Below, piece after piece: positions 1 through 64,000 of a stretch of 64,000 nucleotides of DNA; position 1 is the stretch's first letter, and each line of letters begins with the position of its first letter. Source of the stretch: an uncultured Lachnospiraceae bacterium (GTDB lineage: Bacteria; Bacillota; Clostridia; Lachnospirales; Lachnospiraceae). A program made the translations under genes and the position numbers. Under the pieces are notes generated by a model. That model was not told the origin of the DNA. It searched no databases and saw nothing but the letters and a program-made list of their open reading frames with translations. The stretch lies in NCBI GenBank assembly GCA_937877165.1, contig CALEFO010000194.1, positions 45,123 to 109,122 of the forward strand, written 5' to 3'.

Positions 1-814
1 CTTCTGCACCGGTCACCCAGTACACCAGAGAAGCCTCATCCGCGCCGGTGTCCTTCACCTTGTTCTCTACGTCAATGATGCCTTCATAGTCTCCCTCGTA
101 GTGGTACAGAACCGTCTGGAACTTCACGCCGATGTCATCGCGCATGCGCCTGGTGAAATTCGCTACCAGCTTCTTCGTGGTATCGTCCGTCGTCGCAACG
201 CCCATCACGTTGAAGGAATAGCTCTCAATCGCGTCCAGATAAGCCTGATAGCTGTCTCCGGTTACACTGGCATTCGTTCCGCCTTCAAGGCTCTTCCCTG
301 CCGTCTCTTCCAGATCCACGCCCGTCTTCCAGGTCACATAATCGTTATCCTTCAGGTCGGCCGCCTTCCCTACGGTCTGCATGTCCACCTTCACCGTGCC
401 GAGGTACAGCGTGACATCGAACAGGGAAGGATTGTCCGCATTCGCCGCAATCACATATTTCAGATCATTGCCGCGGATACCGGAATACTTCGCCGTCGCA
501 TTGTCCGAGGTTGCCTTTCCTCCGCCGCTCTGCAGGTTGTACGCATACAGCGTCGTAATATGCAGGAACAGCTCCCGGACAGGCCGGAGCTTCTCCGACG
601 TGTAGTCATACCCGAAGATCTGCCTGGAATTCTTCAGGAAATCATCCTGCGTCACCTTGAACACACCTTCCGGTCCCCAGTCGAGGAGAAGCGGCATCGT
701 CGCAACGCCGCGCCCGGAAAGACTGTTTCCTGCTGCCTTTACCGAAACAAAATTGATGTATGTGCCCGGAAGCGGCTTGTTCTGCGTTGTAAACGTGCCT
801 CCACCCAATGCCAT
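1..814 (-). CDS. Tail sheath protein, partial (3' end cut by window edge)
   Basis: Same sequence as the N-terminal part of the full sheath gene at 42259..43563 (MALGGGTFTTQNKPLPGTYINF...). Confidence 0.85.
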   Translation of the reverse strand, partial: MALGGGTFTTQNKPLPGTYINFVSVKAAGNSLSGRGVATMPLLLDWGPEGVFKVTQDDFLKNSRQIFGYDYTSEKLRPVRELFLHITTLYAYNLQSGGGKATSDNATAKYSGIRGNDLKYVIAANADNPSLFDVTLYLGTVKVDMQTVGKAADLKDNDYVTWKTGVDLEETAGKSLEGGTNASVTGDSYQAYLDAIESYSFNVMGVATTDDTTKKLVANFTRRMRDDIGVKFQTVLYHYEGDYEGIIDVENKVKDTGADEASLVYWVTGAE

Positions 815-815
815 A

Positions 816-1004
816 TCATTTCACCTTACCTTTCCTGTACTCCTGCACAGCCTCATCGGCTTCCTGCAGGGTGTATTTCCTGTTCCTGTCCAGTACCGCC
901 GCAACGATGTCCCTGTGCGCCTCAAACCGCTTGGAATCCATCAGCTGAGCACCGGTGAAGCGCTGCGGGGCGTCCACTTCGGTCTTTCTTTTTCTGACCG
1001 CCAT
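816..1004 (-). CDS. Small hypothetical protein (62 aa) between neck genes and sheath
   Basis: ORF with a strong RBS (GGAGGTGGAAGG) just upstream of the ATG. Overlaps the 3' end of the upstream gene. Confidence 0.6.
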   Translation of the reverse strand: MAVRKRKTEVDAPQRFTGAQLMDSKRFEAHRDIVAAVLDRNRKYTLQEADEAVQEYRKGKVK

Positions 1005-1447
1005 CCTTCCACCTCCAATTCTGTTTTCTGCTTCTCCATCATCACGGCTTCCGGAGCGGTCCGGATCTCATCCGCCTGAACTCTGGCCGTCATGACAAGC
1101 ACACCGTCTGAAACCGCCGTCTGCTTGTCCGTTGTCCTTACCAGGCGGTCCCCGGCCCGGAAGATTTCCAGACAGTCGAACAGCCTCTCCGCCGCGTCAT
1201 TCATTTCCGCATTCGGTTCCGACGGGCTGCTGACTTCACTTTCCCTGGGAAAATAGCAGATATTCATCAGCCATGTTCTGCGGTACCTTCTCCAGAAATA
1301 GAGATTCTTCCCTGGTGTCACGCAGCGGATATAGAAGCAGGGTCCTTGAAAGCCCTGCTCGCTGTTCTCCGTCCGGATGGGATATCCCTCACCGAATTCT
1401 TCATAAATGGCATTGACCATGCCGTTTATCAACTGTTCTGTCGTCAT
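941..1447 (-). CDS. Neck/tail-completion protein (assigned by position only)
   Basis: 168-aa ORF between the HK97 gp10-like gene and the sheath. Start overlaps the upstream stop. Confidence 0.55.
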   Translation of the reverse strand: MTTEQLINGMVNAIYEEFGEGYPIRTENSEQGFQGPCFYIRCVTPGKNLYFWRRYRRTWLMNICYFPRESEVSSPSEPNAEMNDAAERLFDCLEIFRAGDRLVRTTDKQTAVSDGVLVMTARVQADEIRTAPEAVMMEKQKTELEVEGWRSEKERPKWTPRSASPVLS

Positions 1448-1917
1448 CCGATATGCCTCTTCAGAAACTGTTCAATCTTCTTCTCCAGAAGGGCCGGCGT
1501 CTTGTTCTGTGTTTCCAGCTCCGCCTCCTGCAGCATCATTCTTCCTTCCACCCATCTCCCATTGACCGCCCTGTGTCCGTATTCCACATAGGGGCCATAG
1601 TAAACCGGATTGGTGATCTCAATCACATAGCAGCTGCCTTCTTTCCGCACATGGAGCTTGTTTGCATAGGCCGCAATGTTCTTGACATCTTTTCCCCCCG
1701 TCCAGCCGCGGACAAGCGTTCCTCCCGTCTTTGGAGATTTGGGCGGATACACGCCTTTTGGTGTACGCGGAATTACCTGCTCCAGAAGGAGCGCCGCGAT
1801 ATTCTTCGCACAGGATTCATAGAACTTCTCCAGCTCCATTCCCTGCCCATCCGTCAGATCATGAAGCTGCTTCTGCAGCCGTTTCAGATCTCCCGCGTCT
1901 GCTTCTCCAAGGCTCAT
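1444..1917 (-). CDS. HK97 gp10-family head-tail protein
   Basis: 157 aa containing NPVYYGPYVEYGH, typical of the HK97 gp10 family. Sits in the connector gene block. Confidence 0.75.
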   Translation of the reverse strand: MSLGEADAGDLKRLQKQLHDLTDGQGMELEKFYESCAKNIAALLLEQVIPRTPKGVYPPKSPKTGGTLVRGWTGGKDVKNIAAYANKLHVRKEGSCYVIEITNPVYYGPYVEYGHRAVNGRWVEGRMMLQEAELETQNKTPALLEKKIEQFLKRHIG

Positions 1918-2279
1918 GCGTAATCCTCCAAAGGCTCCAGCATGTACTCGCAGTGCGTCTGATAGGATGCCGGGATTCCGGACCGCTTCCAGTCGCTCAC
2001 GGCACCGGTTGCCCGTACCACATGGACCCTGCTGCCCGGACGGATCCTCACATCCGGGGCAGTAAAGAGTTTTACCGACTGCGTGACCGTATCGTTTCCC
2101 GATCCTTCTGCCGACTGCGCAATGCTGGAAAAGGAAAGACGGCAGGGAATGTCCGTGTAGACCTCCCGCACCGTCTTTTTCGTTCTGTGTGTCATTTCAT
2201 CCGCAGTGTCGGTCTGTTCGTATACCGTACAGGTGTCTTCGAACAGACTGTTCACCGCCTTCTGGTTTCTCACCAGCAC
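1914..2279 (-). CDS. Head closure / head-tail adaptor protein
   Basis: 121 aa, size and position typical of SPP1 gp16-like head-tail joining proteins. Overlapping start/stop with neighbours. Confidence 0.65.
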   Translation of the reverse strand: MLVRNQKAVNSLFEDTCTVYEQTDTADEMTHRTKKTVREVYTDIPCRLSFSSIAQSAEGSGNDTVTQSVKLFTAPDVRIRPGSRVHVVRATGAVSDWKRSGIPASYQTHCEYMLEPLEDYA

Positions 2280-2674
2280 ATTTTTCGGTATCGTAACAGC
2301 TCATCCTTTCTTCCGCTCAGAAGATCCTCAATCATCGCTTTCACCCGGACCGCCGGACTGCTGGCATCTCCTGCGTTATAGCTGATCTGCGTATCTCCGA
2401 TCTTCAGGGACGATACTCCCGACTCAATGCCAAAGAGTTCATCCAGCTTCCCGGTGTTATACAGATCCTTCAGGAAATGCCCGCACGCCATATCTGCCAT
2501 GACATAGCGAAGGCCGTCCGGAACATCCGGCAGGTGGCAGAAATTGCGGATATACTGATCTGCCCGAAGGAGCGCGTCTTCCAGTGCTTCCTTCGTCTCT
2601 TCGCTGTCATCGACTGTAAAGCCTTTCTGCTTCAGGGTCCGCTTTGTGAGGCGGAGCATTTCATACATATCCAC
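2270..2674 (-). CDS. gp6-like head-tail connector protein
   Basis: 134-aa ORF directly downstream of the major capsid gene. Confidence 0.65.
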   Translation of the reverse strand: MDMYEMLRLTKRTLKQKGFTVDDSEETKEALEDALLRADQYIRNFCHLPDVPDGLRYVMADMACGHFLKDLYNTGKLDELFGIESGVSSLKIGDTQISYNAGDASSPAVRVKAMIEDLLSGRKDELLRYRKMCW

Positions 2675-2688
2675 ATCTGCCTCCCGTC

Positions 2689-3891
2689 TTATCCTCTGGA
2701 AATAATGCGGGCAATCGGAATTGCCTTGTGGGAAATCGCATTCTCACCATCATTCACCAGGGACCAGTTCGCGCCGGTCTTCAGCTCTGCATCGGTCGGG
2801 CTGTTCGTTGCCTGAGAACTCTTCGTGTAAGAAATTCCCGCTACGCTGACCGCGTTTCTCTTGCGGCTGATCAGCGTATCCTCGCCGCCCGCCGTCTTGG
2901 CATCACGCACCATCTCATAGGGTACCTTCGCTCCCAGATCCTCGAAGCCGATTGCGCCGTCACCAAGGATGTAGGAGGTATATTTCGTTCCTGCTGCCAG
3001 GGACAGAACATATTCACCCGCTGCAATGTCCTTGATGCTCTTCGCTACCGTTGCCTTCAGGACCTGCGCACCGGTCGGAGTGCCGTCCTCAATGACTTCC
3101 AGCGCACCCTCTGCAGATCTCACCGTCCGCACATAGGTTGCCGCTGCATCTTCGGTCGGCATGCTATCATCGACCACTACCAGCTTGCCGTTCCAGGTGC
3201 CGAGGGAAAGATCTCTCTCAATTCCCTGCGGATCCGTGTACTTCAGGTAGGTCAGAAGCTTTAAGTTCTCCAGATTGGTGGAAATCGCGGAGTGCACGAA
3301 CACCAGGCTGAACTTCTGCTTGTGATCGCCGCAGGCCTTCTGAACCGCCTTGTTCAGGGTGGTTGCCTCCATCACGTTGTGATCCGTCGCGGATACATCC
3401 AGCGTGTGCTTGTCCACGAACTCTGCGTTCGCCTTCTTGATGTCACCGGTTCCGGTTGCCGACATTGCAAAAATGCCATCCAGAATCGCCAGAAGCGTAT
3501 TCTGATCCACCGTGTTCCAGTACTCCACCAGCTGTGCACGGACATTGGCCATGAAATCCACGCCGCCGGTCACATCATAGGAGAAGTCCGCCTCGGTCCA
3601 TCCGTGCATGCGGCCGTAGGTAAACACACCCTGCTCGAAGGTCTTCGTCCGATCGGTCTTCACGTCCGTCTGGCCGTCATAGTTCTGCGGCTCTCCGCCG
3701 AGAAGTCCGAAGTAAGGCAGCACCGCATAGACACTTCCCGTCTGGGAATTGTCCTTGAATGCCTCCCGGAGCCTTGCGTCTCCCGTGATCGCGCGGGAAG
3801 AGCGCAGCTTATTCAGCCGGACATTCGGGACTGCACTCATATACTTGCCGAATGCCTGCTCATTGAAACTCTTTGCGTCAAATTTACCCAT
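2689..3891 (-). CDS. Major capsid protein
   Basis: 400-aa ORF immediately after the scaffold gene, in the canonical position and size range. Confidence 0.8.
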   Translation of the reverse strand: MGKFDAKSFNEQAFGKYMSAVPNVRLNKLRSSRAITGDARLREAFKDNSQTGSVYAVLPYFGLLGGEPQNYDGQTDVKTDRTKTFEQGVFTYGRMHGWTEADFSYDVTGGVDFMANVRAQLVEYWNTVDQNTLLAILDGIFAMSATGTGDIKKANAEFVDKHTLDVSATDHNVMEATTLNKAVQKACGDHKQKFSLVFVHSAISTNLENLKLLTYLKYTDPQGIERDLSLGTWNGKLVVVDDSMPTEDAAATYVRTVRSAEGALEVIEDGTPTGAQVLKATVAKSIKDIAAGEYVLSLAAGTKYTSYILGDGAIGFEDLGAKVPYEMVRDAKTAGGEDTLISRKRNAVSVAGISYTKSSQATNSPTDAELKTGANWSLVNDGENAISHKAIPIARIISRG

Positions 3892-3904
3892 TGTTCATCC
3901 TTTC

Positions 3905-4507
3905 TTACCCTTCCGGGTTTTCCTTTGCCTGAGCAACAAAGTCTTCATAGGACATCTTCGCAGGGTCCGTCTCTCTTCCGGACGGATCAATATCCCCCGA
4001 TTCTCCCGGCTTTGCGCCCTTGATTGTTGCCTTCTTCTCGCTGAACAGAAACCTTGAATCCTCCGCACCCTTCAGAGCCTTCAGCTGTGCATCCAGTCCC
4101 TTCACGGTTCCGTCATCCGCAAGCTCGGCTTTGTCCAGGTCAAGCAATGCGCGGACCGCCTTCGCGTTTCTCGCACCGGATTCCGTCAGTGCCTTCTCTA
4201 CCGCATTGTCAATCCGGAGCTGCTTCATCTCCGCTTTGTGTGCCTCCACAGCCGCCTTGTTGTCTTCCTGGAGCTGTGTGATCTGTTCCTGAAGCTCCTT
4301 CTGGTCCTTCGCTGCCTTCTTCAGATCGTTCAGCTGCTTGTCACGCTCCGTGATCTGATCCTTGTAGCCGTCACGCTCCTTCGTCAGCTCTTCGATCTGC
4401 GCGTTCAATCCCTCTTTGGCGTGTTCGATGTTCTCGCCGTTCTCCTTCATGATCGCATCGACCTGCTCCTTGGTAAGTCCCATGTCTTCCAGCATTTTTC
4501 TGTTCAT
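3905..4507 (-). CDS. Scaffolding protein (GP20-like)
   Basis: 200 aa, coiled-coil and rich in K/E/Q. N-terminus MGLTKEQVDAIMKENGENIE resembles GP20 scaffolds. Confidence 0.8.
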   Translation of the reverse strand: MNRKMLEDMGLTKEQVDAIMKENGENIEHAKEGLNAQIEELTKERDGYKDQITERDKQLNDLKKAAKDQKELQEQITQLQEDNKAAVEAHKAEMKQLRIDNAVEKALTESGARNAKAVRALLDLDKAELADDGTVKGLDAQLKALKGAEDSRFLFSEKKATIKGAKPGESGDIDPSGRETDPAKMSYEDFVAQAKENPEG

Positions 4508-4587
4508 GCTTCCATCCTCTCTACGCTTTTAACGAGTGCGCTCTCCTGTGTTGGTTGGTTTTGCCCGCTTTACGCCCGGACCGGCAA

Positions 4588-4658
4588 AGCCGCCAGCAGG
4601 AATTGAACCTGCGCTTGTCACCCTTCCGGGTACCGCTCTCCTTCTGAGCTATGACGGC
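4588..4658 (-). ncRNA. tRNA-like element with non-canonical anticodon arm
   Basis: Minus-strand read: GCCGTCA TA GCTC AGAAGGA GAGC G GTACCCGGAAGGGTGAC AAGC GCAGG TTCAATT CCTGC TGGCGGC T. Acceptor, D and T arms are canonical. The anticodon region folds best as GGTACCC-GGAA-GGGTGAC. Confidence 0.5.
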
Positions 4659-4660
4659 AT

Positions 4661-4692
4661 AAGAAAACCGCCCGGATTTCTTCAGGGCGGCC
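4661..4692 (-). terminator. Rho-independent terminator
   Basis: Minus strand GGCCGCCC-loop-GGGCGG followed by TTTTCTT, after the gene at 4729..5106. Confidence 0.6.
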
Positions 4693-4728
4693 TGTATATA
4701 AACGAATTGGTTATTCTCTATATGATTT

Positions 4729-5106
4729 CTACATACTCAGCATCTTCTGAATCAGAAGCTGATCCGGAATTTCAAATTTCACTTCTCCGGTCACCGGATT
4801 GGAATCCACATATCTGAGACCTGAGAAAATGAACCTCTGGCTTTGCTTTTCTCCTTCTACTGTCCCCTCTGCTTCATAAACAGCCGCTTCCGTAAACGGC
4901 TGGTCCGTCCAGTATTCCATCTCCTCCCCCACAATGAAGGAAGCATAAATCCGTTTCTCCTGCCGGTACCGCTTTCCGAGAATATTCACATAAGAGATTC
5001 TTTCCGTGATTTCTACTTTTCCGCTGAAATCCGCAATCTGAAACCGTCTCCCCGCCGAAATGGCACTCAGCTTTCCGTCGCTGATTCTCAATTCTTTCAG
5101 GATCAT
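4729..5106 (-). CDS. Hypothetical protein (125 aa)
   Basis: Start moved to MILKEL, which has the RBS AAGGGGGA. The ORF track starts 18 nt upstream. Confidence 0.6.
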   Translation of the reverse strand: MILKELRISDGKLSAISAGRRFQIADFSGKVEITERISYVNILGKRYRQEKRIYASFIVGEEMEYWTDQPFTEAAVYEAEGTVEGEKQSQRFIFSGLRYVDSNPVTGEVKFEIPDQLLIQKMLSM

Positions 5107-5170
5107 TGTTTTCCCCCTTCGCATTCATTGCATAAAAAATCCACCGGTCATTTCTGACTGGTGGTCTTTC

Positions 5171-5512
5171 TCAAAGTCCCGGGCAAATCTCTTTCAAGGT
5201 TTCCAGGAACTTCTTTGCTTTTTCAATGGTGGAATTGTTCTGCAGATATTCAATACCCGCCGGCGTGATTTCCAGATTCTCCGTGAGCTTCACGCCCTTC
5301 GCCGCGCCCGCAATACTGACGATTGCCACACCGTCCACATATCCACTGCGCTGCAGGTTCTTCATGATATAGGTCCAATACTTCTGATTGACCGGGAAAG
5401 CGTCCGTCCCGTATGTCAGATATCCCTGTGAAGGATCCTCTCCTCTTTTCAGGCACTCATACAGATAGGCAAGCACCCTGCAGATAATAACAAAATAATC
5501 ATCTTTGGACAT
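5171..5512 (-). CDS. YjcQ-family protein
   Basis: 113 aa with N-terminus DYFVIICRVLAYLYECLKRGE and ...TPAGIEYLQNNS, recognised as the YjcQ winged-helix type. Confidence 0.65.
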   Translation of the reverse strand: MSKDDYFVIICRVLAYLYECLKRGEDPSQGYLTYGTDAFPVNQKYWTYIMKNLQRSGYVDGVAIVSIAGAAKGVKLTENLEITPAGIEYLQNNSTIEKAKKFLETLKEICPGL

Positions 5513-5515
5513 CGG

Positions 5516-5713
5516 TTATTCCTCAACGATTTCCCACTTGCCGCCTTTCCCTTCCGATCGGAAGAGCGGGGCCGGTCGTGTCATCGAATACAGATAATCT
5601 TCGCCGCTGTCATCGATCACACGATACCAGCCGTTTTCCTCTTTCGCGTCGTATATTTTCCCATCGGTAAGCCCATCCGGCCCGAACGACTCCCCTACAT
5701 ATCTGAGTTTCAT
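5516..5713 (-). CDS. Small conserved protein, paralog 1 (65 aa)
   Basis: About 90% identical to the product of 5912..6118 (MKLRYVGESFG..GKIYDAKEENGWY..). Confidence 0.7.
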   Translation of the reverse strand: MKLRYVGESFGPDGLTDGKIYDAKEENGWYRVIDDSGEDYLYSMTRPAPLFRSEGKGGKWEIVEE

Positions 5714-5735
5714 TTCACCTCTTCCTCGTGATGCT

Positions 5736-5915
5736 TTATATTACCTTTGATCCGTCTTTATACGCCCGCCTGGCTTCATTGAGGCTCATGATATTGGCTC
5801 CACCTCTCATGTCAGGATGTTCTTCCTGAATAGGATCATTTTCCCATGAACAGACGGAACAAATATCATATTCTCTTACTTTCTCTTTTCCGCAACAGGG
5901 ACAATATTCTTTCAT
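5736..5915 (-). CDS. CPCC-family cysteine-rich protein (59 aa, below the ORF-track cutoff)
   Basis: Hand translation: MKEYCPCCGKEKVREYDICSVCSWENDPIQEEHPDMRGGANIMSLNEARRAYKDGSKVI. ATGA overlap with the upstream stop. Confidence 0.7.
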   Translation of the reverse strand: MKEYCPCCGKEKVREYDICSVCSWENDPIQEEHPDMRGGANIMSLNEARRAYKDGSKVI

Positions 5916-6118
5916 TTCGGATCTTCCTCAACGATTTCCCATCTTCCGCCTTTCCCTTCTGACCGGAAAAGCGGGGCCGGTCGTGTCATCGAATACAGGT
6001 AATCTTCGCCGCTGTCATCGATCACATGATACCAACCGTTTTCCTCTTTCGCGTCGTATATTTTCCCATTGGTGAGTCCCTCTACTCCGAACGACTCTCC
6101 TACATATCTGAGTTTCAT
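5912..6118 (-). CDS. Small conserved protein, paralog 2 (68 aa)
   Basis: Paralog of 5516..5713. Overlaps the stop of the Mu-F-like gene. Confidence 0.7.
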   Translation of the reverse strand: MKLRYVGESFGVEGLTNGKIYDAKEENGWYHVIDDSGEDYLYSMTRPAPLFRSEGKGGRWEIVEEDPK

Positions 6119-7452
6119 TTTCTCTCTTTTTGTGATTTTATTTTTGGACGGTACATTTTACCCTCTCGCTCGTACCAATGCACATCAAAAACGTATTTAT
6201 CACTGGTGATTTTCCCGACAAACTTGGACCACTCTTCCGGCTTTCCTCCCAAGTCTCTCGAAAAATCCTCTGCATGGCGGAATTCTGTTTCTGATCCTCT
6301 GCCTGCAATAACTTTTGCATTTGTGATTGATGCATTCTTCGGAATATATCCGCTCTCTTTATTATACTCAAATTCCAACGGCTCTGATAAAGATTTTCCC
6401 GTTGTCGATGGCGGGAGAAATTCGTTTTTCCACTCCTTATAGCTCATATTCCGGACCGTGATCGTCTTGCCGGTCTCCGGATCCCTTGCAGCACGTACCG
6501 ACGCCCGGAATTCTTCTCCCAGATAGGGGCATGTACAGCCTCGGCATCTGGGATGAAAGGGCGGGGCCGTCACACCGATCTCGAATTGTTCCATCGGATA
6601 GTGTCTGCTGTCCATATCACCGCAGAAGTCACAGGTAAGGCCGTCCAGTGTTTCCACGATTTCGTATTCCTCAACGCCCAGCTCCTCGAAGCTTTCCTTC
6701 TGCGCAATGTTTCCGATGGCAGCCGATTCCGTCATGACCAGTGTACCAGCTTTCATCTTCGCGTTCTTCACGCTGCTGTCCACGTACTTCTCCATGGCCT
6801 TGATGGCACGATCCGGAGAATCGCCGGTTGCAATCTGCCTTGTCAGCTCCCGGTGAAGCTCTCCCACCATCTTCGTCTTGTTCTCCCAGATCCGATCCGA
6901 GAAGTTCTTGCCGTCCGGGGCCCACGGATTCCTTACCGCGATGTCCATGGCCTTCTGGTTCACGCCTCCGACCTGCCAGCCGACACCGACGCCCTTCTGT
7001 ACTTCATAGGCAGTATGGTAGTAGCTGTCCTCGTAGATCTTCGTGAGTGCCCTGCCGGTTGCCGCCAGCTCCACGCCGTAGGCCTCTTCGACAAAGTTCC
7101 GGAGCTGCAGCTTCATCGCGTCCAGTCTGGTGATATGTGCCCGGGCGGATGCGTTCTCCAGCTCATGATTCCATTCTCCGGTGTTCGCATTCTCCCGTCC
7201 CTTTTCTATGTACTGCTGCACATCCCATCGGAATTCGTCCAGCTCACCCTTCCGCAGCATCTGCCGGGCTTTCTCGTAGCTGACGCCATTTTCATCTGCA
7301 ATCCGGTTCAGCCATTTCTCGATCTGCTTGTTCAGCTCCCGCTGCGCATCAGAGAAGGCTGCTTCTGCCTCTTTATAGGCTTCCTCCCCGGTTTTATGGC
7401 CGGATGCCTCGATCTGACGCATCCGCTTTTTCCAATAGCTACTGTTTTCCAT
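6115..7452 (-). CDS. Head morphogenesis protein (Mu F / SPP1 gp7 family) with C-terminal extension
   Basis: 445 aa directly after the portal gene. Contains PFHPRCRGCTCPY, typical of the family. About 110 extra C-terminal residues are unassigned. Confidence 0.85.
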   Translation of the reverse strand: MENSSYWKKRMRQIEASGHKTGEEAYKEAEAAFSDAQRELNKQIEKWLNRIADENGVSYEKARQMLRKGELDEFRWDVQQYIEKGRENANTGEWNHELENASARAHITRLDAMKLQLRNFVEEAYGVELAATGRALTKIYEDSYYHTAYEVQKGVGVGWQVGGVNQKAMDIAVRNPWAPDGKNFSDRIWENKTKMVGELHRELTRQIATGDSPDRAIKAMEKYVDSSVKNAKMKAGTLVMTESAAIGNIAQKESFEELGVEEYEIVETLDGLTCDFCGDMDSRHYPMEQFEIGVTAPPFHPRCRGCTCPYLGEEFRASVRAARDPETGKTITVRNMSYKEWKNEFLPPSTTGKSLSEPLEFEYNKESGYIPKNASITNAKVIAGRGSETEFRHAEDFSRDLGGKPEEWSKFVGKITSDKYVFDVHWYEREGKMYRPKIKSQKERK

Positions 7453-8998
7453 CCTTTACGCCGGATTTATCCTCTTTTCCCGTCCTGCTGCCGTCTCCGC
7501 CTTCCGGATCATCGTCCGGATCCTTGCCGCCTGCTGCCTTCTGATGCAGATCGTCATAGAATCCGTACTGCTCCATGTTTTCCTGCTTCTGCTTCTCCAG
7601 ACGCTTCATCTCCGCCTGTGGATCCGTCACCCACGGATGCTGTGCAATCAGTGTTTCATCCGACAGGATGCCCTCCGAATTCCGGATGTTGTTGATCACA
7701 TCCGTCTCATTCATCATCATGTCGCGGTTGAAGATCACCTCGACCGTCTCCCCGGTGAAGTCTCCGGCCCCGGTATTGGCAAGGTGCGCATTCACGAACC
7801 ACAGGAGCTGTTCCATGGATGCCTGGAACTCCGTCTCCATGTTGTTGGCATCCAGATCGATGTCGTTGTACATGGACTGAATGTTCATCTGGTTCGGGGA
7901 TCCGGCCAGACGGTCATCCTTCGCATCGTAGCCCATGCAATTCTCAATGATGGCCTTCTTCAGAATCTCGATGATGGCCTTGTAATTCTCCGCATTCACA
8001 GAGACCTGAAGCGTGGATACGCCTCCTTCTGTGCCGTTGTCGCTGTTTACCTTCACAGCGCCGTAGGTGGCAAGATTCTCGCGGAACTCTCCCAGATCCT
8101 GCCCGTCATAGTTCAGAAGGACCAGAATCGTGTTGCGGGAATCTTCGCGCATGTTGTCGCAGAAGTTCGACAGAATGGTGTTGATGGCATCCTGCAGGCT
8201 CTTCGCGCTCTTGATCAGCGGAATCTCATCATCGTTACTCTTGAACGGGATCAGCGGAATCTTCGACCAGTTGTATCCGGTCTCGTTCCCTTCCTCATCC
8301 GATACCATCAGATAGTCCTGATGATACGGCTCGCACGGCGTCAGGCTGATTCCGCCCGTCGGTGACTCGAAATAATCAATGCCGTGTTCCGTGTATACTT
8401 CCACCTTCCACAGAATCCGCTCCAGATTCTTCCCTTCGAAGAGCCGGATCGGATAAATGCGATAGGCATATTCCAGAACGCTGTGTTCGGCATCCTTCCA
8501 ACCTGGACAGACTTCATAGCCGGGGAATACCCGGAAGTCCAGCGTTCCGTTGTCGTTGTAGGTCGGGAAAATCCAGCAGATCCCCTCATTCAGGCTGTGC
8601 TTCGCCACAGACTTGATCTTTCTGGCAAAGGCTTTGTTGAATACCTTTCCAAGCGCTTTCGCATATGCCTTGTTGTCGCTTCGGAAGGTAATCGGCTTTC
8701 CCACCAGATAGTTGGTCTTCTGAATGACCATCTTCCGGTACTGGTTGTCTTCCAGACGGCTGTTCGGCAGATTATGAAGCACAACCGGCTTTCCATCCTC
8801 TCCGATCGCCGTCCGCTTCTTCTGCAGGATTTCCTGTTCTCCGGTGTAGTACCGGTATCCGTCGACCATCATCCGCCGCTCCGGTGACGAGAGGAAAAGG
8901 CTGATTTCCTTCTCCATGAATTCCCGTTCCGTCATGCAGCTCTGTGCACCCTCACGGATGATCCGGTTGATATTGTCAATCATGCTGAAATCAAACAT
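7439..8998 (-). CDS. Portal protein (SPP1 gp6-like)
   Basis: 519 aa downstream of terL, with an acidic C-terminal tail. Confidence 0.9.
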   Translation of the reverse strand: MFDFSMIDNINRIIREGAQSCMTEREFMEKEISLFLSSPERRMMVDGYRYYTGEQEILQKKRTAIGEDGKPVVLHNLPNSRLEDNQYRKMVIQKTNYLVGKPITFRSDNKAYAKALGKVFNKAFARKIKSVAKHSLNEGICWIFPTYNDNGTLDFRVFPGYEVCPGWKDAEHSVLEYAYRIYPIRLFEGKNLERILWKVEVYTEHGIDYFESPTGGISLTPCEPYHQDYLMVSDEEGNETGYNWSKIPLIPFKSNDDEIPLIKSAKSLQDAINTILSNFCDNMREDSRNTILVLLNYDGQDLGEFRENLATYGAVKVNSDNGTEGGVSTLQVSVNAENYKAIIEILKKAIIENCMGYDAKDDRLAGSPNQMNIQSMYNDIDLDANNMETEFQASMEQLLWFVNAHLANTGAGDFTGETVEVIFNRDMMMNETDVINNIRNSEGILSDETLIAQHPWVTDPQAEMKRLEKQKQENMEQYGFYDDLHQKAAGGKDPDDDPEGGDGSRTGKEDKSGVKDGKQ

Positions 8999-9058
8999 TG
9001 CTTCGTCTGTTCCTTTTCCCGGTTATCTCTTCCGGTCTGTCTGCTCTTCCTTCTCTTC

Positions 9059-10312
9059 TCAATCAAAGGAAAATGTCTTCCTTCCAAGGCGCCTTATCAG
9101 TGACGCCGCGGAATCCGGCGCATCATCGTGTTCCGCATTCTCTGTATAGTCGAGGATCTGCGCCAGATAGTCCGGATCCGTGGAAGGCAGCCATTCGATG
9201 CTCTTCCACTTCGACCGCAGATAGGTGCTGATCTTCAGATACTTGTTCATGTGCTCCGCGTACTGCTCGACCCGCCACCCGAGAGATTTCATCTCTTTCG
9301 CAAGATATCCCTTATCGCCGTTCGTTTCACATGCGATTGATCCGGCCTGCATCCTCTGATGCAGCTCTTTCATCTCTGCAAGGCAGCTGTCCACGTGCTT
9401 CTGCCACAGGCGGCCGTAGGCAATCACTCTGCCATCTGCCAGCTGGTGCATGACGGTATAGGCGGTGTAATCTCCGCCGCCATAGGCCGCGTCCACGTGT
9501 GCCTGTCCGCCATGAATCAGGCTTTCATCCTGGCAGAACCTCGGCTCTGAGAAGAGCGCATCCGCGTCCGCGATATGCCGCAGTTCGTAGTTCGCCGCAA
9601 ACAAAGAAGGGCTCATACTCTCCCGAAGCCTCTGCAGCTCTTCGGGAGAAATCAGCCCCGTGTGATAACAGTCGTATTTCTTTATGTTCGGCATCAAAGA
9701 GAACGCATCCTCTTTGTGCCAGGGCGTCCCGGTATTGATGAACCGCCCGCCCCTGTTCTTGATGTTCTGAAGCTCCTGATAGGCAAGCTTCGTATGCTCC
9801 CGCTCCGCCTGACTGATGCGGTCCTTCACGTTTACGATATCGTCGGTGATGACAATATCGGCGTGCTTGCCGGTGATGCTGGTCCCGATACCAAGTCCGA
9901 TCAGCTGGGAAACGCCGCGGGGCGATGTCGTCAGATTCGTCGTGATTTCGCTCTTCGTATCGGTCGGAAGGACCAGACTGCAGCCGTACAGATCATTCAC
10001 CATGATCTGAAATACCGGCCCCTGCAGGATCTTGGACGTCTGTGTGATTACCTCGCCAACGTCCGTATCGGTCTTTCGGAAGAAAAGAATATTGTTGTTC
10101 GGCTGCCACACAAGGAGCAGGGCTTCCGTAAGGGACAGCACCGTTGTCTTATAGGATCCGCGGTGTCCCTGGAGTGTCTGATCCTCCCGCGCGAACAGCA
10201 TGCTCTTCATCCATTCGCTGTGCAGCGGTGTCAGGTCCTTAAATCCGATCAGGTGGCCGATTCTGTGCGGCTCTGTGTGTATCAGGTTGGCCCATTGCTC
10301 TCTTGTGTACAT
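9059..10312 (-). CDS. Terminase large subunit
   Basis: 417 aa with a Walker-A-like GHRGSYKTT and an acidic ADIVITDD motif. Follows terS. Confidence 0.85.
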   Translation of the reverse strand: MYTREQWANLIHTEPHRIGHLIGFKDLTPLHSEWMKSMLFAREDQTLQGHRGSYKTTVLSLTEALLLVWQPNNNILFFRKTDTDVGEVITQTSKILQGPVFQIMVNDLYGCSLVLPTDTKSEITTNLTTSPRGVSQLIGLGIGTSITGKHADIVITDDIVNVKDRISQAEREHTKLAYQELQNIKNRGGRFINTGTPWHKEDAFSLMPNIKKYDCYHTGLISPEELQRLRESMSPSLFAANYELRHIADADALFSEPRFCQDESLIHGGQAHVDAAYGGGDYTAYTVMHQLADGRVIAYGRLWQKHVDSCLAEMKELHQRMQAGSIACETNGDKGYLAKEMKSLGWRVEQYAEHMNKYLKISTYLRSKWKSIEWLPSTDPDYLAQILDYTENAEHDDAPDSAASLIRRLGRKTFSFD

Positions 10313-10908
10313 TCCTCATCATCGTTCTTCTCCGCGGTCATACCGTGAAACAGCTCATCCAGCTTTTGAATGGCTTCTTCACGGTTCCCAACGTTCACGT
10401 CCATCTTGTCATTCCACATGCCAAGATGACGGCCCAGAAGCTCCAGCGCCTTCGTCTTGTCATAGGTTCTTATCTCAATTCCGTATTTTCCGTCTTTGAT
10501 CTCTGCCAGTGCCCGTTTCTGATCTTCGGTCAGTTGATCCGTAGGAACGCATTCCACGGTCACACGCAGCACCGTCTGTCCGCTCTCATCCACGACCGGA
10601 ATCAGGTCCCCGTCCGGCCCTTTCTTCATATCCGGCTTCTGTATCACACGGACATAATCCGTCACATTGGAGAATGCGATGTCTGCAAGCTCACGCAGCA
10701 CCCTGTCCTGCGTGATTTCCGTGCGCTTTTCACGGTCCTTCAGGCGCTTTTGCAAATACTTTTCAATCTGAGCATTTCTGAGCAATTTTAGGCCGGATGC
10801 GGCCGCCGAATTATCAGACTTACAGTTCGGGTACGCTTTCCGGTATGCTCTTGTTGCGTTCAGATCAATCAGATACTCATCAACGAAAATCCTCTGCTTT
10901 TCGGTCAA
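10282..10908 (-). CDS. Terminase small subunit
   Basis: N-terminus MTEKQRIFVDEYLIDLNATRAYRKAY is typical of small terminase subunits. TTG start with a GGAGGTG RBS. Confidence 0.85.
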   Translation of the reverse strand: MTEKQRIFVDEYLIDLNATRAYRKAYPNCKSDNSAAASGLKLLRNAQIEKYLQKRLKDREKRTEITQDRVLRELADIAFSNVTDYVRVIQKPDMKKGPDGDLIPVVDESGQTVLRVTVECVPTDQLTEDQKRALAEIKDGKYGIEIRTYDKTKALELLGRHLGMWNDKMDVNVGNREEAIQKLDELFHGMTAEKNDDEECTQESNGPT

Positions 10909-10944
10909 TGAGCATCACCTCCCTGCTTATGACCTTCTGAATGC

Positions 10945-10976
10945 ATAAAAAGCGGCGCCCTTTTCGGGAACGCCGC
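10945..10976 (-). terminator. Rho-independent terminator 36 nt upstream of terS
   Basis: Minus strand GCGGCG..GGG/CCC..CGCCGC stem followed by TTTTTAT. Confidence 0.6.
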
Positions 10977-11030
10977 AGCGGTGTTTTTCCTGTGCTTCGC
11001 GCCTGCACAATCATATAGGGGGAAAATAGC

Positions 11031-11062
11031 AGCAAAAAAGGACGGAGATCTCTCTTCGTCCT
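11031..11062 (-). terminator. Rho-independent terminator after the hicB genes
   Basis: 10-bp stem AGGACGGAGA/TCTCTTCGTCCT with a tetraloop, followed on the minus strand by TTTTTTG. Confidence 0.65.
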
Positions 11063-11128
11063 TTCGCTTTCTAACATATTATCACGGGTTCTTGTCCCCT
11101 GAGTATCCCTTTTATAAAATACTTACAC

Positions 11129-11332
11129 CTACATCAGGTTCTCGCGCGGTTCTGGAACTTTCTGCCCGCGTTTCCTCGCAATCTCCAGCCACTCCGAAAT
11201 AACCTGTTCCGCATTCTCCATAGCCCCTGCAGCCGTTGCTCCATCCGCCATGCATCCCGGAAGTTCCGGAACTTCAGCAATGAAAGCATTATCTGCAGGA
11301 GACCAATAAACGATTCTCTCGTATTTATGCAT
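11129..11332 (-). CDS. HicB-like antitoxin domain protein (67 aa, no DNA-binding tail)
   Basis: FIAEVPELPGCMADGATAAGAMENAEQVISEWLE is a HicB/UPF0150 signature. Confidence 0.8.
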   Translation of the reverse strand: MHKYERIVYWSPADNAFIAEVPELPGCMADGATAAGAMENAEQVISEWLEIARKRGQKVPEPRENLM

Positions 11333-11345
11333 ATCTACGCCTCGA

Positions 11346-11741
11346 TTACGCTGAGATCATCTTGCCCAGCGCGTCCTGCAGCACCTTAGAACAGCTGATC
11401 CCATTCGATTCCACATAAGTGTTCAGCCACGCCGGAATGGTAAGTGTCTTCTTCACGGCCTTCTTTCCGTATTTCTCTGCATATGCGTCCATATCCAGCG
11501 CGACCATGCTGACAAATCCGCCGGTCGGTGCCTGGATACTCCCCGGATCAGACGCCTTCGGGGCTTTCTTCCCATCTTCCAGATCCGTAAGGATCCATCC
11601 GCTTGCCGCGTCTTCTGCCATAAAGAGAGCATCCGCTACCGCGTCCCCTTCCGTAATGCATCCCGGAAGATCCGGAAATTCCACCATATATCCTTCTTCG
11701 TCATCAAACGGTGTAAACACTGCAGGATATGCAAGTTTCAT
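11346..11741 (-). CDS. hicB: HicB-family antitoxin with C-terminal RHH-like domain
   Basis: YMVEFPDLPGCITEGDAVADALFMAEDAASGW plus a C-terminal KKTLTIPAWLNTYVE.. segment. Lies directly downstream of hicA. Confidence 0.85.
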   Translation of the reverse strand: MKLAYPAVFTPFDDEEGYMVEFPDLPGCITEGDAVADALFMAEDAASGWILTDLEDGKKAPKASDPGSIQAPTGGFVSMVALDMDAYAEKYGKKAVKKTLTIPAWLNTYVESNGISCSKVLQDALGKMISA

Positions 11742-11790
11742 GTTGAATTCCTCCTTTTATCGTTCAAAAGATTCAGATGCAAACAGAGCT

Positions 11791-11970
11791 TCACAGCCCC
11801 GCCTGCTTCAATATCGTCTTAGCTGTTTTGATATTGATGTCTCCGTGATGTTCCGGTATGGTTACCTTTCCTTTCTTGCTCGGGTGCTTGTATTGGTGGT
11901 GGCTTCCGACCTGCGCCACCTCATACCATCCATCAGCTTTCAGCATTTTTTCCAGTTCTCTGAATCTCAT
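11791..11970 (-). CDS. hicA: HicA-family mRNA interferase toxin (59 aa, below the ORF-track cutoff)
   Basis: Hand translation: MRFRELEKMLKADGWYEVAQVGSHHQYKHPSKKGKVTIPEHHGDINIKTAKTILKQAGL. RBS AAGGAG. Confidence 0.85.
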   Translation of the reverse strand: MRFRELEKMLKADGWYEVAQVGSHHQYKHPSKKGKVTIPEHHGDINIKTAKTILKQAGL

Positions 11971-12029
11971 TTTCTTCTGCTCCTTACGTTTATTATATTA
12001 GTACGTATTGTACGTATTGTAAAGAAGGA

Positions 12030-12440
12030 TTACAGTTTCCTGCTCAACTCATAATAAAAACGTCTGCGCTTCTCATAGAACTGCCTTTTCCCGCACGGCA
12101 TTCCTTTCGCCTGCAACTGCCAGAAGGTCCAGCCATACGCCACGCCGAGAAGCAGATAATCATAGATCTCCGGTGCAGCCTCCCGCGCCGTGTTTTCTAC
12201 AAGCTTCTTTTTCTTCTCCAGCGTATACCGGCGCATTGCCGTTTCTGCCGCGGCGTCATAGTCTCCGGAGGTCTGTACCTTCTCCCCGTCGTAGGTGATG
12301 GCCTTGCTGGTGTCCGGCTCCGTGCGAAGCTCCTGCACCCAGTTCGGATATTGCAGAGCAAAGTGCAGCACCGTCAGAAACTCCTCTTTCGGCAGATAGA
12401 ATTCGTTTTTCTCACTCAAAATTCTGTTCCTCACTTCCAT
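12030..12440 (-). CDS. Putative late-gene transcriptional regulator (RinA/ArpU/sigma-region-4-like)
   Basis: 136 aa upstream of the packaging module. The C-terminal HTH-like segment and size fit small phage late activators. No diagnostic motif seen. Confidence 0.45.
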   Translation of the reverse strand: MEVRNRILSEKNEFYLPKEEFLTVLHFALQYPNWVQELRTEPDTSKAITYDGEKVQTSGDYDAAAETAMRRYTLEKKKKLVENTAREAAPEIYDYLLLGVAYGWTFWQLQAKGMPCGKRQFYEKRRRFYYELSRKL

Positions 12441-12631
12441 TCTCTCCCTGATGCTCGGTCCTTCAGATGTATGTGGCCGACAACCTCAAACCCTGCAAAC
12501 TCCGCGATGCTTTTCATCATGTTGATGACCTTTATCACATGATCCGGCGTCCGCATGGCATTGTGCACCGCATGATCCGCGGTCGGATCGCTGTACTTTT
12601 CTCCATTCATCCCCTGTCCCCTATCACGCAC
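12431..12631 (-). CDS. Hypothetical protein (66 aa; alternative start at 12610)
   Basis: ORF overlaps the start of the downstream regulator gene. Confidence 0.5.
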   Translation of the reverse strand: MRDRGQGMNGEKYSDPTADHAVHNAMRTPDHVIKVINMMKSIAEFAGFEVVGHIHLKDRASGREWK

Positions 12632-12685
12632 AAATTCCCTGAGAAGACGGAAATCTTCTCAGGGGAAAATCTGCCGTTAAAGCGA

Positions 12686-12898
12686 TCATTTATTTGCTTT
12701 TCCAGTGTTTTCTACACCTATAACGAGCTTTTTCTCCAGCGCACAAAACACCTTATCAGCACTTTCCACCGTCATTTTTTTCTTTCCATTCTCCCAATAA
12801 GTAATTGAGCGAATCGTAACGCCTGCCTTCTTTGCCAATTCTGCCTGCGTCATGCCTTTCCTGATGCGTGTTTCTTTTAAAATTTTTCCTAGTTCCAT
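12686..12898 (-). CDS. XRE-family HTH transcriptional regulator
   Basis: LKETRIRKGMTQAELAKKAGVTIRSITYWENGK is a classic HTH_3 motif. Confidence 0.85.
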   Translation of the reverse strand: MELGKILKETRIRKGMTQAELAKKAGVTIRSITYWENGKKKMTVESADKVFCALEKKLVIGVENTGKANK

Positions 12899-12911
12899 TT
12901 GTGTCTTTCTC

Positions 12912-13439
12912 TCAGTTGAACGGCAGCTCTTCGTCGATGCCTTCCGAGATGTTCATGAAGCCATCCAAGGCTCCCTGCTGCCACGATCCGCCGCCAGCAT
13001 CCTGCTGCCCCGGTTTGCCTTCCTGCTGCCCCTGCGGCTGTCCGGATCCTGCTGCCTGAGAGCTTCCCTGGCTGTACTGCGCCGCCATCTGATCATCCAC
13101 CGCGTTCCGGCCGGCATCCTGCCTGCTCTCTGCAAATTCCTGACCATCCACAACCACATCCGTTGTGTAGGCCTTCGTTCCGTCCTGTCTGGTATAGCTT
13201 CCGGTCTGGATCCTGCCAGAAACGCAAATCTTGCTTCCCTTGTGCAGATACTTCTGCGCGAATTCTCCCGCCTTGCCGAAGGCGACGCAGGAAATAAAGT
13301 CTGCCGACTGCTCTTCGCCTTTCCCGCGCCTCCGGTCCACGGCCAGCGTGTACCTCGCGATTGTCACAGGCTCCGCGGCCTGTGACTGTCTTATGTCCGG
13401 ATCCTTGGTCAGGCGTCCCATCAGCACTACTCTGTTCAT
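12912..13439 (-). CDS. ssb: Single-stranded DNA-binding protein
   Basis: MNRVVLMGRLTKDPDIR OB-fold start, Gly/Gln-rich linker and acidic tail DEELPF. Confidence 0.9.
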   Translation of the reverse strand: MNRVVLMGRLTKDPDIRQSQAAEPVTIARYTLAVDRRRGKGEEQSADFISCVAFGKAGEFAQKYLHKGSKICVSGRIQTGSYTRQDGTKAYTTDVVVDGQEFAESRQDAGRNAVDDQMAAQYSQGSSQAAGSGQPQGQQEGKPGQQDAGGGSWQQGALDGFMNISEGIDEELPFN

Positions 13440-13747
13440 TTCTCTACCCCCAATTCTCCAATTCTCTCCTTCGTGCGGATCTGCTTTGATCTGATAAACT
13501 CCTGCAGATCTTCCTCCGAAATATCAAAGAGCTTCTGCAGCTCACGGATCACAATCAGCGTATCCGCCATCTCCTCTACCAGATGGGCCTTACGGTACGA
13601 ATCCAGCCCATACCGGCAGACCTTGCAGATTGCCTGAATCAGCTCCGCCGGTTCTTCCCTGGCAACATCCAGAATGAGATTCTTTGGAAAAAGCTCAATC
13701 ACCTTTGCAATAACCTCATCATCAAATTCAAGTTCTACTGTCTGCAT
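13436..13747 (-). CDS. MazG-like nucleotide pyrophosphohydrolase family protein
   Basis: EEPAELIQAI...HLVEEMADTLIVIREL follows the EExxE/EExxD pattern of MazG-like proteins. Confidence 0.5.
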   Translation of the reverse strand: MQTVELEFDDEVIAKVIELFPKNLILDVAREEPAELIQAICKVCRYGLDSYRKAHLVEEMADTLIVIRELQKLFDISEEDLQEFIRSKQIRTKERIGELGVEK

Positions 13748-13802
13748 TCCTTCTCCTTCCTACGGAGTATTTCCCGCACGTACTCTTCCATGGTCTGACG
13801 TT

Positions 13803-14360
13803 TCATTCTATGATCCCCTCCTTTGCCAGCTCATACAGATTGATGCCTGCTTCCTCCCGGCAGGCTTTCCACAGCTTTTTGTAATCGTCCCGGTATTCTC
13901 CGCGGATCTCCTGTACCAGTGTGACCAGCTTCACCAGCATATCGGCGGAGAATCCATAGTCCATACAGCGGTACAGGGCAAGGAACAGCGCCGCCTCCAT
14001 CATGGTTCCCATCCATTTCGCCTGCTGCACCCGCATATAGCAGAATTCCGGCGTTGTAAGCTCCACCTCTTCCTTCGGCGTCCCGTTCAGATAAACAAGA
14101 TCGTGCCAGGATGGACTGTCCTCCGTCGGTTTCAGCTCTATTCCGGTTTCCTCTTCCAGCATCATCAGGATGGATACGTTTTCCTGCTGCGCGCATTCAT
14201 TCCAAACCCTTTGTGTCTCCATGAGCAGGTCATGAAGGCGCTTCGTTCCGAACCTCCATCCCCTGTGAAGAGCGATGCAGGCCGCTGCCAGCATGATCCG
14301 GACCCATTTGCGGCCTTCCATCTCCATTTTCCGCAGTGCTCTTGCCCTGGTATTATTCAT
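13803..14360 (-). CDS. Hypothetical protein (185 aa)
   Basis: Long ORF in the minus-strand operon. No recognisable motif. Confidence 0.6.
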   Translation of the reverse strand: MNNTRARALRKMEMEGRKWVRIMLAAACIALHRGWRFGTKRLHDLLMETQRVWNECAQQENVSILMMLEEETGIELKPTEDSPSWHDLVYLNGTPKEEVELTTPEFCYMRVQQAKWMGTMMEAALFLALYRCMDYGFSADMLVKLVTLVQEIRGEYRDDYKKLWKACREEAGINLYELAKEGIIE

Positions 14361-14503
14361 CCTCTCCTCCGATCCGGAAATCTTCCATCTTCGTTCCCTG
14401 CGCCAGTGCTATGGCCATGACTGCCACAATGACCAGAGAAACACCCGCTGCCACCTTCAGGGCGGTTCCTGCTGCCGCCCTGATTCTCCTCCCTGCAATT
14501 CTC

Positions 14504-17104
14504 TCAGCAGGCTTCGTTCTTTCTGTTCTCCACATCCTGCTCATCCTTCCCTTCATCCATGAAATCAAACAGCGTCGGCATATCAATCTCGCTCTCTGCC
14601 GCCTGCAGATAGCCCACACCGTCGCGGAAATAATCACAGTTCAGCTCGCAGCCTTTCCCCTTGCGTCCCATCTTCACCGCAACCATCGGGACCGTCATCA
14701 GGCCGCCGAACGGATCATAGACAAGATCGCCCTTGTTGCTGTACCGGTTGATGATCCTCTCCACGATGTCGATCTGAAGCGGGCAGACGTGCATCTGGAG
14801 CTTTCTCCTGGACTGGTTCGTGTTCAGCGTCTTCATGCGGTTGATATCGTCCCAGACCTCGGAAAGATTCCAGGAACCGGGTGCCACCACCATGAAGGTC
14901 GCCGGAAGCCGTCCGTCTTTGTCCAACTCTTCTGCAAGCTTCACATGATCCTCATAGCTGTACACCGTCCCGCGGCTGTATTCCCGGTACACCTTCTGAA
15001 GGTTCTTCGTGCTGATATCCTTCAGTTCCTCCTTGCTCACCAGCCGGTCGCCGGAGGATCGCCAATAGCCGTGTGCGTCAATCTGCCACTGCGCCCTGGT
15101 ATATTCTTCCTTCGTCTTGGTCACCGGCTCATCCGCGTAGGCGTTCGACCGGTCCGTCGGAAGCTTCCGGAACAGAAGAATGTATTCCGGGCAGCCTACG
15201 CCCATCTTCGAGCCGTCCTTGCACTGTTCGGACCATCCGAGGCGGTAGGTCTGGTTATTCTCCCGGACTACATCCGTCACGACGGTAATCATTCCCATGT
15301 ACTGGAACCCATGCTTCATGTAGTGCTCAATGCACAGCGCATGGAACGGCTCAATCGTCGGCATCCCGGTGCCCGTCGCATTCCCGAACAATACGCGGTC
15401 CTTGACGTGGATGGCGGCCACTCTTCCCGGCTTCAGAACGCGCAGCAGCTCCGGCGTCAGAAAGTCCATCTGTTCAAAAAAGCGTTCGGTATTCTCGTTA
15501 TGCCCGAAATCGTTATAATTCGCGCTGTATTCGTAGTGATTGCCGAAGGGGATGGATGTATGGATCAACCCCACGCTGTTGTCCGGCATCCTTCTGGTCT
15601 CTTCTACACAGTCGTCATTGACTGCTTCATAGTGTTCTCCCGTTACTCTCACTGTCTTCACTCCCATCTTCCGGCGGATCAGCTCCGGAACTTCTGCATT
15701 GTTCAGCCCGTATTTCTTCACTATCTCCACCATCTTCTCCACCATGTGGTTGTGATCCTTCCACTTCCGCAGGAGCGTGTCCTTGATCTCCCGTTCCGAC
15801 TCCATGTAGATAATGTCGATCACAACCGGCTGATCCTGAAGGAACCGGTAAATACGGTGAATTGCCTGGATAAAATCGTTGAACTCATAATCAATGCCAA
15901 GAAAGATCGCACGGTGGCAGTGCCTCTGAAAATTGCAGCCGGATCCGGACAGCTCCTTCTTCGTTGCGAAGATCCGGAAGTTGCCTTCCGAGAAGTCAAT
16001 CACCCGCTGTTCCCGCTTGTCGTAGTCCATGGAGCCGTAGATATCCACGGTTTCCGGAATGGCTGCTTTGATCGCGTGCCGCTCTGCTTCCAGATCGTGC
16101 CAGATGATGAAGTGATCGTCCGGGCTTGCCGTGACAATCTCTTTTGCCTTCTCCACTCTCTGCCCGATGCTGGTCCGCTTCACGTCTGCCGCCGATTTCA
16201 GATCCAGCGCCGCATCCTCGAACAGCTGCATCTGGCCGTTCCGGTCCTGTGTCTTGCCGTACTCCACGGGGAGTTCAATCCAGTTGACCGTAAGCGGCGG
16301 CAGGTCATAGCCTTCGTCCGAATACTCCGGATTCAGGTCGGACGGCTTCGTAACGAAGAGTGCCCAGCTTCCCAGCCACGTCCAGAATTCATCCTCCTGC
16401 GTCGGGTACAGTGTCAGGTTGTTCGCCTTCGTGCTGTCCCTCTGGAAAAACCTCGTCAGGGCCTGTCCGGTGTCCATGATTTCCAGATACCCAGCATAAT
16501 GGATCAGCTCCTTGTACCGGTTCGGGGAAGGCGTCGCCGTGGCGACAAGCTTATATTTCACGCCCTTGAACTTGTCAAGGAACGTCTGATAGGTCTTACT
16601 GCCGAAGCTTCGCAGCACTGAGGCTTCATCCAGACTCGTCGCCGCGAAGAACGCCGGATCAATGTCCCCGTCCCGCACTCTTTCGTAGTTCGTCAGAAGG
16701 ATTTCTTCGCCTGCTGCCTTTACCTCTTCCATGGTCTTCACATAACGGGGCTTCTCATACCCCAGAACCTGCACGGCGTCCCGTGTAAATTCCTGCTTCA
16801 CGCCAAGGGGAAGGACAATCAGCGCCTGCCCGCCTTCGTGCCTGGCTGCCTGATGGCAGAACTCAATCTCCTGCACCGTCTTGCCAAGGCCGAAGCTCTC
16901 GAACAGCGCTCTTCTTCCTCCCCGCAGTGCCCAGCGCACGGCATCCTTCTGGTGTGGCTTCAATGCCGGGTTGATCTCTCCTGCTGCCACCTCGAACCCG
17001 GACGATGGTGCAAGCTCTACTTTCGACTGCAAAAATTCCTGATACGTCATCTCATAAAAGGAGCCGATATATCTATTACCCGGCCGGGGCCCGTCTCCTT
17101 TCAT
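14504..17104 (-). CDS. SNF2-type helicase fused to a beta-class N6A/N4C DNA methyltransferase
   Basis: Helicase motifs GLGKT, LDEAS, ATATPSPN and QAIHRIYR. These are followed by the methylase motif IV-like TSIPFG and motif I DPFGGLMTV, in that order. Confidence 0.85.
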   Translation of the reverse strand: MKGDGPRPGNRYIGSFYEMTYQEFLQSKVELAPSSGFEVAAGEINPALKPHQKDAVRWALRGGRRALFESFGLGKTVQEIEFCHQAARHEGGQALIVLPLGVKQEFTRDAVQVLGYEKPRYVKTMEEVKAAGEEILLTNYERVRDGDIDPAFFAATSLDEASVLRSFGSKTYQTFLDKFKGVKYKLVATATPSPNRYKELIHYAGYLEIMDTGQALTRFFQRDSTKANNLTLYPTQEDEFWTWLGSWALFVTKPSDLNPEYSDEGYDLPPLTVNWIELPVEYGKTQDRNGQMQLFEDAALDLKSAADVKRTSIGQRVEKAKEIVTASPDDHFIIWHDLEAERHAIKAAIPETVDIYGSMDYDKREQRVIDFSEGNFRIFATKKELSGSGCNFQRHCHRAIFLGIDYEFNDFIQAIHRIYRFLQDQPVVIDIIYMESEREIKDTLLRKWKDHNHMVEKMVEIVKKYGLNNAEVPELIRRKMGVKTVRVTGEHYEAVNDDCVEETRRMPDNSVGLIHTSIPFGNHYEYSANYNDFGHNENTERFFEQMDFLTPELLRVLKPGRVAAIHVKDRVLFGNATGTGMPTIEPFHALCIEHYMKHGFQYMGMITVVTDVVRENNQTYRLGWSEQCKDGSKMGVGCPEYILLFRKLPTDRSNAYADEPVTKTKEEYTRAQWQIDAHGYWRSSGDRLVSKEELKDISTKNLQKVYREYSRGTVYSYEDHVKLAEELDKDGRLPATFMVVAPGSWNLSEVWDDINRMKTLNTNQSRRKLQMHVCPLQIDIVERIINRYSNKGDLVYDPFGGLMTVPMVAVKMGRKGKGCELNCDYFRDGVGYLQAAESEIDMPTLFDFMDEGKDEQDVENRKNEAC

Positions 17105-17116
17105 CTTTTCCCAGCG

Positions 17117-17174
17117 GTCCGGATTTGTCCGAATCTGTCCGGCCTGTCCGTTCCGCTTTTGTCCATTTCTGTCT
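17117..17174. repeat. Six helically phased (T)GTCC(G) repeats in the leader of the helicase-methylase gene
   Basis: GTCC at 17117, 17127, 17137, 17146 and 17161, plus GTCT at 17171. Spacing 10, 10, 9, 15, 10 bp. Confidence 0.5.
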
Positions 17175-17236
17175 TTTCTGCGCAGATTATGGCTGATTTT
17201 CTGCCATTTTCCGCCCTTTCTCTAAAATGCCATCGC

Positions 17237-17255
17237 GCACGTGAAATTCACGTGC
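17237..17255. promoter_or_regulatory. 19-bp palindrome GCACGTGAA-A-TTCACGTGC
   Basis: Perfect 9-bp arms. Lies between the 15-bp direct repeats GCGCAGATTATGGCT at 17180..17194 and 17284..17298. Confidence 0.5.
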
Positions 17256-17634
17256 AGACTTCCATTTTCTCTGTGCTCTTTTCGCGCAGATTATGGCTAT
17301 TCCTCCCTATGAAATTCTCCCCGAAGATCTCCATCCACTCCTCATGCGTATGCCCTGGCAGGCTCTCCCACTTCTCCTGTGCCATTTCCTGCAGCATCCG
17401 CTGATATCCGTTGAACTCCGGATGATGGACCGCCTCCCGGCAGCCTTCTATATCGCCTTCGTGATGCTTCACGCACAGGTGAACCCACAAACCGTAGTGT
17501 TCTGACAGCTTCCGGTTCTTCCCTGGGAAAATATGGTGCTTGTGCAGTGCCCGTTTTTCCATATCATCGCCGTCCAGCAGGGCGCAGAGGAAACACACCC
17601 TGCTGCCCTTCGGCTCCATGATGGATTTACTCAT
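17248..17634 (-). CDS. HNH-like endonuclease / NinG-like protein
   Basis: HKHHIFPGKNRKLSEHYGLWVHLCVKHH fits an H-N-H pattern with flanking Cys residues. Start set at MSKSIMEPKG. Confidence 0.55.
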   Translation of the reverse strand: MSKSIMEPKGSRVCFLCALLDGDDMEKRALHKHHIFPGKNRKLSEHYGLWVHLCVKHHEGDIEGCREAVHHPEFNGYQRMLQEMAQEKWESLPGHTHEEWMEIFGENFIGRNSHNLREKSTEKMEVCT

Positions 17635-18082
17635 CCTGTACCTGCTCCATCTCCACGGCGTCCTCCACCGTGGTGACAATCGTCTCGGAGAGCTTCACAC
17701 TGACCGCGCCGCTCTTCGTCAATGTCATGGACGCCTTCGCGCCGTTTCCCAGTCCGATGCTGACCCCGTGAAAGATTCCATGAGCCGTTGCGTCCGCCGC
17801 ATCACTCAGGATCTTCGCCGCATCCGGGAACCGCGGTGCAATCACCTTTGCCGCCGCGGTCCTCGCCTTGCTGGCTTCATAGCGGATATTGCGCTCCCGG
17901 ATTGCGCTGTCGCAGTTGCACTCATCCGTCGCGATCCTGTCCAGCTCCTCCTGTGACATGCCTCCGGCGAACCGGACCAGTCTCCGCTGTCCACAGAAAC
18001 GGCAGGTTCCCATCTCTGTTCCGGAATGCAGTTCTCTTTCTTCCGTCCTTTCTTCTGTCTCTTCCCTGTTCAACTCTTCCAT
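17627..18082 (-). CDS. Hypothetical Cys-containing protein (151 aa)
   Basis: ORF in the operon. Contains CRFCG...CNCD cysteine pairs. Confidence 0.6.
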   Translation of the reverse strand: MEELNREETEERTEERELHSGTEMGTCRFCGQRRLVRFAGGMSQEELDRIATDECNCDSAIRERNIRYEASKARTAAAKVIAPRFPDAAKILSDAADATAHGIFHGVSIGLGNGAKASMTLTKSGAVSVKLSETIVTTVEDAVEMEQVQDE

Positions 18083-18564
18083 GATTCCTCTTTCTCCACG
18101 TAAAACGCGGTGTTCATCACTTCACCTTTCCATTTTTTCAGCTCATCGCAGATCTGCAGCATCATCGCTTCCTTCTTCTCATGATCTTCCGTGTGCAGCC
18201 CTGCGAACTTATGCGGCTCCAGCCCGCACAGAAGACTTTCCCAGTCCCCGCTGTTCTTCACCTCTTCGCCGTTCTTTTTTCTCCATCCGTTTTCCTTCCA
18301 CTGCCACGGCCACCCGGCATTTAAGGCCCCGATGACAGGATCCGACATAATGATCTGCACACTGCAGGGCCGGATCAGGATATCCAGTGCGGCCGTCAAG
18401 GTCCGGAGCTGTGCCTGTTCCTTCGTGACATCAATGAGTCGCACAAATCCGCGGCGCTGTGCCTTCTGCTCTCCGGCTTCTACCAGCCACATGCCGATGC
18501 CGCAGGACTTTCCCGGCGTTGCCCAGGATGTTTCCGCGTAGATCTTTACTTCCACCTTCCTCAC
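18070..18564 (-). CDS. RNase H-like protein
   Basis: GWPWQWKENGWRKKNGEEVKNSGDWESL resembles the RNase HI W..NGW..G..V.N.D.W segment. Confidence 0.55.
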   Translation of the reverse strand: MRKVEVKIYAETSWATPGKSCGIGMWLVEAGEQKAQRRGFVRLIDVTKEQAQLRTLTAALDILIRPCSVQIIMSDPVIGALNAGWPWQWKENGWRKKNGEEVKNSGDWESLLCGLEPHKFAGLHTEDHEKKEAMMLQICDELKKWKGEVMNTAFYVEKEESWKS

Positions 18565-19415
18565 CCCCTTTCCGGTGCTGCTCTTCCGCGCTTTCTCTTC
18601 TCCGGCTCTTCCAGGCGGATATAGCTGATCTCCTGAAACGCCGTCCCGTCCTCATAGGTGCCACACACCGTATGGTCCTTGTCGATCGCGTAGCCCTTCC
18701 GCTCCCGCGGATCCCGGAAGCCTGCTCTTCTGGAAATTACCCGAATGGTAATCTGCGGCTCCTTCAGATTCCGTGAAGGTGTGTAAAGCTGTCCGATCTT
18801 CTTCCCTTCCGTCTCCGCGGTCCGTAATGCGTACTTCACGAAGTAGCTCGCGATGTCCGCATACTGCCCGCCGGAGTTCAGCGGCACCACGTTCACGATC
18901 TGGCCTTCTTCCCAGCACTCACGGATTTCCTTCAGATCCGCATCGGACAGGACCATGTGGATATGCCTGGAACCTCTCGGCCCGACCTCCATGGTGGCCA
19001 CATATTTCATCTCCTTCCCGGCCTTCTGATACCTGGCCTTCATTCGCCGGCGGAAATTGCTGAACCGCCTTTTCATCTCTTCGGAATTCTCCGGTGCCTG
19101 TGCTTTCTTCCATGAGAGCGTCACCAGAGCATCCTTCCCGTCTTCGAAATTCGCATTGAGCTTCCACCGAAGCCTTGCCTCTGCTCTTTTCAGGTGTGCC
19201 CTCTTCGTACTCTCCGGTGATTCCTTCTCCGGAGGTCCGCCCCTTCCTCTCATCCCATAACGGGGAGCGATGAGCCTCTGAACCTCCAGCACCTTCCCCG
19301 CACGGATGATCTTCTCTATCCCTCGCATTTCCCTGCCTTTCCGGATGAACACGGTCGTAAGTTGGATTACTTTACCGCGTCGCGAAAGCGGATCCGCCCC
19401 GCTTCCTCCTGTCAT
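18561..19415 (-). CDS. HUH-superfamily rolling-circle replication initiator (alternative start at 19328)
   Basis: Three Rep motifs in order: LVTLSW (motif I), SRHIHMVL (HUH) and ASYFVKYA (catalytic Tyr). Confidence 0.7.
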   Translation of the reverse strand: MTGGSGADPLSRRGKVIQLTTVFIRKGREMRGIEKIIRAGKVLEVQRLIAPRYGMRGRGGPPEKESPESTKRAHLKRAEARLRWKLNANFEDGKDALVTLSWKKAQAPENSEEMKRRFSNFRRRMKARYQKAGKEMKYVATMEVGPRGSRHIHMVLSDADLKEIRECWEEGQIVNVVPLNSGGQYADIASYFVKYALRTAETEGKKIGQLYTPSRNLKEPQITIRVISRRAGFRDPRERKGYAIDKDHTVCGTYEDGTAFQEISYIRLEEPEKRKRGRAAPERG

Positions 19416-19508
19416 TTTTCTTGTGGTTTTCGGAAAATGCGCTATACTAAATGTTGTGGTGCCGTATGGCGCATTTCCCGGGGAGGCGGTTTTCTCAGAA
19501 CCGTCTCC

Positions 19509-19691
19509 TCATTTTCTTTCCAGACTTCCCCAGACCGCCGCGCAGTCCGTCCGGGCTATTTGATGGTCCATTTCGTCCCGAGTCAGATGCTCCCGCCTCA
19601 GATCTCCGCAGATCCGGCTGCAGTAGTCCTTTCCCTTCGCTCTGGTGACCTCTTCTCTTGTCCTGATTCCGAACATGCAGTTAATAATCAT
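19509..19691 (-). CDS. Hypothetical small protein (60 aa)
   Basis: ATGA overlap with the upstream gene. Confidence 0.45.
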   Translation of the reverse strand: MIINCMFGIRTREEVTRAKGKDYCSRICGDLRREHLTRDEMDHQIARTDCAAVWGSLERK

Positions 19692-20035
19692 CCTGTTACC
19701 CCGCGGGTTGCCTGAATCCGCACGGCTCCCCGGCTCACGCCGAACTCGGCTCCCAGCTCTGTCCAGCTTCTCCCGGCGGCGTTCTGCTGACGCAAATAGG
19801 CTCTTTCTTCATCCGTCCATACATGGAAGCCCTTTCTTACACAGGGCTTTGCGGCCTTCTTCGCCGCTGCTCCAGCTTTCCGTTTCTGCTGCATCACCTG
19901 CGCCGCGGCCTTCCGTCTTCTCTGCACCGCTTTCTGCTCTGTCCAGCCTTCCGGAAGCTCCGGCTTCGCTCTATACTCGTGCGTCGCCGGGAGTTTCGTC
20001 TCCGGAAGCGCCACCTTCCTTACTCTTGCCTGCAT
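19688..20035 (-). CDS. Basic HTH (Myb/SANT-like) DNA-binding protein
   Basis: WTDEERAYLRQQNAAGRSWTELGAEFGVSRGAV is an HTH-like segment. The N-terminal half is Lys/Arg-rich. Confidence 0.55.
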   Translation of the reverse strand: MQARVRKVALPETKLPATHEYRAKPELPEGWTEQKAVQRRRKAAAQVMQQKRKAGAAAKKAAKPCVRKGFHVWTDEERAYLRQQNAAGRSWTELGAEFGVSRGAVRIQATRGVTG

Positions 20036-20055
20036 CGTCTTTTCCCTTTTCTACG

Positions 20056-20064
20056 TGCTATAAT
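20056..20064 (+). promoter_or_regulatory. Extended -10 promoter element TGCTATAAT
   Basis: Exact TGnTATAAT 31 nt upstream of the ATG at 20095. The same 9-mer occurs at 23093. Confidence 0.5.
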
Positions 20065-20094
20065 TTCGCTATACACTTTTTTGGTAGGTCCCTC

Positions 20095-20286
20095 ATGTCT
20101 GATATGGAAATCCCCGATTTCGGTGATATTCTCGATGATCCTGATCAGAGAATTATTCGTTATATGGATATGCTTGAAGAAAAGCACAAACGTCGTGAGA
20201 ACATCACCTTATGCATTTCCATCATCAGCGCTATTGCTGGTGTCATCGCTTCCATCGCATCCGTTGCTGCTCTGCTGAAGCATTAA
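20095..20286 (+). CDS. Small tail-anchored membrane protein (63 aa)
   Basis: Only the last 63 codons of track ORF 19645..20286 follow the promoter. C-terminal segment ITLCISIISAIAGVIASIASVAALL is hydrophobic. Confidence 0.45.
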   Translation: MSDMEIPDFGDILDDPDQRIIRYMDMLEEKHKRRENITLCISIISAIAGVIASIASVAALLKH

Positions 20287-20445
20287 CTTCAGCTCTCTGA
20301 TTTCCCGGATGATCATCACCATCAGAATGACATTCACATTCCCGATCTCATCAGCATGCCTTTCCAACCTGTCCAGTCCAGCATCGGAAATTTTTCCGAT
20401 GCGCCGGTATTCCGTCGGCTTGTTCTTCTTTCGCAGTATTCCCAT
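20209..20445 (-). CDS. Hypothetical protein (78 aa)
   Basis: RBS GAGGTG. Its 3' end converges on and overlaps 20095..20286. Confidence 0.5.
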   Translation of the reverse strand: MGILRKKNKPTEYRRIGKISDAGLDRLERHADEIGNVNVILMVMIIREIRELKLMLQQSSNGCDGSDDTSNSADDGNA

Positions 20446-20496
20446 TGCCCTTTTTCACCTCGTCCATAACAAGACGACGATCGTTCTCATACGCCC

Positions 20497-20739
20497 TCAC
20501 CCCGCATCGTCCAGGTCCTCGCCCTGGTATCTCCTTTGGTACTTTCCCCGCAGTCTTTCCATCCGTTCCTCCTCGCGCTGCCTCCGTTCTTTCCGGTCTT
20601 CCAGCCAGACAGACAGGATGATCAGTGCTGCGCCAATCGCGAAGAATGCGATTGCCGCTCCGGTCTTGTCAAAAAAAGCACTCATGACCGTTGACTCCAG
20701 CAGACAGATCAGCCCGCCAAACGATAAAATGTCCTTCAT
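20497..20739 (-). CDS. Small membrane protein (80 aa, two hydrophobic segments)
   Basis: Hydrophobic N-terminal half and a charged RKERRQREEERMERLR tail. Confidence 0.65.
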   Translation of the reverse strand: MKDILSFGGLICLLESTVMSAFFDKTGAAIAFFAIGAALIILSVWLEDRKERRQREEERMERLRGKYQRRYQGEDLDDAG

Positions 20740-20864
20740 GCCGCTTTCTCCCTCTCCCTCAAGATGGCCATCAGAACCGAATAAAACTCGCTTCCGGCCG
20801 GAATCATGATTCCTTCCATGGACTCTCTGACGGATCCGTCAGAGAGAATGTTTCGCACACTCAT
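20736..20864 (-). CDS. Small protein (42 aa, below the ORF-track cutoff), first gene of the minus-strand early operon
   Basis: Hand translation: MSVRNILSDGSVRESMEGIMIPAGSEFYSVLMAILREREKAA. RBS AAAGGAG. ATGA overlap with the next gene. Confidence 0.55.
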   Translation of the reverse strand: MSVRNILSDGSVRESMEGIMIPAGSEFYSVLMAILREREKAA

Positions 20865-20895
20865 TTCCCCTTCTCCTTTCGTGGTGCCTCCTCCG

Positions 20896-20904
20896 TGCTA
20901 TATA
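20896..20904 (+). promoter_or_regulatory. Extended -10-like element TGCTATATA
   Basis: Preceded by CG, as at 20054. Lies 55 nt upstream of the ATG at 20959. Confidence 0.4.
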
Positions 20905-20958
20905 CTTTCTTCACAGGCTCCTGCCAGAGCCGAGTATCTAAGGAAGGAGGTATATGTC

Positions 20959-21309
20959 ATGGAAGAATTGAAATCTTCGCATTTTAAATGGTCTGATGCT
21001 TCATCTCTCCATTGGAATGACCTGTCTGGTTCAGCTCTTACTTATGGAGATCTCCAGAAAACAACAGACGAGGTGTATTCCCTGTTGAAAGATTCCGCAG
21101 ATCAAGTCCCACAAGATTTATCTGCTTCTGCTGATTCCCTCGTGGAAACCTACGGATCTTTTGAAAATGTCAAAACCATCGGTGAATTCGTCACCGTTCT
21201 ACACGGTTTTGTACATTCCGATGCGTTTAACAAGCTCATCAGCTCCGCTTGCCGCGCTGCCATCGAGCAGACCGTCAAACACATCATCGACATTCTTTTT
21301 TCTCTTTGA
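20959..21309 (+). CDS. Hypothetical protein (116 aa)
   Basis: RBS AAGGAGGT then ATG. Track ORF 20806..21309 trimmed to this start. Confidence 0.65.
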   Translation: MEELKSSHFKWSDASSLHWNDLSGSALTYGDLQKTTDEVYSLLKDSADQVPQDLSASADSLVETYGSFENVKTIGEFVTVLHGFVHSDAFNKLISSACRAAIEQTVKHIIDILFSL

Positions 21310-21313
21310 TTCG

Positions 21314-21340
21314 TCAGCGGGTGCTGCAATCACCCGCTGA
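21314..21340. terminator. Bidirectional hairpin between convergent genes
   Basis: TCAGCGGGTG-ctgcaat-CACCCGCTGA, a 10-bp perfect stem. Confidence 0.6.
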
Positions 21341-21713
21341 TGACCTTTATTACCTCTACTATCTTTGAAATGATTTCTACCGAAATCAGGCTCGCAGTTA
21401 ATCCGTACAGAATTCCTGCTTTTGCTTTTATGCTCTTTTCCTGATCTCTTGCTTTTTCTGATTTCTGTCTGCTATCTGCTTCCAGCCTCAGGTAATCTAT
21501 CGGATCCCAGCTTTCCGGAAGCTCTGTCGTGTGCTTTTTTATCTTTTCAAGCTCTTCCTGGCTGATCTCTCTATTCATCAGCTTGTATTCACTGGCGTAC
21601 TGATCCAGCTGGAACGCAGTTGAAAACGAGTAAGCCGTCAGTTCCCCGTCATCTTCTGCAATTCTTGTGATAATGGAAGGATCAGCTTTTTCTGCGTAAT
21701 ATCTGGCTCTCAT
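21330..21713 (-). CDS. Hypothetical protein with C-terminal hydrophobic segment (127 aa)
   Basis: Start set at MRARYY, which has the RBS AAAGGAG. Confidence 0.6.
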   Translation of the reverse strand: MRARYYAEKADPSIITRIAEDDGELTAYSFSTAFQLDQYASEYKLMNREISQEELEKIKKHTTELPESWDPIDYLRLEADSRQKSEKARDQEKSIKAKAGILYGLTASLISVEIISKIVEVIKVISG

Positions 21714-21766
21714 CCTCTTCTCCTTTCGTGGTGTCTTTTTAAGAAAGACCGTCAAGGTCTTTCTTC

Positions 21767-21790
21767 TTTGTGGTAGATATCTACCACAAA
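21767..21790. promoter_or_regulatory. 24-bp perfect palindrome TTTGTGGTAGAT/ATCTACCACAAA
   Basis: Read directly from the sequence. Lies 1 nt below the stop of the Cro-like gene and is followed by a second 10-bp hairpin at 21741..21765. Confidence 0.6.
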
Positions 21791-21791
21791 A

Positions 21792-21998
21792 CTAATTTTT
21801 ACTTAGCGTTTCAGGCACAAAAATATCGCTCATTGCACATCCGTACAGATTGCAGAGCCTAATAAACTGCTGCGTTCTAGGAAAGGTACGGTTACTTTCC
21901 CAGCTTACAATCGTACTTGTTGCAAACCCAGTCTTTTTGTGGACTTCTTCTTGGGTCATTCCTGCGTTTATCCGTGCCGCTTTTAATGACATGCTCAT
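21792..21998 (-). CDS. Cro-like XRE-family HTH regulator
   Basis: LKAARINAGMTQEEVHKKTGFATSTIVSWE is an HTH_3 motif. Divergent from the CI-like gene. Confidence 0.8.
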   Translation of the reverse strand: MSMSLKAARINAGMTQEEVHKKTGFATSTIVSWESNRTFPRTQQFIRLCNLYGCAMSDIFVPETLSKN

Positions 21999-22038
21999 CC
22001 GGTTAACCTCCTTTCGGATTTATTTGAACATGCTCATA

Positions 22039-22059
22039 ATACTAAGTCTTTCTTAGTAT
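22039..22059. promoter_or_regulatory. Operator-like inverted repeat ATACTAAG-n5-CTTAGTAT in the cro/cI intergenic region
   Basis: 8-bp perfect arms. A further CTTAGT half-site lies at 22071. Confidence 0.5.
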
Positions 22060-22141
22060 GTCAATCAAAACTTAGTTCTTTCGATATTTTTTGTTTTACT
22101 TTTGCTAGTTTATAAAGTATGATCAGTGTCAGGAGGGACAT

Positions 22142-22537
22142 ATGAGTGATACAGAATTGAGAAGGATATTTGCTGATAATCTTAATTACTACCTGAACAT
22201 AAATAATTTTTCTCAGGCAGACATGGCACGGTATATGCATGTTTCGACCGCAACCGCAGCACAGTGGTGCACGGGCAAGACCATGCCTAGAATAGATAAA
22301 ATTCAAAGTCTCTGTAATTGGTTCGGTATAGAAAAGTCGGATCTCCTTGAAACAGCAAAACATGATCCCGAAGAGAAGTACTACATGAATGCTGAGGCCA
22401 GGGAGATGGCCGAGTTTCTTTTCAAAAATCCGGAGTATAAGGTTCTCTTCGATGCCTCCCGGAAGGTGAAGCCCGAAGACATCGGCTTTGTAAAGGAAAT
22501 GATGGACCGTATGAGGGGAAGTGATTCCAGTGATTGA
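22142..22537 (+). CDS. CI-like XRE-family repressor
   Basis: N-terminal HTH (NNFSQADMARYMHVSTATAAQWCTGK) plus a C-terminal extension. First gene of the plus-strand lysogeny operon. Confidence 0.8.
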   Translation: MSDTELRRIFADNLNYYLNINNFSQADMARYMHVSTATAAQWCTGKTMPRIDKIQSLCNWFGIEKSDLLETAKHDPEEKYYMNAEAREMAEFLFKNPEYKVLFDASRKVKPEDIGFVKEMMDRMRGSDSSD

Positions 22538-22784
22538 TGATGACATCCAGACCATCTGTCTGGATCTCCCTACCACTATCCGATCCTATGTAGTCTCCAA
22601 CCGCGACGGCAGTTATACCGTCGTGCTCAATGCAAGGCTGTGCCGGGAGCAGCTTCTCAGAGCATACTCCCATGAGATCGCACATCTCTGCCGGGGTGAT
22701 TACGAGAAGACGTGCAGCGCAGATCTGATTGAAGTTCATGCACATCAGGATGCAGAATTATCAGATTCAAGACTTGAGGCTTAG
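22521..22784 (+). CDS. Short ImmA/IrrE-like zinc metalloprotease (87 aa)
   Basis: HEIAH (HExxH) motif, GTG start overlapping the repressor gene. This is the typical XRE-ImmA gene pair. Confidence 0.65.
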   Translation: MIPVIDDDIQTICLDLPTTIRSYVVSNRDGSYTVVLNARLCREQLLRAYSHEIAHLCRGDYEKTCSADLIEVHAHQDAELSDSRLEA

Positions 22785-22825
22785 AACATTTTTCCCACGT
22801 TGGAAAAATGATACTGAACTGTCCT

Positions 22826-22855
22826 GATCATTTTGTTGACATCAACAATATGATC
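22826..22855. promoter_or_regulatory. 30-bp near-perfect dyad GATCATTTTGTTGACATCAACAATATGATC
   Basis: Read directly. Related to the dyad at 22877..22900. Confidence 0.5.
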
Positions 22856-22876
22856 GTCCCTGCAAAAAGTACCTAC

Positions 22877-22900
22877 CATTTTGCTGATGTCGGCAAAATG
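22877..22900. promoter_or_regulatory. 24-bp dyad CATTTTGCTGATGTCGGCAAAATG
   Basis: 18 of 24 positions match the core of the 22829..22852 dyad. Centres are 48 bp apart. Confidence 0.5.
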
Positions 22901-23092
22901 ATAATAGTTTGTAAGGGGGTCTTTTTCTTCTATAAAGATGTCAGATTTAAAGATCTCGATAGTTCAATTTTTGCTGATTTATTGTACTATCCATTGTAAT
23001 GGTTCAAGGTTTTGCGAAATATTGAACTACCCACGACAATCACGCGAATCACACTCGAAGAATAATTTACCTGTTGTTTTTTCTTATTTTTC

Positions 23093-23101
23093 TGCTATAA
23101 T
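23093..23101 (+). promoter_or_regulatory. Extended -10 promoter element TGCTATAAT upstream of abi
   Basis: Same 9-mer as at 20056..20064. Confidence 0.45.
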
Positions 23102-23144
23102 AGGATATGTTTTTATAGCGAATGACTGTTGATCGGTCACAGAA

Positions 23145-23178
23145 GGGGCTACGGGTTTTCCTGTAGCTCCTTTTTGTA
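23145..23178 (+). terminator. Rho-independent terminator in the abi leader
   Basis: GGGGCTACGGG-tttt-CCTGTAGCTCC followed by TTTTTGTATTT. Ends 27 nt before the abi ATG. Confidence 0.65.
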
Positions 23179-23204
23179 TTTATATTATTTCATGAGGGTT
23201 TAAT

Positions 23205-24296
23205 ATGGCTAATTTAATGGATGCTGTGCGGTACTCTTCTCCTCAGGATCAGGTAAAAAAGCTGAAAAGCAAGGGACTGATCATTAATAACGCTGATTAC
23301 GCGGTTCACGAGCTTTCTGTTTATGGCTATTACAATATTATCAATGGCTATAAGAGGCCTTATACGCATATGGCCGATGGCGAACGGGTATATAATGTCG
23401 GAGTAACCTTTGAGCAAATTCACTCCCTGTTTCTTCTGGATCATAGTATTCGAAATTCCATCATGGCCGCTATGCTGGATCTCGAAGAAAGTCTTCGTGC
23501 CTCAACCGCAGATGTTATTGGGAAATTTATTTCTACAGATCATCATGAGTATCTGCAAAAAAATCATTATCAGGATCGGCCTTCCCGCATTGAGAAGTTT
23601 TCAACAGATGGCATCCTCCGTACACTTTCAGTGAATGCCAGATCCGGGAAAGATCCCATTCGATATTACTCTGATAAGTACGGAATTATTCCGCCATGGA
23701 TTCTCCTGAAGGGAACATACTTCAGCACTTTGATCAACTATATCCGCATATTAAAACCAAACGAAAAATCTGCTCTTATCCAGAAAATGTATAATATCAA
23801 CGACCAGAATGCTTCTATGCAATGCACCAAAACTTTTTTCAGCTCTGCCTTGTTTGTTTGCCTAGATTACCGCAATCGTGCTGCCCACGGCGGACGAATT
23901 TATGATTTTGATTCTGATCATGCCGAATACTTTGAAAAAGATAACGAATTTTATAATATTTTTCCAAATTTTTCATTCATCCAATCTCTGTCTGGAATAG
24001 GACGGCTCCTTGCCATACTTGCAATGTTTACCAATAGCAATGCTGCCTCGATTCTTGAAGAGTCTGTCAATGTACAAATAAGCCGCCATCTATCCTTTTT
24101 CCCAGATGACAAAGATGTTTTGGAATCGCTAATTCAGACGAAAATCAATGTAAATCGTGTTGTGTGGGTGTCCAGAAATGGACATATTTTTCACGTCAAT
24201 CCAACTTGCAGCGGCCTTACAGATCCAGTTCAAATTTCTATTGATAGTCCGGAACTCAAAAAATACACCCCCTGCAAGAGGTGCTGTAAAAAGTAA
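23205..24296 (+). CDS. Abi_2 (AbiD/AbiF-like) abortive-infection protein with C-terminal Cys/His-rich extension
   Basis: N-terminus KKLKSKGLIINNADYAVHELSVYGYYNIINGY and YRNRAAHGGRIY are Abi_2 hallmarks. C-terminus is HIFHVNPTCSGL...YTPCKRCC. The gene is AT-richer than the backbone. Confidence 0.75.
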   Translation: MANLMDAVRYSSPQDQVKKLKSKGLIINNADYAVHELSVYGYYNIINGYKRPYTHMADGERVYNVGVTFEQIHSLFLLDHSIRNSIMAAMLDLEESLRASTADVIGKFISTDHHEYLQKNHYQDRPSRIEKFSTDGILRTLSVNARSGKDPIRYYSDKYGIIPPWILLKGTYFSTLINYIRILKPNEKSALIQKMYNINDQNASMQCTKTFFSSALFVCLDYRNRAAHGGRIYDFDSDHAEYFEKDNEFYNIFPNFSFIQSLSGIGRLLAILAMFTNSNAASILEESVNVQISRHLSFFPDDKDVLESLIQTKINVNRVVWVSRNGHIFHVNPTCSGLTDPVQISIDSPELKKYTPCKRCCKK

Positions 24297-24456
24297 CAAA
24301 TCATAAACAAAACCGCTCCGGTGTTACCAGCACCAGAGCGGCCTGCACTCCGAAGAGTACTATGTGATTCCTGCAAGAATCTTCTACATGGTACCATCTT
24401 CGGAGCGCCGTTTCAAACACCGGCGCTATTTTGCACCCATTTTTCGGAGGTGAACC

Positions 24457-25893
24457 ATGAAATCCGTTGCGATTTACTGCCGCGTCTCCACACAGGAGCA
24501 GGCCGCAGAAGGCTACTCCATCGGAGAACAGCAGTCCCGGCTTACGAAATTTTGCGAGGCGCACGACTGGAAGGTCGCGCATGTCTACTCGGATCCCGGC
24601 TATTCCGGTGCCAAATTGCAGCGTCCGGCCATCCAGCAGCTCATCCGTGACTGCTCCTATGGTCTTTTTGATGCTGTCCTTGTATATAAGCTGGACCGTC
24701 TCTCCCGCTCCCAGAAGGATACCCTGTATCTCATCGAGGACATTTTCAACGCCAACCACGTCGGTCTTGTATCGATGTGTGAGAATTTCGACACGCAAAG
24801 TCCTTTCGGCCGGGCGATGATCGGCATTCTGTCCGTCTTTGCGCAGCTGGAGCGTGACCAGATCACGGAGCGCATGACAATGGGCCGGATCGGCCGTGCC
24901 AAGGCCGGTTATTTCTCCGGCGGATCACGTCCGCCGATCGGCTACACCTACGCCAAGGCCCCCGGATCGGACAAGCAGATCCTTGTCATCGATGATTACG
25001 AAGCTGTGCAGGTTCGCAGGGTCTTCGCCATGTTTCTTGATGGTTTCACACTGAAAGAGATCTGCCGCTATATGCACAATCACTATAAGACCCGATACGG
25101 TGACTGGTCCCACGTGTCTACGGTTTCACGAATCCTGCGGGACCGGATCTATATCGGCGAGGTCAGCTTCTCCGGCAAGTGGTACCGCGGCACGCATGAG
25201 CCTATCATCGATCAGGATACCTTCGACCGTGTGCAAAGGAAATACGACCTGTATCTCGGCACCACTGCGGGGACCTTCTCGCAGAATTTCAAGGGATCAC
25301 AGCTGCTTACAGGTATGGTTTTCTGCGGTCAGTGCGGGGCTCACTGTCACACGAAGTCATGGCGTAACCACGGCAAGCACGCGGCCCCTGACGCTCCCAT
25401 GAAAAGGGTATACCGCTGCTCTCATGGCGACGGCATCCGGATTCCTGTGCAGGATCTGGACCGGCTTGTCACCGCAGAGGTGCAAAAGCTCTCCATGGAT
25501 CCGGAGCTGATCCGCCGTGCTGCTGTTCCTGCTGCCGCTTCTGCCTCTTCTTCCGAAGCCATCGATGCAATCCGGTCACGCCTTGCCGATCTGCGCAGAC
25601 AGGAAAGCAAGCTGGTGGATCTGTACCAGATCGGCGGCATCGATCTGCAGATGATCAAGAGCCGGATGGACGATCTGCATCAGGAGCAGGAGAAGCTGTC
25701 CGCAAGCCTTACGGAAGAATCCTCTTCCCGCGCGGCGCTCTCTGCGGATGACGCCATCGATGCCCTGGCGTCCTTCCCGTCTGTCTTCTCCTCCGGCTCT
25801 TTGCAGGAGAAACGGCAGATTCTCCTGACACTGATTGATAAGATCGTGATCTATCCAGACCACATAGATATTCATTGGACCTTCACGGCATAA
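24457..25893 (+). CDS. Large serine recombinase (integrase)
   Basis: AIYCRVSTQEQ catalytic-serine motif, a resolvase domain, a recombinase domain, a Cys-rich zinc ribbon (CGQCGAHCH...YRCSHG) and a coiled coil. Confidence 0.95.
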   Translation: MKSVAIYCRVSTQEQAAEGYSIGEQQSRLTKFCEAHDWKVAHVYSDPGYSGAKLQRPAIQQLIRDCSYGLFDAVLVYKLDRLSRSQKDTLYLIEDIFNANHVGLVSMCENFDTQSPFGRAMIGILSVFAQLERDQITERMTMGRIGRAKAGYFSGGSRPPIGYTYAKAPGSDKQILVIDDYEAVQVRRVFAMFLDGFTLKEICRYMHNHYKTRYGDWSHVSTVSRILRDRIYIGEVSFSGKWYRGTHEPIIDQDTFDRVQRKYDLYLGTTAGTFSQNFKGSQLLTGMVFCGQCGAHCHTKSWRNHGKHAAPDAPMKRVYRCSHGDGIRIPVQDLDRLVTAEVQKLSMDPELIRRAAVPAAASASSSEAIDAIRSRLADLRRQESKLVDLYQIGGIDLQMIKSRMDDLHQEQEKLSASLTEESSSRAALSADDAIDALASFPSVFSSGSLQEKRQILLTLIDKIVIYPDHIDIHWTFTA

Positions 25894-25923
25894 AAAGAGG
25901 AGACGGTGTTATCCGTCTCCTCT
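25893..25923. terminator. Hairpin terminator, copy 1 of a 31-bp direct repeat
   Basis: AAAAGAGGAGACGGTGTTATCCGTCTCCTCT. A T-tract follows on the minus strand, so it terminates the NYN gene. Confidence 0.7.
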
Positions 25924-25927
25924 CTGC

Positions 25928-26590
25928 TTATTTATAGCAATTATCACATGTTCTTAAGCCATCAATGTGTTCAAAAAGATCTTCTTTTATATTTGCTCCC
26001 AGCGGGTCAAGTACAACATCTATTCCTTCTCTCCTTGCCAGCTTCGCCGCCGACACAAAATCACTATCTCCAGAAATCAGTACAATCTGATCCACCTGCT
26101 TCTTATATGCCAGTGATGCAATATCAAGGCCAATTTTCATATCTACGCCTTTTTGATCCACTTGTATCATAAAATCTTTTTCACCGACATCCGAAATTTG
26201 CATACTCCCATTGAACAATTTCTTTACGATATCAGGTCGCAATGTATACAGTGCCTGCGCATCCGCCAATTTTCCCATTCTCAATGCGACTTTCCTTTTC
26301 TTTTTTAATTCATTCAGGAAGTCTGTCATCCATGTATATAAGTCCGACTTTCCAAAGTCAACTGTTCGCTTCAGATACGGATGAAAAACCTTTTTACTCA
26401 TTGGCGGACAGTCATAATAGAAAATGCGATATAAGTCATGCTCGACCTTAGAATCACCATGTCTTTCGCGTAAATGCCTGTGACAATAACTTACCAGTTC
26501 ATCTGCCCGCTCTTTCGGGGGCAATTCACCTATTTTTGCCTGTGCACGTCTTCTGTAAAATCCCCCATCGACAAGAATTGCAGTTTTCAT
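25928..26590 (-). CDS. NYN-domain (LabA/DUF88-like) predicted ribonuclease
   Basis: AILVDGGF at the N-terminus and QKGVDMKIGLDIASLAYKKQVDQIVLISGDSDFVSAAKLARREG. AT-richer than the backbone. Confidence 0.8.
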   Translation of the reverse strand: MKTAILVDGGFYRRRAQAKIGELPPKERADELVSYCHRHLRERHGDSKVEHDLYRIFYYDCPPMSKKVFHPYLKRTVDFGKSDLYTWMTDFLNELKKKRKVALRMGKLADAQALYTLRPDIVKKLFNGSMQISDVGEKDFMIQVDQKGVDMKIGLDIASLAYKKQVDQIVLISGDSDFVSAAKLARREGIDVVLDPLGANIKEDLFEHIDGLRTCDNCYK

Positions 26591-26605
26591 CTTTCCCCCA
26601 ATATA

Positions 26606-26660
26606 CTAAAAACCTCGGGGTCGGTCTTGCCCTTATCGTGGGAGACTTACTGCCGAGGTA
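26606..26660 (-). terminator. Long imperfect hairpin plus U5 inside the NYN 5' leader (attenuator-like)
   Basis: Minus strand ACCTCGG...GTCTCCC-acgataa-GGGcaAGAC...CCGAGGT TTTTT. Ends 9 nt before the RBS GGGGGAAAG. Confidence 0.5.
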
Positions 26661-26700
26661 CTATTAACAACCATTTCTGGTTTACGCTGTGCGCACATTT

Positions 26701-26729
26701 CTTATAACATATATTTTCATTCTTTGCAA
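26701..26729 (-). promoter_or_regulatory. Near-consensus sigma-70-type promoter for the NYN gene
   Basis: Minus strand TTGCAA, 17-nt spacer, then TGT-TATAAG (an extended -10). Confidence 0.55.
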
Positions 26730-26760
26730 CGGTCTTTGGTAACTTTCAGCATTTCAAAAC

Positions 26761-26791
26761 AAAAGAGGAGACGGTGTTATCCGTCTCCTCT
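26761..26791. terminator. Bidirectional hairpin terminator, copy 2 of the 31-bp direct repeat
   Basis: Identical 31-mer to 25893..25923, flanked by A/T tracts on both sides. Confidence 0.7.
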
Positions 26792-26803
26792 TTTGTTATG
26801 GAC

Positions 26804-26817
26804 TTGCGCTGGCGCAA
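26804..26817. repeat. 14-bp quasi-palindrome TTGCGC-TG-GCGCAA
   Basis: Its reverse complement occurs at 27945..27958. Confidence 0.5.
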
Positions 26818-26877
26818 ATCTTGTTTTTCCTTGTATTTCCGGGTTTTTTTAGTATCCCATACCTGCGCCCTGGGGCT

Positions 26878-26925
26878 GTGTCGAAGTGTTTGCAGGCTCT
26901 TTGATACCTGCAAACACCTAGACAC
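26878..26925. other. 48-bp imperfect dyad, candidate attP core for the serine integrase
   Basis: GTGTCgaaGTGTTTGCAGG-ctctttgata-CCTGCAAACACctaGACAC. 17 of 19 arm positions are complementary. Lies in non-coding DNA between the integrase and the lysis genes. Confidence 0.35.
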
Positions 26926-26953
26926 AGGTGCATATAATTAAGTAGAAACTGAC

Positions 26954-27064
26954 TCATTTTTCACCGGCAATATAGCTTTCCATCAGCCTTGTGATGACTG
27001 CAGCCTGACTCTCGCCACGCTCCCGGCAGGCATCCGCAAAGTGGTCCGTGATATCCCTTTTCAT
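26954..27064 (-). CDS. Possible 36-aa RHH-like remnant ORF
   Basis: Hand translation: MKRDITDHFADACRERGESQAAVITRLMESYIAGEK. Weak RBS and sits after a terminator. Confidence 0.25.
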   Translation of the reverse strand: MKRDITDHFADACRERGESQAAVITRLMESYIAGEK

Positions 27065-27084
27065 GTCAACATTATTCTTTCCGA

Positions 27085-27118
27085 AAATAAAAAAAGACCG
27101 TCACCCGAAGGCGACGGC
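27085..27118 (-). terminator. Rho-independent terminator after the DUF2335 gene
   Basis: Minus strand CCGTCGCC-ttcg-GGTGACGG followed by TCTTTTTTTATTTT. Confidence 0.65.
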
Positions 27119-27130
27119 CCAATAAACCAT

Positions 27131-27616
27131 TTATTTTGATCTTGTTCCCTTTACGATAGACACTGCAATGGTCCCAACTCCGGATACTCCGAACACCCCT
27201 CCTAGGACCGTTCCTCCTATGTTTGGAACATTCAAAGCCACCACGATTCCCGCTACAAGAGCGACTACTCCTAGTCCAAGCCCTGCCAAAATTCCGATAA
27301 GGCTATCTCTGGAACACATATGCAATTGTTTATTATCCATCTCATGTCGATGATTTTGTTCCTGTTCAGCCATTTGCAGAATGCGTTCGGCGGCTCCCGG
27401 AAGCACCTTTTCATATTGTCCGAATGCTGATGGTGCTGGTAATGGGCCGCTGTAGAACATTTCCATCTGCTGAACGATGGCATTTTTGTTTTCTTCCGGA
27501 ATATCGCTTTTCTTTACAGAATCAATAAGTTCGCTTTGCTGATCGCTTTCCGCTGACTTATCTATATTCTTCTCTGGAGAAGCGTTCAATTCCTTTTCTG
27601 AGGTCATTTCCGACAT
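27131..27616 (-). CDS. DUF2335-family membrane protein
   Basis: YSGPLPAPSAFGQYEKVLPGAAERILQMAEQEQNHRHEMD, followed by two Gly-rich hydrophobic segments. Confidence 0.75.
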   Translation of the reverse strand: MSEMTSEKELNASPEKNIDKSAESDQQSELIDSVKKSDIPEENKNAIVQQMEMFYSGPLPAPSAFGQYEKVLPGAAERILQMAEQEQNHRHEMDNKQLHMCSRDSLIGILAGLGLGVVALVAGIVVALNVPNIGGTVLGGVFGVSGVGTIAVSIVKGTRSK

Positions 27617-27752
27617 TGATCCAATCTCCCCTTAATGCCTGGTAATCCTTCCTCATTCCGGTGTATGCATCCGGCTCTTTTCTCTCCTCGTGAGACGGGA
27701 AAAGATCTGCAGACCTCGCCATTCCAGAAATAAAACTCTTGCTGAAACGCAT
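27558..27752 (-). CDS. Hypothetical protein (64 aa) overlapping the DUF2335 gene by 59 nt
   Basis: Strong RBS AAGGAGGTG 5 nt upstream of the ATG. Confidence 0.55.
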   Translation of the reverse strand: MRFSKSFISGMARSADLFPSHEERKEPDAYTGMRKDYQALRGDWINVGNDLRKGIERFSREEYR

Positions 27753-27829
27753 AACCTCACCTCCTTAACGTACGCTATAGTGCGATAAGTAGTATTTAGT
27801 ATATGACATTTCGTTCTGCTTTTCTATAC

Positions 27830-27931
27830 TCAATCCAGCATCATGCTGCCTGCTGCTACAAAGACAGCCATGCCGATCATCCACAGGCTCCCAAACACAA
27901 CAGCCGCTACCGCGGTTACAATCACGCCCAT
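27830..27931 (-). CDS. 33-aa hydrophobic peptide downstream of the endolysin
   Basis: Hand translation: MGVIVTAVAAVVFGSLWMIGMAVFVAAGSMMLD. RBS AGGAGG. Confidence 0.5.
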   Translation of the reverse strand: MGVIVTAVAAVVFGSLWMIGMAVFVAAGSMMLD

Positions 27932-27944
27932 TATTTCCTCCTGA

Positions 27945-27958
27945 TTGCGCCAGCGCAA
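27945..27958. repeat. 14-bp quasi-palindrome TTGCGC-CA-GCGCAA
   Basis: Reverse complement of 26804..26817. Lies between the endolysin stop and the RBS of the 33-aa peptide. Confidence 0.5.
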
Positions 27959-27959
27959 T

Positions 27960-28679
27960 TCACTTTTTGATATAGGCCAGGCTCACCCATCCTGCTACGC
28001 CGGTAAGCTTGCCCCATCCAGCCTGTTCCTGCTCAATCGAAACCACCATCCCGGCCGGCAGGCGGAAATCCGCTCCGCTGATTTTGGCGACCGGATATTG
28101 TGTTCCTGCACCGGCCCGGACATTTAGATATGAGCTGACATTGACCACTCCTGCATATTGCTTCACGGCTTTTCCTCCTGCCTGGCTTCCTGCTGTCTGC
28201 TTTTCATGCTCCTCCCCGAATCCTACATATCGAAGGACCTTGTTCCATCCCTTCGGGTACTTGTAGTAGCTCCTCACGCAGATTTCACGGCCTGTCTGAT
28301 CACCGGTTCGGCCTCCGGTCGCCCGACCGTTTTCATTGATCGAAGCGTGGACAATCTGACCGGATCCGATGCTCATGGCCGTGTGGTGCTGTGTGTTCAG
28401 CAGCACATCACCTCGCTGCAGCCCCGCGCCGGTGTTCAGGTTTACCTCTGCTGTGACATCTTCAAAGCCGCATCTGAGGAAAGCCTGAAGCATGTTGCCG
28501 GTATATGTCGCGCCTGCTGCCTTTACGCCGACTCCAGCCTGCTGCCAGGCTGTGATAAGTAAGGCGCTGCAGTCATAGTCCGGTCCCCACCGGTGCACCT
28601 GATCGTATCCGTGGGACGAATCCTGCGCGATCTGTACCGCCCAGGTGACTGCCTTTTCAATCGTCTGTTTTGCTGTCAT
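27960..28679 (-). CDS. Endolysin: NlpC/P60- or CHAP-type cysteine peptidase plus C-terminal SH3b-like domain
   Basis: GPDYDCSALL (catalytic Cys) and GDVLLNTQHHTAM. C-terminal YLNVRAGAGTQYPV...GWGKL...GWVSLAYI looks SH3-like. Start set at MTAKQTIE; the track ORF extends to 28739. Confidence 0.75.
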   Translation of the reverse strand: MTAKQTIEKAVTWAVQIAQDSSHGYDQVHRWGPDYDCSALLITAWQQAGVGVKAAGATYTGNMLQAFLRCGFEDVTAEVNLNTGAGLQRGDVLLNTQHHTAMSIGSGQIVHASINENGRATGGRTGDQTGREICVRSYYKYPKGWNKVLRYVGFGEEHEKQTAGSQAGGKAVKQYAGVVNVSSYLNVRAGAGTQYPVAKISGADFRLPAGMVVSIEQEQAGWGKLTGVAGWVSLAYIKK

Positions 28680-29001
28680 CGCTCTTGTCCTCCGGATAAT
28701 CCCCCTTGCTGATGTGCATCTCCTGCACGGCTGCTTCAATTAATAAAGAGAGCTGCTCATCAGACATACTGATATGTAATTCATCGAGGGCAGCGCGGGC
28801 GGCCTTCATCGCGAACTCTTTCCGCTCTTCTCCTGACTTCTCCCACAGCGTCTGCTGCGCCGCAAGGACAGCCTTCCCGGCCTCGCTCTGTGCCAGCTTC
28901 TGCCTGATTGCTCTCGACACTACCGGAATCACATAGATGGCAAGAAGCCCGACACTCAGCCGGACCGCAAGCTCTACCACTCGAAATACATTCTCACTCA
29001 T
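28657..29001 (-). CDS. Holin-like protein (LL-H-type architecture)
   Basis: One N-terminal TM segment, then a long helical charged tail. Lies directly upstream of the endolysin. Confidence 0.55.
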   Translation of the reverse strand: MSENVFRVVELAVRLSVGLLAIYVIPVVSRAIRQKLAQSEAGKAVLAAQQTLWEKSGEERKEFAMKAARAALDELHISMSDEQLSLLIEAAVQEMHISKGDYPEDKSDDSKTDD

Positions 29002-29294
29002 TACCCTTCACCGTTCCTTTCATCATTCCGTTCATCGTATTCATTCGGATCCGCTTCAATATCCAGATCCACCTCATCCGCAGTCTCCGCCCGGCTCTGC
29101 CGCTTCTTCTTGTCCGTATGAATTCGCCAGCAGATGGCCGCCTCCGCCGTGGCAAACGCAAAGAAGCCGGTCACCAGAGCATCCGGTTCCATCCCGGTCA
29201 TGACAAAGACCTCAAAGACTTTTCGGATAAAAAGAATCGTCCCCACACCGATCAACGCAAGGACGATATCTGTACCGCATATTCTGTTTTTCAT
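29001..29294 (-). CDS. Two-TM small membrane protein in the lysis cassette
   Basis: Two hydrophobic segments and a highly acidic C-terminus. Confidence 0.55.
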   Translation of the reverse strand: MKNRICGTDIVLALIGVGTILFIRKVFEVFVMTGMEPDALVTGFFAFATAEAAICWRIHTDKKKRQSRAETADEVDLDIEADPNEYDERNDERNGEG

Positions 29295-29665
29295 GATGCC
29301 TCGCCGTTCTTCTTGCGGAGTTCCCAGTCCAGCACCTCCGCTTCATCTTCTGAGGCGATCCGGAGCTTCTGGCAGGCATCGTATCCGATCTTGCAGTCGC
29401 CGTTCCCGCCCAGATCCTTATAGGGGACATAAAGATATTCCAGATTCCGCTTTTCCTTCAGCGTGATTGCTCCTCGCTTCACGAAGCGGTCTGTGAGATA
29501 CAAGATCTTGTCATGTCCCAGACCGAGGATCATCCTGCTCTCTGCCGTGGATCTTGCGGCCTTCTGGTCCTTCTGCTGCCAGTGCCGGTTTAATCCCAGC
29601 GTGAGCAGGCTGCAGAAGGTTCCGGACCCGAAGATTCCCAGTATTACCGTTATTACTGTGTTCAT
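29291..29665 (-). CDS. N-terminally anchored membrane protein in the lysis cassette
   Basis: Hydrophobic N-terminus VITVILGIFGSGTFCSLLTLGL. Start/stop overlaps with neighbours. Confidence 0.55.
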   Translation of the reverse strand: MNTVITVILGIFGSGTFCSLLTLGLNRHWQQKDQKAARSTAESRMILGLGHDKILYLTDRFVKRGAITLKEKRNLEYLYVPYKDLGGNGDCKIGYDACQKLRIASEDEAEVLDWELRKKNGEAS

Positions 29666-29729
29666 TTTTCTGATTGTCCTTTCTTGGCCACTCGCTTGAC
29701 TGAATCTCGTTTATAATTACAATGTAATT

Positions 29730-30014
29730 ATGAATATGCTTCGTTTTGAGTGGGATGAAAACAAAAACTCCATAAACAAAAAGAAACACGGAGTTTCCTT
29801 CGAAGAAGCTTCTTCCGTGTTCTATGATGACAATGCTCTTGTCATAGATGACCCGGATCATTCTATTGAGGAAGATCGTTTCATTATTCTCGGAAACAGC
29901 AGCTCCGGAAAGCTCCTCATCGTCTGCCACTGCTACCGTGAATCTGATTCCGTCATTCGGATTATCTCCGCAAGAAAAGCAACTTCCACCGAATCCGAAC
30001 AATACTGGAGGTGA
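29730..30014 (+). CDS. brnT: BrnT-family (DUF497) toxin
   Basis: FEWDENKNSINKKKHGVSFEEASSVFYD....IISARKAT is the BrnT signature. Confidence 0.85.
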   Translation: MNMLRFEWDENKNSINKKKHGVSFEEASSVFYDDNALVIDDPDHSIEEDRFIILGNSSSGKLLIVCHCYRESDSVIRIISARKATSTESEQYWR

Positions 30015-30244
30015 TATGTATGAGAAACGAATATGATTTCACGAATGCCCGGAAGAATCCTTATACCAAGAATCTCAAAAAGCAAATTACCATAAATATC
30101 AATGCTGATACGATTGATTATTTCAAACATCAGTCAGAAGAATCCGGCATTCCTTATCAGACACTGATCAACCTGTATCTGACTGATTGTGCCCAGCAGA
30201 AGCGTGAACTTCACATTGAATGGAAGAAAACAGCCACGGTATAG
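30011..30244 (+). CDS. brnA: BrnA-family antitoxin
   Basis: YDFTNARKNPY...ININADTIDYFK...GIPYQTLINLYL. Overlaps the brnT stop. Confidence 0.8.
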   Translation: MICMRNEYDFTNARKNPYTKNLKKQITININADTIDYFKHQSEESGIPYQTLINLYLTDCAQQKRELHIEWKKTATV

Positions 30245-30257
30245 TCCGCGGCTGCTT

Positions 30258-30413
30258 TCATTTCTCCTCGTCTGTCACACCCATCAGCTGATTCCATGTC
30301 AGTGCCGGATAATCCGTTGTTTTCCGATACCCGGCAAGAAGCGTTTTGACTTTCTTAAAGATATCCGTGGCCAGCGCCTTATGTCCGGAGCTGTCCAATA
30401 CTTCCTTTGCCAT
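30258..30413 (-). CDS. Small protein (51 aa) ending in the LTWNQLMGVTDEE motif
   Basis: Start set at MAKEV, which has the RBS AAGGAGG. The track ORF extends to 30449. Confidence 0.55.
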   Translation of the reverse strand: MAKEVLDSSGHKALATDIFKKVKTLLAGYRKTTDYPALTWNQLMGVTDEEK

Positions 30414-30423
30414 GTCCGCCTCC

Positions 30424-31179
30424 TTAGCCGAAGACTGCGGTATAGGCATCGTCCACGGCAGTCTGGATCTCCGTATTGGTCATTGTCTTCATGTCGGATG
30501 TCTTTACATACCCGCTGAGGTCAATGTCTGTATTGCCGATCTTCTCCCACTTCTTTTCTGCATTCAGCCAGATATACTCATCAAAGCTGTCATTCGCATC
30601 AGAATGTGTGTGCGCCACATACCGGATATGCAGCATTGTGTCCGGATTGGACGGCGCCGCAGTGGGAACCGCCGAGGATACGATAATATCCACTCCCGCC
30701 TTTCCTGCCATCGCATTGTTGATTGCCGTCTTCACCTCATCCGCCGTCTGGAACTTACTATCATTTGTAAGTCCGGACACCTTTGTTGGAATGGTGATGC
30801 TGACCTTCCTGCCAGAATCCGGAACCAGATCCGTTCCGTTGACTGTCACCCCGACAATTACATTCTTCTCCGCTCCGGACAGTTTCCCGATTGCCGTAGC
30901 ATTGTCTCCGATCTGCTTATACTTCGCTGCAGTCAGAAGGCCATCCGCCGTTTCCGTCGCTGCTCCATATTTCGTATCATTGTCCGGAATCGTGATTTCC
31001 ATCGGATCACCCACGGACGGGGTTAAAATCAGCTTATGCTTATCCTTGGAATCTTGCGACAGTACATAGGTTGTATTGTCATTCAGGGTGCTCCCCTTCA
31101 GTTTCTGGAAAAGGTAATTGACCAGATAAATCAGCTGGTCATAATCAATTCTCTTGTATTCCTGCTCCGCCATTGTCAT
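30424..31179 (-). CDS. Tail-fibre-like / distal tail protein (251 aa)
   Basis: Position in the tail module. Thr/Ser/Gly-rich, fibre-like composition. Confidence 0.55.
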   Translation of the reverse strand: MTMAEQEYKRIDYDQLIYLVNYLFQKLKGSTLNDNTTYVLSQDSKDKHKLILTPSVGDPMEITIPDNDTKYGAATETADGLLTAAKYKQIGDNATAIGKLSGAEKNVIVGVTVNGTDLVPDSGRKVSITIPTKVSGLTNDSKFQTADEVKTAINNAMAGKAGVDIIVSSAVPTAAPSNPDTMLHIRYVAHTHSDANDSFDEYIWLNAEKKWEKIGNTDIDLSGYVKTSDMKTMTNTEIQTAVDDAYTAVFG

Positions 31180-31505
31180 TCACCTCCGAAAATCTCTTTA
31201 AACTGTTTGTCCACAAGTTCCTTGATTTCTGAATTTGTAATCGTTTTTTCGCCATAATCTTCCAGTGTTTTCTCACCTTTGATTACAACACCATTGAGCT
31301 TCGGGATATTCCGCAGCTCTTCATAGTCCTTCGTGCCGCCTTCCAGATAGGCCTCTGTCGTTCCATTTACATCCGTAACCTTGAGTTTCGCGCCGCCTTC
31401 TACCTGCTCTACCGTGGCTTTCGGCGAAATTGCGTCTGTAATGGTTTCCTGTACCTCTTCTACCGGAATGATGGCTTCACTTCCGAAAAAGTCTCCCTCA
31501 TTCAT
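31176..31505 (-). CDS. Hypothetical tail-associated protein (109 aa)
   Basis: Start set at MNEGDFF, which forms an ATGA overlap with the upstream stop. Confidence 0.5.
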   Translation of the reverse strand: MNEGDFFGSEAIIPVEEVQETITDAISPKATVEQVEGGAKLKVTDVNGTTEAYLEGGTKDYEELRNIPKLNGVVIKGEKTLEDYGEKTITNSEIKELVDKQFKEIFGGE

Positions 31506-31819
31506 GGTGAAATCACCTCCTCCGTCAGACTTCTCGCTACATACCGTTTTACAACCGGTGTTTTCCAAGCCCGACCGTCATCCGTCAGGCCGTGCAGCTG
31601 GATTTCCATCCATCCCGGAGAAAAGAGCCCCGATTCCTTCTGATCCAGATCAATAATGATCAGCATGGATTCCGGTTTGATCTTCACATCCTCCATCCGT
31701 TTCTGAAGCAGTGTGCTTCCCTGCCGCAGATCCGCGCGCATGTTCACGGTATGTGTAAGCCATGACCGGTATGCCTGATTCAGCCGGAGAATGATCTTCG
31801 GCGTTGTGTATGGAATCAT
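31502..31819 (-). CDS. Hypothetical protein (105 aa)
   Basis: ORF packed tightly in the operon. Confidence 0.5.
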   Translation of the reverse strand: MIPYTTPKIILRLNQAYRSWLTHTVNMRADLRQGSTLLQKRMEDVKIKPESMLIIIDLDQKESGLFSPGWMEIQLHGLTDDGRAWKTPVVKRYVARSLTEEVISP

Positions 31820-32089
31820 TTAGTCCTCTTTTCTCTCCAAACGGAAATAGCAGTGTTCCGGATCTTCCGGAAGAAACATGACCGCAGCAAGCCGCATATG
31901 GTCATACTCTCCTGACACGCCGCCATTCGTCCGGATCACAATGTGCACCAGATTCTCATCTGCGAACTTCTTTACTGCCGCCAGTGCTTTCGCCTGCGGA
32001 AGCTTCAGCCCCAGCCGCGACATTGATGACTGCGGAAGAAGCTCATATTTCGTTCCGTCCAAAAGTGAAATTGTATCTGTCGTTTCCAT
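31820..32089 (-). CDS. Hypothetical protein (89 aa)
   Basis: Start set at METTDT, which has the RBS GGAGGT. Confidence 0.5.
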   Translation of the reverse strand: METTDTISLLDGTKYELLPQSSMSRLGLKLPQAKALAAVKKFADENLVHIVIRTNGGVSGEYDHMRLAAVMFLPEDPEHCYFRLERKED

Positions 32090-32138
32090 TGTTACCTCCA
32101 TAAATCACAGTGGCACTTTTCTGCTGTAGTTTTGTGCA

Positions 32139-32181
32139 TAAGAAAAGAGAGCGTTCCGGTTTTTCCCCATCTACGCTCTCT
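32139..32181 (-). terminator. Rho-independent terminator after the HicB-like gene
   Basis: Minus strand AGAGAGCGT-loop-ACGCTCTCT followed by TTTCTTAT. Confidence 0.5.
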
Positions 32182-32239
32182 ACTCTGATTTTCAATTTTT
32201 TTCATGTGTTACTGGATCTGCCGCTTGGAATAACCTGCG

Positions 32240-32434
32240 TCATTTCTGTCCCGAATCGTCTTTCAAATCATCCGGCTCATGTATTTTGATACCCTCTTCT
32301 ATTGCTGCCTCTATCCACTCTTTTTTCGCGTCTTCCGCATTGGAAAGCGCTGTCTCCATAGTCTCTCCGCACGTAATGCATCCCAGAAGATCCGGAAACG
32401 ACACAACATAACCGCCTTCTTCACGATCCTCCAT
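32240..32434 (-). CDS. Orphan HicB-like domain protein (64 aa)
   Basis: GGYVVSFPDLLGCITCGETMETALSNAEDAKKEWIE. A minus-strand TATAAT lies at 32461..32466. Confidence 0.7.
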   Translation of the reverse strand: MEDREEGGYVVSFPDLLGCITCGETMETALSNAEDAKKEWIEAAIEEGIKIHEPDDLKDDSGQK

Positions 32435-32470
32435 GATTTCCGGCCTCACTTTCCACAACTATTATAAGGG

Positions 32471-32821
32471 ATGTATCAGCATTCGTATAAGTCGGGATAT
32501 ACGAATGGGAAAGAAAGCGTTGGATTTGCGTCAAAAATATACAAAGTCACGCCACCAATATATGCAACTCAAGTTGCAATAGATGTATCCGATCTTCCGA
32601 ACTGCGATAGATATGTCATGTATGAATCTATCTCTTGTGAAATGCTCTCTGGTCTGCAATTTAACAACTGGAACACGTCAATGGATCGTGGTGCAGATAT
32701 AAGGTTCTCCTATAACAGCTCTACCAGACAGGTCATCGTCAAACTGAGTGGGTATCTGCTGTTCACATATGGCACTGACAAGCGGGAGCTGAGCTTTCGG
32801 ATACACTATTTTACGTTCTGA
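32471..32821 (+). CDS. Silent alternative tail-fibre C-terminal cassette 1 (inverted relative to the fibre gene)
   Basis: Begins HSYKSGYTNGK, ..FSYNSSTRQVIVK.., ends HYFTF. This parallels SYKSGYANKK, ..MSYNSSNGILTVK.. and FYCYYAA of the expressed tip. No functional RBS. Confidence 0.7.
   Translation: MYQHSYKSGYTNGKESVGFASKIYKVTPPIYATQVAIDVSDLPNCDRYVMYESISCEMLSGLQFNNWNTSMDRGADIRFSYNSSTRQVIVKLSGYLLFTYGTDKRELSFRIHYFTF
32482..32505 (+). repeat. Recombination-site-like dyad A: TTCGTATAAGTCGGGATATACGAA
   Basis: 8-bp perfect inverted arms. 22 of 24 positions match site C in inverted orientation. Confidence 0.7.
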
Positions 32822-32835
32822 TCGAACTGACACCC

Positions 32836-32859
32836 TTCGATAACGTCGGGTTATGCGAA
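32836..32859 (+). repeat. Recombination-site-like dyad B: TTCGATAACGTCGGGTTATGCGAA
   Basis: 21 of 24 positions match site C in inverted orientation. Lies 14 nt after the cassette 1 stop. Confidence 0.7.
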
Positions 32860-32875
32860 TGGTAGAAAGTACATT

Positions 32876-33160
32876 GTGGAGTCATTCAGCGTTTCTGGCT
32901 CAAGCAACAATATCGCGACGTATGATTTTGGAAAATATTTCAGCACATATGAAGAATTTTTGAAGCATGCAATTGTTGCCGTAGCCGGATTTCGCCTTAA
33001 CGGTGGAACCGACAGCGGGTCTGGCTATTATGTTTATGATGGTAAGGAACATACGTCGTTGTGCGGTCGAGTGAGGAATAGCGGCACTTCTATTACTGTT
33101 TCGCATTATCAGAACGGGGCTGTTGCCAATATCTGCAATTACGTTCTCATTTTCCAGTAA
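32876..33160 (+). CDS. Silent alternative tail-fibre C-terminal cassette 2 (coding frame actually opens at site B, 32837)
   Basis: The frame through site B reads SITSGYANGRKYIVESFSVSG..., continuous with the track ORF. Stop codons lie just upstream of site B and there is no RBS. Confidence 0.7.
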   Translation: MESFSVSGSSNNIATYDFGKYFSTYEEFLKHAIVAVAGFRLNGGTDSGSGYYVYDGKEHTSLCGRVRNSGTSITVSHYQNGAVANICNYVLIFQ

Positions 33161-33170
33161 TGCAACGATA

Positions 33171-34172
33171 TTACGCTGCGTAGTAGCAATAGAACGTTCC
33201 GGTAACGGAACCGGCGCCACCAGACTCACCGATTGCGTTATTGCACTGAAGATTCTTGACAGTCAGAATTCCATTTGAACTGTTGTATGACATCGAGCAG
33301 GTTACTGAACTGTTTGCCTCTGTACCTTTGTAATACGTCTCTGGATTGCCCCAATGGTTATCCGTTCGCGAAACCCGTGAGGGTACAAAAGCAAAGTTTT
33401 CAATTGTGAAACTCTGGAATCCTGGAATAGATGCAGCTGAGTATGTACCGCTTCCGCCGGTTCCGATGGCAACTCTGTGTAGCTTTTTGTTCGCATAACC
33501 CGACTTATACGAAGCGCTCTCCGTGTTCACCCGGCCGTCCGCGTCGCTCACGCCCGCATTGTATGCCCCTGCGCCGGAAACATATCCCCCACCGCTATGA
33601 TACCCTGCAGGAATCGCAACATTACCGTTTCCCGTTGTCTCTCCGGTCCATGCGCCGTTGTTCGGCATTGTGCCGGTCACATTCTCCTGTTCCGCGGACG
33701 AGAAGGTTTTCCCACTCAGGACGTCCGCTGCTGCCGCATTCCCGGTGGGATTTCTAAAAGGGGTTACAGTTCCACCCTGAGAGGTCTTGAATCCCCATTT
33801 TCCATCTGCATCTGTCCCGAAATACAGCCCATTCAGCTGATCGGAATGCTTTTTGCCGATCCTGGCATCCAGAACATAGCCTTCTGCATTCGTCGTCTCG
33901 TTGTTGGCGATTGCCGCAAATGCGGCAGACTTCATATCCGTGAACCACTTTGCAATCTTTCCCATGAGCGTTCCCAGCGTTTCGGTGCTGGCCACATTGG
34001 TCCTCTCCGCTGCCGCTGCGAACGTCACCGTGTTCTTGCTGGCATCTCCGGCTGCAGTCTGCATGGTCTGCAACTCCTTGTCGATGGCCTTGAAATTGTC
34101 GTTGAAGTCCTCCACATTGACCGGATCCTTTCCTTCCGGCAGCTTCATCCGCAGTAAATCCGTCAGTTTCAT
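33171..34172 (-). CDS. Tail fibre protein (constant N-terminal part plus currently expressed C-terminal tip)
   Basis: Start set at MKLTDLLRMKLPEGKDPVNVEDFNDNF, which has the RBS AAAGGTGGAAGG. Follows the XkdU-like gene. Confidence 0.8.
   Translation of the reverse strand: MKLTDLLRMKLPEGKDPVNVEDFNDNFKAIDKELQTMQTAAGDASKNTVTFAAAAERTNVASTETLGTLMGKIAKWFTDMKSAAFAAIANNETTNAEGYVLDARIGKKHSDQLNGLYFGTDADGKWGFKTSQGGTVTPFRNPTGNAAAADVLSGKTFSSAEQENVTGTMPNNGAWTGETTGNGNVAIPAGYHSGGGYVSGAGAYNAGVSDADGRVNTESASYKSGYANKKLHRVAIGTGGSGTYSAASIPGFQSFTIENFAFVPSRVSRTDNHWGNPETYYKGTEANSSVTCSMSYNSSNGILTVKNLQCNNAIGESGGAGSVTGTFYCYYAA
33490..33513 (-). repeat. Recombination-site-like dyad C inside the fibre gene (minus-strand read TTCGTATAAGTCGGGTTATGCGAA)
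   Basis: Encodes S-Y-K-S-G-Y-A-N at the constant/variable junction. Confidence 0.7.
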
Positions 34173-34268
34173 TCCTTCCACCTTTCTGCCGCATTCGCGG
34201 CGCTGTGCAAAGAAAACGCTGTGCAGAAGGTTCTCCCCTCGCATAGCGTTTTCTCACAATACCCTGAT

Positions 34269-34991
34269 TCAGTTCTTTGCTTCCTTGATCTGCGTTACTG
34301 TATTCCAACTGTTCTGCTTCAGACTGCGCCAGCTCGGCTGAACAGCTGCCAGAGAATCCCAGGACACATACGGAATCTTCTGATTGATCCGAAGGCCATC
34401 CCATGTGTATGCGGTCAGATCATTCCAGATCTTTCCTGCCAGTTCATCCCAGATCACATACCGATACGTGATTTCATAAGCAAGATGCGCCGGTTTCAGC
34501 TCATCCAGGAGCCTGCGGAACAGCTTGATATGATTGGGAATTCCATATCCTCCGACAAAAATCACCGTGAACTTATATTCTGCCGCAGTCTCTTCCACCA
34601 TCGCCTCTGTTCCGGTGACGCTCTGCGCAATCTGGGCGATTCTTGCCGGTGTCAGCATCTCTGTGCCGGACAGCCTGGCCATGATCAGCGCACGTCTGGC
34701 TTCATCCGTTGCTTCCTCGCTGATTTCCAGCGCCAGCAGCTTCTCCCAGTGTTCCAGATCCCACGTTGCAAGGCTTGGGATTCCCTGCTCCATCAGGCTG
34801 TCCATCAGTGCATGCGCACGTCCGATTTCATAGCCCTGTGCCTCATAAATGGCCGCCATCTCTTCGAACTCCGGAAGATACGGCGGCACATACTTCGTCA
34901 GATCCACAAATCGAACGGGCAGTTCGAAAGCCTTCTTTTCAGCCTCGTCCTGCCCGTACATCTTTTCACCATAGAGGATTTCGCCCTGCAT
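34269..34991 (-). CDS. XkdU/YmfQ-like (DUF2313) baseplate/tail protein
   Basis: 240 aa between the baseplate-J-like gene and the fibre gene, as in PBSX-like tails. Confidence 0.7.
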   Translation of the reverse strand: MQGEILYGEKMYGQDEAEKKAFELPVRFVDLTKYVPPYLPEFEEMAAIYEAQGYEIGRAHALMDSLMEQGIPSLATWDLEHWEKLLALEISEEATDEARRALIMARLSGTEMLTPARIAQIAQSVTGTEAMVEETAAEYKFTVIFVGGYGIPNHIKLFRRLLDELKPAHLAYEITYRYVIWDELAGKIWNDLTAYTWDGLRINQKIPYVSWDSLAAVQPSWRSLKQNSWNTVTQIKEAKN

Positions 34992-34994
34992 CTG

Positions 34995-35420
34995 CTACTC
35001 CTCCGTTTCCGTCACTCCCATGAGCCGGTTCCATGTAAACGCTGTCGGATCTCCCTTGATCTCCACGTTGATGGCATTGATCTCCTTTTCGACCTTCACC
35101 AGCTCATTCTGCACATCATTGATGTCATCCGCCTCCACCTCATCGCCCTGGTACTCATAGCTGATGTAGATATAAGGCTCCGAAGATTCCACATGGATCT
35201 GCCTCGCCCATGGTCTGCCGGGCGGCGCAGCTGCCGTAAATGGCAGTTCTGTTCCAGACTGCTTCGGCCCTGTGCAGACGGTCAGCGTATCATCATCCAC
35301 ATTGTCATGAATCAGCTCGCCCTCATACACACCGCCTTCCGGCATTTCTACCGTTTCCTCAATGATGTAGGCGCTTCCCTGCGTTTTATTCTTTTTCTCA
35401 ATGAACTTTCTGACTTCCAT
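34995..35420 (-). CDS. Hypothetical tail protein (141 aa) ending in the FTWNRLMGVTETEE motif
   Basis: ATGA overlap with the baseplate J stop. Confidence 0.6.
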   Translation of the reverse strand: MEVRKFIEKKNKTQGSAYIIEETVEMPEGGVYEGELIHDNVDDDTLTVCTGPKQSGTELPFTAAAPPGRPWARQIHVESSEPYIYISYEYQGDEVEADDINDVQNELVKVEKEINAINVEIKGDPTAFTWNRLMGVTETEE

Positions 35421-36457
35421 CAGGTCACCACCTCCAGCGTCACGGTCCCGGCAACCGCAATCTGTTCCTCTGTAAGCTCCACGTTCTCAGCCTTTCCGTT
35501 CAGCTTCAGCTCCGAATAATCCGTAACGCCTTCTGTCTCCAGCAGAATCTTTCCAATCATGGAGAGATTGACGCTTCCGGCCTCATAGGCGTTTGCTGCC
35601 AGATAGCGTATGAGTGCCAACTGGAACTTACTGCTGACGCTCGCGCTGTTCTCGCCTTTTCCGATCGAAATCTTCGCTGTGACATTAACCGGAAGCTCTG
35701 CCGCTGATGCAACGGTCACGGCTGCACCAACCGGCCGGACAGAATCAATATATTCCTGCGTCTCCCGGACCAGCTCTGCGGATGCCGCCTTCTTTTCCGT
35801 GCTGGCAATCACAACCTTGACCGTGCCCGGCCCGCTGGCCAGCGGATAAATCTTTGCTGCTCCGACTCCGGTCACAGACATCGCCCAGTTATAATAATCC
35901 TGTGCATTTCCACTTGCCGCAGGCTTGCGCAGCAGCTCCAGATATCTGGTCCGGAACGCCTCGGTATCTTCCTCATCTGTTCCGGCGTCCAGCAGCTCCG
36001 TAAGGGTCGCGGACCTTAATCCGTTGATATATTCCATCGGGATCAGGTATCCTGCCAGTGCGTTTCCTGCTGCCCCAGCAGTCTCACATTCCAGCTCATA
36101 GACACCCGGTGAAAGCTTTGCCGTTACCGCCAGATTCATTTCATCATTGTTGAACCGCTCACCGATCGGAATATTCAGCTGCTCCGGAACGAACACCGCC
36201 TTCCATCTCGCCGGCGTTGCCTCCTTCGGCGTGATTCCACGCTCTGCCGCTCTTTTGACCAGATATTCTCTGGATGCCGTATCGGCAAACATTTCCTTCT
36301 CCAGCGTCTCCATGTCCATATACAGGAGCTGGTGCTCAATCGCGGTCGGGGCCAGCGCATCATGAATCACGGATCCTTCCCGCTTGTCGAATTTCGCAGG
36401 CACCTTATCCATCATTCTCTGCAAAATACCGGAGAAAGACGTATCAAACAGTGACAT
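35420..36457 (-). CDS. Baseplate J-like protein (XkdT-like)
   Basis: Start set at MSLFDTSFSGILQRMMDKVP, which has the RBS AAAGGAG. Size and position are typical. Confidence 0.8.
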   Translation of the reverse strand: MSLFDTSFSGILQRMMDKVPAKFDKREGSVIHDALAPTAIEHQLLYMDMETLEKEMFADTASREYLVKRAAERGITPKEATPARWKAVFVPEQLNIPIGERFNNDEMNLAVTAKLSPGVYELECETAGAAGNALAGYLIPMEYINGLRSATLTELLDAGTDEEDTEAFRTRYLELLRKPAASGNAQDYYNWAMSVTGVGAAKIYPLASGPGTVKVVIASTEKKAASAELVRETQEYIDSVRPVGAAVTVASAAELPVNVTAKISIGKGENSASVSSKFQLALIRYLAANAYEAGSVNLSMIGKILLETEGVTDYSELKLNGKAENVELTEEQIAVAGTVTLEVVT

Positions 36458-36884
36458 TCTCAAACTCCTTTCCGATTTCGGCATCGCCGAAGATCGTATG
36501 CGCCACGAACTGCACATAAATGGCATTTTTCCGCGGATATGAAAAAGAAAAGCTGTCCAGTGAAGCAATTCTGTCATCCGCTGACAGCGCCTCGCGGATT
36601 CTTCTCTCCAGCTCCGGGCAGATATAGGTCATGTTCTTTCCGTACAGGTCTTTCAATTCGATCCCATAGTTCCAGGAATAAATCGGATATTCATACCTCT
36701 CCGTATTCAGGACCTTCCATATGGCCTGCAGCATAGCCTCCTGCCCGTCTGTCGTCCCGATGATTCTCTGATTCTCCGGCAGCATATGATATGTAAAAGA
36801 CGGATCCGTTTCAAAATCCAGTTCCTGAAGAGCCTTATGATCATTCGTTTCCGGTATCACTGTCCAGCCTCCCTGAGATAGCAA
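36444..36884 (-). CDS. XkdS-like (DUF2634) baseplate protein
   Basis: GQEAMLQAIWKVLNTERYEYPIYSWNYGIELKDL resembles the DUF2634 core. TTG start. Confidence 0.65.
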   Translation of the reverse strand: MLSQGGWTVIPETNDHKALQELDFETDPSFTYHMLPENQRIIGTTDGQEAMLQAIWKVLNTERYEYPIYSWNYGIELKDLYGKNMTYICPELERRIREALSADDRIASLDSFSFSYPRKNAIYVQFVAHTIFGDAEIGKEFENVTV

Positions 36885-37317
36885 ACTTCTGTCCGCCCTG
36901 CGCCTGAGTGATAATCACCTTATCCCCTTTCTTCAGGAAATCCTTCATGCTGATGATCAGCTCATCCTCCGCGCATCCATCGTCCTCACACAGGTCATAA
37001 GTCTCTGTGAATACTTCCCGGCATTTCTCAGATTCGTTGATCTCGCGGAAGAGCTTCCGGAGTTCGGCGATCATCGGGTGCCGGATCTTCACCTTGCGCT
37101 CCCGGTATTCTGCCGGCGTGTCAAACTTCAGGTCCGTCTGCTCTTCGTCAAACTCCAGCTGCTGGTCAATCTTTACCCCCAGCACCTTCCCCGTCTCTTT
37201 GTCCGCTTCCGTGATCTCTCCGTACATGACGCGCGTCGGATCGCTCTCTTCCACGGCTTCCCTTGCTGCCCGCTTGATGGCCGCAAGGATATCCTTCGCA
37301 TCCAGCAAGAAAATCAC
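36841..37317 (-). CDS. XkdR-like (DUF2577) baseplate protein
   Basis: Position and size within the Xkd-type gene order. Confidence 0.6.
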   Translation of the reverse strand: MIFLLDAKDILAAIKRAAREAVEESDPTRVMYGEITEADKETGKVLGVKIDQQLEFDEEQTDLKFDTPAEYRERKVKIRHPMIAELRKLFREINESEKCREVFTETYDLCEDDGCAEDELIISMKDFLKKGDKVIITQAQGGQKFAISGRLDSDTGNE

Positions 37318-37320
37318 CTC

Positions 37321-38286
37321 CTATGCCACAAACTCACCGCCCCGTACCGTCAGATCCATATAGTGCTCACTTTCCGAGTAGGTGTGTTTTGCCTTTTCCA
37401 CCAGCATCAGATTGCTGATACTGACATCATCAAATTCCAGCCGGACCGCAAGAAGAGACCCCGCCCGGATGTGCGAATCCCCGAAGGCATTCGAAATGGT
37501 CAGATTTCTGGTCTCCGCATTGTAAAGGTTCAGAAGAGCCTTCGCTTTCGCTGGTCCGTCCTCTCCCTTGTCCAGCTTGTCCGTATATTGCAGCACTCCC
37601 CATTTGTTGATGTTCTCACCGGACTGCGCAATATATGCCTGCCTTCCACCCGCCTCAGAATCCTCGTAGATGAGTTTTACCTTGTTATAGGTCTCTTTAT
37701 CGATCGAACGTGAATACTCGAAATCCTGCGCCGTTTCCTCGTCAATCAGGAGGTTGTACTGCATATCCCCGATGTTCTTGAGCGTAAGACTCCCGAAATC
37801 ATCGAACAGAACGAAGAGCTGTCCGGTTTCCTTTACCGTCCGGTCAATGGAATTCCCAACGATATCGAACAGTGTTTTATCCTTCTCCGTTCTGGTAATG
37901 GGACACCCGGTTGATGCCAGGCTGCCGCAGTTCAGACGGAAGTCCTTCGCAATCATCTGAAGGATCTCCCCCGTTTCCTTCTTCACGTAGTTGTAGGTTG
38001 CCTTGTTCTTGAAATACCGGAGCTGATCGTAGGCCGTAATGGTCAGAATGTGGTCCTTCTTCTGCTTGATCGTGAAAACAAAGCCGTAGAAAACGCCGAT
38101 CTTTCCGTCCTTGAAATACACCACATCGCCGTTGGCAATCGTAATGTTCCCATCGTTGACAATGCTGAAGGAAAGAGACCCGGCGGAGCCGGATCTCTGC
38201 GTTTCCCACTGTATTTTGCTCTCCACAACCGGAAGATAGCTCTTCCCTTCATGAACGGTCATCAGCGTATAAGATTCATCCGCCAT
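37321..38286 (-). CDS. XkdQ-like baseplate hub / late-control-D-like protein
   Basis: 321 aa after the LysM protein, as in PBSX-like tails. Confidence 0.7.
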   Translation of the reverse strand: MADESYTLMTVHEGKSYLPVVESKIQWETQRSGSAGSLSFSIVNDGNITIANGDVVYFKDGKIGVFYGFVFTIKQKKDHILTITAYDQLRYFKNKATYNYVKKETGEILQMIAKDFRLNCGSLASTGCPITRTEKDKTLFDIVGNSIDRTVKETGQLFVLFDDFGSLTLKNIGDMQYNLLIDEETAQDFEYSRSIDKETYNKVKLIYEDSEAGGRQAYIAQSGENINKWGVLQYTDKLDKGEDGPAKAKALLNLYNAETRNLTISNAFGDSHIRAGSLLAVRLEFDDVSISNLMLVEKAKHTYSESEHYMDLTVRGGEFVA

Positions 38287-38956
38287 TTTTCGCCTTTCTC
38301 TCCGGAAGCGTCAGAACCTGCCCCGGATAGATCTTGTTCGGATTGGAACCAATCGTCTTCACATTGGCGTTGTACACATCCTTCCAGGCGTCCGCGCTGT
38401 TGTAGTACTTCTTCGAGATCGTAATGAGGTTGTCGCCGCTCTTTACGGTGTACTGTGATGCAGACGGCTTGTTCCCTGCTGCCGTGGCCCGTTTCTTCTC
38501 CGCAGCAGCCTTTGCATTGGCAATCCTGACGTTTCTGGTCCCATATGCCCGGTACTGCTTCAGATTTATGGACACACCGCAGTCAAGGCCATACTCATCA
38601 TGATCCTCTGTGATCTCATACGTTTCCATGGAGACCAGCATGGACGTCCCGAACAGGCTTCCGCCGGAAGGAATGGGCCTCGCCACGGTAAAGGCGAACG
38701 GCTCCCTTGAAATCTTCAGCTCCTCGAACAGCTCCAGATAATAGGCTGCCGGCATGAAGGAACCTTCTGCAAAGGGATATTCCTGATTCGGCAGAAGAAG
38801 ATCGAATGAAATTTCTGTCAGTCCCGCCTTCTTCAGGATATTCACATCTCCTTCATTGATCAGGTTCACCGTCTTATTGTTGTTCGCAATCTTCAGCTTC
38901 AGTTTGCCCGGGGCAATCGGCATCTGGACACCGTTCAGATAGAATTCATAGCTCAT
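38276..38956 (-). CDS. LysM-domain tail protein (XkdP-like)
   Basis: C-terminal YTVKSGDNLITISKKYY...IYPGQVLTLP is a LysM motif. Confidence 0.8.
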   Translation of the reverse strand: MSYEFYLNGVQMPIAPGKLKLKIANNNKTVNLINEGDVNILKKAGLTEISFDLLLPNQEYPFAEGSFMPAAYYLELFEELKISREPFAFTVARPIPSGGSLFGTSMLVSMETYEITEDHDEYGLDCGVSINLKQYRAYGTRNVRIANAKAAAEKKRATAAGNKPSASQYTVKSGDNLITISKKYYNSADAWKDVYNANVKTIGSNPNKIYPGQVLTLPERKAKNGG

Positions 38957-41064
38957 GCCGCATGATCTCCTTCCGCAACATCGTCCAGGGCTGTGTTCAG
39001 TCTGGAAGCGAATCCGTCCACGATTCCGTCCAGATCCATGCCGCTGTTCACATTATTGTTGTTGACCATATCCACCTGGATCTTCGCCGTGGTGAACCGG
39101 TTGATGGCATCCCGTTCCGCAATATCGCACAGATACTTGATGTCCTCTTCCGTGTCGTCCAGCTTATCCTTGACCTTTCCGGTGTTGTCCGCCGTCTTGG
39201 CCGTATTGGCTGCCGTGTTGTCCCATGACAGCGTATTGCCAAGGCCGGACGATGCATTCTTTGCCGAGAAGAAGTTCTTGATCTTGCTGTTAACGCCATC
39301 GCCCCAGTCTGCGCCCTTGGCAAACGCGTCGGAATAGCTGACACGATCCTTCATGTAGTCTGCAGCATTCAGCTTTTTCGTTTTCTGACCGCCGGATTCC
39401 TCTATGGTCGTATCGATTTTCGCCTGAATCTTTGTCTGAAAGCCTGATACCGCCCCGGCAAGGTTGGATCCGAATACCGCATCCAGAACCTTCGCTGCTG
39501 CACCGACAACCGATACAATGAAGTTGAACAGTGACAGAATGAGCGCTTCAATGGTCTTTACGGGGTTGTTGAACAGCGTTCCAAATGCATCGGCAAAATT
39601 TGCGAACAGATTATAAAAATTCACTACGTTCGTCACGCTATAGTTGTACAGTCCGATCAGAAGGTTCTGAATCACGGCCACCACCGTCATAACAGCCCCG
39701 GCCACGGTTCCAAGTGCAGAGTTCGCCATTCCTGCCGATACCGCTGCCTGCGTGCCGAAATACAGAAGAACCGCAGCTGCCGCAAGGATCCCGGCTACAA
39801 TCCAAGTAATCGGGCAAGCAGCCAGTGCGGCATTCAGGCCATACTGTGCTGCCGTCTCCGCAAACGTTGCCCCTGTTGCCATCGCTTTCGCAGCAACGTG
39901 CACCGTTTCGGATGCCGCCGAAGCCAAGTTGATTGCATTCACCACGGTTGCAATCGCAGCATACGCCGTCAGTGCACCGGCAGCGATCGCCACAACCGGT
40001 TCCAGTGCCGCCCAGTTCTCCGACACCCAGCTGACTGCTGCGCCCAGTCCAGTCAATGCCGCACTGGCAAGATTCGCGCCAGCATACATCAGGTTGATTG
40101 CCTGCTGCATCACCGCCTGACCGCCGGAGCTGTTCAGATAATTATTCAACTGGGTCAGTACCGGAGAGAACGCCTGAATTGCATTGTTCTTCATGACTTC
40201 AGCGGCCTGCCCGAAGGTCATCGGCATCTGCGCGAACTTCGCATCTACTTCATCTGCCGATGCCATAATGGCATTCTTGACCACATCCGCCGTGAGCTCT
40301 CCATCCGCTGCCATCTCCTTAATCTTGCCAATCGGGACATTCAGATAATCCGCAATGGATCTCACAAGGTTCGGGGCCTGTTCGAACACGGAGTTCAGAT
40401 CCTGTCCGCGAAGGACGCCGGCGCCAAGGCCCTGTGACAGCTGGACCTCCGCGTTTGCGGCTTCCTGTGCGCTTGCTCCTGCAATGACCATCTGCTTCTG
40501 TACAATCTCCGCAAAGCGGATGACCTCATCGGAGCTCGAAAATGCATCCCGCGCATTGTTTCCGAATCTCGCCACAACGCTCATCAGGTCATTGACCGAT
40601 CCGCGGGCATTGTTTGCAGAAGCATAGATCTTCTGCATCGCATCGTCTGTTTTCTGTCCGATCACCGCATCCGAAGCTCCGGAATTGAAGTTGCTGACCA
40701 TCATCTGAATGCGGGAAGTGTTCTGTACCAGCTCATCGGATGCCTCCACCACATTCTTGACCGCCTGCATGGAAAGATAAGTAGCCGCAATCCCTTTCAG
40801 CTTGCCGAGAAGCCCCTCTGCTGCCGATGCACCGCTCCGGATGGCTTCATTGTGCTTCTCCTGTTCATCGGATGCCTTTTCCGCCTGATCCGGCACTTTG
40901 CTGAGCTTATCCACCATCGCTGTCAATCCGGATCCGGATGCAGCATTCAGCGTTGTATTCAGATGTTCGAAGTTCGCAATCAGCCGGTCCGCTGCCTCCG
41001 CCGCGCTTTTTAGCTTGGCGGTCATATCGTCATTCAGCCGGATGGAAGAATCTAATGTTGCCAT
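38953..41064 (-). CDS. Tape measure protein
   Basis: 703 aa, Ala/Gly-rich with hydrophobic central segments. Follows the chaperone pair. Confidence 0.85.
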   Translation of the reverse strand: MATLDSSIRLNDDMTAKLKSAAEAADRLIANFEHLNTTLNAASGSGLTAMVDKLSKVPDQAEKASDEQEKHNEAIRSGASAAEGLLGKLKGIAATYLSMQAVKNVVEASDELVQNTSRIQMMVSNFNSGASDAVIGQKTDDAMQKIYASANNARGSVNDLMSVVARFGNNARDAFSSSDEVIRFAEIVQKQMVIAGASAQEAANAEVQLSQGLGAGVLRGQDLNSVFEQAPNLVRSIADYLNVPIGKIKEMAADGELTADVVKNAIMASADEVDAKFAQMPMTFGQAAEVMKNNAIQAFSPVLTQLNNYLNSSGGQAVMQQAINLMYAGANLASAALTGLGAAVSWVSENWAALEPVVAIAAGALTAYAAIATVVNAINLASAASETVHVAAKAMATGATFAETAAQYGLNAALAACPITWIVAGILAAAAVLLYFGTQAAVSAGMANSALGTVAGAVMTVVAVIQNLLIGLYNYSVTNVVNFYNLFANFADAFGTLFNNPVKTIEALILSLFNFIVSVVGAAAKVLDAVFGSNLAGAVSGFQTKIQAKIDTTIEESGGQKTKKLNAADYMKDRVSYSDAFAKGADWGDGVNSKIKNFFSAKNASSGLGNTLSWDNTAANTAKTADNTGKVKDKLDDTEEDIKYLCDIAERDAINRFTTAKIQVDMVNNNNVNSGMDLDGIVDGFASRLNTALDDVAEGDHAA

Positions 41065-41071
41065 ATCTCAC

Positions 41072-41242
41072 CTACTTATCCGCATGTTTCAGCTCTTTTT
41101 CCCTCTTCCTGGCTTCCCTGCTCCACTTCTGGACAAAGGCAATCACCATTGCCTTCTCGTTGCTGTCGAGAGCATCAAACTTGCCCGGCAGGATCCCCAG
41201 TCTGCGGAAGCAGAAATACGCATAGGTTGCCATCGGGTCCAT
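41072..41242 (-). CDS. Tail assembly chaperone -1 frame extension (or separate 56-aa ORF)
   Basis: The -1 frame is open from the slippery site to a TAG 8 nt before the tape-measure ATG. An internal ATG gives MDPMATYAYFCFRRLG... Confidence 0.55.
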   Translation of the reverse strand: MDPMATYAYFCFRRLGILPGKFDALDSNEKAMVIAFVQKWSREARKREKELKHADK

Positions 41243-41256
41243 GTCCGGACCCTCAA

Positions 41257-41685
41257 TCAGTTTTTTGCCTGATCCACTTTATCCTGAAGTCCGACATCGA
41301 AGCCGCACAGCTTGTTCACGAACTGCAGAAGGTCGAAATACTCGCCCGGCAGGTTGACCATTTCCGGAATCAGCTTCTCCGGAGACGCCGCGCCGTAGGA
41401 TCTTAACAGCTCATCGTTGTGAAGGTCCGGCTCTACGACACATTCCGCAATCATGGCGTTGTTCAGAAGGTCCGTGTCCACTTCCTGACGGAGCTGATTC
41501 TTGCCAGGGACCTGTACCATCTTCGTGCAGCGCTTCCGGATCCGGTTGAACTCTTCCGAACTGATCGCGCGGAACTTCCACGGAATCGGTTCGCCGCTTT
41601 CATCCACAAACGCCTTCGACACCACATAGAGCTCTTCTGTCTCTCCTGCTTTCTTGTTCTGCTTCAAAAATGCGTGAAAATCCAT
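41257..41685 (-). CDS. XkdN-like tail assembly chaperone
   Basis: Start set at MDFHAFLKQNK, which has the RBS AAGGAGA. Lies between the tube and tape-measure genes. Confidence 0.7.
   Translation of the reverse strand: MDFHAFLKQNKKAGETEELYVVSKAFVDESGEPIPWKFRAISSEEFNRIRKRCTKMVQVPGKNQLRQEVDTDLLNNAMIAECVVEPDLHNDELLRSYGAASPEKLIPEMVNLPGEYFDLLQFVNKLCGFDVGLQDKVDQAKN
41260..41266 (-). promoter_or_regulatory. A_AAA_AAC -1 programmed frameshift heptamer
   Basis: Minus strand GCA AAA AAC TGA at the end of the chaperone ORF. Confidence 0.5.
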
Positions 41686-41771
41686 CTTGTTCTCCTTGAT
41701 TCCTCCCAAAAACGGGCAGAAGGGTGAGGAGGATGCACCTTTTCGGCATCTGCCTATCTGCCCGCAGCTTC

Positions 41772-42248
41772 TTACATTCCTGCCAATTCTGTGAAGGTCT
41801 CCGGCATCTCCACATCATCAAACGTGAAGTCGAAATCCTCGTCAATGATGTCCGAATCTGCATCAAACTTCGTGATGATCAGGGAATCCAGGTTGCAGTT
41901 CTTCAGGATGACCGTCTGGCGTCCCGCCTTCGAGGTCGGATCCTCGTTGGTAATCTGCATATCGAAATAGAAGTCCTGACCGTTCTTCATGTAGTTCAGC
42001 ATTGCGGCGCGGAACTCGGAAGAGCAATAGTGCATCTTTCCGGACCCGGTTCCCTTCCAGCCGGTTCCCTTGTTGGCCTTGCCGGTCTTTCCCAGAATCG
42101 GAACTTCCTTCTTCGTCTTGGTTACCTTCGCCTCCACGCTGACGAACTGCATTCCGTTGTACCTGCGTCCGTTCAGTGTGTAATAGCATTCCGCAAGGGA
42201 CCCCGAAATGGTGTCCCCGCCTTCCATAATCGTGTTGATATTGCTCAT
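41772..42248 (-). CDS. Tail tube protein (XkdM-like)
   Basis: 158 aa immediately after the sheath gene. Confidence 0.8.
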   Translation of the reverse strand: MSNINTIMEGGDTISGSLAECYYTLNGRRYNGMQFVSVEAKVTKTKKEVPILGKTGKANKGTGWKGTGSGKMHYCSSEFRAAMLNYMKNGQDFYFDMQITNEDPTSKAGRQTVILKNCNLDSLIITKFDADSDIIDEDFDFTFDDVEMPETFTELAGM

Positions 42249-42258
42249 ATCCGTCTCC

Positions 42259-43563
42259 TTATGCGACCTTGACCGTCATATACAGCTGTTCCATCGTTCC
42301 TGTTACGGTAATGGCATCTGTAATGACAACCGCGTTCTTGCTCTCGCCCTGTGCAACAGTGATGTTCTCCGACTCAAAGTTCTCAATCGCACGTCTGCGC
42401 TCCAGACTGTTGTGCAAGTCAACCACATCATTCCAGAGCGACACGCGACCGGATTCATCGTTCGGAACCTTGCCCAGGTACTTCGTATTGAACAGCGTGG
42501 CGATGTCGTTTCCGACCTGATCACAGACGCGCACCGTCTTGTTATCCTGGAAGATCTCGCCCTTCTCATCCGTGAAGGTAACAAGGGAATTGATATCCCG
42601 AAGGACACGGACATCTCCAGCCACATTGTGGAAAATCAGCTTTCCGGCATCCAGCGCGTTCTTCAGTCCCGACTGCGTATAGGACACATCAACGGTATAT
42701 TCTCCATCGTACAGGGAATTCATCAGCGAATCCTCGACGGCGCATCCTGCTTCTGCACCGGTCACCCAGTACACCAGAGAAGCCTCATCCGCGCCGGTGT
42801 CCTTCACCTTGTTCTCTACGTCAATGATGCCTTCATAGTCTCCCTCGTAGTGGTACAGAACCGTCTGGAACTTCACGCCGATGTCATCGCGCATGCGCCT
42901 GGTGAAATTCGCTACCAGCTTCTTCGTGGTATCGTCCGTCGTCGCAACGCCCATCACGTTGAAGGAATAGCTCTCAATCGCGTCCAGATAAGCCTGATAG
43001 CTGTCTCCGGTTACACTGGCATTCGTTCCGCCTTCAAGGCTCTTCCCTGCCGTCTCTTCCAGATCCACGCCCGTCTTCCAGGTCACATAATCGTTATCCT
43101 TCAGGTCGGCCGCCTTCCCTACGGTCTGCATGTCCACCTTCACCGTGCCGAGGTACAGCGTGACATCGAACAGGGAAGGATTGTCCGCATTCGCCGCAAT
43201 CACATATTTCAGATCATTGCCGCGGATACCGGAATACTTCGCCGTCGCATTGTCCGAGGTTGCCTTTCCTCCGCCGCTCTGCAGGTTGTACGCATACAGC
43301 GTCGTAATATGCAGGAACAGCTCCCGGACAGGCCGGAGCTTCTCCGACGTGTAGTCATACCCGAAGATCTGCCTGGAATTCTTCAGGAAATCATCCTGCG
43401 TCACCTTGAACACACCTTCCGGTCCCCAGTCGAGGAGAAGCGGCATCGTCGCAACGCCGCGCCCGGAAAGACTGTTTCCTGCTGCCTTTACCGAAACAAA
43501 ATTGATGTATGTGCCCGGAAGCGGCTTGTTCTGCGTTGTAAACGTGCCTCCACCCAATGCCAT
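42259..43563 (-). CDS. Tail sheath protein (XkdK-like), full length
   Basis: 434 aa with the N-terminus MALGGGTFTTQNKPLPGTYINFVS, typical of phage sheath proteins. Confidence 0.9.
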   Translation of the reverse strand: MALGGGTFTTQNKPLPGTYINFVSVKAAGNSLSGRGVATMPLLLDWGPEGVFKVTQDDFLKNSRQIFGYDYTSEKLRPVRELFLHITTLYAYNLQSGGGKATSDNATAKYSGIRGNDLKYVIAANADNPSLFDVTLYLGTVKVDMQTVGKAADLKDNDYVTWKTGVDLEETAGKSLEGGTNASVTGDSYQAYLDAIESYSFNVMGVATTDDTTKKLVANFTRRMRDDIGVKFQTVLYHYEGDYEGIIDVENKVKDTGADEASLVYWVTGAEAGCAVEDSLMNSLYDGEYTVDVSYTQSGLKNALDAGKLIFHNVAGDVRVLRDINSLVTFTDEKGEIFQDNKTVRVCDQVGNDIATLFNTKYLGKVPNDESGRVSLWNDVVDLHNSLERRRAIENFESENITVAQGESKNAVVITDAITVTGTMEQLYMTVKVA

Positions 43564-43564
43564 A

Positions 43565-43753
43565 TCATTTCACCTTACCTTTCCTGTACTCCTGCACAGC
43601 CTCATCGGCTTCCTGCAGGGTGTATTTCCTGTTCCTGTCCAGTACCGCCGCAACGATGTCCCTGTGCGCCTCAAACCGCTTGGAATCCATCAGCTGAGCA
43701 CCGGTGAAGCGCTGCGGGGCGTCCACTTCGGTCTTTCTTTTTCTGACCGCCAT
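43565..43753 (-). CDS. Small hypothetical protein (copy 2 of 816..1004)
   Basis: Identical ORF at +42749. Confidence 0.6.
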   Translation of the reverse strand: MAVRKRKTEVDAPQRFTGAQLMDSKRFEAHRDIVAAVLDRNRKYTLQEADEAVQEYRKGKVK

Positions 43754-44196
43754 CCTTCCACCTCCAATTCTGTTTTCTGCTTCTCCATCATCACGGCTTC
43801 CGGAGCGGTCCGGATCTCATCCGCCTGAACTCTGGCCGTCATGACAAGCACACCGTCTGAAACCGCCGTCTGCTTGTCCGTTGTCCTTACCAGGCGGTCC
43901 CCGGCCCGGAAGATTTCCAGACAGTCGAACAGCCTCTCCGCCGCGTCATTCATTTCCGCATTCGGTTCCGACGGGCTGCTGACTTCACTTTCCCTGGGAA
44001 AATAGCAGATATTCATCAGCCATGTTCTGCGGTACCTTCTCCAGAAATAGAGATTCTTCCCTGGTGTCACGCAGCGGATATAGAAGCAGGGTCCTTGAAA
44101 GCCCTGCTCGCTGTTCTCCGTCCGGATGGGATATCCCTCACCGAATTCTTCATAAATGGCATTGACCATGCCGTTTATCAACTGTTCTGTCGTCAT
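43690..44196 (-). CDS. Neck/tail-completion protein (copy 2 of 941..1447)
   Basis: Identical ORF at +42749. Confidence 0.55.
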   Translation of the reverse strand: MTTEQLINGMVNAIYEEFGEGYPIRTENSEQGFQGPCFYIRCVTPGKNLYFWRRYRRTWLMNICYFPRESEVSSPSEPNAEMNDAAERLFDCLEIFRAGDRLVRTTDKQTAVSDGVLVMTARVQADEIRTAPEAVMMEKQKTELEVEGWRSEKERPKWTPRSASPVLS

Positions 44197-44666
44197 CCGA
44201 TATGCCTCTTCAGAAACTGTTCAATCTTCTTCTCCAGAAGGGCCGGCGTCTTGTTCTGTGTTTCCAGCTCCGCCTCCTGCAGCATCATTCTTCCTTCCAC
44301 CCATCTCCCATTGACCGCCCTGTGTCCGTATTCCACATAGGGGCCATAGTAAACCGGATTGGTGATCTCAATCACATAGCAGCTGCCTTCTTTCCGCACA
44401 TGGAGCTTGTTTGCATAGGCCGCAATGTTCTTGACATCTTTTCCCCCCGTCCAGCCGCGGACAAGCGTTCCTCCCGTCTTTGGAGATTTGGGCGGATACA
44501 CGCCTTTTGGTGTACGCGGAATTACCTGCTCCAGAAGGAGCGCCGCGATATTCTTCGCACAGGATTCATAGAACTTCTCCAGCTCCATTCCCTGCCCATC
44601 CGTCAGATCATGAAGCTGCTTCTGCAGCCGTTTCAGATCTCCCGCGTCTGCTTCTCCAAGGCTCAT
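44193..44666 (-). CDS. HK97 gp10-family protein (copy 2)
   Basis: Identical ORF at +42749. Confidence 0.75.
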   Translation of the reverse strand: MSLGEADAGDLKRLQKQLHDLTDGQGMELEKFYESCAKNIAALLLEQVIPRTPKGVYPPKSPKTGGTLVRGWTGGKDVKNIAAYANKLHVRKEGSCYVIEITNPVYYGPYVEYGHRAVNGRWVEGRMMLQEAELETQNKTPALLEKKIEQFLKRHIG

Positions 44667-45028
44667 GCGTAATCCTCCAAAGGCTCCAGCATGTACTCGC
44701 AGTGCGTCTGATAGGATGCCGGGATTCCGGACCGCTTCCAGTCGCTCACGGCACCGGTTGCCCGTACCACATGGACCCTGCTGCCCGGACGGATCCTCAC
44801 ATCCGGGGCAGTAAAGAGTTTTACCGACTGCGTGACCGTATCGTTTCCCGATCCTTCTGCCGACTGCGCAATGCTGGAAAAGGAAAGACGGCAGGGAATG
44901 TCCGTGTAGACCTCCCGCACCGTCTTTTTCGTTCTGTGTGTCATTTCATCCGCAGTGTCGGTCTGTTCGTATACCGTACAGGTGTCTTCGAACAGACTGT
45001 TCACCGCCTTCTGGTTTCTCACCAGCAC
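44663..45028 (-). CDS. Head closure / adaptor protein (copy 2)
   Basis: Identical ORF at +42749. Confidence 0.65.
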   Translation of the reverse strand: MLVRNQKAVNSLFEDTCTVYEQTDTADEMTHRTKKTVREVYTDIPCRLSFSSIAQSAEGSGNDTVTQSVKLFTAPDVRIRPGSRVHVVRATGAVSDWKRSGIPASYQTHCEYMLEPLEDYA

Positions 45029-45423
45029 ATTTTTCGGTATCGTAACAGCTCATCCTTTCTTCCGCTCAGAAGATCCTCAATCATCGCTTTCACCCGGACC
45101 GCCGGACTGCTGGCATCTCCTGCGTTATAGCTGATCTGCGTATCTCCGATCTTCAGGGACGATACTCCCGACTCAATGCCAAAGAGTTCATCCAGCTTCC
45201 CGGTGTTATACAGATCCTTCAGGAAATGCCCGCACGCCATATCTGCCATGACATAGCGAAGGCCGTCCGGAACATCCGGCAGGTGGCAGAAATTGCGGAT
45301 ATACTGATCTGCCCGAAGGAGCGCGTCTTCCAGTGCTTCCTTCGTCTCTTCGCTGTCATCGACTGTAAAGCCTTTCTGCTTCAGGGTCCGCTTTGTGAGG
45401 CGGAGCATTTCATACATATCCAC
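45019..45423 (-). CDS. gp6-like head-tail connector (copy 2)
   Basis: Identical ORF at +42749. Confidence 0.65.
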   Translation of the reverse strand: MDMYEMLRLTKRTLKQKGFTVDDSEETKEALEDALLRADQYIRNFCHLPDVPDGLRYVMADMACGHFLKDLYNTGKLDELFGIESGVSSLKIGDTQISYNAGDASSPAVRVKAMIEDLLSGRKDELLRYRKMCW

Positions 45424-45437
45424 ATCTGCCTCCCGTC

Positions 45438-46640
45438 TTATCCTCTGGAAATAATGCGGGCAATCGGAATTGCCTTGTGGGAAATCGCATTCTCACCATC
45501 ATTCACCAGGGACCAGTTCGCGCCGGTCTTCAGCTCTGCATCGGTCGGGCTGTTCGTTGCCTGAGAACTCTTCGTGTAAGAAATTCCCGCTACGCTGACC
45601 GCGTTTCTCTTGCGGCTGATCAGCGTATCCTCGCCGCCCGCCGTCTTGGCATCACGCACCATCTCATAGGGTACCTTCGCTCCCAGATCCTCGAAGCCGA
45701 TTGCGCCGTCACCAAGGATGTAGGAGGTATATTTCGTTCCTGCTGCCAGGGACAGAACATATTCACCCGCTGCAATGTCCTTGATGCTCTTCGCTACCGT
45801 TGCCTTCAGGACCTGCGCACCGGTCGGAGTGCCGTCCTCAATGACTTCCAGCGCACCCTCTGCAGATCTCACCGTCCGCACATAGGTTGCCGCTGCATCT
45901 TCGGTCGGCATGCTATCATCGACCACTACCAGCTTGCCGTTCCAGGTGCCGAGGGAAAGATCTCTCTCAATTCCCTGCGGATCCGTGTACTTCAGGTAGG
46001 TCAGAAGCTTTAAGTTCTCCAGATTGGTGGAAATCGCGGAGTGCACGAACACCAGGCTGAACTTCTGCTTGTGATCGCCGCAGGCCTTCTGAACCGCCTT
46101 GTTCAGGGTGGTTGCCTCCATCACGTTGTGATCCGTCGCGGATACATCCAGCGTGTGCTTGTCCACGAACTCTGCGTTCGCCTTCTTGATGTCACCGGTT
46201 CCGGTTGCCGACATTGCAAAAATGCCATCCAGAATCGCCAGAAGCGTATTCTGATCCACCGTGTTCCAGTACTCCACCAGCTGTGCACGGACATTGGCCA
46301 TGAAATCCACGCCGCCGGTCACATCATAGGAGAAGTCCGCCTCGGTCCATCCGTGCATGCGGCCGTAGGTAAACACACCCTGCTCGAAGGTCTTCGTCCG
46401 ATCGGTCTTCACGTCCGTCTGGCCGTCATAGTTCTGCGGCTCTCCGCCGAGAAGTCCGAAGTAAGGCAGCACCGCATAGACACTTCCCGTCTGGGAATTG
46501 TCCTTGAATGCCTCCCGGAGCCTTGCGTCTCCCGTGATCGCGCGGGAAGAGCGCAGCTTATTCAGCCGGACATTCGGGACTGCACTCATATACTTGCCGA
46601 ATGCCTGCTCATTGAAACTCTTTGCGTCAAATTTACCCAT
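45438..46640 (-). CDS. Major capsid protein (copy 2)
   Basis: Identical ORF at +42749. Confidence 0.8.
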   Translation of the reverse strand: MGKFDAKSFNEQAFGKYMSAVPNVRLNKLRSSRAITGDARLREAFKDNSQTGSVYAVLPYFGLLGGEPQNYDGQTDVKTDRTKTFEQGVFTYGRMHGWTEADFSYDVTGGVDFMANVRAQLVEYWNTVDQNTLLAILDGIFAMSATGTGDIKKANAEFVDKHTLDVSATDHNVMEATTLNKAVQKACGDHKQKFSLVFVHSAISTNLENLKLLTYLKYTDPQGIERDLSLGTWNGKLVVVDDSMPTEDAAATYVRTVRSAEGALEVIEDGTPTGAQVLKATVAKSIKDIAAGEYVLSLAAGTKYTSYILGDGAIGFEDLGAKVPYEMVRDAKTAGGEDTLISRKRNAVSVAGISYTKSSQATNSPTDAELKTGANWSLVNDGENAISHKAIPIARIISRG

Positions 46641-46653
46641 TGTTCATCCTTTC

Positions 46654-47256
46654 TTACCCTTCCGGGTTTTCCTTTGCCTGAGCAACAAAGTCTTCATAGG
46701 ACATCTTCGCAGGGTCCGTCTCTCTTCCGGACGGATCAATATCCCCCGATTCTCCCGGCTTTGCGCCCTTGATTGTTGCCTTCTTCTCGCTGAACAGAAA
46801 CCTTGAATCCTCCGCACCCTTCAGAGCCTTCAGCTGTGCATCCAGTCCCTTCACGGTTCCGTCATCCGCAAGCTCGGCTTTGTCCAGGTCAAGCAATGCG
46901 CGGACCGCCTTCGCGTTTCTCGCACCGGATTCCGTCAGTGCCTTCTCTACCGCATTGTCAATCCGGAGCTGCTTCATCTCCGCTTTGTGTGCCTCCACAG
47001 CCGCCTTGTTGTCTTCCTGGAGCTGTGTGATCTGTTCCTGAAGCTCCTTCTGGTCCTTCGCTGCCTTCTTCAGATCGTTCAGCTGCTTGTCACGCTCCGT
47101 GATCTGATCCTTGTAGCCGTCACGCTCCTTCGTCAGCTCTTCGATCTGCGCGTTCAATCCCTCTTTGGCGTGTTCGATGTTCTCGCCGTTCTCCTTCATG
47201 ATCGCATCGACCTGCTCCTTGGTAAGTCCCATGTCTTCCAGCATTTTTCTGTTCAT
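46654..47256 (-). CDS. Scaffolding protein (copy 2)
   Basis: Identical ORF at +42749. Confidence 0.8.
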   Translation of the reverse strand: MNRKMLEDMGLTKEQVDAIMKENGENIEHAKEGLNAQIEELTKERDGYKDQITERDKQLNDLKKAAKDQKELQEQITQLQEDNKAAVEAHKAEMKQLRIDNAVEKALTESGARNAKAVRALLDLDKAELADDGTVKGLDAQLKALKGAEDSRFLFSEKKATIKGAKPGESGDIDPSGRETDPAKMSYEDFVAQAKENPEG

Positions 47257-47336
47257 GCTTCCATCCTCTCTACGCTTTTAACGAGTGCGCTCTCCTGTGT
47301 TGGTTGGTTTTGCCCGCTTTACGCCCGGACCGGCAA

Positions 47337-47407
47337 AGCCGCCAGCAGGAATTGAACCTGCGCTTGTCACCCTTCCGGGTACCGCTCTCCTTCTGAGCTA
47401 TGACGGC
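47337..47407 (-). ncRNA. tRNA-like element (copy 2 of 4588..4658)
   Basis: Same sequence at +42749. Confidence 0.5.
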
Positions 47408-47409
47408 AT

Positions 47410-47441
47410 AAGAAAACCGCCCGGATTTCTTCAGGGCGGCC
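47410..47441 (-). terminator. Rho-independent terminator (copy 2)
   Basis: Same sequence at +42749. Confidence 0.6.
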
Positions 47442-47477
47442 TGTATATAAACGAATTGGTTATTCTCTATATGATTT

Positions 47478-47855
47478 CTACATACTCAGCATCTTCTGAA
47501 TCAGAAGCTGATCCGGAATTTCAAATTTCACTTCTCCGGTCACCGGATTGGAATCCACATATCTGAGACCTGAGAAAATGAACCTCTGGCTTTGCTTTTC
47601 TCCTTCTACTGTCCCCTCTGCTTCATAAACAGCCGCTTCCGTAAACGGCTGGTCCGTCCAGTATTCCATCTCCTCCCCCACAATGAAGGAAGCATAAATC
47701 CGTTTCTCCTGCCGGTACCGCTTTCCGAGAATATTCACATAAGAGATTCTTTCCGTGATTTCTACTTTTCCGCTGAAATCCGCAATCTGAAACCGTCTCC
47801 CCGCCGAAATGGCACTCAGCTTTCCGTCGCTGATTCTCAATTCTTTCAGGATCAT
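47478..47855 (-). CDS. Hypothetical protein (copy 2 of 4729..5106)
   Basis: Identical ORF at +42749. Confidence 0.6.
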   Translation of the reverse strand: MILKELRISDGKLSAISAGRRFQIADFSGKVEITERISYVNILGKRYRQEKRIYASFIVGEEMEYWTDQPFTEAAVYEAEGTVEGEKQSQRFIFSGLRYVDSNPVTGEVKFEIPDQLLIQKMLSM

Positions 47856-47919
47856 TGTTTTCCCCCTTCGCATTCATTGCATAAAAAATCCACCGGTCAT
47901 TTCTGACTGGTGGTCTTTC

Positions 47920-48261
47920 TCAAAGTCCCGGGCAAATCTCTTTCAAGGTTTCCAGGAACTTCTTTGCTTTTTCAATGGTGGAATTGTTCTGCAGATATTC
48001 AATACCCGCCGGCGTGATTTCCAGATTCTCCGTGAGCTTCACGCCCTTCGCCGCGCCCGCAATACTGACGATTGCCACACCGTCCACATATCCACTGCGC
48101 TGCAGGTTCTTCATGATATAGGTCCAATACTTCTGATTGACCGGGAAAGCGTCCGTCCCGTATGTCAGATATCCCTGTGAAGGATCCTCTCCTCTTTTCA
48201 GGCACTCATACAGATAGGCAAGCACCCTGCAGATAATAACAAAATAATCATCTTTGGACAT
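47920..48261 (-). CDS. YjcQ-family protein (copy 2)
   Basis: Identical ORF at +42749. Confidence 0.65.
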   Translation of the reverse strand: MSKDDYFVIICRVLAYLYECLKRGEDPSQGYLTYGTDAFPVNQKYWTYIMKNLQRSGYVDGVAIVSIAGAAKGVKLTENLEITPAGIEYLQNNSTIEKAKKFLETLKEICPGL

Positions 48262-48264
48262 CGG

Positions 48265-48462
48265 TTATTCCTCAACGATTTCCCACTTGCCGCCTTTCCC
48301 TTCCGATCGGAAGAGCGGGGCCGGTCGTGTCATCGAATACAGATAATCTTCGCCGCTGTCATCGATCACACGATACCAGCCGTTTTCCTCTTTCGCGTCG
48401 TATATTTTCCCATCGGTAAGCCCATCCGGCCCGAACGACTCCCCTACATATCTGAGTTTCAT
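48265..48462 (-). CDS. Small conserved protein paralog 1 (copy 2)
   Basis: Identical ORF at +42749. Confidence 0.7.
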   Translation of the reverse strand: MKLRYVGESFGPDGLTDGKIYDAKEENGWYRVIDDSGEDYLYSMTRPAPLFRSEGKGGKWEIVEE

Positions 48463-48484
48463 TTCACCTCTTCCTCGTGATGCT

Positions 48485-48664
48485 TTATATTACCTTTGAT
48501 CCGTCTTTATACGCCCGCCTGGCTTCATTGAGGCTCATGATATTGGCTCCACCTCTCATGTCAGGATGTTCTTCCTGAATAGGATCATTTTCCCATGAAC
48601 AGACGGAACAAATATCATATTCTCTTACTTTCTCTTTTCCGCAACAGGGACAATATTCTTTCAT
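48485..48664 (-). CDS. CPCC-family cysteine-rich protein (copy 2)
   Basis: Same sequence at +42749. Confidence 0.7.
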   Translation of the reverse strand: MKEYCPCCGKEKVREYDICSVCSWENDPIQEEHPDMRGGANIMSLNEARRAYKDGSKVI

Positions 48665-48867
48665 TTCGGATCTTCCTCAACGATTTCCCATCTTCCGCCT
48701 TTCCCTTCTGACCGGAAAAGCGGGGCCGGTCGTGTCATCGAATACAGGTAATCTTCGCCGCTGTCATCGATCACATGATACCAACCGTTTTCCTCTTTCG
48801 CGTCGTATATTTTCCCATTGGTGAGTCCCTCTACTCCGAACGACTCTCCTACATATCTGAGTTTCAT
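48661..48867 (-). CDS. Small conserved protein paralog 2 (copy 2)
   Basis: Identical ORF at +42749. Confidence 0.7.
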   Translation of the reverse strand: MKLRYVGESFGVEGLTNGKIYDAKEENGWYHVIDDSGEDYLYSMTRPAPLFRSEGKGGRWEIVEEDPK

Positions 48868-50201
48868 TTTCTCTCTTTTTGTGATTTTATTTTTGGACGG
48901 TACATTTTACCCTCTCGCTCGTACCAATGCACATCAAAAACGTATTTATCACTGGTGATTTTCCCGACAAACTTGGACCACTCTTCCGGCTTTCCTCCCA
49001 AGTCTCTCGAAAAATCCTCTGCATGGCGGAATTCTGTTTCTGATCCTCTGCCTGCAATAACTTTTGCATTTGTGATTGATGCATTCTTCGGAATATATCC
49101 GCTCTCTTTATTATACTCAAATTCCAACGGCTCTGATAAAGATTTTCCCGTTGTCGATGGCGGGAGAAATTCGTTTTTCCACTCCTTATAGCTCATATTC
49201 CGGACCGTGATCGTCTTGCCGGTCTCCGGATCCCTTGCAGCACGTACCGACGCCCGGAATTCTTCTCCCAGATAGGGGCATGTACAGCCTCGGCATCTGG
49301 GATGAAAGGGCGGGGCCGTCACACCGATCTCGAATTGTTCCATCGGATAGTGTCTGCTGTCCATATCACCGCAGAAGTCACAGGTAAGGCCGTCCAGTGT
49401 TTCCACGATTTCGTATTCCTCAACGCCCAGCTCCTCGAAGCTTTCCTTCTGCGCAATGTTTCCGATGGCAGCCGATTCCGTCATGACCAGTGTACCAGCT
49501 TTCATCTTCGCGTTCTTCACGCTGCTGTCCACGTACTTCTCCATGGCCTTGATGGCACGATCCGGAGAATCGCCGGTTGCAATCTGCCTTGTCAGCTCCC
49601 GGTGAAGCTCTCCCACCATCTTCGTCTTGTTCTCCCAGATCCGATCCGAGAAGTTCTTGCCGTCCGGGGCCCACGGATTCCTTACCGCGATGTCCATGGC
49701 CTTCTGGTTCACGCCTCCGACCTGCCAGCCGACACCGACGCCCTTCTGTACTTCATAGGCAGTATGGTAGTAGCTGTCCTCGTAGATCTTCGTGAGTGCC
49801 CTGCCGGTTGCCGCCAGCTCCACGCCGTAGGCCTCTTCGACAAAGTTCCGGAGCTGCAGCTTCATCGCGTCCAGTCTGGTGATATGTGCCCGGGCGGATG
49901 CGTTCTCCAGCTCATGATTCCATTCTCCGGTGTTCGCATTCTCCCGTCCCTTTTCTATGTACTGCTGCACATCCCATCGGAATTCGTCCAGCTCACCCTT
50001 CCGCAGCATCTGCCGGGCTTTCTCGTAGCTGACGCCATTTTCATCTGCAATCCGGTTCAGCCATTTCTCGATCTGCTTGTTCAGCTCCCGCTGCGCATCA
50101 GAGAAGGCTGCTTCTGCCTCTTTATAGGCTTCCTCCCCGGTTTTATGGCCGGATGCCTCGATCTGACGCATCCGCTTTTTCCAATAGCTACTGTTTTCCA
50201 T
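48864..50201 (-). CDS. Mu F / SPP1 gp7-family head morphogenesis protein (copy 2)
   Basis: Identical ORF at +42749. Confidence 0.85.
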   Translation of the reverse strand: MENSSYWKKRMRQIEASGHKTGEEAYKEAEAAFSDAQRELNKQIEKWLNRIADENGVSYEKARQMLRKGELDEFRWDVQQYIEKGRENANTGEWNHELENASARAHITRLDAMKLQLRNFVEEAYGVELAATGRALTKIYEDSYYHTAYEVQKGVGVGWQVGGVNQKAMDIAVRNPWAPDGKNFSDRIWENKTKMVGELHRELTRQIATGDSPDRAIKAMEKYVDSSVKNAKMKAGTLVMTESAAIGNIAQKESFEELGVEEYEIVETLDGLTCDFCGDMDSRHYPMEQFEIGVTAPPFHPRCRGCTCPYLGEEFRASVRAARDPETGKTITVRNMSYKEWKNEFLPPSTTGKSLSEPLEFEYNKESGYIPKNASITNAKVIAGRGSETEFRHAEDFSRDLGGKPEEWSKFVGKITSDKYVFDVHWYEREGKMYRPKIKSQKERK

Positions 50202-51747
50202 CCTTTACGCCGGATTTATCCTCTTTTCCCGTCCTGCTGCCGTCTCCGCCTTCCGGATCATCGTCCGGATCCTTGCCGCCTGCTGCCTTCTGATGCAGAT
50301 CGTCATAGAATCCGTACTGCTCCATGTTTTCCTGCTTCTGCTTCTCCAGACGCTTCATCTCCGCCTGTGGATCCGTCACCCACGGATGCTGTGCAATCAG
50401 TGTTTCATCCGACAGGATGCCCTCCGAATTCCGGATGTTGTTGATCACATCCGTCTCATTCATCATCATGTCGCGGTTGAAGATCACCTCGACCGTCTCC
50501 CCGGTGAAGTCTCCGGCCCCGGTATTGGCAAGGTGCGCATTCACGAACCACAGGAGCTGTTCCATGGATGCCTGGAACTCCGTCTCCATGTTGTTGGCAT
50601 CCAGATCGATGTCGTTGTACATGGACTGAATGTTCATCTGGTTCGGGGATCCGGCCAGACGGTCATCCTTCGCATCGTAGCCCATGCAATTCTCAATGAT
50701 GGCCTTCTTCAGAATCTCGATGATGGCCTTGTAATTCTCCGCATTCACAGAGACCTGAAGCGTGGATACGCCTCCTTCTGTGCCGTTGTCGCTGTTTACC
50801 TTCACAGCGCCGTAGGTGGCAAGATTCTCGCGGAACTCTCCCAGATCCTGCCCGTCATAGTTCAGAAGGACCAGAATCGTGTTGCGGGAATCTTCGCGCA
50901 TGTTGTCGCAGAAGTTCGACAGAATGGTGTTGATGGCATCCTGCAGGCTCTTCGCGCTCTTGATCAGCGGAATCTCATCATCGTTACTCTTGAACGGGAT
51001 CAGCGGAATCTTCGACCAGTTGTATCCGGTCTCGTTCCCTTCCTCATCCGATACCATCAGATAGTCCTGATGATACGGCTCGCACGGCGTCAGGCTGATT
51101 CCGCCCGTCGGTGACTCGAAATAATCAATGCCGTGTTCCGTGTATACTTCCACCTTCCACAGAATCCGCTCCAGATTCTTCCCTTCGAAGAGCCGGATCG
51201 GATAAATGCGATAGGCATATTCCAGAACGCTGTGTTCGGCATCCTTCCAACCTGGACAGACTTCATAGCCGGGGAATACCCGGAAGTCCAGCGTTCCGTT
51301 GTCGTTGTAGGTCGGGAAAATCCAGCAGATCCCCTCATTCAGGCTGTGCTTCGCCACAGACTTGATCTTTCTGGCAAAGGCTTTGTTGAATACCTTTCCA
51401 AGCGCTTTCGCATATGCCTTGTTGTCGCTTCGGAAGGTAATCGGCTTTCCCACCAGATAGTTGGTCTTCTGAATGACCATCTTCCGGTACTGGTTGTCTT
51501 CCAGACGGCTGTTCGGCAGATTATGAAGCACAACCGGCTTTCCATCCTCTCCGATCGCCGTCCGCTTCTTCTGCAGGATTTCCTGTTCTCCGGTGTAGTA
51601 CCGGTATCCGTCGACCATCATCCGCCGCTCCGGTGACGAGAGGAAAAGGCTGATTTCCTTCTCCATGAATTCCCGTTCCGTCATGCAGCTCTGTGCACCC
51701 TCACGGATGATCCGGTTGATATTGTCAATCATGCTGAAATCAAACAT
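50188..51747 (-). CDS. Portal protein (copy 2)
   Basis: Identical ORF at +42749. Confidence 0.9.
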   Translation of the reverse strand: MFDFSMIDNINRIIREGAQSCMTEREFMEKEISLFLSSPERRMMVDGYRYYTGEQEILQKKRTAIGEDGKPVVLHNLPNSRLEDNQYRKMVIQKTNYLVGKPITFRSDNKAYAKALGKVFNKAFARKIKSVAKHSLNEGICWIFPTYNDNGTLDFRVFPGYEVCPGWKDAEHSVLEYAYRIYPIRLFEGKNLERILWKVEVYTEHGIDYFESPTGGISLTPCEPYHQDYLMVSDEEGNETGYNWSKIPLIPFKSNDDEIPLIKSAKSLQDAINTILSNFCDNMREDSRNTILVLLNYDGQDLGEFRENLATYGAVKVNSDNGTEGGVSTLQVSVNAENYKAIIEILKKAIIENCMGYDAKDDRLAGSPNQMNIQSMYNDIDLDANNMETEFQASMEQLLWFVNAHLANTGAGDFTGETVEVIFNRDMMMNETDVINNIRNSEGILSDETLIAQHPWVTDPQAEMKRLEKQKQENMEQYGFYDDLHQKAAGGKDPDDDPEGGDGSRTGKEDKSGVKDGKQ

Positions 51748-51807
51748 TGCTTCGTCTGTTCCTTTTCCCGGTTATCTCTTCCGGTCTGTCTGCTCTTCCT
51801 TCTCTTC

Positions 51808-53061
51808 TCAATCAAAGGAAAATGTCTTCCTTCCAAGGCGCCTTATCAGTGACGCCGCGGAATCCGGCGCATCATCGTGTTCCGCATTCTCTGTATAGTC
51901 GAGGATCTGCGCCAGATAGTCCGGATCCGTGGAAGGCAGCCATTCGATGCTCTTCCACTTCGACCGCAGATAGGTGCTGATCTTCAGATACTTGTTCATG
52001 TGCTCCGCGTACTGCTCGACCCGCCACCCGAGAGATTTCATCTCTTTCGCAAGATATCCCTTATCGCCGTTCGTTTCACATGCGATTGATCCGGCCTGCA
52101 TCCTCTGATGCAGCTCTTTCATCTCTGCAAGGCAGCTGTCCACGTGCTTCTGCCACAGGCGGCCGTAGGCAATCACTCTGCCATCTGCCAGCTGGTGCAT
52201 GACGGTATAGGCGGTGTAATCTCCGCCGCCATAGGCCGCGTCCACGTGTGCCTGTCCGCCATGAATCAGGCTTTCATCCTGGCAGAACCTCGGCTCTGAG
52301 AAGAGCGCATCCGCGTCCGCGATATGCCGCAGTTCGTAGTTCGCCGCAAACAAAGAAGGGCTCATACTCTCCCGAAGCCTCTGCAGCTCTTCGGGAGAAA
52401 TCAGCCCCGTGTGATAACAGTCGTATTTCTTTATGTTCGGCATCAAAGAGAACGCATCCTCTTTGTGCCAGGGCGTCCCGGTATTGATGAACCGCCCGCC
52501 CCTGTTCTTGATGTTCTGAAGCTCCTGATAGGCAAGCTTCGTATGCTCCCGCTCCGCCTGACTGATGCGGTCCTTCACGTTTACGATATCGTCGGTGATG
52601 ACAATATCGGCGTGCTTGCCGGTGATGCTGGTCCCGATACCAAGTCCGATCAGCTGGGAAACGCCGCGGGGCGATGTCGTCAGATTCGTCGTGATTTCGC
52701 TCTTCGTATCGGTCGGAAGGACCAGACTGCAGCCGTACAGATCATTCACCATGATCTGAAATACCGGCCCCTGCAGGATCTTGGACGTCTGTGTGATTAC
52801 CTCGCCAACGTCCGTATCGGTCTTTCGGAAGAAAAGAATATTGTTGTTCGGCTGCCACACAAGGAGCAGGGCTTCCGTAAGGGACAGCACCGTTGTCTTA
52901 TAGGATCCGCGGTGTCCCTGGAGTGTCTGATCCTCCCGCGCGAACAGCATGCTCTTCATCCATTCGCTGTGCAGCGGTGTCAGGTCCTTAAATCCGATCA
53001 GGTGGCCGATTCTGTGCGGCTCTGTGTGTATCAGGTTGGCCCATTGCTCTCTTGTGTACAT
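51808..53061 (-). CDS. Terminase large subunit (copy 2)
   Basis: Identical ORF at +42749. Confidence 0.85.
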   Translation of the reverse strand: MYTREQWANLIHTEPHRIGHLIGFKDLTPLHSEWMKSMLFAREDQTLQGHRGSYKTTVLSLTEALLLVWQPNNNILFFRKTDTDVGEVITQTSKILQGPVFQIMVNDLYGCSLVLPTDTKSEITTNLTTSPRGVSQLIGLGIGTSITGKHADIVITDDIVNVKDRISQAEREHTKLAYQELQNIKNRGGRFINTGTPWHKEDAFSLMPNIKKYDCYHTGLISPEELQRLRESMSPSLFAANYELRHIADADALFSEPRFCQDESLIHGGQAHVDAAYGGGDYTAYTVMHQLADGRVIAYGRLWQKHVDSCLAEMKELHQRMQAGSIACETNGDKGYLAKEMKSLGWRVEQYAEHMNKYLKISTYLRSKWKSIEWLPSTDPDYLAQILDYTENAEHDDAPDSAASLIRRLGRKTFSFD

Positions 53062-53657
53062 TCCTCATCATCGTTCTTCTCCGCGGTCATACCGTGAAAC
53101 AGCTCATCCAGCTTTTGAATGGCTTCTTCACGGTTCCCAACGTTCACGTCCATCTTGTCATTCCACATGCCAAGATGACGGCCCAGAAGCTCCAGCGCCT
53201 TCGTCTTGTCATAGGTTCTTATCTCAATTCCGTATTTTCCGTCTTTGATCTCTGCCAGTGCCCGTTTCTGATCTTCGGTCAGTTGATCCGTAGGAACGCA
53301 TTCCACGGTCACACGCAGCACCGTCTGTCCGCTCTCATCCACGACCGGAATCAGGTCCCCGTCCGGCCCTTTCTTCATATCCGGCTTCTGTATCACACGG
53401 ACATAATCCGTCACATTGGAGAATGCGATGTCTGCAAGCTCACGCAGCACCCTGTCCTGCGTGATTTCCGTGCGCTTTTCACGGTCCTTCAGGCGCTTTT
53501 GCAAATACTTTTCAATCTGAGCATTTCTGAGCAATTTTAGGCCGGATGCGGCCGCCGAATTATCAGACTTACAGTTCGGGTACGCTTTCCGGTATGCTCT
53601 TGTTGCGTTCAGATCAATCAGATACTCATCAACGAAAATCCTCTGCTTTTCGGTCAA
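53031..53657 (-). CDS. Terminase small subunit (copy 2)
   Basis: Identical ORF at +42749. Confidence 0.85.
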   Translation of the reverse strand: MTEKQRIFVDEYLIDLNATRAYRKAYPNCKSDNSAAASGLKLLRNAQIEKYLQKRLKDREKRTEITQDRVLRELADIAFSNVTDYVRVIQKPDMKKGPDGDLIPVVDESGQTVLRVTVECVPTDQLTEDQKRALAEIKDGKYGIEIRTYDKTKALELLGRHLGMWNDKMDVNVGNREEAIQKLDELFHGMTAEKNDDEECTQESNGPT

Positions 53658-53693
53658 TGAGCATCACCTCCCTGCTTATGACCTTCTGAATGC

Positions 53694-53725
53694 ATAAAAA
53701 GCGGCGCCCTTTTCGGGAACGCCGC
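53694..53725 (-). terminator. Terminator upstream of terS (copy 2)
   Basis: Same sequence at +42749. Confidence 0.6.
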
Positions 53726-53779
53726 AGCGGTGTTTTTCCTGTGCTTCGCGCCTGCACAATCATATAGGGGGAAAATAGC

Positions 53780-53811
53780 AGCAAAAAAGGACGGAGATCT
53801 CTCTTCGTCCT
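53780..53811 (-). terminator. Terminator after the hicB genes (copy 2)
   Basis: Same sequence at +42749. Confidence 0.65.
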
Positions 53812-53877
53812 TTCGCTTTCTAACATATTATCACGGGTTCTTGTCCCCTGAGTATCCCTTTTATAAAATACTTACAC

Positions 53878-54081
53878 CTACATCAGGTTCTCGCGCGGTT
53901 CTGGAACTTTCTGCCCGCGTTTCCTCGCAATCTCCAGCCACTCCGAAATAACCTGTTCCGCATTCTCCATAGCCCCTGCAGCCGTTGCTCCATCCGCCAT
54001 GCATCCCGGAAGTTCCGGAACTTCAGCAATGAAAGCATTATCTGCAGGAGACCAATAAACGATTCTCTCGTATTTATGCAT
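53878..54081 (-). CDS. HicB-like domain protein (copy 2)
   Basis: Identical ORF at +42749. Confidence 0.8.
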   Translation of the reverse strand: MHKYERIVYWSPADNAFIAEVPELPGCMADGATAAGAMENAEQVISEWLEIARKRGQKVPEPRENLM

Positions 54082-54094
54082 ATCTACGCCTCGA

Positions 54095-54490
54095 TTACGC
54101 TGAGATCATCTTGCCCAGCGCGTCCTGCAGCACCTTAGAACAGCTGATCCCATTCGATTCCACATAAGTGTTCAGCCACGCCGGAATGGTAAGTGTCTTC
54201 TTCACGGCCTTCTTTCCGTATTTCTCTGCATATGCGTCCATATCCAGCGCGACCATGCTGACAAATCCGCCGGTCGGTGCCTGGATACTCCCCGGATCAG
54301 ACGCCTTCGGGGCTTTCTTCCCATCTTCCAGATCCGTAAGGATCCATCCGCTTGCCGCGTCTTCTGCCATAAAGAGAGCATCCGCTACCGCGTCCCCTTC
54401 CGTAATGCATCCCGGAAGATCCGGAAATTCCACCATATATCCTTCTTCGTCATCAAACGGTGTAAACACTGCAGGATATGCAAGTTTCAT
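54095..54490 (-). CDS. hicB: HicB-family antitoxin (copy 2)
   Basis: Identical ORF at +42749. Confidence 0.85.
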   Translation of the reverse strand: MKLAYPAVFTPFDDEEGYMVEFPDLPGCITEGDAVADALFMAEDAASGWILTDLEDGKKAPKASDPGSIQAPTGGFVSMVALDMDAYAEKYGKKAVKKTLTIPAWLNTYVESNGISCSKVLQDALGKMISA

Positions 54491-54539
54491 GTTGAATTCC
54501 TCCTTTTATCGTTCAAAAGATTCAGATGCAAACAGAGCT

Positions 54540-54719
54540 TCACAGCCCCGCCTGCTTCAATATCGTCTTAGCTGTTTTGATATTGATGTCTCCGTGATGT
54601 TCCGGTATGGTTACCTTTCCTTTCTTGCTCGGGTGCTTGTATTGGTGGTGGCTTCCGACCTGCGCCACCTCATACCATCCATCAGCTTTCAGCATTTTTT
54701 CCAGTTCTCTGAATCTCAT
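54540..54719 (-). CDS. hicA: HicA-family toxin (copy 2)
   Basis: Same sequence at +42749. Confidence 0.85.
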   Translation of the reverse strand: MRFRELEKMLKADGWYEVAQVGSHHQYKHPSKKGKVTIPEHHGDINIKTAKTILKQAGL

Positions 54720-54778
54720 TTTCTTCTGCTCCTTACGTTTATTATATTAGTACGTATTGTACGTATTGTAAAGAAGGA

Positions 54779-55189
54779 TTACAGTTTCCTGCTCAACTCA
54801 TAATAAAAACGTCTGCGCTTCTCATAGAACTGCCTTTTCCCGCACGGCATTCCTTTCGCCTGCAACTGCCAGAAGGTCCAGCCATACGCCACGCCGAGAA
54901 GCAGATAATCATAGATCTCCGGTGCAGCCTCCCGCGCCGTGTTTTCTACAAGCTTCTTTTTCTTCTCCAGCGTATACCGGCGCATTGCCGTTTCTGCCGC
55001 GGCGTCATAGTCTCCGGAGGTCTGTACCTTCTCCCCGTCGTAGGTGATGGCCTTGCTGGTGTCCGGCTCCGTGCGAAGCTCCTGCACCCAGTTCGGATAT
55101 TGCAGAGCAAAGTGCAGCACCGTCAGAAACTCCTCTTTCGGCAGATAGAATTCGTTTTTCTCACTCAAAATTCTGTTCCTCACTTCCAT
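54779..55189 (-). CDS. Putative late-gene regulator (copy 2)
   Basis: Identical ORF at +42749. Confidence 0.45.
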   Translation of the reverse strand: MEVRNRILSEKNEFYLPKEEFLTVLHFALQYPNWVQELRTEPDTSKAITYDGEKVQTSGDYDAAAETAMRRYTLEKKKKLVENTAREAAPEIYDYLLLGVAYGWTFWQLQAKGMPCGKRQFYEKRRRFYYELSRKL

Positions 55190-55380
55190 TCTCTCCCTGA
55201 TGCTCGGTCCTTCAGATGTATGTGGCCGACAACCTCAAACCCTGCAAACTCCGCGATGCTTTTCATCATGTTGATGACCTTTATCACATGATCCGGCGTC
55301 CGCATGGCATTGTGCACCGCATGATCCGCGGTCGGATCGCTGTACTTTTCTCCATTCATCCCCTGTCCCCTATCACGCAC
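55180..55380 (-). CDS. Hypothetical protein (copy 2 of 12431..12631)
   Basis: Identical ORF at +42749. Confidence 0.5.
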   Translation of the reverse strand: MRDRGQGMNGEKYSDPTADHAVHNAMRTPDHVIKVINMMKSIAEFAGFEVVGHIHLKDRASGREWK

Positions 55381-55434
55381 AAATTCCCTGAGAAGACGGA
55401 AATCTTCTCAGGGGAAAATCTGCCGTTAAAGCGA

Positions 55435-55647
55435 TCATTTATTTGCTTTTCCAGTGTTTTCTACACCTATAACGAGCTTTTTCTCCAGCGCACAAAACAC
55501 CTTATCAGCACTTTCCACCGTCATTTTTTTCTTTCCATTCTCCCAATAAGTAATTGAGCGAATCGTAACGCCTGCCTTCTTTGCCAATTCTGCCTGCGTC
55601 ATGCCTTTCCTGATGCGTGTTTCTTTTAAAATTTTTCCTAGTTCCAT
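55435..55647 (-). CDS. XRE-family HTH regulator (copy 2)
   Basis: Identical ORF at +42749. Confidence 0.85.
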   Translation of the reverse strand: MELGKILKETRIRKGMTQAELAKKAGVTIRSITYWENGKKKMTVESADKVFCALEKKLVIGVENTGKANK

Positions 55648-55660
55648 TTGTGTCTTTCTC

Positions 55661-56188
55661 TCAGTTGAACGGCAGCTCTTCGTCGATGCCTTCCGAGATG
55701 TTCATGAAGCCATCCAAGGCTCCCTGCTGCCACGATCCGCCGCCAGCATCCTGCTGCCCCGGTTTGCCTTCCTGCTGCCCCTGCGGCTGTCCGGATCCTG
55801 CTGCCTGAGAGCTTCCCTGGCTGTACTGCGCCGCCATCTGATCATCCACCGCGTTCCGGCCGGCATCCTGCCTGCTCTCTGCAAATTCCTGACCATCCAC
55901 AACCACATCCGTTGTGTAGGCCTTCGTTCCGTCCTGTCTGGTATAGCTTCCGGTCTGGATCCTGCCAGAAACGCAAATCTTGCTTCCCTTGTGCAGATAC
56001 TTCTGCGCGAATTCTCCCGCCTTGCCGAAGGCGACGCAGGAAATAAAGTCTGCCGACTGCTCTTCGCCTTTCCCGCGCCTCCGGTCCACGGCCAGCGTGT
56101 ACCTCGCGATTGTCACAGGCTCCGCGGCCTGTGACTGTCTTATGTCCGGATCCTTGGTCAGGCGTCCCATCAGCACTACTCTGTTCAT
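55661..56188 (-). CDS. ssb: Single-stranded DNA-binding protein (copy 2)
   Basis: Identical ORF at +42749. Confidence 0.9.
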   Translation of the reverse strand: MNRVVLMGRLTKDPDIRQSQAAEPVTIARYTLAVDRRRGKGEEQSADFISCVAFGKAGEFAQKYLHKGSKICVSGRIQTGSYTRQDGTKAYTTDVVVDGQEFAESRQDAGRNAVDDQMAAQYSQGSSQAAGSGQPQGQQEGKPGQQDAGGGSWQQGALDGFMNISEGIDEELPFN

Positions 56189-56496
56189 TTCTCTACCCCC
56201 AATTCTCCAATTCTCTCCTTCGTGCGGATCTGCTTTGATCTGATAAACTCCTGCAGATCTTCCTCCGAAATATCAAAGAGCTTCTGCAGCTCACGGATCA
56301 CAATCAGCGTATCCGCCATCTCCTCTACCAGATGGGCCTTACGGTACGAATCCAGCCCATACCGGCAGACCTTGCAGATTGCCTGAATCAGCTCCGCCGG
56401 TTCTTCCCTGGCAACATCCAGAATGAGATTCTTTGGAAAAAGCTCAATCACCTTTGCAATAACCTCATCATCAAATTCAAGTTCTACTGTCTGCAT
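56185..56496 (-). CDS. MazG-like protein (copy 2)
   Basis: Identical ORF at +42749. Confidence 0.5.
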   Translation of the reverse strand: MQTVELEFDDEVIAKVIELFPKNLILDVAREEPAELIQAICKVCRYGLDSYRKAHLVEEMADTLIVIRELQKLFDISEEDLQEFIRSKQIRTKERIGELGVEK

Positions 56497-56551
56497 TCCT
56501 TCTCCTTCCTACGGAGTATTTCCCGCACGTACTCTTCCATGGTCTGACGTT

Positions 56552-57109
56552 TCATTCTATGATCCCCTCCTTTGCCAGCTCATACAGATTGATGCCTGCT
56601 TCCTCCCGGCAGGCTTTCCACAGCTTTTTGTAATCGTCCCGGTATTCTCCGCGGATCTCCTGTACCAGTGTGACCAGCTTCACCAGCATATCGGCGGAGA
56701 ATCCATAGTCCATACAGCGGTACAGGGCAAGGAACAGCGCCGCCTCCATCATGGTTCCCATCCATTTCGCCTGCTGCACCCGCATATAGCAGAATTCCGG
56801 CGTTGTAAGCTCCACCTCTTCCTTCGGCGTCCCGTTCAGATAAACAAGATCGTGCCAGGATGGACTGTCCTCCGTCGGTTTCAGCTCTATTCCGGTTTCC
56901 TCTTCCAGCATCATCAGGATGGATACGTTTTCCTGCTGCGCGCATTCATTCCAAACCCTTTGTGTCTCCATGAGCAGGTCATGAAGGCGCTTCGTTCCGA
57001 ACCTCCATCCCCTGTGAAGAGCGATGCAGGCCGCTGCCAGCATGATCCGGACCCATTTGCGGCCTTCCATCTCCATTTTCCGCAGTGCTCTTGCCCTGGT
57101 ATTATTCAT
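56552..57109 (-). CDS. Hypothetical protein (copy 2 of 13803..14360)
   Basis: Identical ORF at +42749. Confidence 0.6.
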   Translation of the reverse strand: MNNTRARALRKMEMEGRKWVRIMLAAACIALHRGWRFGTKRLHDLLMETQRVWNECAQQENVSILMMLEEETGIELKPTEDSPSWHDLVYLNGTPKEEVELTTPEFCYMRVQQAKWMGTMMEAALFLALYRCMDYGFSADMLVKLVTLVQEIRGEYRDDYKKLWKACREEAGINLYELAKEGIIE

Positions 57110-57252
57110 CCTCTCCTCCGATCCGGAAATCTTCCATCTTCGTTCCCTGCGCCAGTGCTATGGCCATGACTGCCACAATGACCAGAGAAACACCCGCTGC
57201 CACCTTCAGGGCGGTTCCTGCTGCCGCCCTGATTCTCCTCCCTGCAATTCTC

Positions 57253-59853
57253 TCAGCAGGCTTCGTTCTTTCTGTTCTCCACATCCTGCTCATCCTTCCC
57301 TTCATCCATGAAATCAAACAGCGTCGGCATATCAATCTCGCTCTCTGCCGCCTGCAGATAGCCCACACCGTCGCGGAAATAATCACAGTTCAGCTCGCAG
57401 CCTTTCCCCTTGCGTCCCATCTTCACCGCAACCATCGGGACCGTCATCAGGCCGCCGAACGGATCATAGACAAGATCGCCCTTGTTGCTGTACCGGTTGA
57501 TGATCCTCTCCACGATGTCGATCTGAAGCGGGCAGACGTGCATCTGGAGCTTTCTCCTGGACTGGTTCGTGTTCAGCGTCTTCATGCGGTTGATATCGTC
57601 CCAGACCTCGGAAAGATTCCAGGAACCGGGTGCCACCACCATGAAGGTCGCCGGAAGCCGTCCGTCTTTGTCCAACTCTTCTGCAAGCTTCACATGATCC
57701 TCATAGCTGTACACCGTCCCGCGGCTGTATTCCCGGTACACCTTCTGAAGGTTCTTCGTGCTGATATCCTTCAGTTCCTCCTTGCTCACCAGCCGGTCGC
57801 CGGAGGATCGCCAATAGCCGTGTGCGTCAATCTGCCACTGCGCCCTGGTATATTCTTCCTTCGTCTTGGTCACCGGCTCATCCGCGTAGGCGTTCGACCG
57901 GTCCGTCGGAAGCTTCCGGAACAGAAGAATGTATTCCGGGCAGCCTACGCCCATCTTCGAGCCGTCCTTGCACTGTTCGGACCATCCGAGGCGGTAGGTC
58001 TGGTTATTCTCCCGGACTACATCCGTCACGACGGTAATCATTCCCATGTACTGGAACCCATGCTTCATGTAGTGCTCAATGCACAGCGCATGGAACGGCT
58101 CAATCGTCGGCATCCCGGTGCCCGTCGCATTCCCGAACAATACGCGGTCCTTGACGTGGATGGCGGCCACTCTTCCCGGCTTCAGAACGCGCAGCAGCTC
58201 CGGCGTCAGAAAGTCCATCTGTTCAAAAAAGCGTTCGGTATTCTCGTTATGCCCGAAATCGTTATAATTCGCGCTGTATTCGTAGTGATTGCCGAAGGGG
58301 ATGGATGTATGGATCAACCCCACGCTGTTGTCCGGCATCCTTCTGGTCTCTTCTACACAGTCGTCATTGACTGCTTCATAGTGTTCTCCCGTTACTCTCA
58401 CTGTCTTCACTCCCATCTTCCGGCGGATCAGCTCCGGAACTTCTGCATTGTTCAGCCCGTATTTCTTCACTATCTCCACCATCTTCTCCACCATGTGGTT
58501 GTGATCCTTCCACTTCCGCAGGAGCGTGTCCTTGATCTCCCGTTCCGACTCCATGTAGATAATGTCGATCACAACCGGCTGATCCTGAAGGAACCGGTAA
58601 ATACGGTGAATTGCCTGGATAAAATCGTTGAACTCATAATCAATGCCAAGAAAGATCGCACGGTGGCAGTGCCTCTGAAAATTGCAGCCGGATCCGGACA
58701 GCTCCTTCTTCGTTGCGAAGATCCGGAAGTTGCCTTCCGAGAAGTCAATCACCCGCTGTTCCCGCTTGTCGTAGTCCATGGAGCCGTAGATATCCACGGT
58801 TTCCGGAATGGCTGCTTTGATCGCGTGCCGCTCTGCTTCCAGATCGTGCCAGATGATGAAGTGATCGTCCGGGCTTGCCGTGACAATCTCTTTTGCCTTC
58901 TCCACTCTCTGCCCGATGCTGGTCCGCTTCACGTCTGCCGCCGATTTCAGATCCAGCGCCGCATCCTCGAACAGCTGCATCTGGCCGTTCCGGTCCTGTG
59001 TCTTGCCGTACTCCACGGGGAGTTCAATCCAGTTGACCGTAAGCGGCGGCAGGTCATAGCCTTCGTCCGAATACTCCGGATTCAGGTCGGACGGCTTCGT
59101 AACGAAGAGTGCCCAGCTTCCCAGCCACGTCCAGAATTCATCCTCCTGCGTCGGGTACAGTGTCAGGTTGTTCGCCTTCGTGCTGTCCCTCTGGAAAAAC
59201 CTCGTCAGGGCCTGTCCGGTGTCCATGATTTCCAGATACCCAGCATAATGGATCAGCTCCTTGTACCGGTTCGGGGAAGGCGTCGCCGTGGCGACAAGCT
59301 TATATTTCACGCCCTTGAACTTGTCAAGGAACGTCTGATAGGTCTTACTGCCGAAGCTTCGCAGCACTGAGGCTTCATCCAGACTCGTCGCCGCGAAGAA
59401 CGCCGGATCAATGTCCCCGTCCCGCACTCTTTCGTAGTTCGTCAGAAGGATTTCTTCGCCTGCTGCCTTTACCTCTTCCATGGTCTTCACATAACGGGGC
59501 TTCTCATACCCCAGAACCTGCACGGCGTCCCGTGTAAATTCCTGCTTCACGCCAAGGGGAAGGACAATCAGCGCCTGCCCGCCTTCGTGCCTGGCTGCCT
59601 GATGGCAGAACTCAATCTCCTGCACCGTCTTGCCAAGGCCGAAGCTCTCGAACAGCGCTCTTCTTCCTCCCCGCAGTGCCCAGCGCACGGCATCCTTCTG
59701 GTGTGGCTTCAATGCCGGGTTGATCTCTCCTGCTGCCACCTCGAACCCGGACGATGGTGCAAGCTCTACTTTCGACTGCAAAAATTCCTGATACGTCATC
59801 TCATAAAAGGAGCCGATATATCTATTACCCGGCCGGGGCCCGTCTCCTTTCAT
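57253..59853 (-). CDS. SNF2 helicase / DNA methyltransferase fusion (copy 2)
   Basis: Identical ORF at +42749. Confidence 0.85.
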   Translation of the reverse strand: MKGDGPRPGNRYIGSFYEMTYQEFLQSKVELAPSSGFEVAAGEINPALKPHQKDAVRWALRGGRRALFESFGLGKTVQEIEFCHQAARHEGGQALIVLPLGVKQEFTRDAVQVLGYEKPRYVKTMEEVKAAGEEILLTNYERVRDGDIDPAFFAATSLDEASVLRSFGSKTYQTFLDKFKGVKYKLVATATPSPNRYKELIHYAGYLEIMDTGQALTRFFQRDSTKANNLTLYPTQEDEFWTWLGSWALFVTKPSDLNPEYSDEGYDLPPLTVNWIELPVEYGKTQDRNGQMQLFEDAALDLKSAADVKRTSIGQRVEKAKEIVTASPDDHFIIWHDLEAERHAIKAAIPETVDIYGSMDYDKREQRVIDFSEGNFRIFATKKELSGSGCNFQRHCHRAIFLGIDYEFNDFIQAIHRIYRFLQDQPVVIDIIYMESEREIKDTLLRKWKDHNHMVEKMVEIVKKYGLNNAEVPELIRRKMGVKTVRVTGEHYEAVNDDCVEETRRMPDNSVGLIHTSIPFGNHYEYSANYNDFGHNENTERFFEQMDFLTPELLRVLKPGRVAAIHVKDRVLFGNATGTGMPTIEPFHALCIEHYMKHGFQYMGMITVVTDVVRENNQTYRLGWSEQCKDGSKMGVGCPEYILLFRKLPTDRSNAYADEPVTKTKEEYTRAQWQIDAHGYWRSSGDRLVSKEELKDISTKNLQKVYREYSRGTVYSYEDHVKLAEELDKDGRLPATFMVVAPGSWNLSEVWDDINRMKTLNTNQSRRKLQMHVCPLQIDIVERIINRYSNKGDLVYDPFGGLMTVPMVAVKMGRKGKGCELNCDYFRDGVGYLQAAESEIDMPTLFDFMDEGKDEQDVENRKNEAC

Positions 59854-59865
59854 CTTTTCCCAGCG

Positions 59866-59923
59866 GTCCGGATTTGTCCGAATCTGTCCGGCCTGTCCGT
59901 TCCGCTTTTGTCCATTTCTGTCT
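59866..59923. repeat. Phased GTCC repeats (copy 2)
   Basis: Same sequence at +42749. Confidence 0.5.
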
Positions 59924-59996
59924 TTTCTGCGCAGATTATGGCTGATTTTCTGCCATTTTCCGCCCTTTCTCTAAAATGCCATCGCGCACGTGAAAT

Positions 59997-60383
59997 TCAC
60001 GTGCAGACTTCCATTTTCTCTGTGCTCTTTTCGCGCAGATTATGGCTATTCCTCCCTATGAAATTCTCCCCGAAGATCTCCATCCACTCCTCATGCGTAT
60101 GCCCTGGCAGGCTCTCCCACTTCTCCTGTGCCATTTCCTGCAGCATCCGCTGATATCCGTTGAACTCCGGATGATGGACCGCCTCCCGGCAGCCTTCTAT
60201 ATCGCCTTCGTGATGCTTCACGCACAGGTGAACCCACAAACCGTAGTGTTCTGACAGCTTCCGGTTCTTCCCTGGGAAAATATGGTGCTTGTGCAGTGCC
60301 CGTTTTTCCATATCATCGCCGTCCAGCAGGGCGCAGAGGAAACACACCCTGCTGCCCTTCGGCTCCATGATGGATTTACTCAT
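59997..60383 (-). CDS. HNH-like / NinG-like protein (copy 2)
   Basis: Identical ORF at +42749. Confidence 0.55.
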   Translation of the reverse strand: MSKSIMEPKGSRVCFLCALLDGDDMEKRALHKHHIFPGKNRKLSEHYGLWVHLCVKHHEGDIEGCREAVHHPEFNGYQRMLQEMAQEKWESLPGHTHEEWMEIFGENFIGRNSHNLREKSTEKMEVCT

Positions 60384-60831
60384 CCTGTACCTGCTCCATC
60401 TCCACGGCGTCCTCCACCGTGGTGACAATCGTCTCGGAGAGCTTCACACTGACCGCGCCGCTCTTCGTCAATGTCATGGACGCCTTCGCGCCGTTTCCCA
60501 GTCCGATGCTGACCCCGTGAAAGATTCCATGAGCCGTTGCGTCCGCCGCATCACTCAGGATCTTCGCCGCATCCGGGAACCGCGGTGCAATCACCTTTGC
60601 CGCCGCGGTCCTCGCCTTGCTGGCTTCATAGCGGATATTGCGCTCCCGGATTGCGCTGTCGCAGTTGCACTCATCCGTCGCGATCCTGTCCAGCTCCTCC
60701 TGTGACATGCCTCCGGCGAACCGGACCAGTCTCCGCTGTCCACAGAAACGGCAGGTTCCCATCTCTGTTCCGGAATGCAGTTCTCTTTCTTCCGTCCTTT
60801 CTTCTGTCTCTTCCCTGTTCAACTCTTCCAT
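60376..60831 (-). CDS. Hypothetical Cys-containing protein (copy 2)
   Basis: Identical ORF at +42749. Confidence 0.6.
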   Translation of the reverse strand: MEELNREETEERTEERELHSGTEMGTCRFCGQRRLVRFAGGMSQEELDRIATDECNCDSAIRERNIRYEASKARTAAAKVIAPRFPDAAKILSDAADATAHGIFHGVSIGLGNGAKASMTLTKSGAVSVKLSETIVTTVEDAVEMEQVQDE

Positions 60832-61313
60832 GATTCCTCTTTCTCCACGTAAAACGCGGTGTTCATCACTTCACCTTTCCATTTTTTCAGCTCATCGCAG
60901 ATCTGCAGCATCATCGCTTCCTTCTTCTCATGATCTTCCGTGTGCAGCCCTGCGAACTTATGCGGCTCCAGCCCGCACAGAAGACTTTCCCAGTCCCCGC
61001 TGTTCTTCACCTCTTCGCCGTTCTTTTTTCTCCATCCGTTTTCCTTCCACTGCCACGGCCACCCGGCATTTAAGGCCCCGATGACAGGATCCGACATAAT
61101 GATCTGCACACTGCAGGGCCGGATCAGGATATCCAGTGCGGCCGTCAAGGTCCGGAGCTGTGCCTGTTCCTTCGTGACATCAATGAGTCGCACAAATCCG
61201 CGGCGCTGTGCCTTCTGCTCTCCGGCTTCTACCAGCCACATGCCGATGCCGCAGGACTTTCCCGGCGTTGCCCAGGATGTTTCCGCGTAGATCTTTACTT
61301 CCACCTTCCTCAC
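60819..61313 (-). CDS. RNase H-like protein (copy 2)
   Basis: Identical ORF at +42749. Confidence 0.55.
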   Translation of the reverse strand: MRKVEVKIYAETSWATPGKSCGIGMWLVEAGEQKAQRRGFVRLIDVTKEQAQLRTLTAALDILIRPCSVQIIMSDPVIGALNAGWPWQWKENGWRKKNGEEVKNSGDWESLLCGLEPHKFAGLHTEDHEKKEAMMLQICDELKKWKGEVMNTAFYVEKEESWKS

Positions 61314-62164
61314 CCCCTTTCCGGTGCTGCTCTTCCGCGCTTTCTCTTCTCCGGCTCTTCCAGGCGGATATAGCTGATCTCCTGAAACGCCGTCCCGTCC
61401 TCATAGGTGCCACACACCGTATGGTCCTTGTCGATCGCGTAGCCCTTCCGCTCCCGCGGATCCCGGAAGCCTGCTCTTCTGGAAATTACCCGAATGGTAA
61501 TCTGCGGCTCCTTCAGATTCCGTGAAGGTGTGTAAAGCTGTCCGATCTTCTTCCCTTCCGTCTCCGCGGTCCGTAATGCGTACTTCACGAAGTAGCTCGC
61601 GATGTCCGCATACTGCCCGCCGGAGTTCAGCGGCACCACGTTCACGATCTGGCCTTCTTCCCAGCACTCACGGATTTCCTTCAGATCCGCATCGGACAGG
61701 ACCATGTGGATATGCCTGGAACCTCTCGGCCCGACCTCCATGGTGGCCACATATTTCATCTCCTTCCCGGCCTTCTGATACCTGGCCTTCATTCGCCGGC
61801 GGAAATTGCTGAACCGCCTTTTCATCTCTTCGGAATTCTCCGGTGCCTGTGCTTTCTTCCATGAGAGCGTCACCAGAGCATCCTTCCCGTCTTCGAAATT
61901 CGCATTGAGCTTCCACCGAAGCCTTGCCTCTGCTCTTTTCAGGTGTGCCCTCTTCGTACTCTCCGGTGATTCCTTCTCCGGAGGTCCGCCCCTTCCTCTC
62001 ATCCCATAACGGGGAGCGATGAGCCTCTGAACCTCCAGCACCTTCCCCGCACGGATGATCTTCTCTATCCCTCGCATTTCCCTGCCTTTCCGGATGAACA
62101 CGGTCGTAAGTTGGATTACTTTACCGCGTCGCGAAAGCGGATCCGCCCCGCTTCCTCCTGTCAT
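61310..62164 (-). CDS. HUH rolling-circle Rep (copy 2)
   Basis: Identical ORF at +42749. Confidence 0.7.
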   Translation of the reverse strand: MTGGSGADPLSRRGKVIQLTTVFIRKGREMRGIEKIIRAGKVLEVQRLIAPRYGMRGRGGPPEKESPESTKRAHLKRAEARLRWKLNANFEDGKDALVTLSWKKAQAPENSEEMKRRFSNFRRRMKARYQKAGKEMKYVATMEVGPRGSRHIHMVLSDADLKEIRECWEEGQIVNVVPLNSGGQYADIASYFVKYALRTAETEGKKIGQLYTPSRNLKEPQITIRVISRRAGFRDPRERKGYAIDKDHTVCGTYEDGTAFQEISYIRLEEPEKRKRGRAAPERG

Positions 62165-62257
62165 TTTTCTTGTGGTTTTCGGAAAATGCGCTATACTAAA
62201 TGTTGTGGTGCCGTATGGCGCATTTCCCGGGGAGGCGGTTTTCTCAGAACCGTCTCC

Positions 62258-62440
62258 TCATTTTCTTTCCAGACTTCCCCAGACCGCCGCGCAGTCCGTC
62301 CGGGCTATTTGATGGTCCATTTCGTCCCGAGTCAGATGCTCCCGCCTCAGATCTCCGCAGATCCGGCTGCAGTAGTCCTTTCCCTTCGCTCTGGTGACCT
62401 CTTCTCTTGTCCTGATTCCGAACATGCAGTTAATAATCAT
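62258..62440 (-). CDS. Hypothetical small protein (copy 2)
   Basis: Identical ORF at +42749. Confidence 0.45.
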   Translation of the reverse strand: MIINCMFGIRTREEVTRAKGKDYCSRICGDLRREHLTRDEMDHQIARTDCAAVWGSLERK

Positions 62441-62784
62441 CCTGTTACCCCGCGGGTTGCCTGAATCCGCACGGCTCCCCGGCTCACGCCGAACTCGGCT
62501 CCCAGCTCTGTCCAGCTTCTCCCGGCGGCGTTCTGCTGACGCAAATAGGCTCTTTCTTCATCCGTCCATACATGGAAGCCCTTTCTTACACAGGGCTTTG
62601 CGGCCTTCTTCGCCGCTGCTCCAGCTTTCCGTTTCTGCTGCATCACCTGCGCCGCGGCCTTCCGTCTTCTCTGCACCGCTTTCTGCTCTGTCCAGCCTTC
62701 CGGAAGCTCCGGCTTCGCTCTATACTCGTGCGTCGCCGGGAGTTTCGTCTCCGGAAGCGCCACCTTCCTTACTCTTGCCTGCAT
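62437..62784 (-). CDS. Basic HTH protein (copy 2)
   Basis: Identical ORF at +42749. Confidence 0.55.
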   Translation of the reverse strand: MQARVRKVALPETKLPATHEYRAKPELPEGWTEQKAVQRRRKAAAQVMQQKRKAGAAAKKAAKPCVRKGFHVWTDEERAYLRQQNAAGRSWTELGAEFGVSRGAVRIQATRGVTG

Positions 62785-62843
62785 CGTCTTTTCCCTTTTC
62801 TACGTGCTATAATTTCGCTATACACTTTTTTGGTAGGTCCCTC

Positions 62844-63035
62844 ATGTCTGATATGGAAATCCCCGATTTCGGTGATATTCTCGATGATCCTGATCAGAGA
62901 ATTATTCGTTATATGGATATGCTTGAAGAAAAGCACAAACGTCGTGAGAACATCACCTTATGCATTTCCATCATCAGCGCTATTGCTGGTGTCATCGCTT
63001 CCATCGCATCCGTTGCTGCTCTGCTGAAGCATTAA
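62844..63035 (+). CDS. Small tail-anchored membrane protein (copy 2)
   Basis: Same sequence at +42749. Confidence 0.45.
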   Translation: MSDMEIPDFGDILDDPDQRIIRYMDMLEEKHKRRENITLCISIISAIAGVIASIASVAALLKH

Positions 63036-63194
63036 CTTCAGCTCTCTGATTTCCCGGATGATCATCACCATCAGAATGACATTCACATTCCCGATCTCAT
63101 CAGCATGCCTTTCCAACCTGTCCAGTCCAGCATCGGAAATTTTTCCGATGCGCCGGTATTCCGTCGGCTTGTTCTTCTTTCGCAGTATTCCCAT
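62958..63194 (-). CDS. Hypothetical protein (copy 2 of 20209..20445)
   Basis: Identical ORF at +42749. Confidence 0.5.
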   Translation of the reverse strand: MGILRKKNKPTEYRRIGKISDAGLDRLERHADEIGNVNVILMVMIIREIRELKLMLQQSSNGCDGSDDTSNSADDGNA

Positions 63195-63245
63195 TGCCCT
63201 TTTTCACCTCGTCCATAACAAGACGACGATCGTTCTCATACGCCC

Positions 63246-63488
63246 TCACCCCGCATCGTCCAGGTCCTCGCCCTGGTATCTCCTTTGGTACTTTCCCCGC
63301 AGTCTTTCCATCCGTTCCTCCTCGCGCTGCCTCCGTTCTTTCCGGTCTTCCAGCCAGACAGACAGGATGATCAGTGCTGCGCCAATCGCGAAGAATGCGA
63401 TTGCCGCTCCGGTCTTGTCAAAAAAAGCACTCATGACCGTTGACTCCAGCAGACAGATCAGCCCGCCAAACGATAAAATGTCCTTCAT
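63246..63488 (-). CDS. Small membrane protein (copy 2)
   Basis: Identical ORF at +42749. Confidence 0.65.
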   Translation of the reverse strand: MKDILSFGGLICLLESTVMSAFFDKTGAAIAFFAIGAALIILSVWLEDRKERRQREEERMERLRGKYQRRYQGEDLDDAG

Positions 63489-63613
63489 GCCGCTTTCTCC
63501 CTCTCCCTCAAGATGGCCATCAGAACCGAATAAAACTCGCTTCCGGCCGGAATCATGATTCCTTCCATGGACTCTCTGACGGATCCGTCAGAGAGAATGT
63601 TTCGCACACTCAT
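63485..63613 (-). CDS. 42-aa small protein (copy 2)
   Basis: Same sequence at +42749. Confidence 0.55.
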   Translation of the reverse strand: MSVRNILSDGSVRESMEGIMIPAGSEFYSVLMAILREREKAA

Positions 63614-63707
63614 TTCCCCTTCTCCTTTCGTGGTGCCTCCTCCGTGCTATATACTTTCTTCACAGGCTCCTGCCAGAGCCGAGTATCTAAGGAAGGAGGT
63701 ATATGTC

Positions 63708-64000
63708 ATGGAAGAATTGAAATCTTCGCATTTTAAATGGTCTGATGCTTCATCTCTCCATTGGAATGACCTGTCTGGTTCAGCTCTTACTTATGGAGAT
63801 CTCCAGAAAACAACAGACGAGGTGTATTCCCTGTTGAAAGATTCCGCAGATCAAGTCCCACAAGATTTATCTGCTTCTGCTGATTCCCTCGTGGAAACCT
63901 ACGGATCTTTTGAAAATGTCAAAACCATCGGTGAATTCGTCACCGTTCTACACGGTTTTGTACATTCCGATGCGTTTAACAAGCTCATCAGCTCCGCTTG
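63708..64000 (+). CDS. Hypothetical protein (copy 2 of 20959..21309), 3' end cut by window edge
   Basis: Same sequence at +42749. Confidence 0.65.
   Translation, partial: MEELKSSHFKWSDASSLHWNDLSGSALTYGDLQKTTDEVYSLLKDSADQVPQDLSASADSLVETYGSFENVKTIGEFVTVLHGFVHSDAFNKLISSA

Follow-up and report, generated by a model that had tools for sequence, protein, structure and literature searches.

Invertible tail fibres are a classic form of host-range bet-hedging of temperate phages. In the G segment of Mu (invertase Gin), the C segment of P1 (Cin) and the e14 element (Pin), a variable fibre C-terminus is swapped onto a constant N-terminus by inversion, with the silent alternative lying inverted downstream; the switch serves to alter host range. 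These segments hold two alternatives, contain tail-fibre assembly genes, and depend on an adjacent small serine invertase and a Fis-dependent enhancer; their sites comprise 26 bp with a 2-bp crossover. The Min system of p15B has several inverted cassettes and six crossover sites, which provide one constant fibre part with varied C-termini, and is also adjacent to its serine invertase, Min. The R64 shufflon follows the same multiple-inversion logic, with alternative C-termini on a constant N-terminus; its product is a conjugative pilus adhesin (the PilV tip), its adjacent enzyme is the tyrosine recombinase Rci, and its sfx sites have a conserved spacer of 7 bp and one conserved arm, the other arm being variable. 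To our knowledge, few invertible tail fibres have been documented outside enterobacterial phages.

In the Rin shufflon of Bifidobacterium prophages, a phage-encoded tyrosine invertase flanks the cassettes of a siphovirus RBP, the rix sites are 11 bp long, the tips are 6–30% identical, and the evidence was obtained from prophage versus virion assemblies (PMC6109161). A second inverted locus of bifidophages consists of a single inversion of about 500 bp at an 8-bp repeat, seen in two genomes and concerning genes of unknown function; no recombinase flanks it, and the authors proposed an invertase acting in trans (PMC6109161). The BV01-like shufflon of a gut temperate phage is a three-cassette tail fibre with a flanking recombinase and a 10-bp motif, of which all configurations were present in reads (PMC13596623). 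The locus described here is of a kind already known from Mu G, P1 C, p15B Min and the Rin and BV01 shufflons; it is very probably a site-specific multiple-inversion ("shufflon-like") switch, which exchanges the C-terminal domain of a tail fibre.

The locus was found in a window of 64,000 nt, i.e., the whole stretch of DNA that was analysed, to which all coordinates refer; the window represents a single circular genome of 42,749 bp, traversed about 1.5 times. The element is a PBSX-type temperate myophage whose host is uncultured and of Lachnospiraceae type. A PBSX-type phage had been proposed in an earlier note on this DNA, and the tail module was confirmed by Pfam families on genes of relatives; the fibre gene is situated immediately 3' of the baseplate genes (Baseplate_J and Phage_Mu_Gp48 in Pfam). 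The phage is missing from the IMG/VR collection, where the junction of the constant part with cassette 1 was not found either. Among INPHARED phages, tblastn with the fibre protein gave no match, and blastn with positions 30000..36000 of the window yielded one match of 196 bp (70%), outside the fibre gene.

The constant N-terminal part of the fibre gene (33514..34172, minus strand; residues 1–220) likely starts with the ATG at 34172, which follows AGGTGGAAGG; gene callers also take an ATG at 34244. It is kept in relatives with different tips, among which it is 85–100% conserved. At the constant/variable boundary lies the in-gene recombination site C (33490..33513, minus strand; TTCGTATAAGTCGGGTTATGCGAA, composed of TTCGTATAA-GTCGGG-TTATGCGAA), encoding the peptide SYKSGYAN, and then tip E, the C-terminal domain expressed here (33171..33489, minus strand; 105 aa and stop). 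The outer site A (32482..32505, plus strand; TTCGTATAAGTCGGGATATACGAA, composed of TTCGTATAA-GTCGGG-ATATACGAA) has 2 mismatches to site C and is followed by cassette 1 (32506..32821, plus strand; 104 aa and stop), an alternative tip which is silent here and expressed when inverted. The middle site B (32836..32859, plus strand; TTCGATAACGTCGGGTTATGCGAA, composed of TTCGATAAC-GTCGGG-TTATGCGAA) has 4 mismatches to site C and is followed by cassette 2, a silent alternative tip (32860..33160, plus strand; 99 aa and stop). The three 24-bp sites had been claimed previously and were present at exactly these positions, and the frames which had been said to run in phase through each of them agreed in translation, namely ...ESA-SYKSGYAN-KKLHRV...YCYYAA-stop for the constant part and tip E, stop-GMYQH-SYKSGYTN-GKESVGF...HYFTF-stop for cassette 1, and F-stop-SN-stop-HP-SITSGYAN-GRKYIV...LIFQ-stop for cassette 2. 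The tips are of similar length, as had also been noted: 113 aa (tip E), 112 aa (cassette 1) and 107 aa (cassette 2), site peptide included. The locus has in common with the described class a constant 5' part, inverted promoterless 3' cassettes and a shared in-phase site. An ATG is present four codons 5' of the site of cassette 1, with AAGGGA abutting it. In 100 dinucleotide shuffles of the window, no site match with up to 3 mismatches arose (chance expectation 0), and no further site-like sequence was revealed anywhere in the genome when as many as 8 mismatches were allowed.

The segment between sites A and C (32482..33513; 1,032 bp) was observed in both orientations. Among assemblies of the same phage, defined as at least 99% identical, it was inverted in seven (L024, L026, L028, L029, L030, L038, L040), which amount to at most seven independent observations, since the ENA (ERZ) and Logan (SRR) assemblies may share source samples in part; the parental orientation was visible at one or both junctions in nine (L019, L023, L025, L027, L031, L033, L041, L042, L044). 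The segment was 99.9–100% identical across assemblies and was reversed against both flanks in the seven. In the inverted state, the first junction consists of the constant part, TTCGTATAAGTCGGG, ATATACGAA and cassette 1, the second of the left flank, TTCGTATAAGTCGGG, TTATGCGAA and tip E. The two are exactly reciprocal and coincide with sites A and C; as in the known class, the locus occurs naturally in both orientations, with precise junctions. L024, L038 and L040 have cassette 1 joined to the constant part. The complete fused gene, in L038 and L040, is an ORF of 356 aa (P0124), which is contained in a public protein collection, as is the displaced tip E in the form of a silent ORF of 117 aa (MYQH + SYKSGYAN + tip E; P0127). 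For the 327-, 332- and 333-aa forms of the fibre no exact match was obtained, because the gene caller had taken the upstream ATG; the upstream-ATG forms were matched. The earlier note had predicted an in-frame tip fusion by C×A recombination and had named the alternative orientation as a test of its shufflon-like reading; the assemblies contain this fusion, with the junctions as predicted, and support that reading.

Two SNP haplotypes of the flanks were present, each in both orientations, and the A×C inversion is recurrent on near-identical genomes. The orientation evidence is at the level of assemblies, and most contigs stem from related samples, apparently of one project, which would suit an explanation without a programmed switch, i.e., fixed strain differences due to rare general or illegitimate recombination at short inverted repeats, or artefacts of assembly. 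This explanation is highly improbable, considering that identical junctions were obtained with two assemblers (SPAdes NODE and Logan contigs) from several samples, that both orientations occur on each flank haplotype, and that repeats of 24 bp with 2 mismatches, or with 15 bp of identity in the case of B×C, offer very little length for homologous recombination.

Inversion of the segment between sites B and C (32836..33513; 678 bp) would express cassette 2, as judged from a sister lineage. There, a segment of 723 bp with 99% identity is inverted between L061 and L062/L063, with reciprocal junctions at the in-gene site and a B-type site; the lineage expresses a cassette-2 homologue. The backbones of L061 and L062 differ, the constant regions being 89% identical, and therefore this event is historical evidence of B×C recombination and not proof of ongoing switching; a pair on diverged backbones is also what fixed strain differences would lead one to expect. 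The C×B fusion predicted for the phage itself was not found in public assemblies or the protein collection, and what stands of this prediction is the precise B-type × C inversion in the sister lineage. The product would be expected to read constant...TTCGTATAAGTCGGGTTATGCGAATGGTAGAAAG. The contig of P0123 (L067) is from a relative with parental-type order and is uninformative on B×C. Junction polymorphisms limit the crossover to site positions 1–15 for A×C and to position 10 or beyond for B×C; together, these limits would place strand exchange at positions 10–15, within the central 6 bp GTCGGG.

The switch may be summarised as follows: the constant part of the fibre ends in site C, and the two promoterless cassettes on the opposite strand begin in frame with sites A and B. 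Recombination of C with A flips 1,032 bp, so that cassette 1 replaces tip E, which is then parked silent; recombination of C with a B-type site expresses the middle cassette in the sister lineage and would presumably do so here.

In related phages, where a search for the 24-bp site had been suggested, sites and layout were retained and the cassettes differed. Silent cassettes of one relative were expressed tips of another: the silent cassette of L016 corresponds to the tip of P0011 (100%), the outer cassette of L017 to that of P0009 (97.5%), and the silent cassette of L060 to that of P0013 (157/161). Homologues of cassette 2 (47–52% identity) are expressed tips in P0014 and P0007. The homology search with cassette 1 had as its only match the silent ORF. 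The join of a tip to the constant part was always at residue 229. At least 10 different tip cassettes occur at this same junction among related phages, so that the system also allows receptor-binding modules to be exchanged horizontally. The site pattern was matched in IMG/VR only by the contig of L001, in a metagenome collection by three contigs, and in GTDB representative genomes by none; more distant fibre relatives in Lachnospiraceae and other Clostridia were without the site. The contig of L001 has the order constant-X-Y(inverted)-site-constant(inverted, 105 bp), and thus both junctions exist within one sample, a further point against fixed strain differences. This chimeric contig, together with contigs which end at the site (L019, L030, L039), indicates indirectly that both orientations coexist in one sample. 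The fibre gene is where assemblies of these phages break, a behaviour which the site explains.

The consensus of the sites has a 9-6-9 layout, TTCGYATAA / TTATRCGAA, with 9-bp inverted arms around a 6-bp spacer. The inverted arms of site A are perfect over 8 bp, in agreement with the previous description, and an identical site is present in the equivalent position in L017 and L034. In site B, spacer and right arm are the same as in site C and the left arm has diverged, agreeing with the canonical arm at 5/9 positions only; such B-type sites (left arm TTCGNWAAC) were also present in another three arrays. Five cassette arrays have the spacer GTCGGG throughout their sites, and three others have GTCAGG; the spacer is identical among the sites of each phage and co-varies phage by phage. 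A-type sites have conserved silent left arms, though coding does not need them. Conservation of this kind, and the retention of an in-frame dyad site with a co-varying spacer in at least six arrays with unrelated cassettes, argue again for a programmed switch and against rare recombination at chance repeats. The inverted arms and the asymmetric spacer, within the range of 6–8 bp and identical between partners, are those of a core-type site, a layout which is compatible with tyrosine recombination, short of proof.

With respect to the enzyme, the analogies to Mu, P1, p15B and R64 drawn in the earlier note hold for the inversion logic and not for the gene content, a point which it had not addressed: there is no adjacent invertase here. 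Compared with the Mu, P1 and Pin segments, the locus has three tips instead of two, sites of 24 bp, and a Gram-positive host; none of the ORFs of the genome beside it encodes a small serine invertase of the Gin/Cin/Min/Pin type, and no homologue of Min is present. R64 differs in that a pilus adhesin is varied instead of a phage fibre, and the sequence of its sfx sites is unrelated; its sites with one variable arm are similar to the B-type sites here. The Rin system likewise belongs to a gut Gram-positive temperate phage and has a constant RBP N-terminus with inverted variable cassettes; its invertase is phage-encoded, and here the phage encodes none. The second bifidophage locus is likewise an inversion in structural genes without an adjacent recombinase; here 24-bp dyads are involved, and it is clearly the fibre tip that is switched. 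The BV01-like shufflon has three cassettes, as here, where the sites are 24-bp dyads instead of the 10-bp motif. A diversity-generating retroelement was considered and dismissed; Pfam scans gave no reverse-transcriptase match, and the cassettes are unrelated instead of near-identical repeats.

The only recombinase-domain protein of the genome is a large serine recombinase of 478 aa (24457..25893, plus strand; Pfam Resolvase + Recombinase + Zn_ribbon_recom; PHROG integrase), which was assigned as the integrase and lies about 6.6 kb from the invertible region, next to attP. The attP (26886..26917, minus strand; core TATCAAAGAGCCTGC at 26892..26906, with 11-bp inverted repeats GTGTTTGCAGG / CCTGCAAACAC) matches the 3' end of the host groEL; the alignment of attL, attR and attP drew on L046, L041 and the window. 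Pfam and PHROG scans of the other ORFs of the genome detected no further recombinase and no Phage_integrase-domain protein, so a tyrosine recombinase next to the cassettes, as in the Rci and Rin systems, was not found; a search for a hidden recombinase in unannotated ORFs gave no match even at E values up to 5. That the integrase would perform both groEL integration and fibre inversion, in a self-contained system, is suggested by its being alone in the genome, by a match of its catalytic domain to the PHROG "DNA invertase" family as well, by a 91%-identical homologue retained in L061, which has the same sites, and by the variable spacer position 13, which lies within the central dinucleotide as the crossover of a serine recombinase needs. 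This is quite improbable. The attP, GTGTTTGCAGG-TATCAAAGAG-CCTGCAAACAC, shows no half-site similarity to TTCGTATAAGTC and no other resemblance to the 24-bp inversion site, and no site-like sequence is present near it. Large serine recombinases recognise half-sites that are long and specific, and their reaction has a strong directionality. The central dinucleotide is a palindromic CG in most of these phages, and consequently the sites would have no polarity for a serine recombinase. The contig of L001 was not among the integrase homologues retrieved from IMG/VR, the method being too insensitive to be informative.

The invertase is therefore probably not the phage integrase and is probably supplied in trans by the host or another resident element. 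A small serine invertase of the Hin/Gin/Mpi type, encoded by the host or by another prophage, might invert the fibre in this way; Mpi of Bacteroides is cited as a global trans-acting invertase (in PMC6109161). Enzymes of this class (Gin, Cin, Min, Pin) drive all the classical tail-fibre switches of phages, and the site has dyad symmetry, a length of about 24 bp and an initial TTC, as do hix and gix sites. Hin-family sites have 26 bp with 12-bp half-sites, and the reaction requires an enhancer and Fis. The lack of an enhancer-bearing invertase gene alongside and the palindromic CG at the site centre (CA in the GTCAGG phages) make an enzyme of this class unlikely; the 9-6-9 arrangement with ATAA/TTAT around a conserved asymmetric 6-bp spacer fits the core sites of tyrosine recombinases better, and the B-type sites retain the spacer and one arm in the manner of R64 sfx. 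A lone integrase with unrelated att sites and a dif-like 9-6-9 inversion site lead us to infer a trans-acting recombinase, probably of the Xer type; as to the enzyme class, the chances of an Xer-like tyrosine recombinase in trans are about even, an unrecognised phage protein has little probability, and the remainder falls to something else. Set against the 11-6-11 dif sequences of S. aureus and B. subtilis, the two arms agree at 9+8 or 8+8 of their 22 positions and the centre at 0/6; the arms are palindromic, and hence the two arm matches are not independent evidence. Site C is the best dif-like 28-mer of the genome, a resemblance which was spotted post hoc. The narrower proposal that the sites are recognised as dif-like by a Xer-family enzyme of the host, either the chromosome-dimer-resolution enzymes or a Xer-like paralogue, so that switching would be outsourced to the host, is tentative and rather doubtful.

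The tips are presumably receptor-binding domains, considering their position in the fibre and weak fold matches. Tip E was predicted by AlphaFold as an all-beta domain (pLDDT 82–95) beginning directly after site C, and cassette 2 as an all-beta domain with a mean pLDDT of 78; both models comprise about 100 aa, with confident or moderate scores. The best PDB neighbours of cassette 2 were heads of viral fibres or tailspikes, with borderline E values of 2e-3 and 0.011, and a structural search with the full fibre gave nothing significant. The islands which had been regarded as shared among the three tips lacked statistical support: the best pairwise BLASTP E value was 0.14 (the SYNSS..VK island), the remaining pairs had E >4, and a common tip fold was not apparent from sequence, as pairwise BLASTP gave no significant similarity. 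The range of identities among Rin tips is comparable.

The locus adds a well-evidenced natural case of an invertible tail fibre, in a Lachnospiraceae prophage from gut-type metagenomes, with three tips, a 24-bp site and a crossover narrowed to 6 bp, and with signs of repeated switching in the wild. Engineering or prediction of tropism could make use of the site as a portable handle. Its unusual feature is that no cognate invertase is encoded by the phage. Elements of the IMEX type, such as CTXphi, exploit XerCD to integrate; if the dif-like sites were indeed recognised by a host Xer-family enzyme, this would be the programmed-inversion counterpart of that strategy, and a phage tail-fibre shufflon without a phage-encoded invertase. 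Variation of the prophage host range would then arise in the lysogen through host machinery, and, if a host enzyme performs the switching, the host range of the prophage would be partly under the control of its host.

All three 24-bp sites were found exactly where the earlier note had placed them: site C (33490..33513, minus strand, TTCGTATAAGTCGGGTTATGCGAA) inside the fibre gene (33171..34172, minus strand), the outer site A (32482..32505, plus strand) with two mismatches to C, and the middle site B (32836..32859, plus strand) with four. Shuffles of the window yielded zero site matches at up to three mismatches, and a genome-wide scan detected nothing site-like at up to eight mismatches in the rest of the phage genome. 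Translation showed that site C encodes SYKSGYAN, residues 221-228 of the 333-aa fibre, between the constant part (residues 1-220; 33514..34172, minus strand) and the expressed tip E (33171..33489, minus strand). The claimed in-phase frames were likewise borne out: silent cassettes 1 (32506..32821) and 2 (32860..33160) share one plus-strand frame, the former starting with SYKSGYTN and ending with HYFTF, the latter starting with SITSGYAN and ending with LIFQ, each before a stop codon; stop codons also precede both cassettes.

The sequence islands said to be common to the tips were non-significant (best pairwise E-value, 0.14). Tip E was confidently modelled as an all-beta domain starting directly after the site-encoded peptide (pLDDT 82-95); cassette 2 was modelled moderately well (mean pLDDT 78), and its nearest solved folds, with borderline significance, were an atadenovirus fibre head and a phage tailspike C-terminal domain, followed more weakly by the R2 pyocin fibre tip. 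A search of the PDB with the full fibre model gave no significant neighbour. From their position in the fibre and their fold class, the tips are presumably receptor-binding.

For comparison within the same phage, public contigs encoding exact copies of the neighbouring small proteins were chosen and then mapped to the window. The window arrangement was present at one or both junctions in nine assemblies (L019, L023, L025, L027, L031, L033, L041, L042, L044), and in seven (L024, L026, L028, L029, L030, L038, L040) the segment 32482..33513 was inverted relative to both flanks, these being counts of assemblies, among which those from ENA and Logan may share source samples. The flipped segment was 99.9-100% identical to the window, and the flanking alignments overlapped by exactly the 24-bp site at every junction. 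One inverted junction reads constant part, TTCGTATAAGTCGGG-ATATACGAA, cassette 1; the other, precisely reciprocal, reads left flank, TTCGTATAAGTCGGG-TTATGCGAA, tip E. The predicted inversion between C and A, fusing a new tip to the constant part, thus occurs in nature. The complete fusion gene of constant part and cassette 1 is present in L038 and L040, and the public protein collection holds the 356-aa fusion (P0124) as well as the displaced 117-aa tip E reading frame (P0127). Each of two left-flank SNP haplotypes was found in both orientations; therefore, nearly identical genomes have undergone the inversion on at least two occasions. Several assemblies yielded contigs of about 1 kb (L019 and L030, both 1,072 bp; L039; L059) with one end exactly at a site's outer edge, a pattern that branching of the assembly graph at the switch could explain; L019 and L030 also share an end at window position 32442.

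The predicted inversion between C and B stood in part. Its product in this phage was not found among the public proteins checked, but B-type sites, with a distinctive left arm (TTCGNWAAC) and canonical spacer and right arm, are also present in the arrays of the relatives L017/L034, L020/L021 and L061. L061 and L062/L063 have a cassette array in common (99% identity), in which the 723-bp segment between the B-type and the in-gene site is inverted with reciprocal junctions, the newly expressed cassette being a homologue of cassette 2 (P0007); the backbones differ, and the constant part is 89% identical. As judged from these sequences, the pair shows that B-type sites can recombine, without giving a rate.

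Exchange lay within site positions 1-15 at the A×C junctions and at position 10 or later at the B×C junctions, which together place it in the central 6 bp. This centre is GTCGGG at all sites of the window, L017, L020/21, L034 and L061, and GTCAGG at all sites of L001, L016 and L060, as would be expected were identity between partner sites required at the crossover. The site has a 9-6-9 layout with an asymmetric spacer between ATAA and TTAT. When site C is extended by two flanking bases per side, each arm agrees with published Firmicutes dif sites at 8-9 of 11 positions and the centre at 0 of 6, and every other 28-mer of the phage genome is less similar to dif; this resemblance is a pointer to a Xer-family tyrosine recombinase rather than proof of one.

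The longer head and packaging reading frames, the main ones elsewhere and every one of at least 60 aa in 10.9-34.3 kb were scanned against Pfam and PHROG, and the tail genes were covered via Pfam annotations on relatives' contigs. These domain scans found no invertase adjoining the cassettes; the sole recombinase was a 478-aa large serine recombinase beside attP. It is an unlikely candidate for the invertase, since its att core (TATCAAAGAGCCTGC, with perfect 11-bp inverted repeats on both sides in attP) is unrelated to the inversion site. Most likely, therefore, the flipping enzyme acts in trans and comes from the host or another resident element.

In related phages, where a search for the 24-bp site had been suggested, several lineages show the same layout with different cassettes; the site is missing from the more remote relatives of the fibre that were found in MAGs of Lachnospiraceae and other Clostridia. 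At least 10 different tips occur on proteins with 85-93% identical constant parts, all joined at residue 229. Silent cassettes of one contig were found expressed elsewhere: that of L016 as P0011 (100% identity), the outer one of L017 as P0009 (97.5%, with the predicted SYKSGYTNG junction), that of L060 as P0013 (157/161) and tip Y of L001 as P0004 (94%). At the end of the L001 contig, 105 bp of its constant region recur in inverted orientation, so that both junctions were present in one sample. L034 and L037 are mosaic phages, with a left flank 99% identical to the window (32129..32505) up to and including site A, an L017-type cassette array and a constant region only 85% identical; the sites thus also delimit horizontal exchange of whole arrays. 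The 1,063-bp contig L059 has a variant site whose spacer is GTCTGG (54..77), directly before a stop codon (SYKSGYAK); this may be a cassette-less site or a decayed array.

The window covers a circular genome of 42,749 bp about 1.5 times over (1..21251 is repeated exactly at 42750..64000). The phage is a temperate myophage with a tail module of the PBSX type, as claimed: sheath, tube, tape measure, YqbQ, DUF2577, Baseplate_J and Phage_Mu_Gp48 lie immediately upstream of the fibre, accompanied elsewhere by SPP1-type portal, terminase and scaffold genes, holin and endolysin. In deposited phage genomes, no fibre resembling this one emerged from a protein search; searching at the DNA level with 6 kb around it gave a single match, of 196 bp and 70%, which lies outside the fibre gene. 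Several assemblies contain the prophage inserted at the 3' end of host groEL, whose product has 97% identity to entries labelled Lachnospiraceae bacterium or Bacillota bacterium. Copies of the groEL 3' end and of a similar downstream hairpin are present on the phage itself (window 26886..26917; L046 3685..; L041 ~17330..17490), so that groEL is restored upon integration. The integrase is flanked by an Abi_2 abortive-infection-like gene and a NYN-domain gene (23205..24296, plus; 25928..26590, minus).

Four genes conserved after the switch in all relatives (30424..32101, minus; about 89-93, 105, 109-130 and 249-251 aa) occupy the position of PBSX xkdW/xkdX-like genes; their only PHROG matches are to families without an assigned function, and they might encode additional parts of the fibre or chaperones common to all tips. 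A truncated orphan HicB-like antitoxin gene (32240..32458, minus; 64-72 aa versus 121 aa in relatives) adjoins the invertible segment, and a full-length second one (11346..11741, minus), with a 27-nt match to it, lies near the terminase genes. A BrnT/BrnA toxin-antitoxin pair (29730..30244, plus) is situated on the opposite strand between the fibre-downstream and lysis genes, and the early region (14504..17104, minus) encodes an 866-aa SNF2-helicase/N6_N4 DNA-methylase fusion protein.

The locus follows the same logic as Mu G, P1 C, the p15B Min system and the R64 shufflon, and likewise matches the Rin shufflon of Bifidobacterium prophages (PMC6109161) and the BV01-like tail-fibre shufflon (PMC13596623). 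All of these have their own invertase beside the cassettes; as the domain scans revealed none here, the locus is assigned to none of them. The nearest precedent for a phage locus of this kind is a single inversion at an 8-bp repeat in two bifidophages without an invertase, for which the authors propose one acting in trans (PMC6109161). In a systematic survey of inversions that alter genes, which scanned bacterial genomes but not viruses, tail-fibre genes were enriched among the targets (PMC9881135). The finding is real, and the shufflon-like interpretation is supported; the value of the locus lies in the clean natural evidence combined with the missing invertase.
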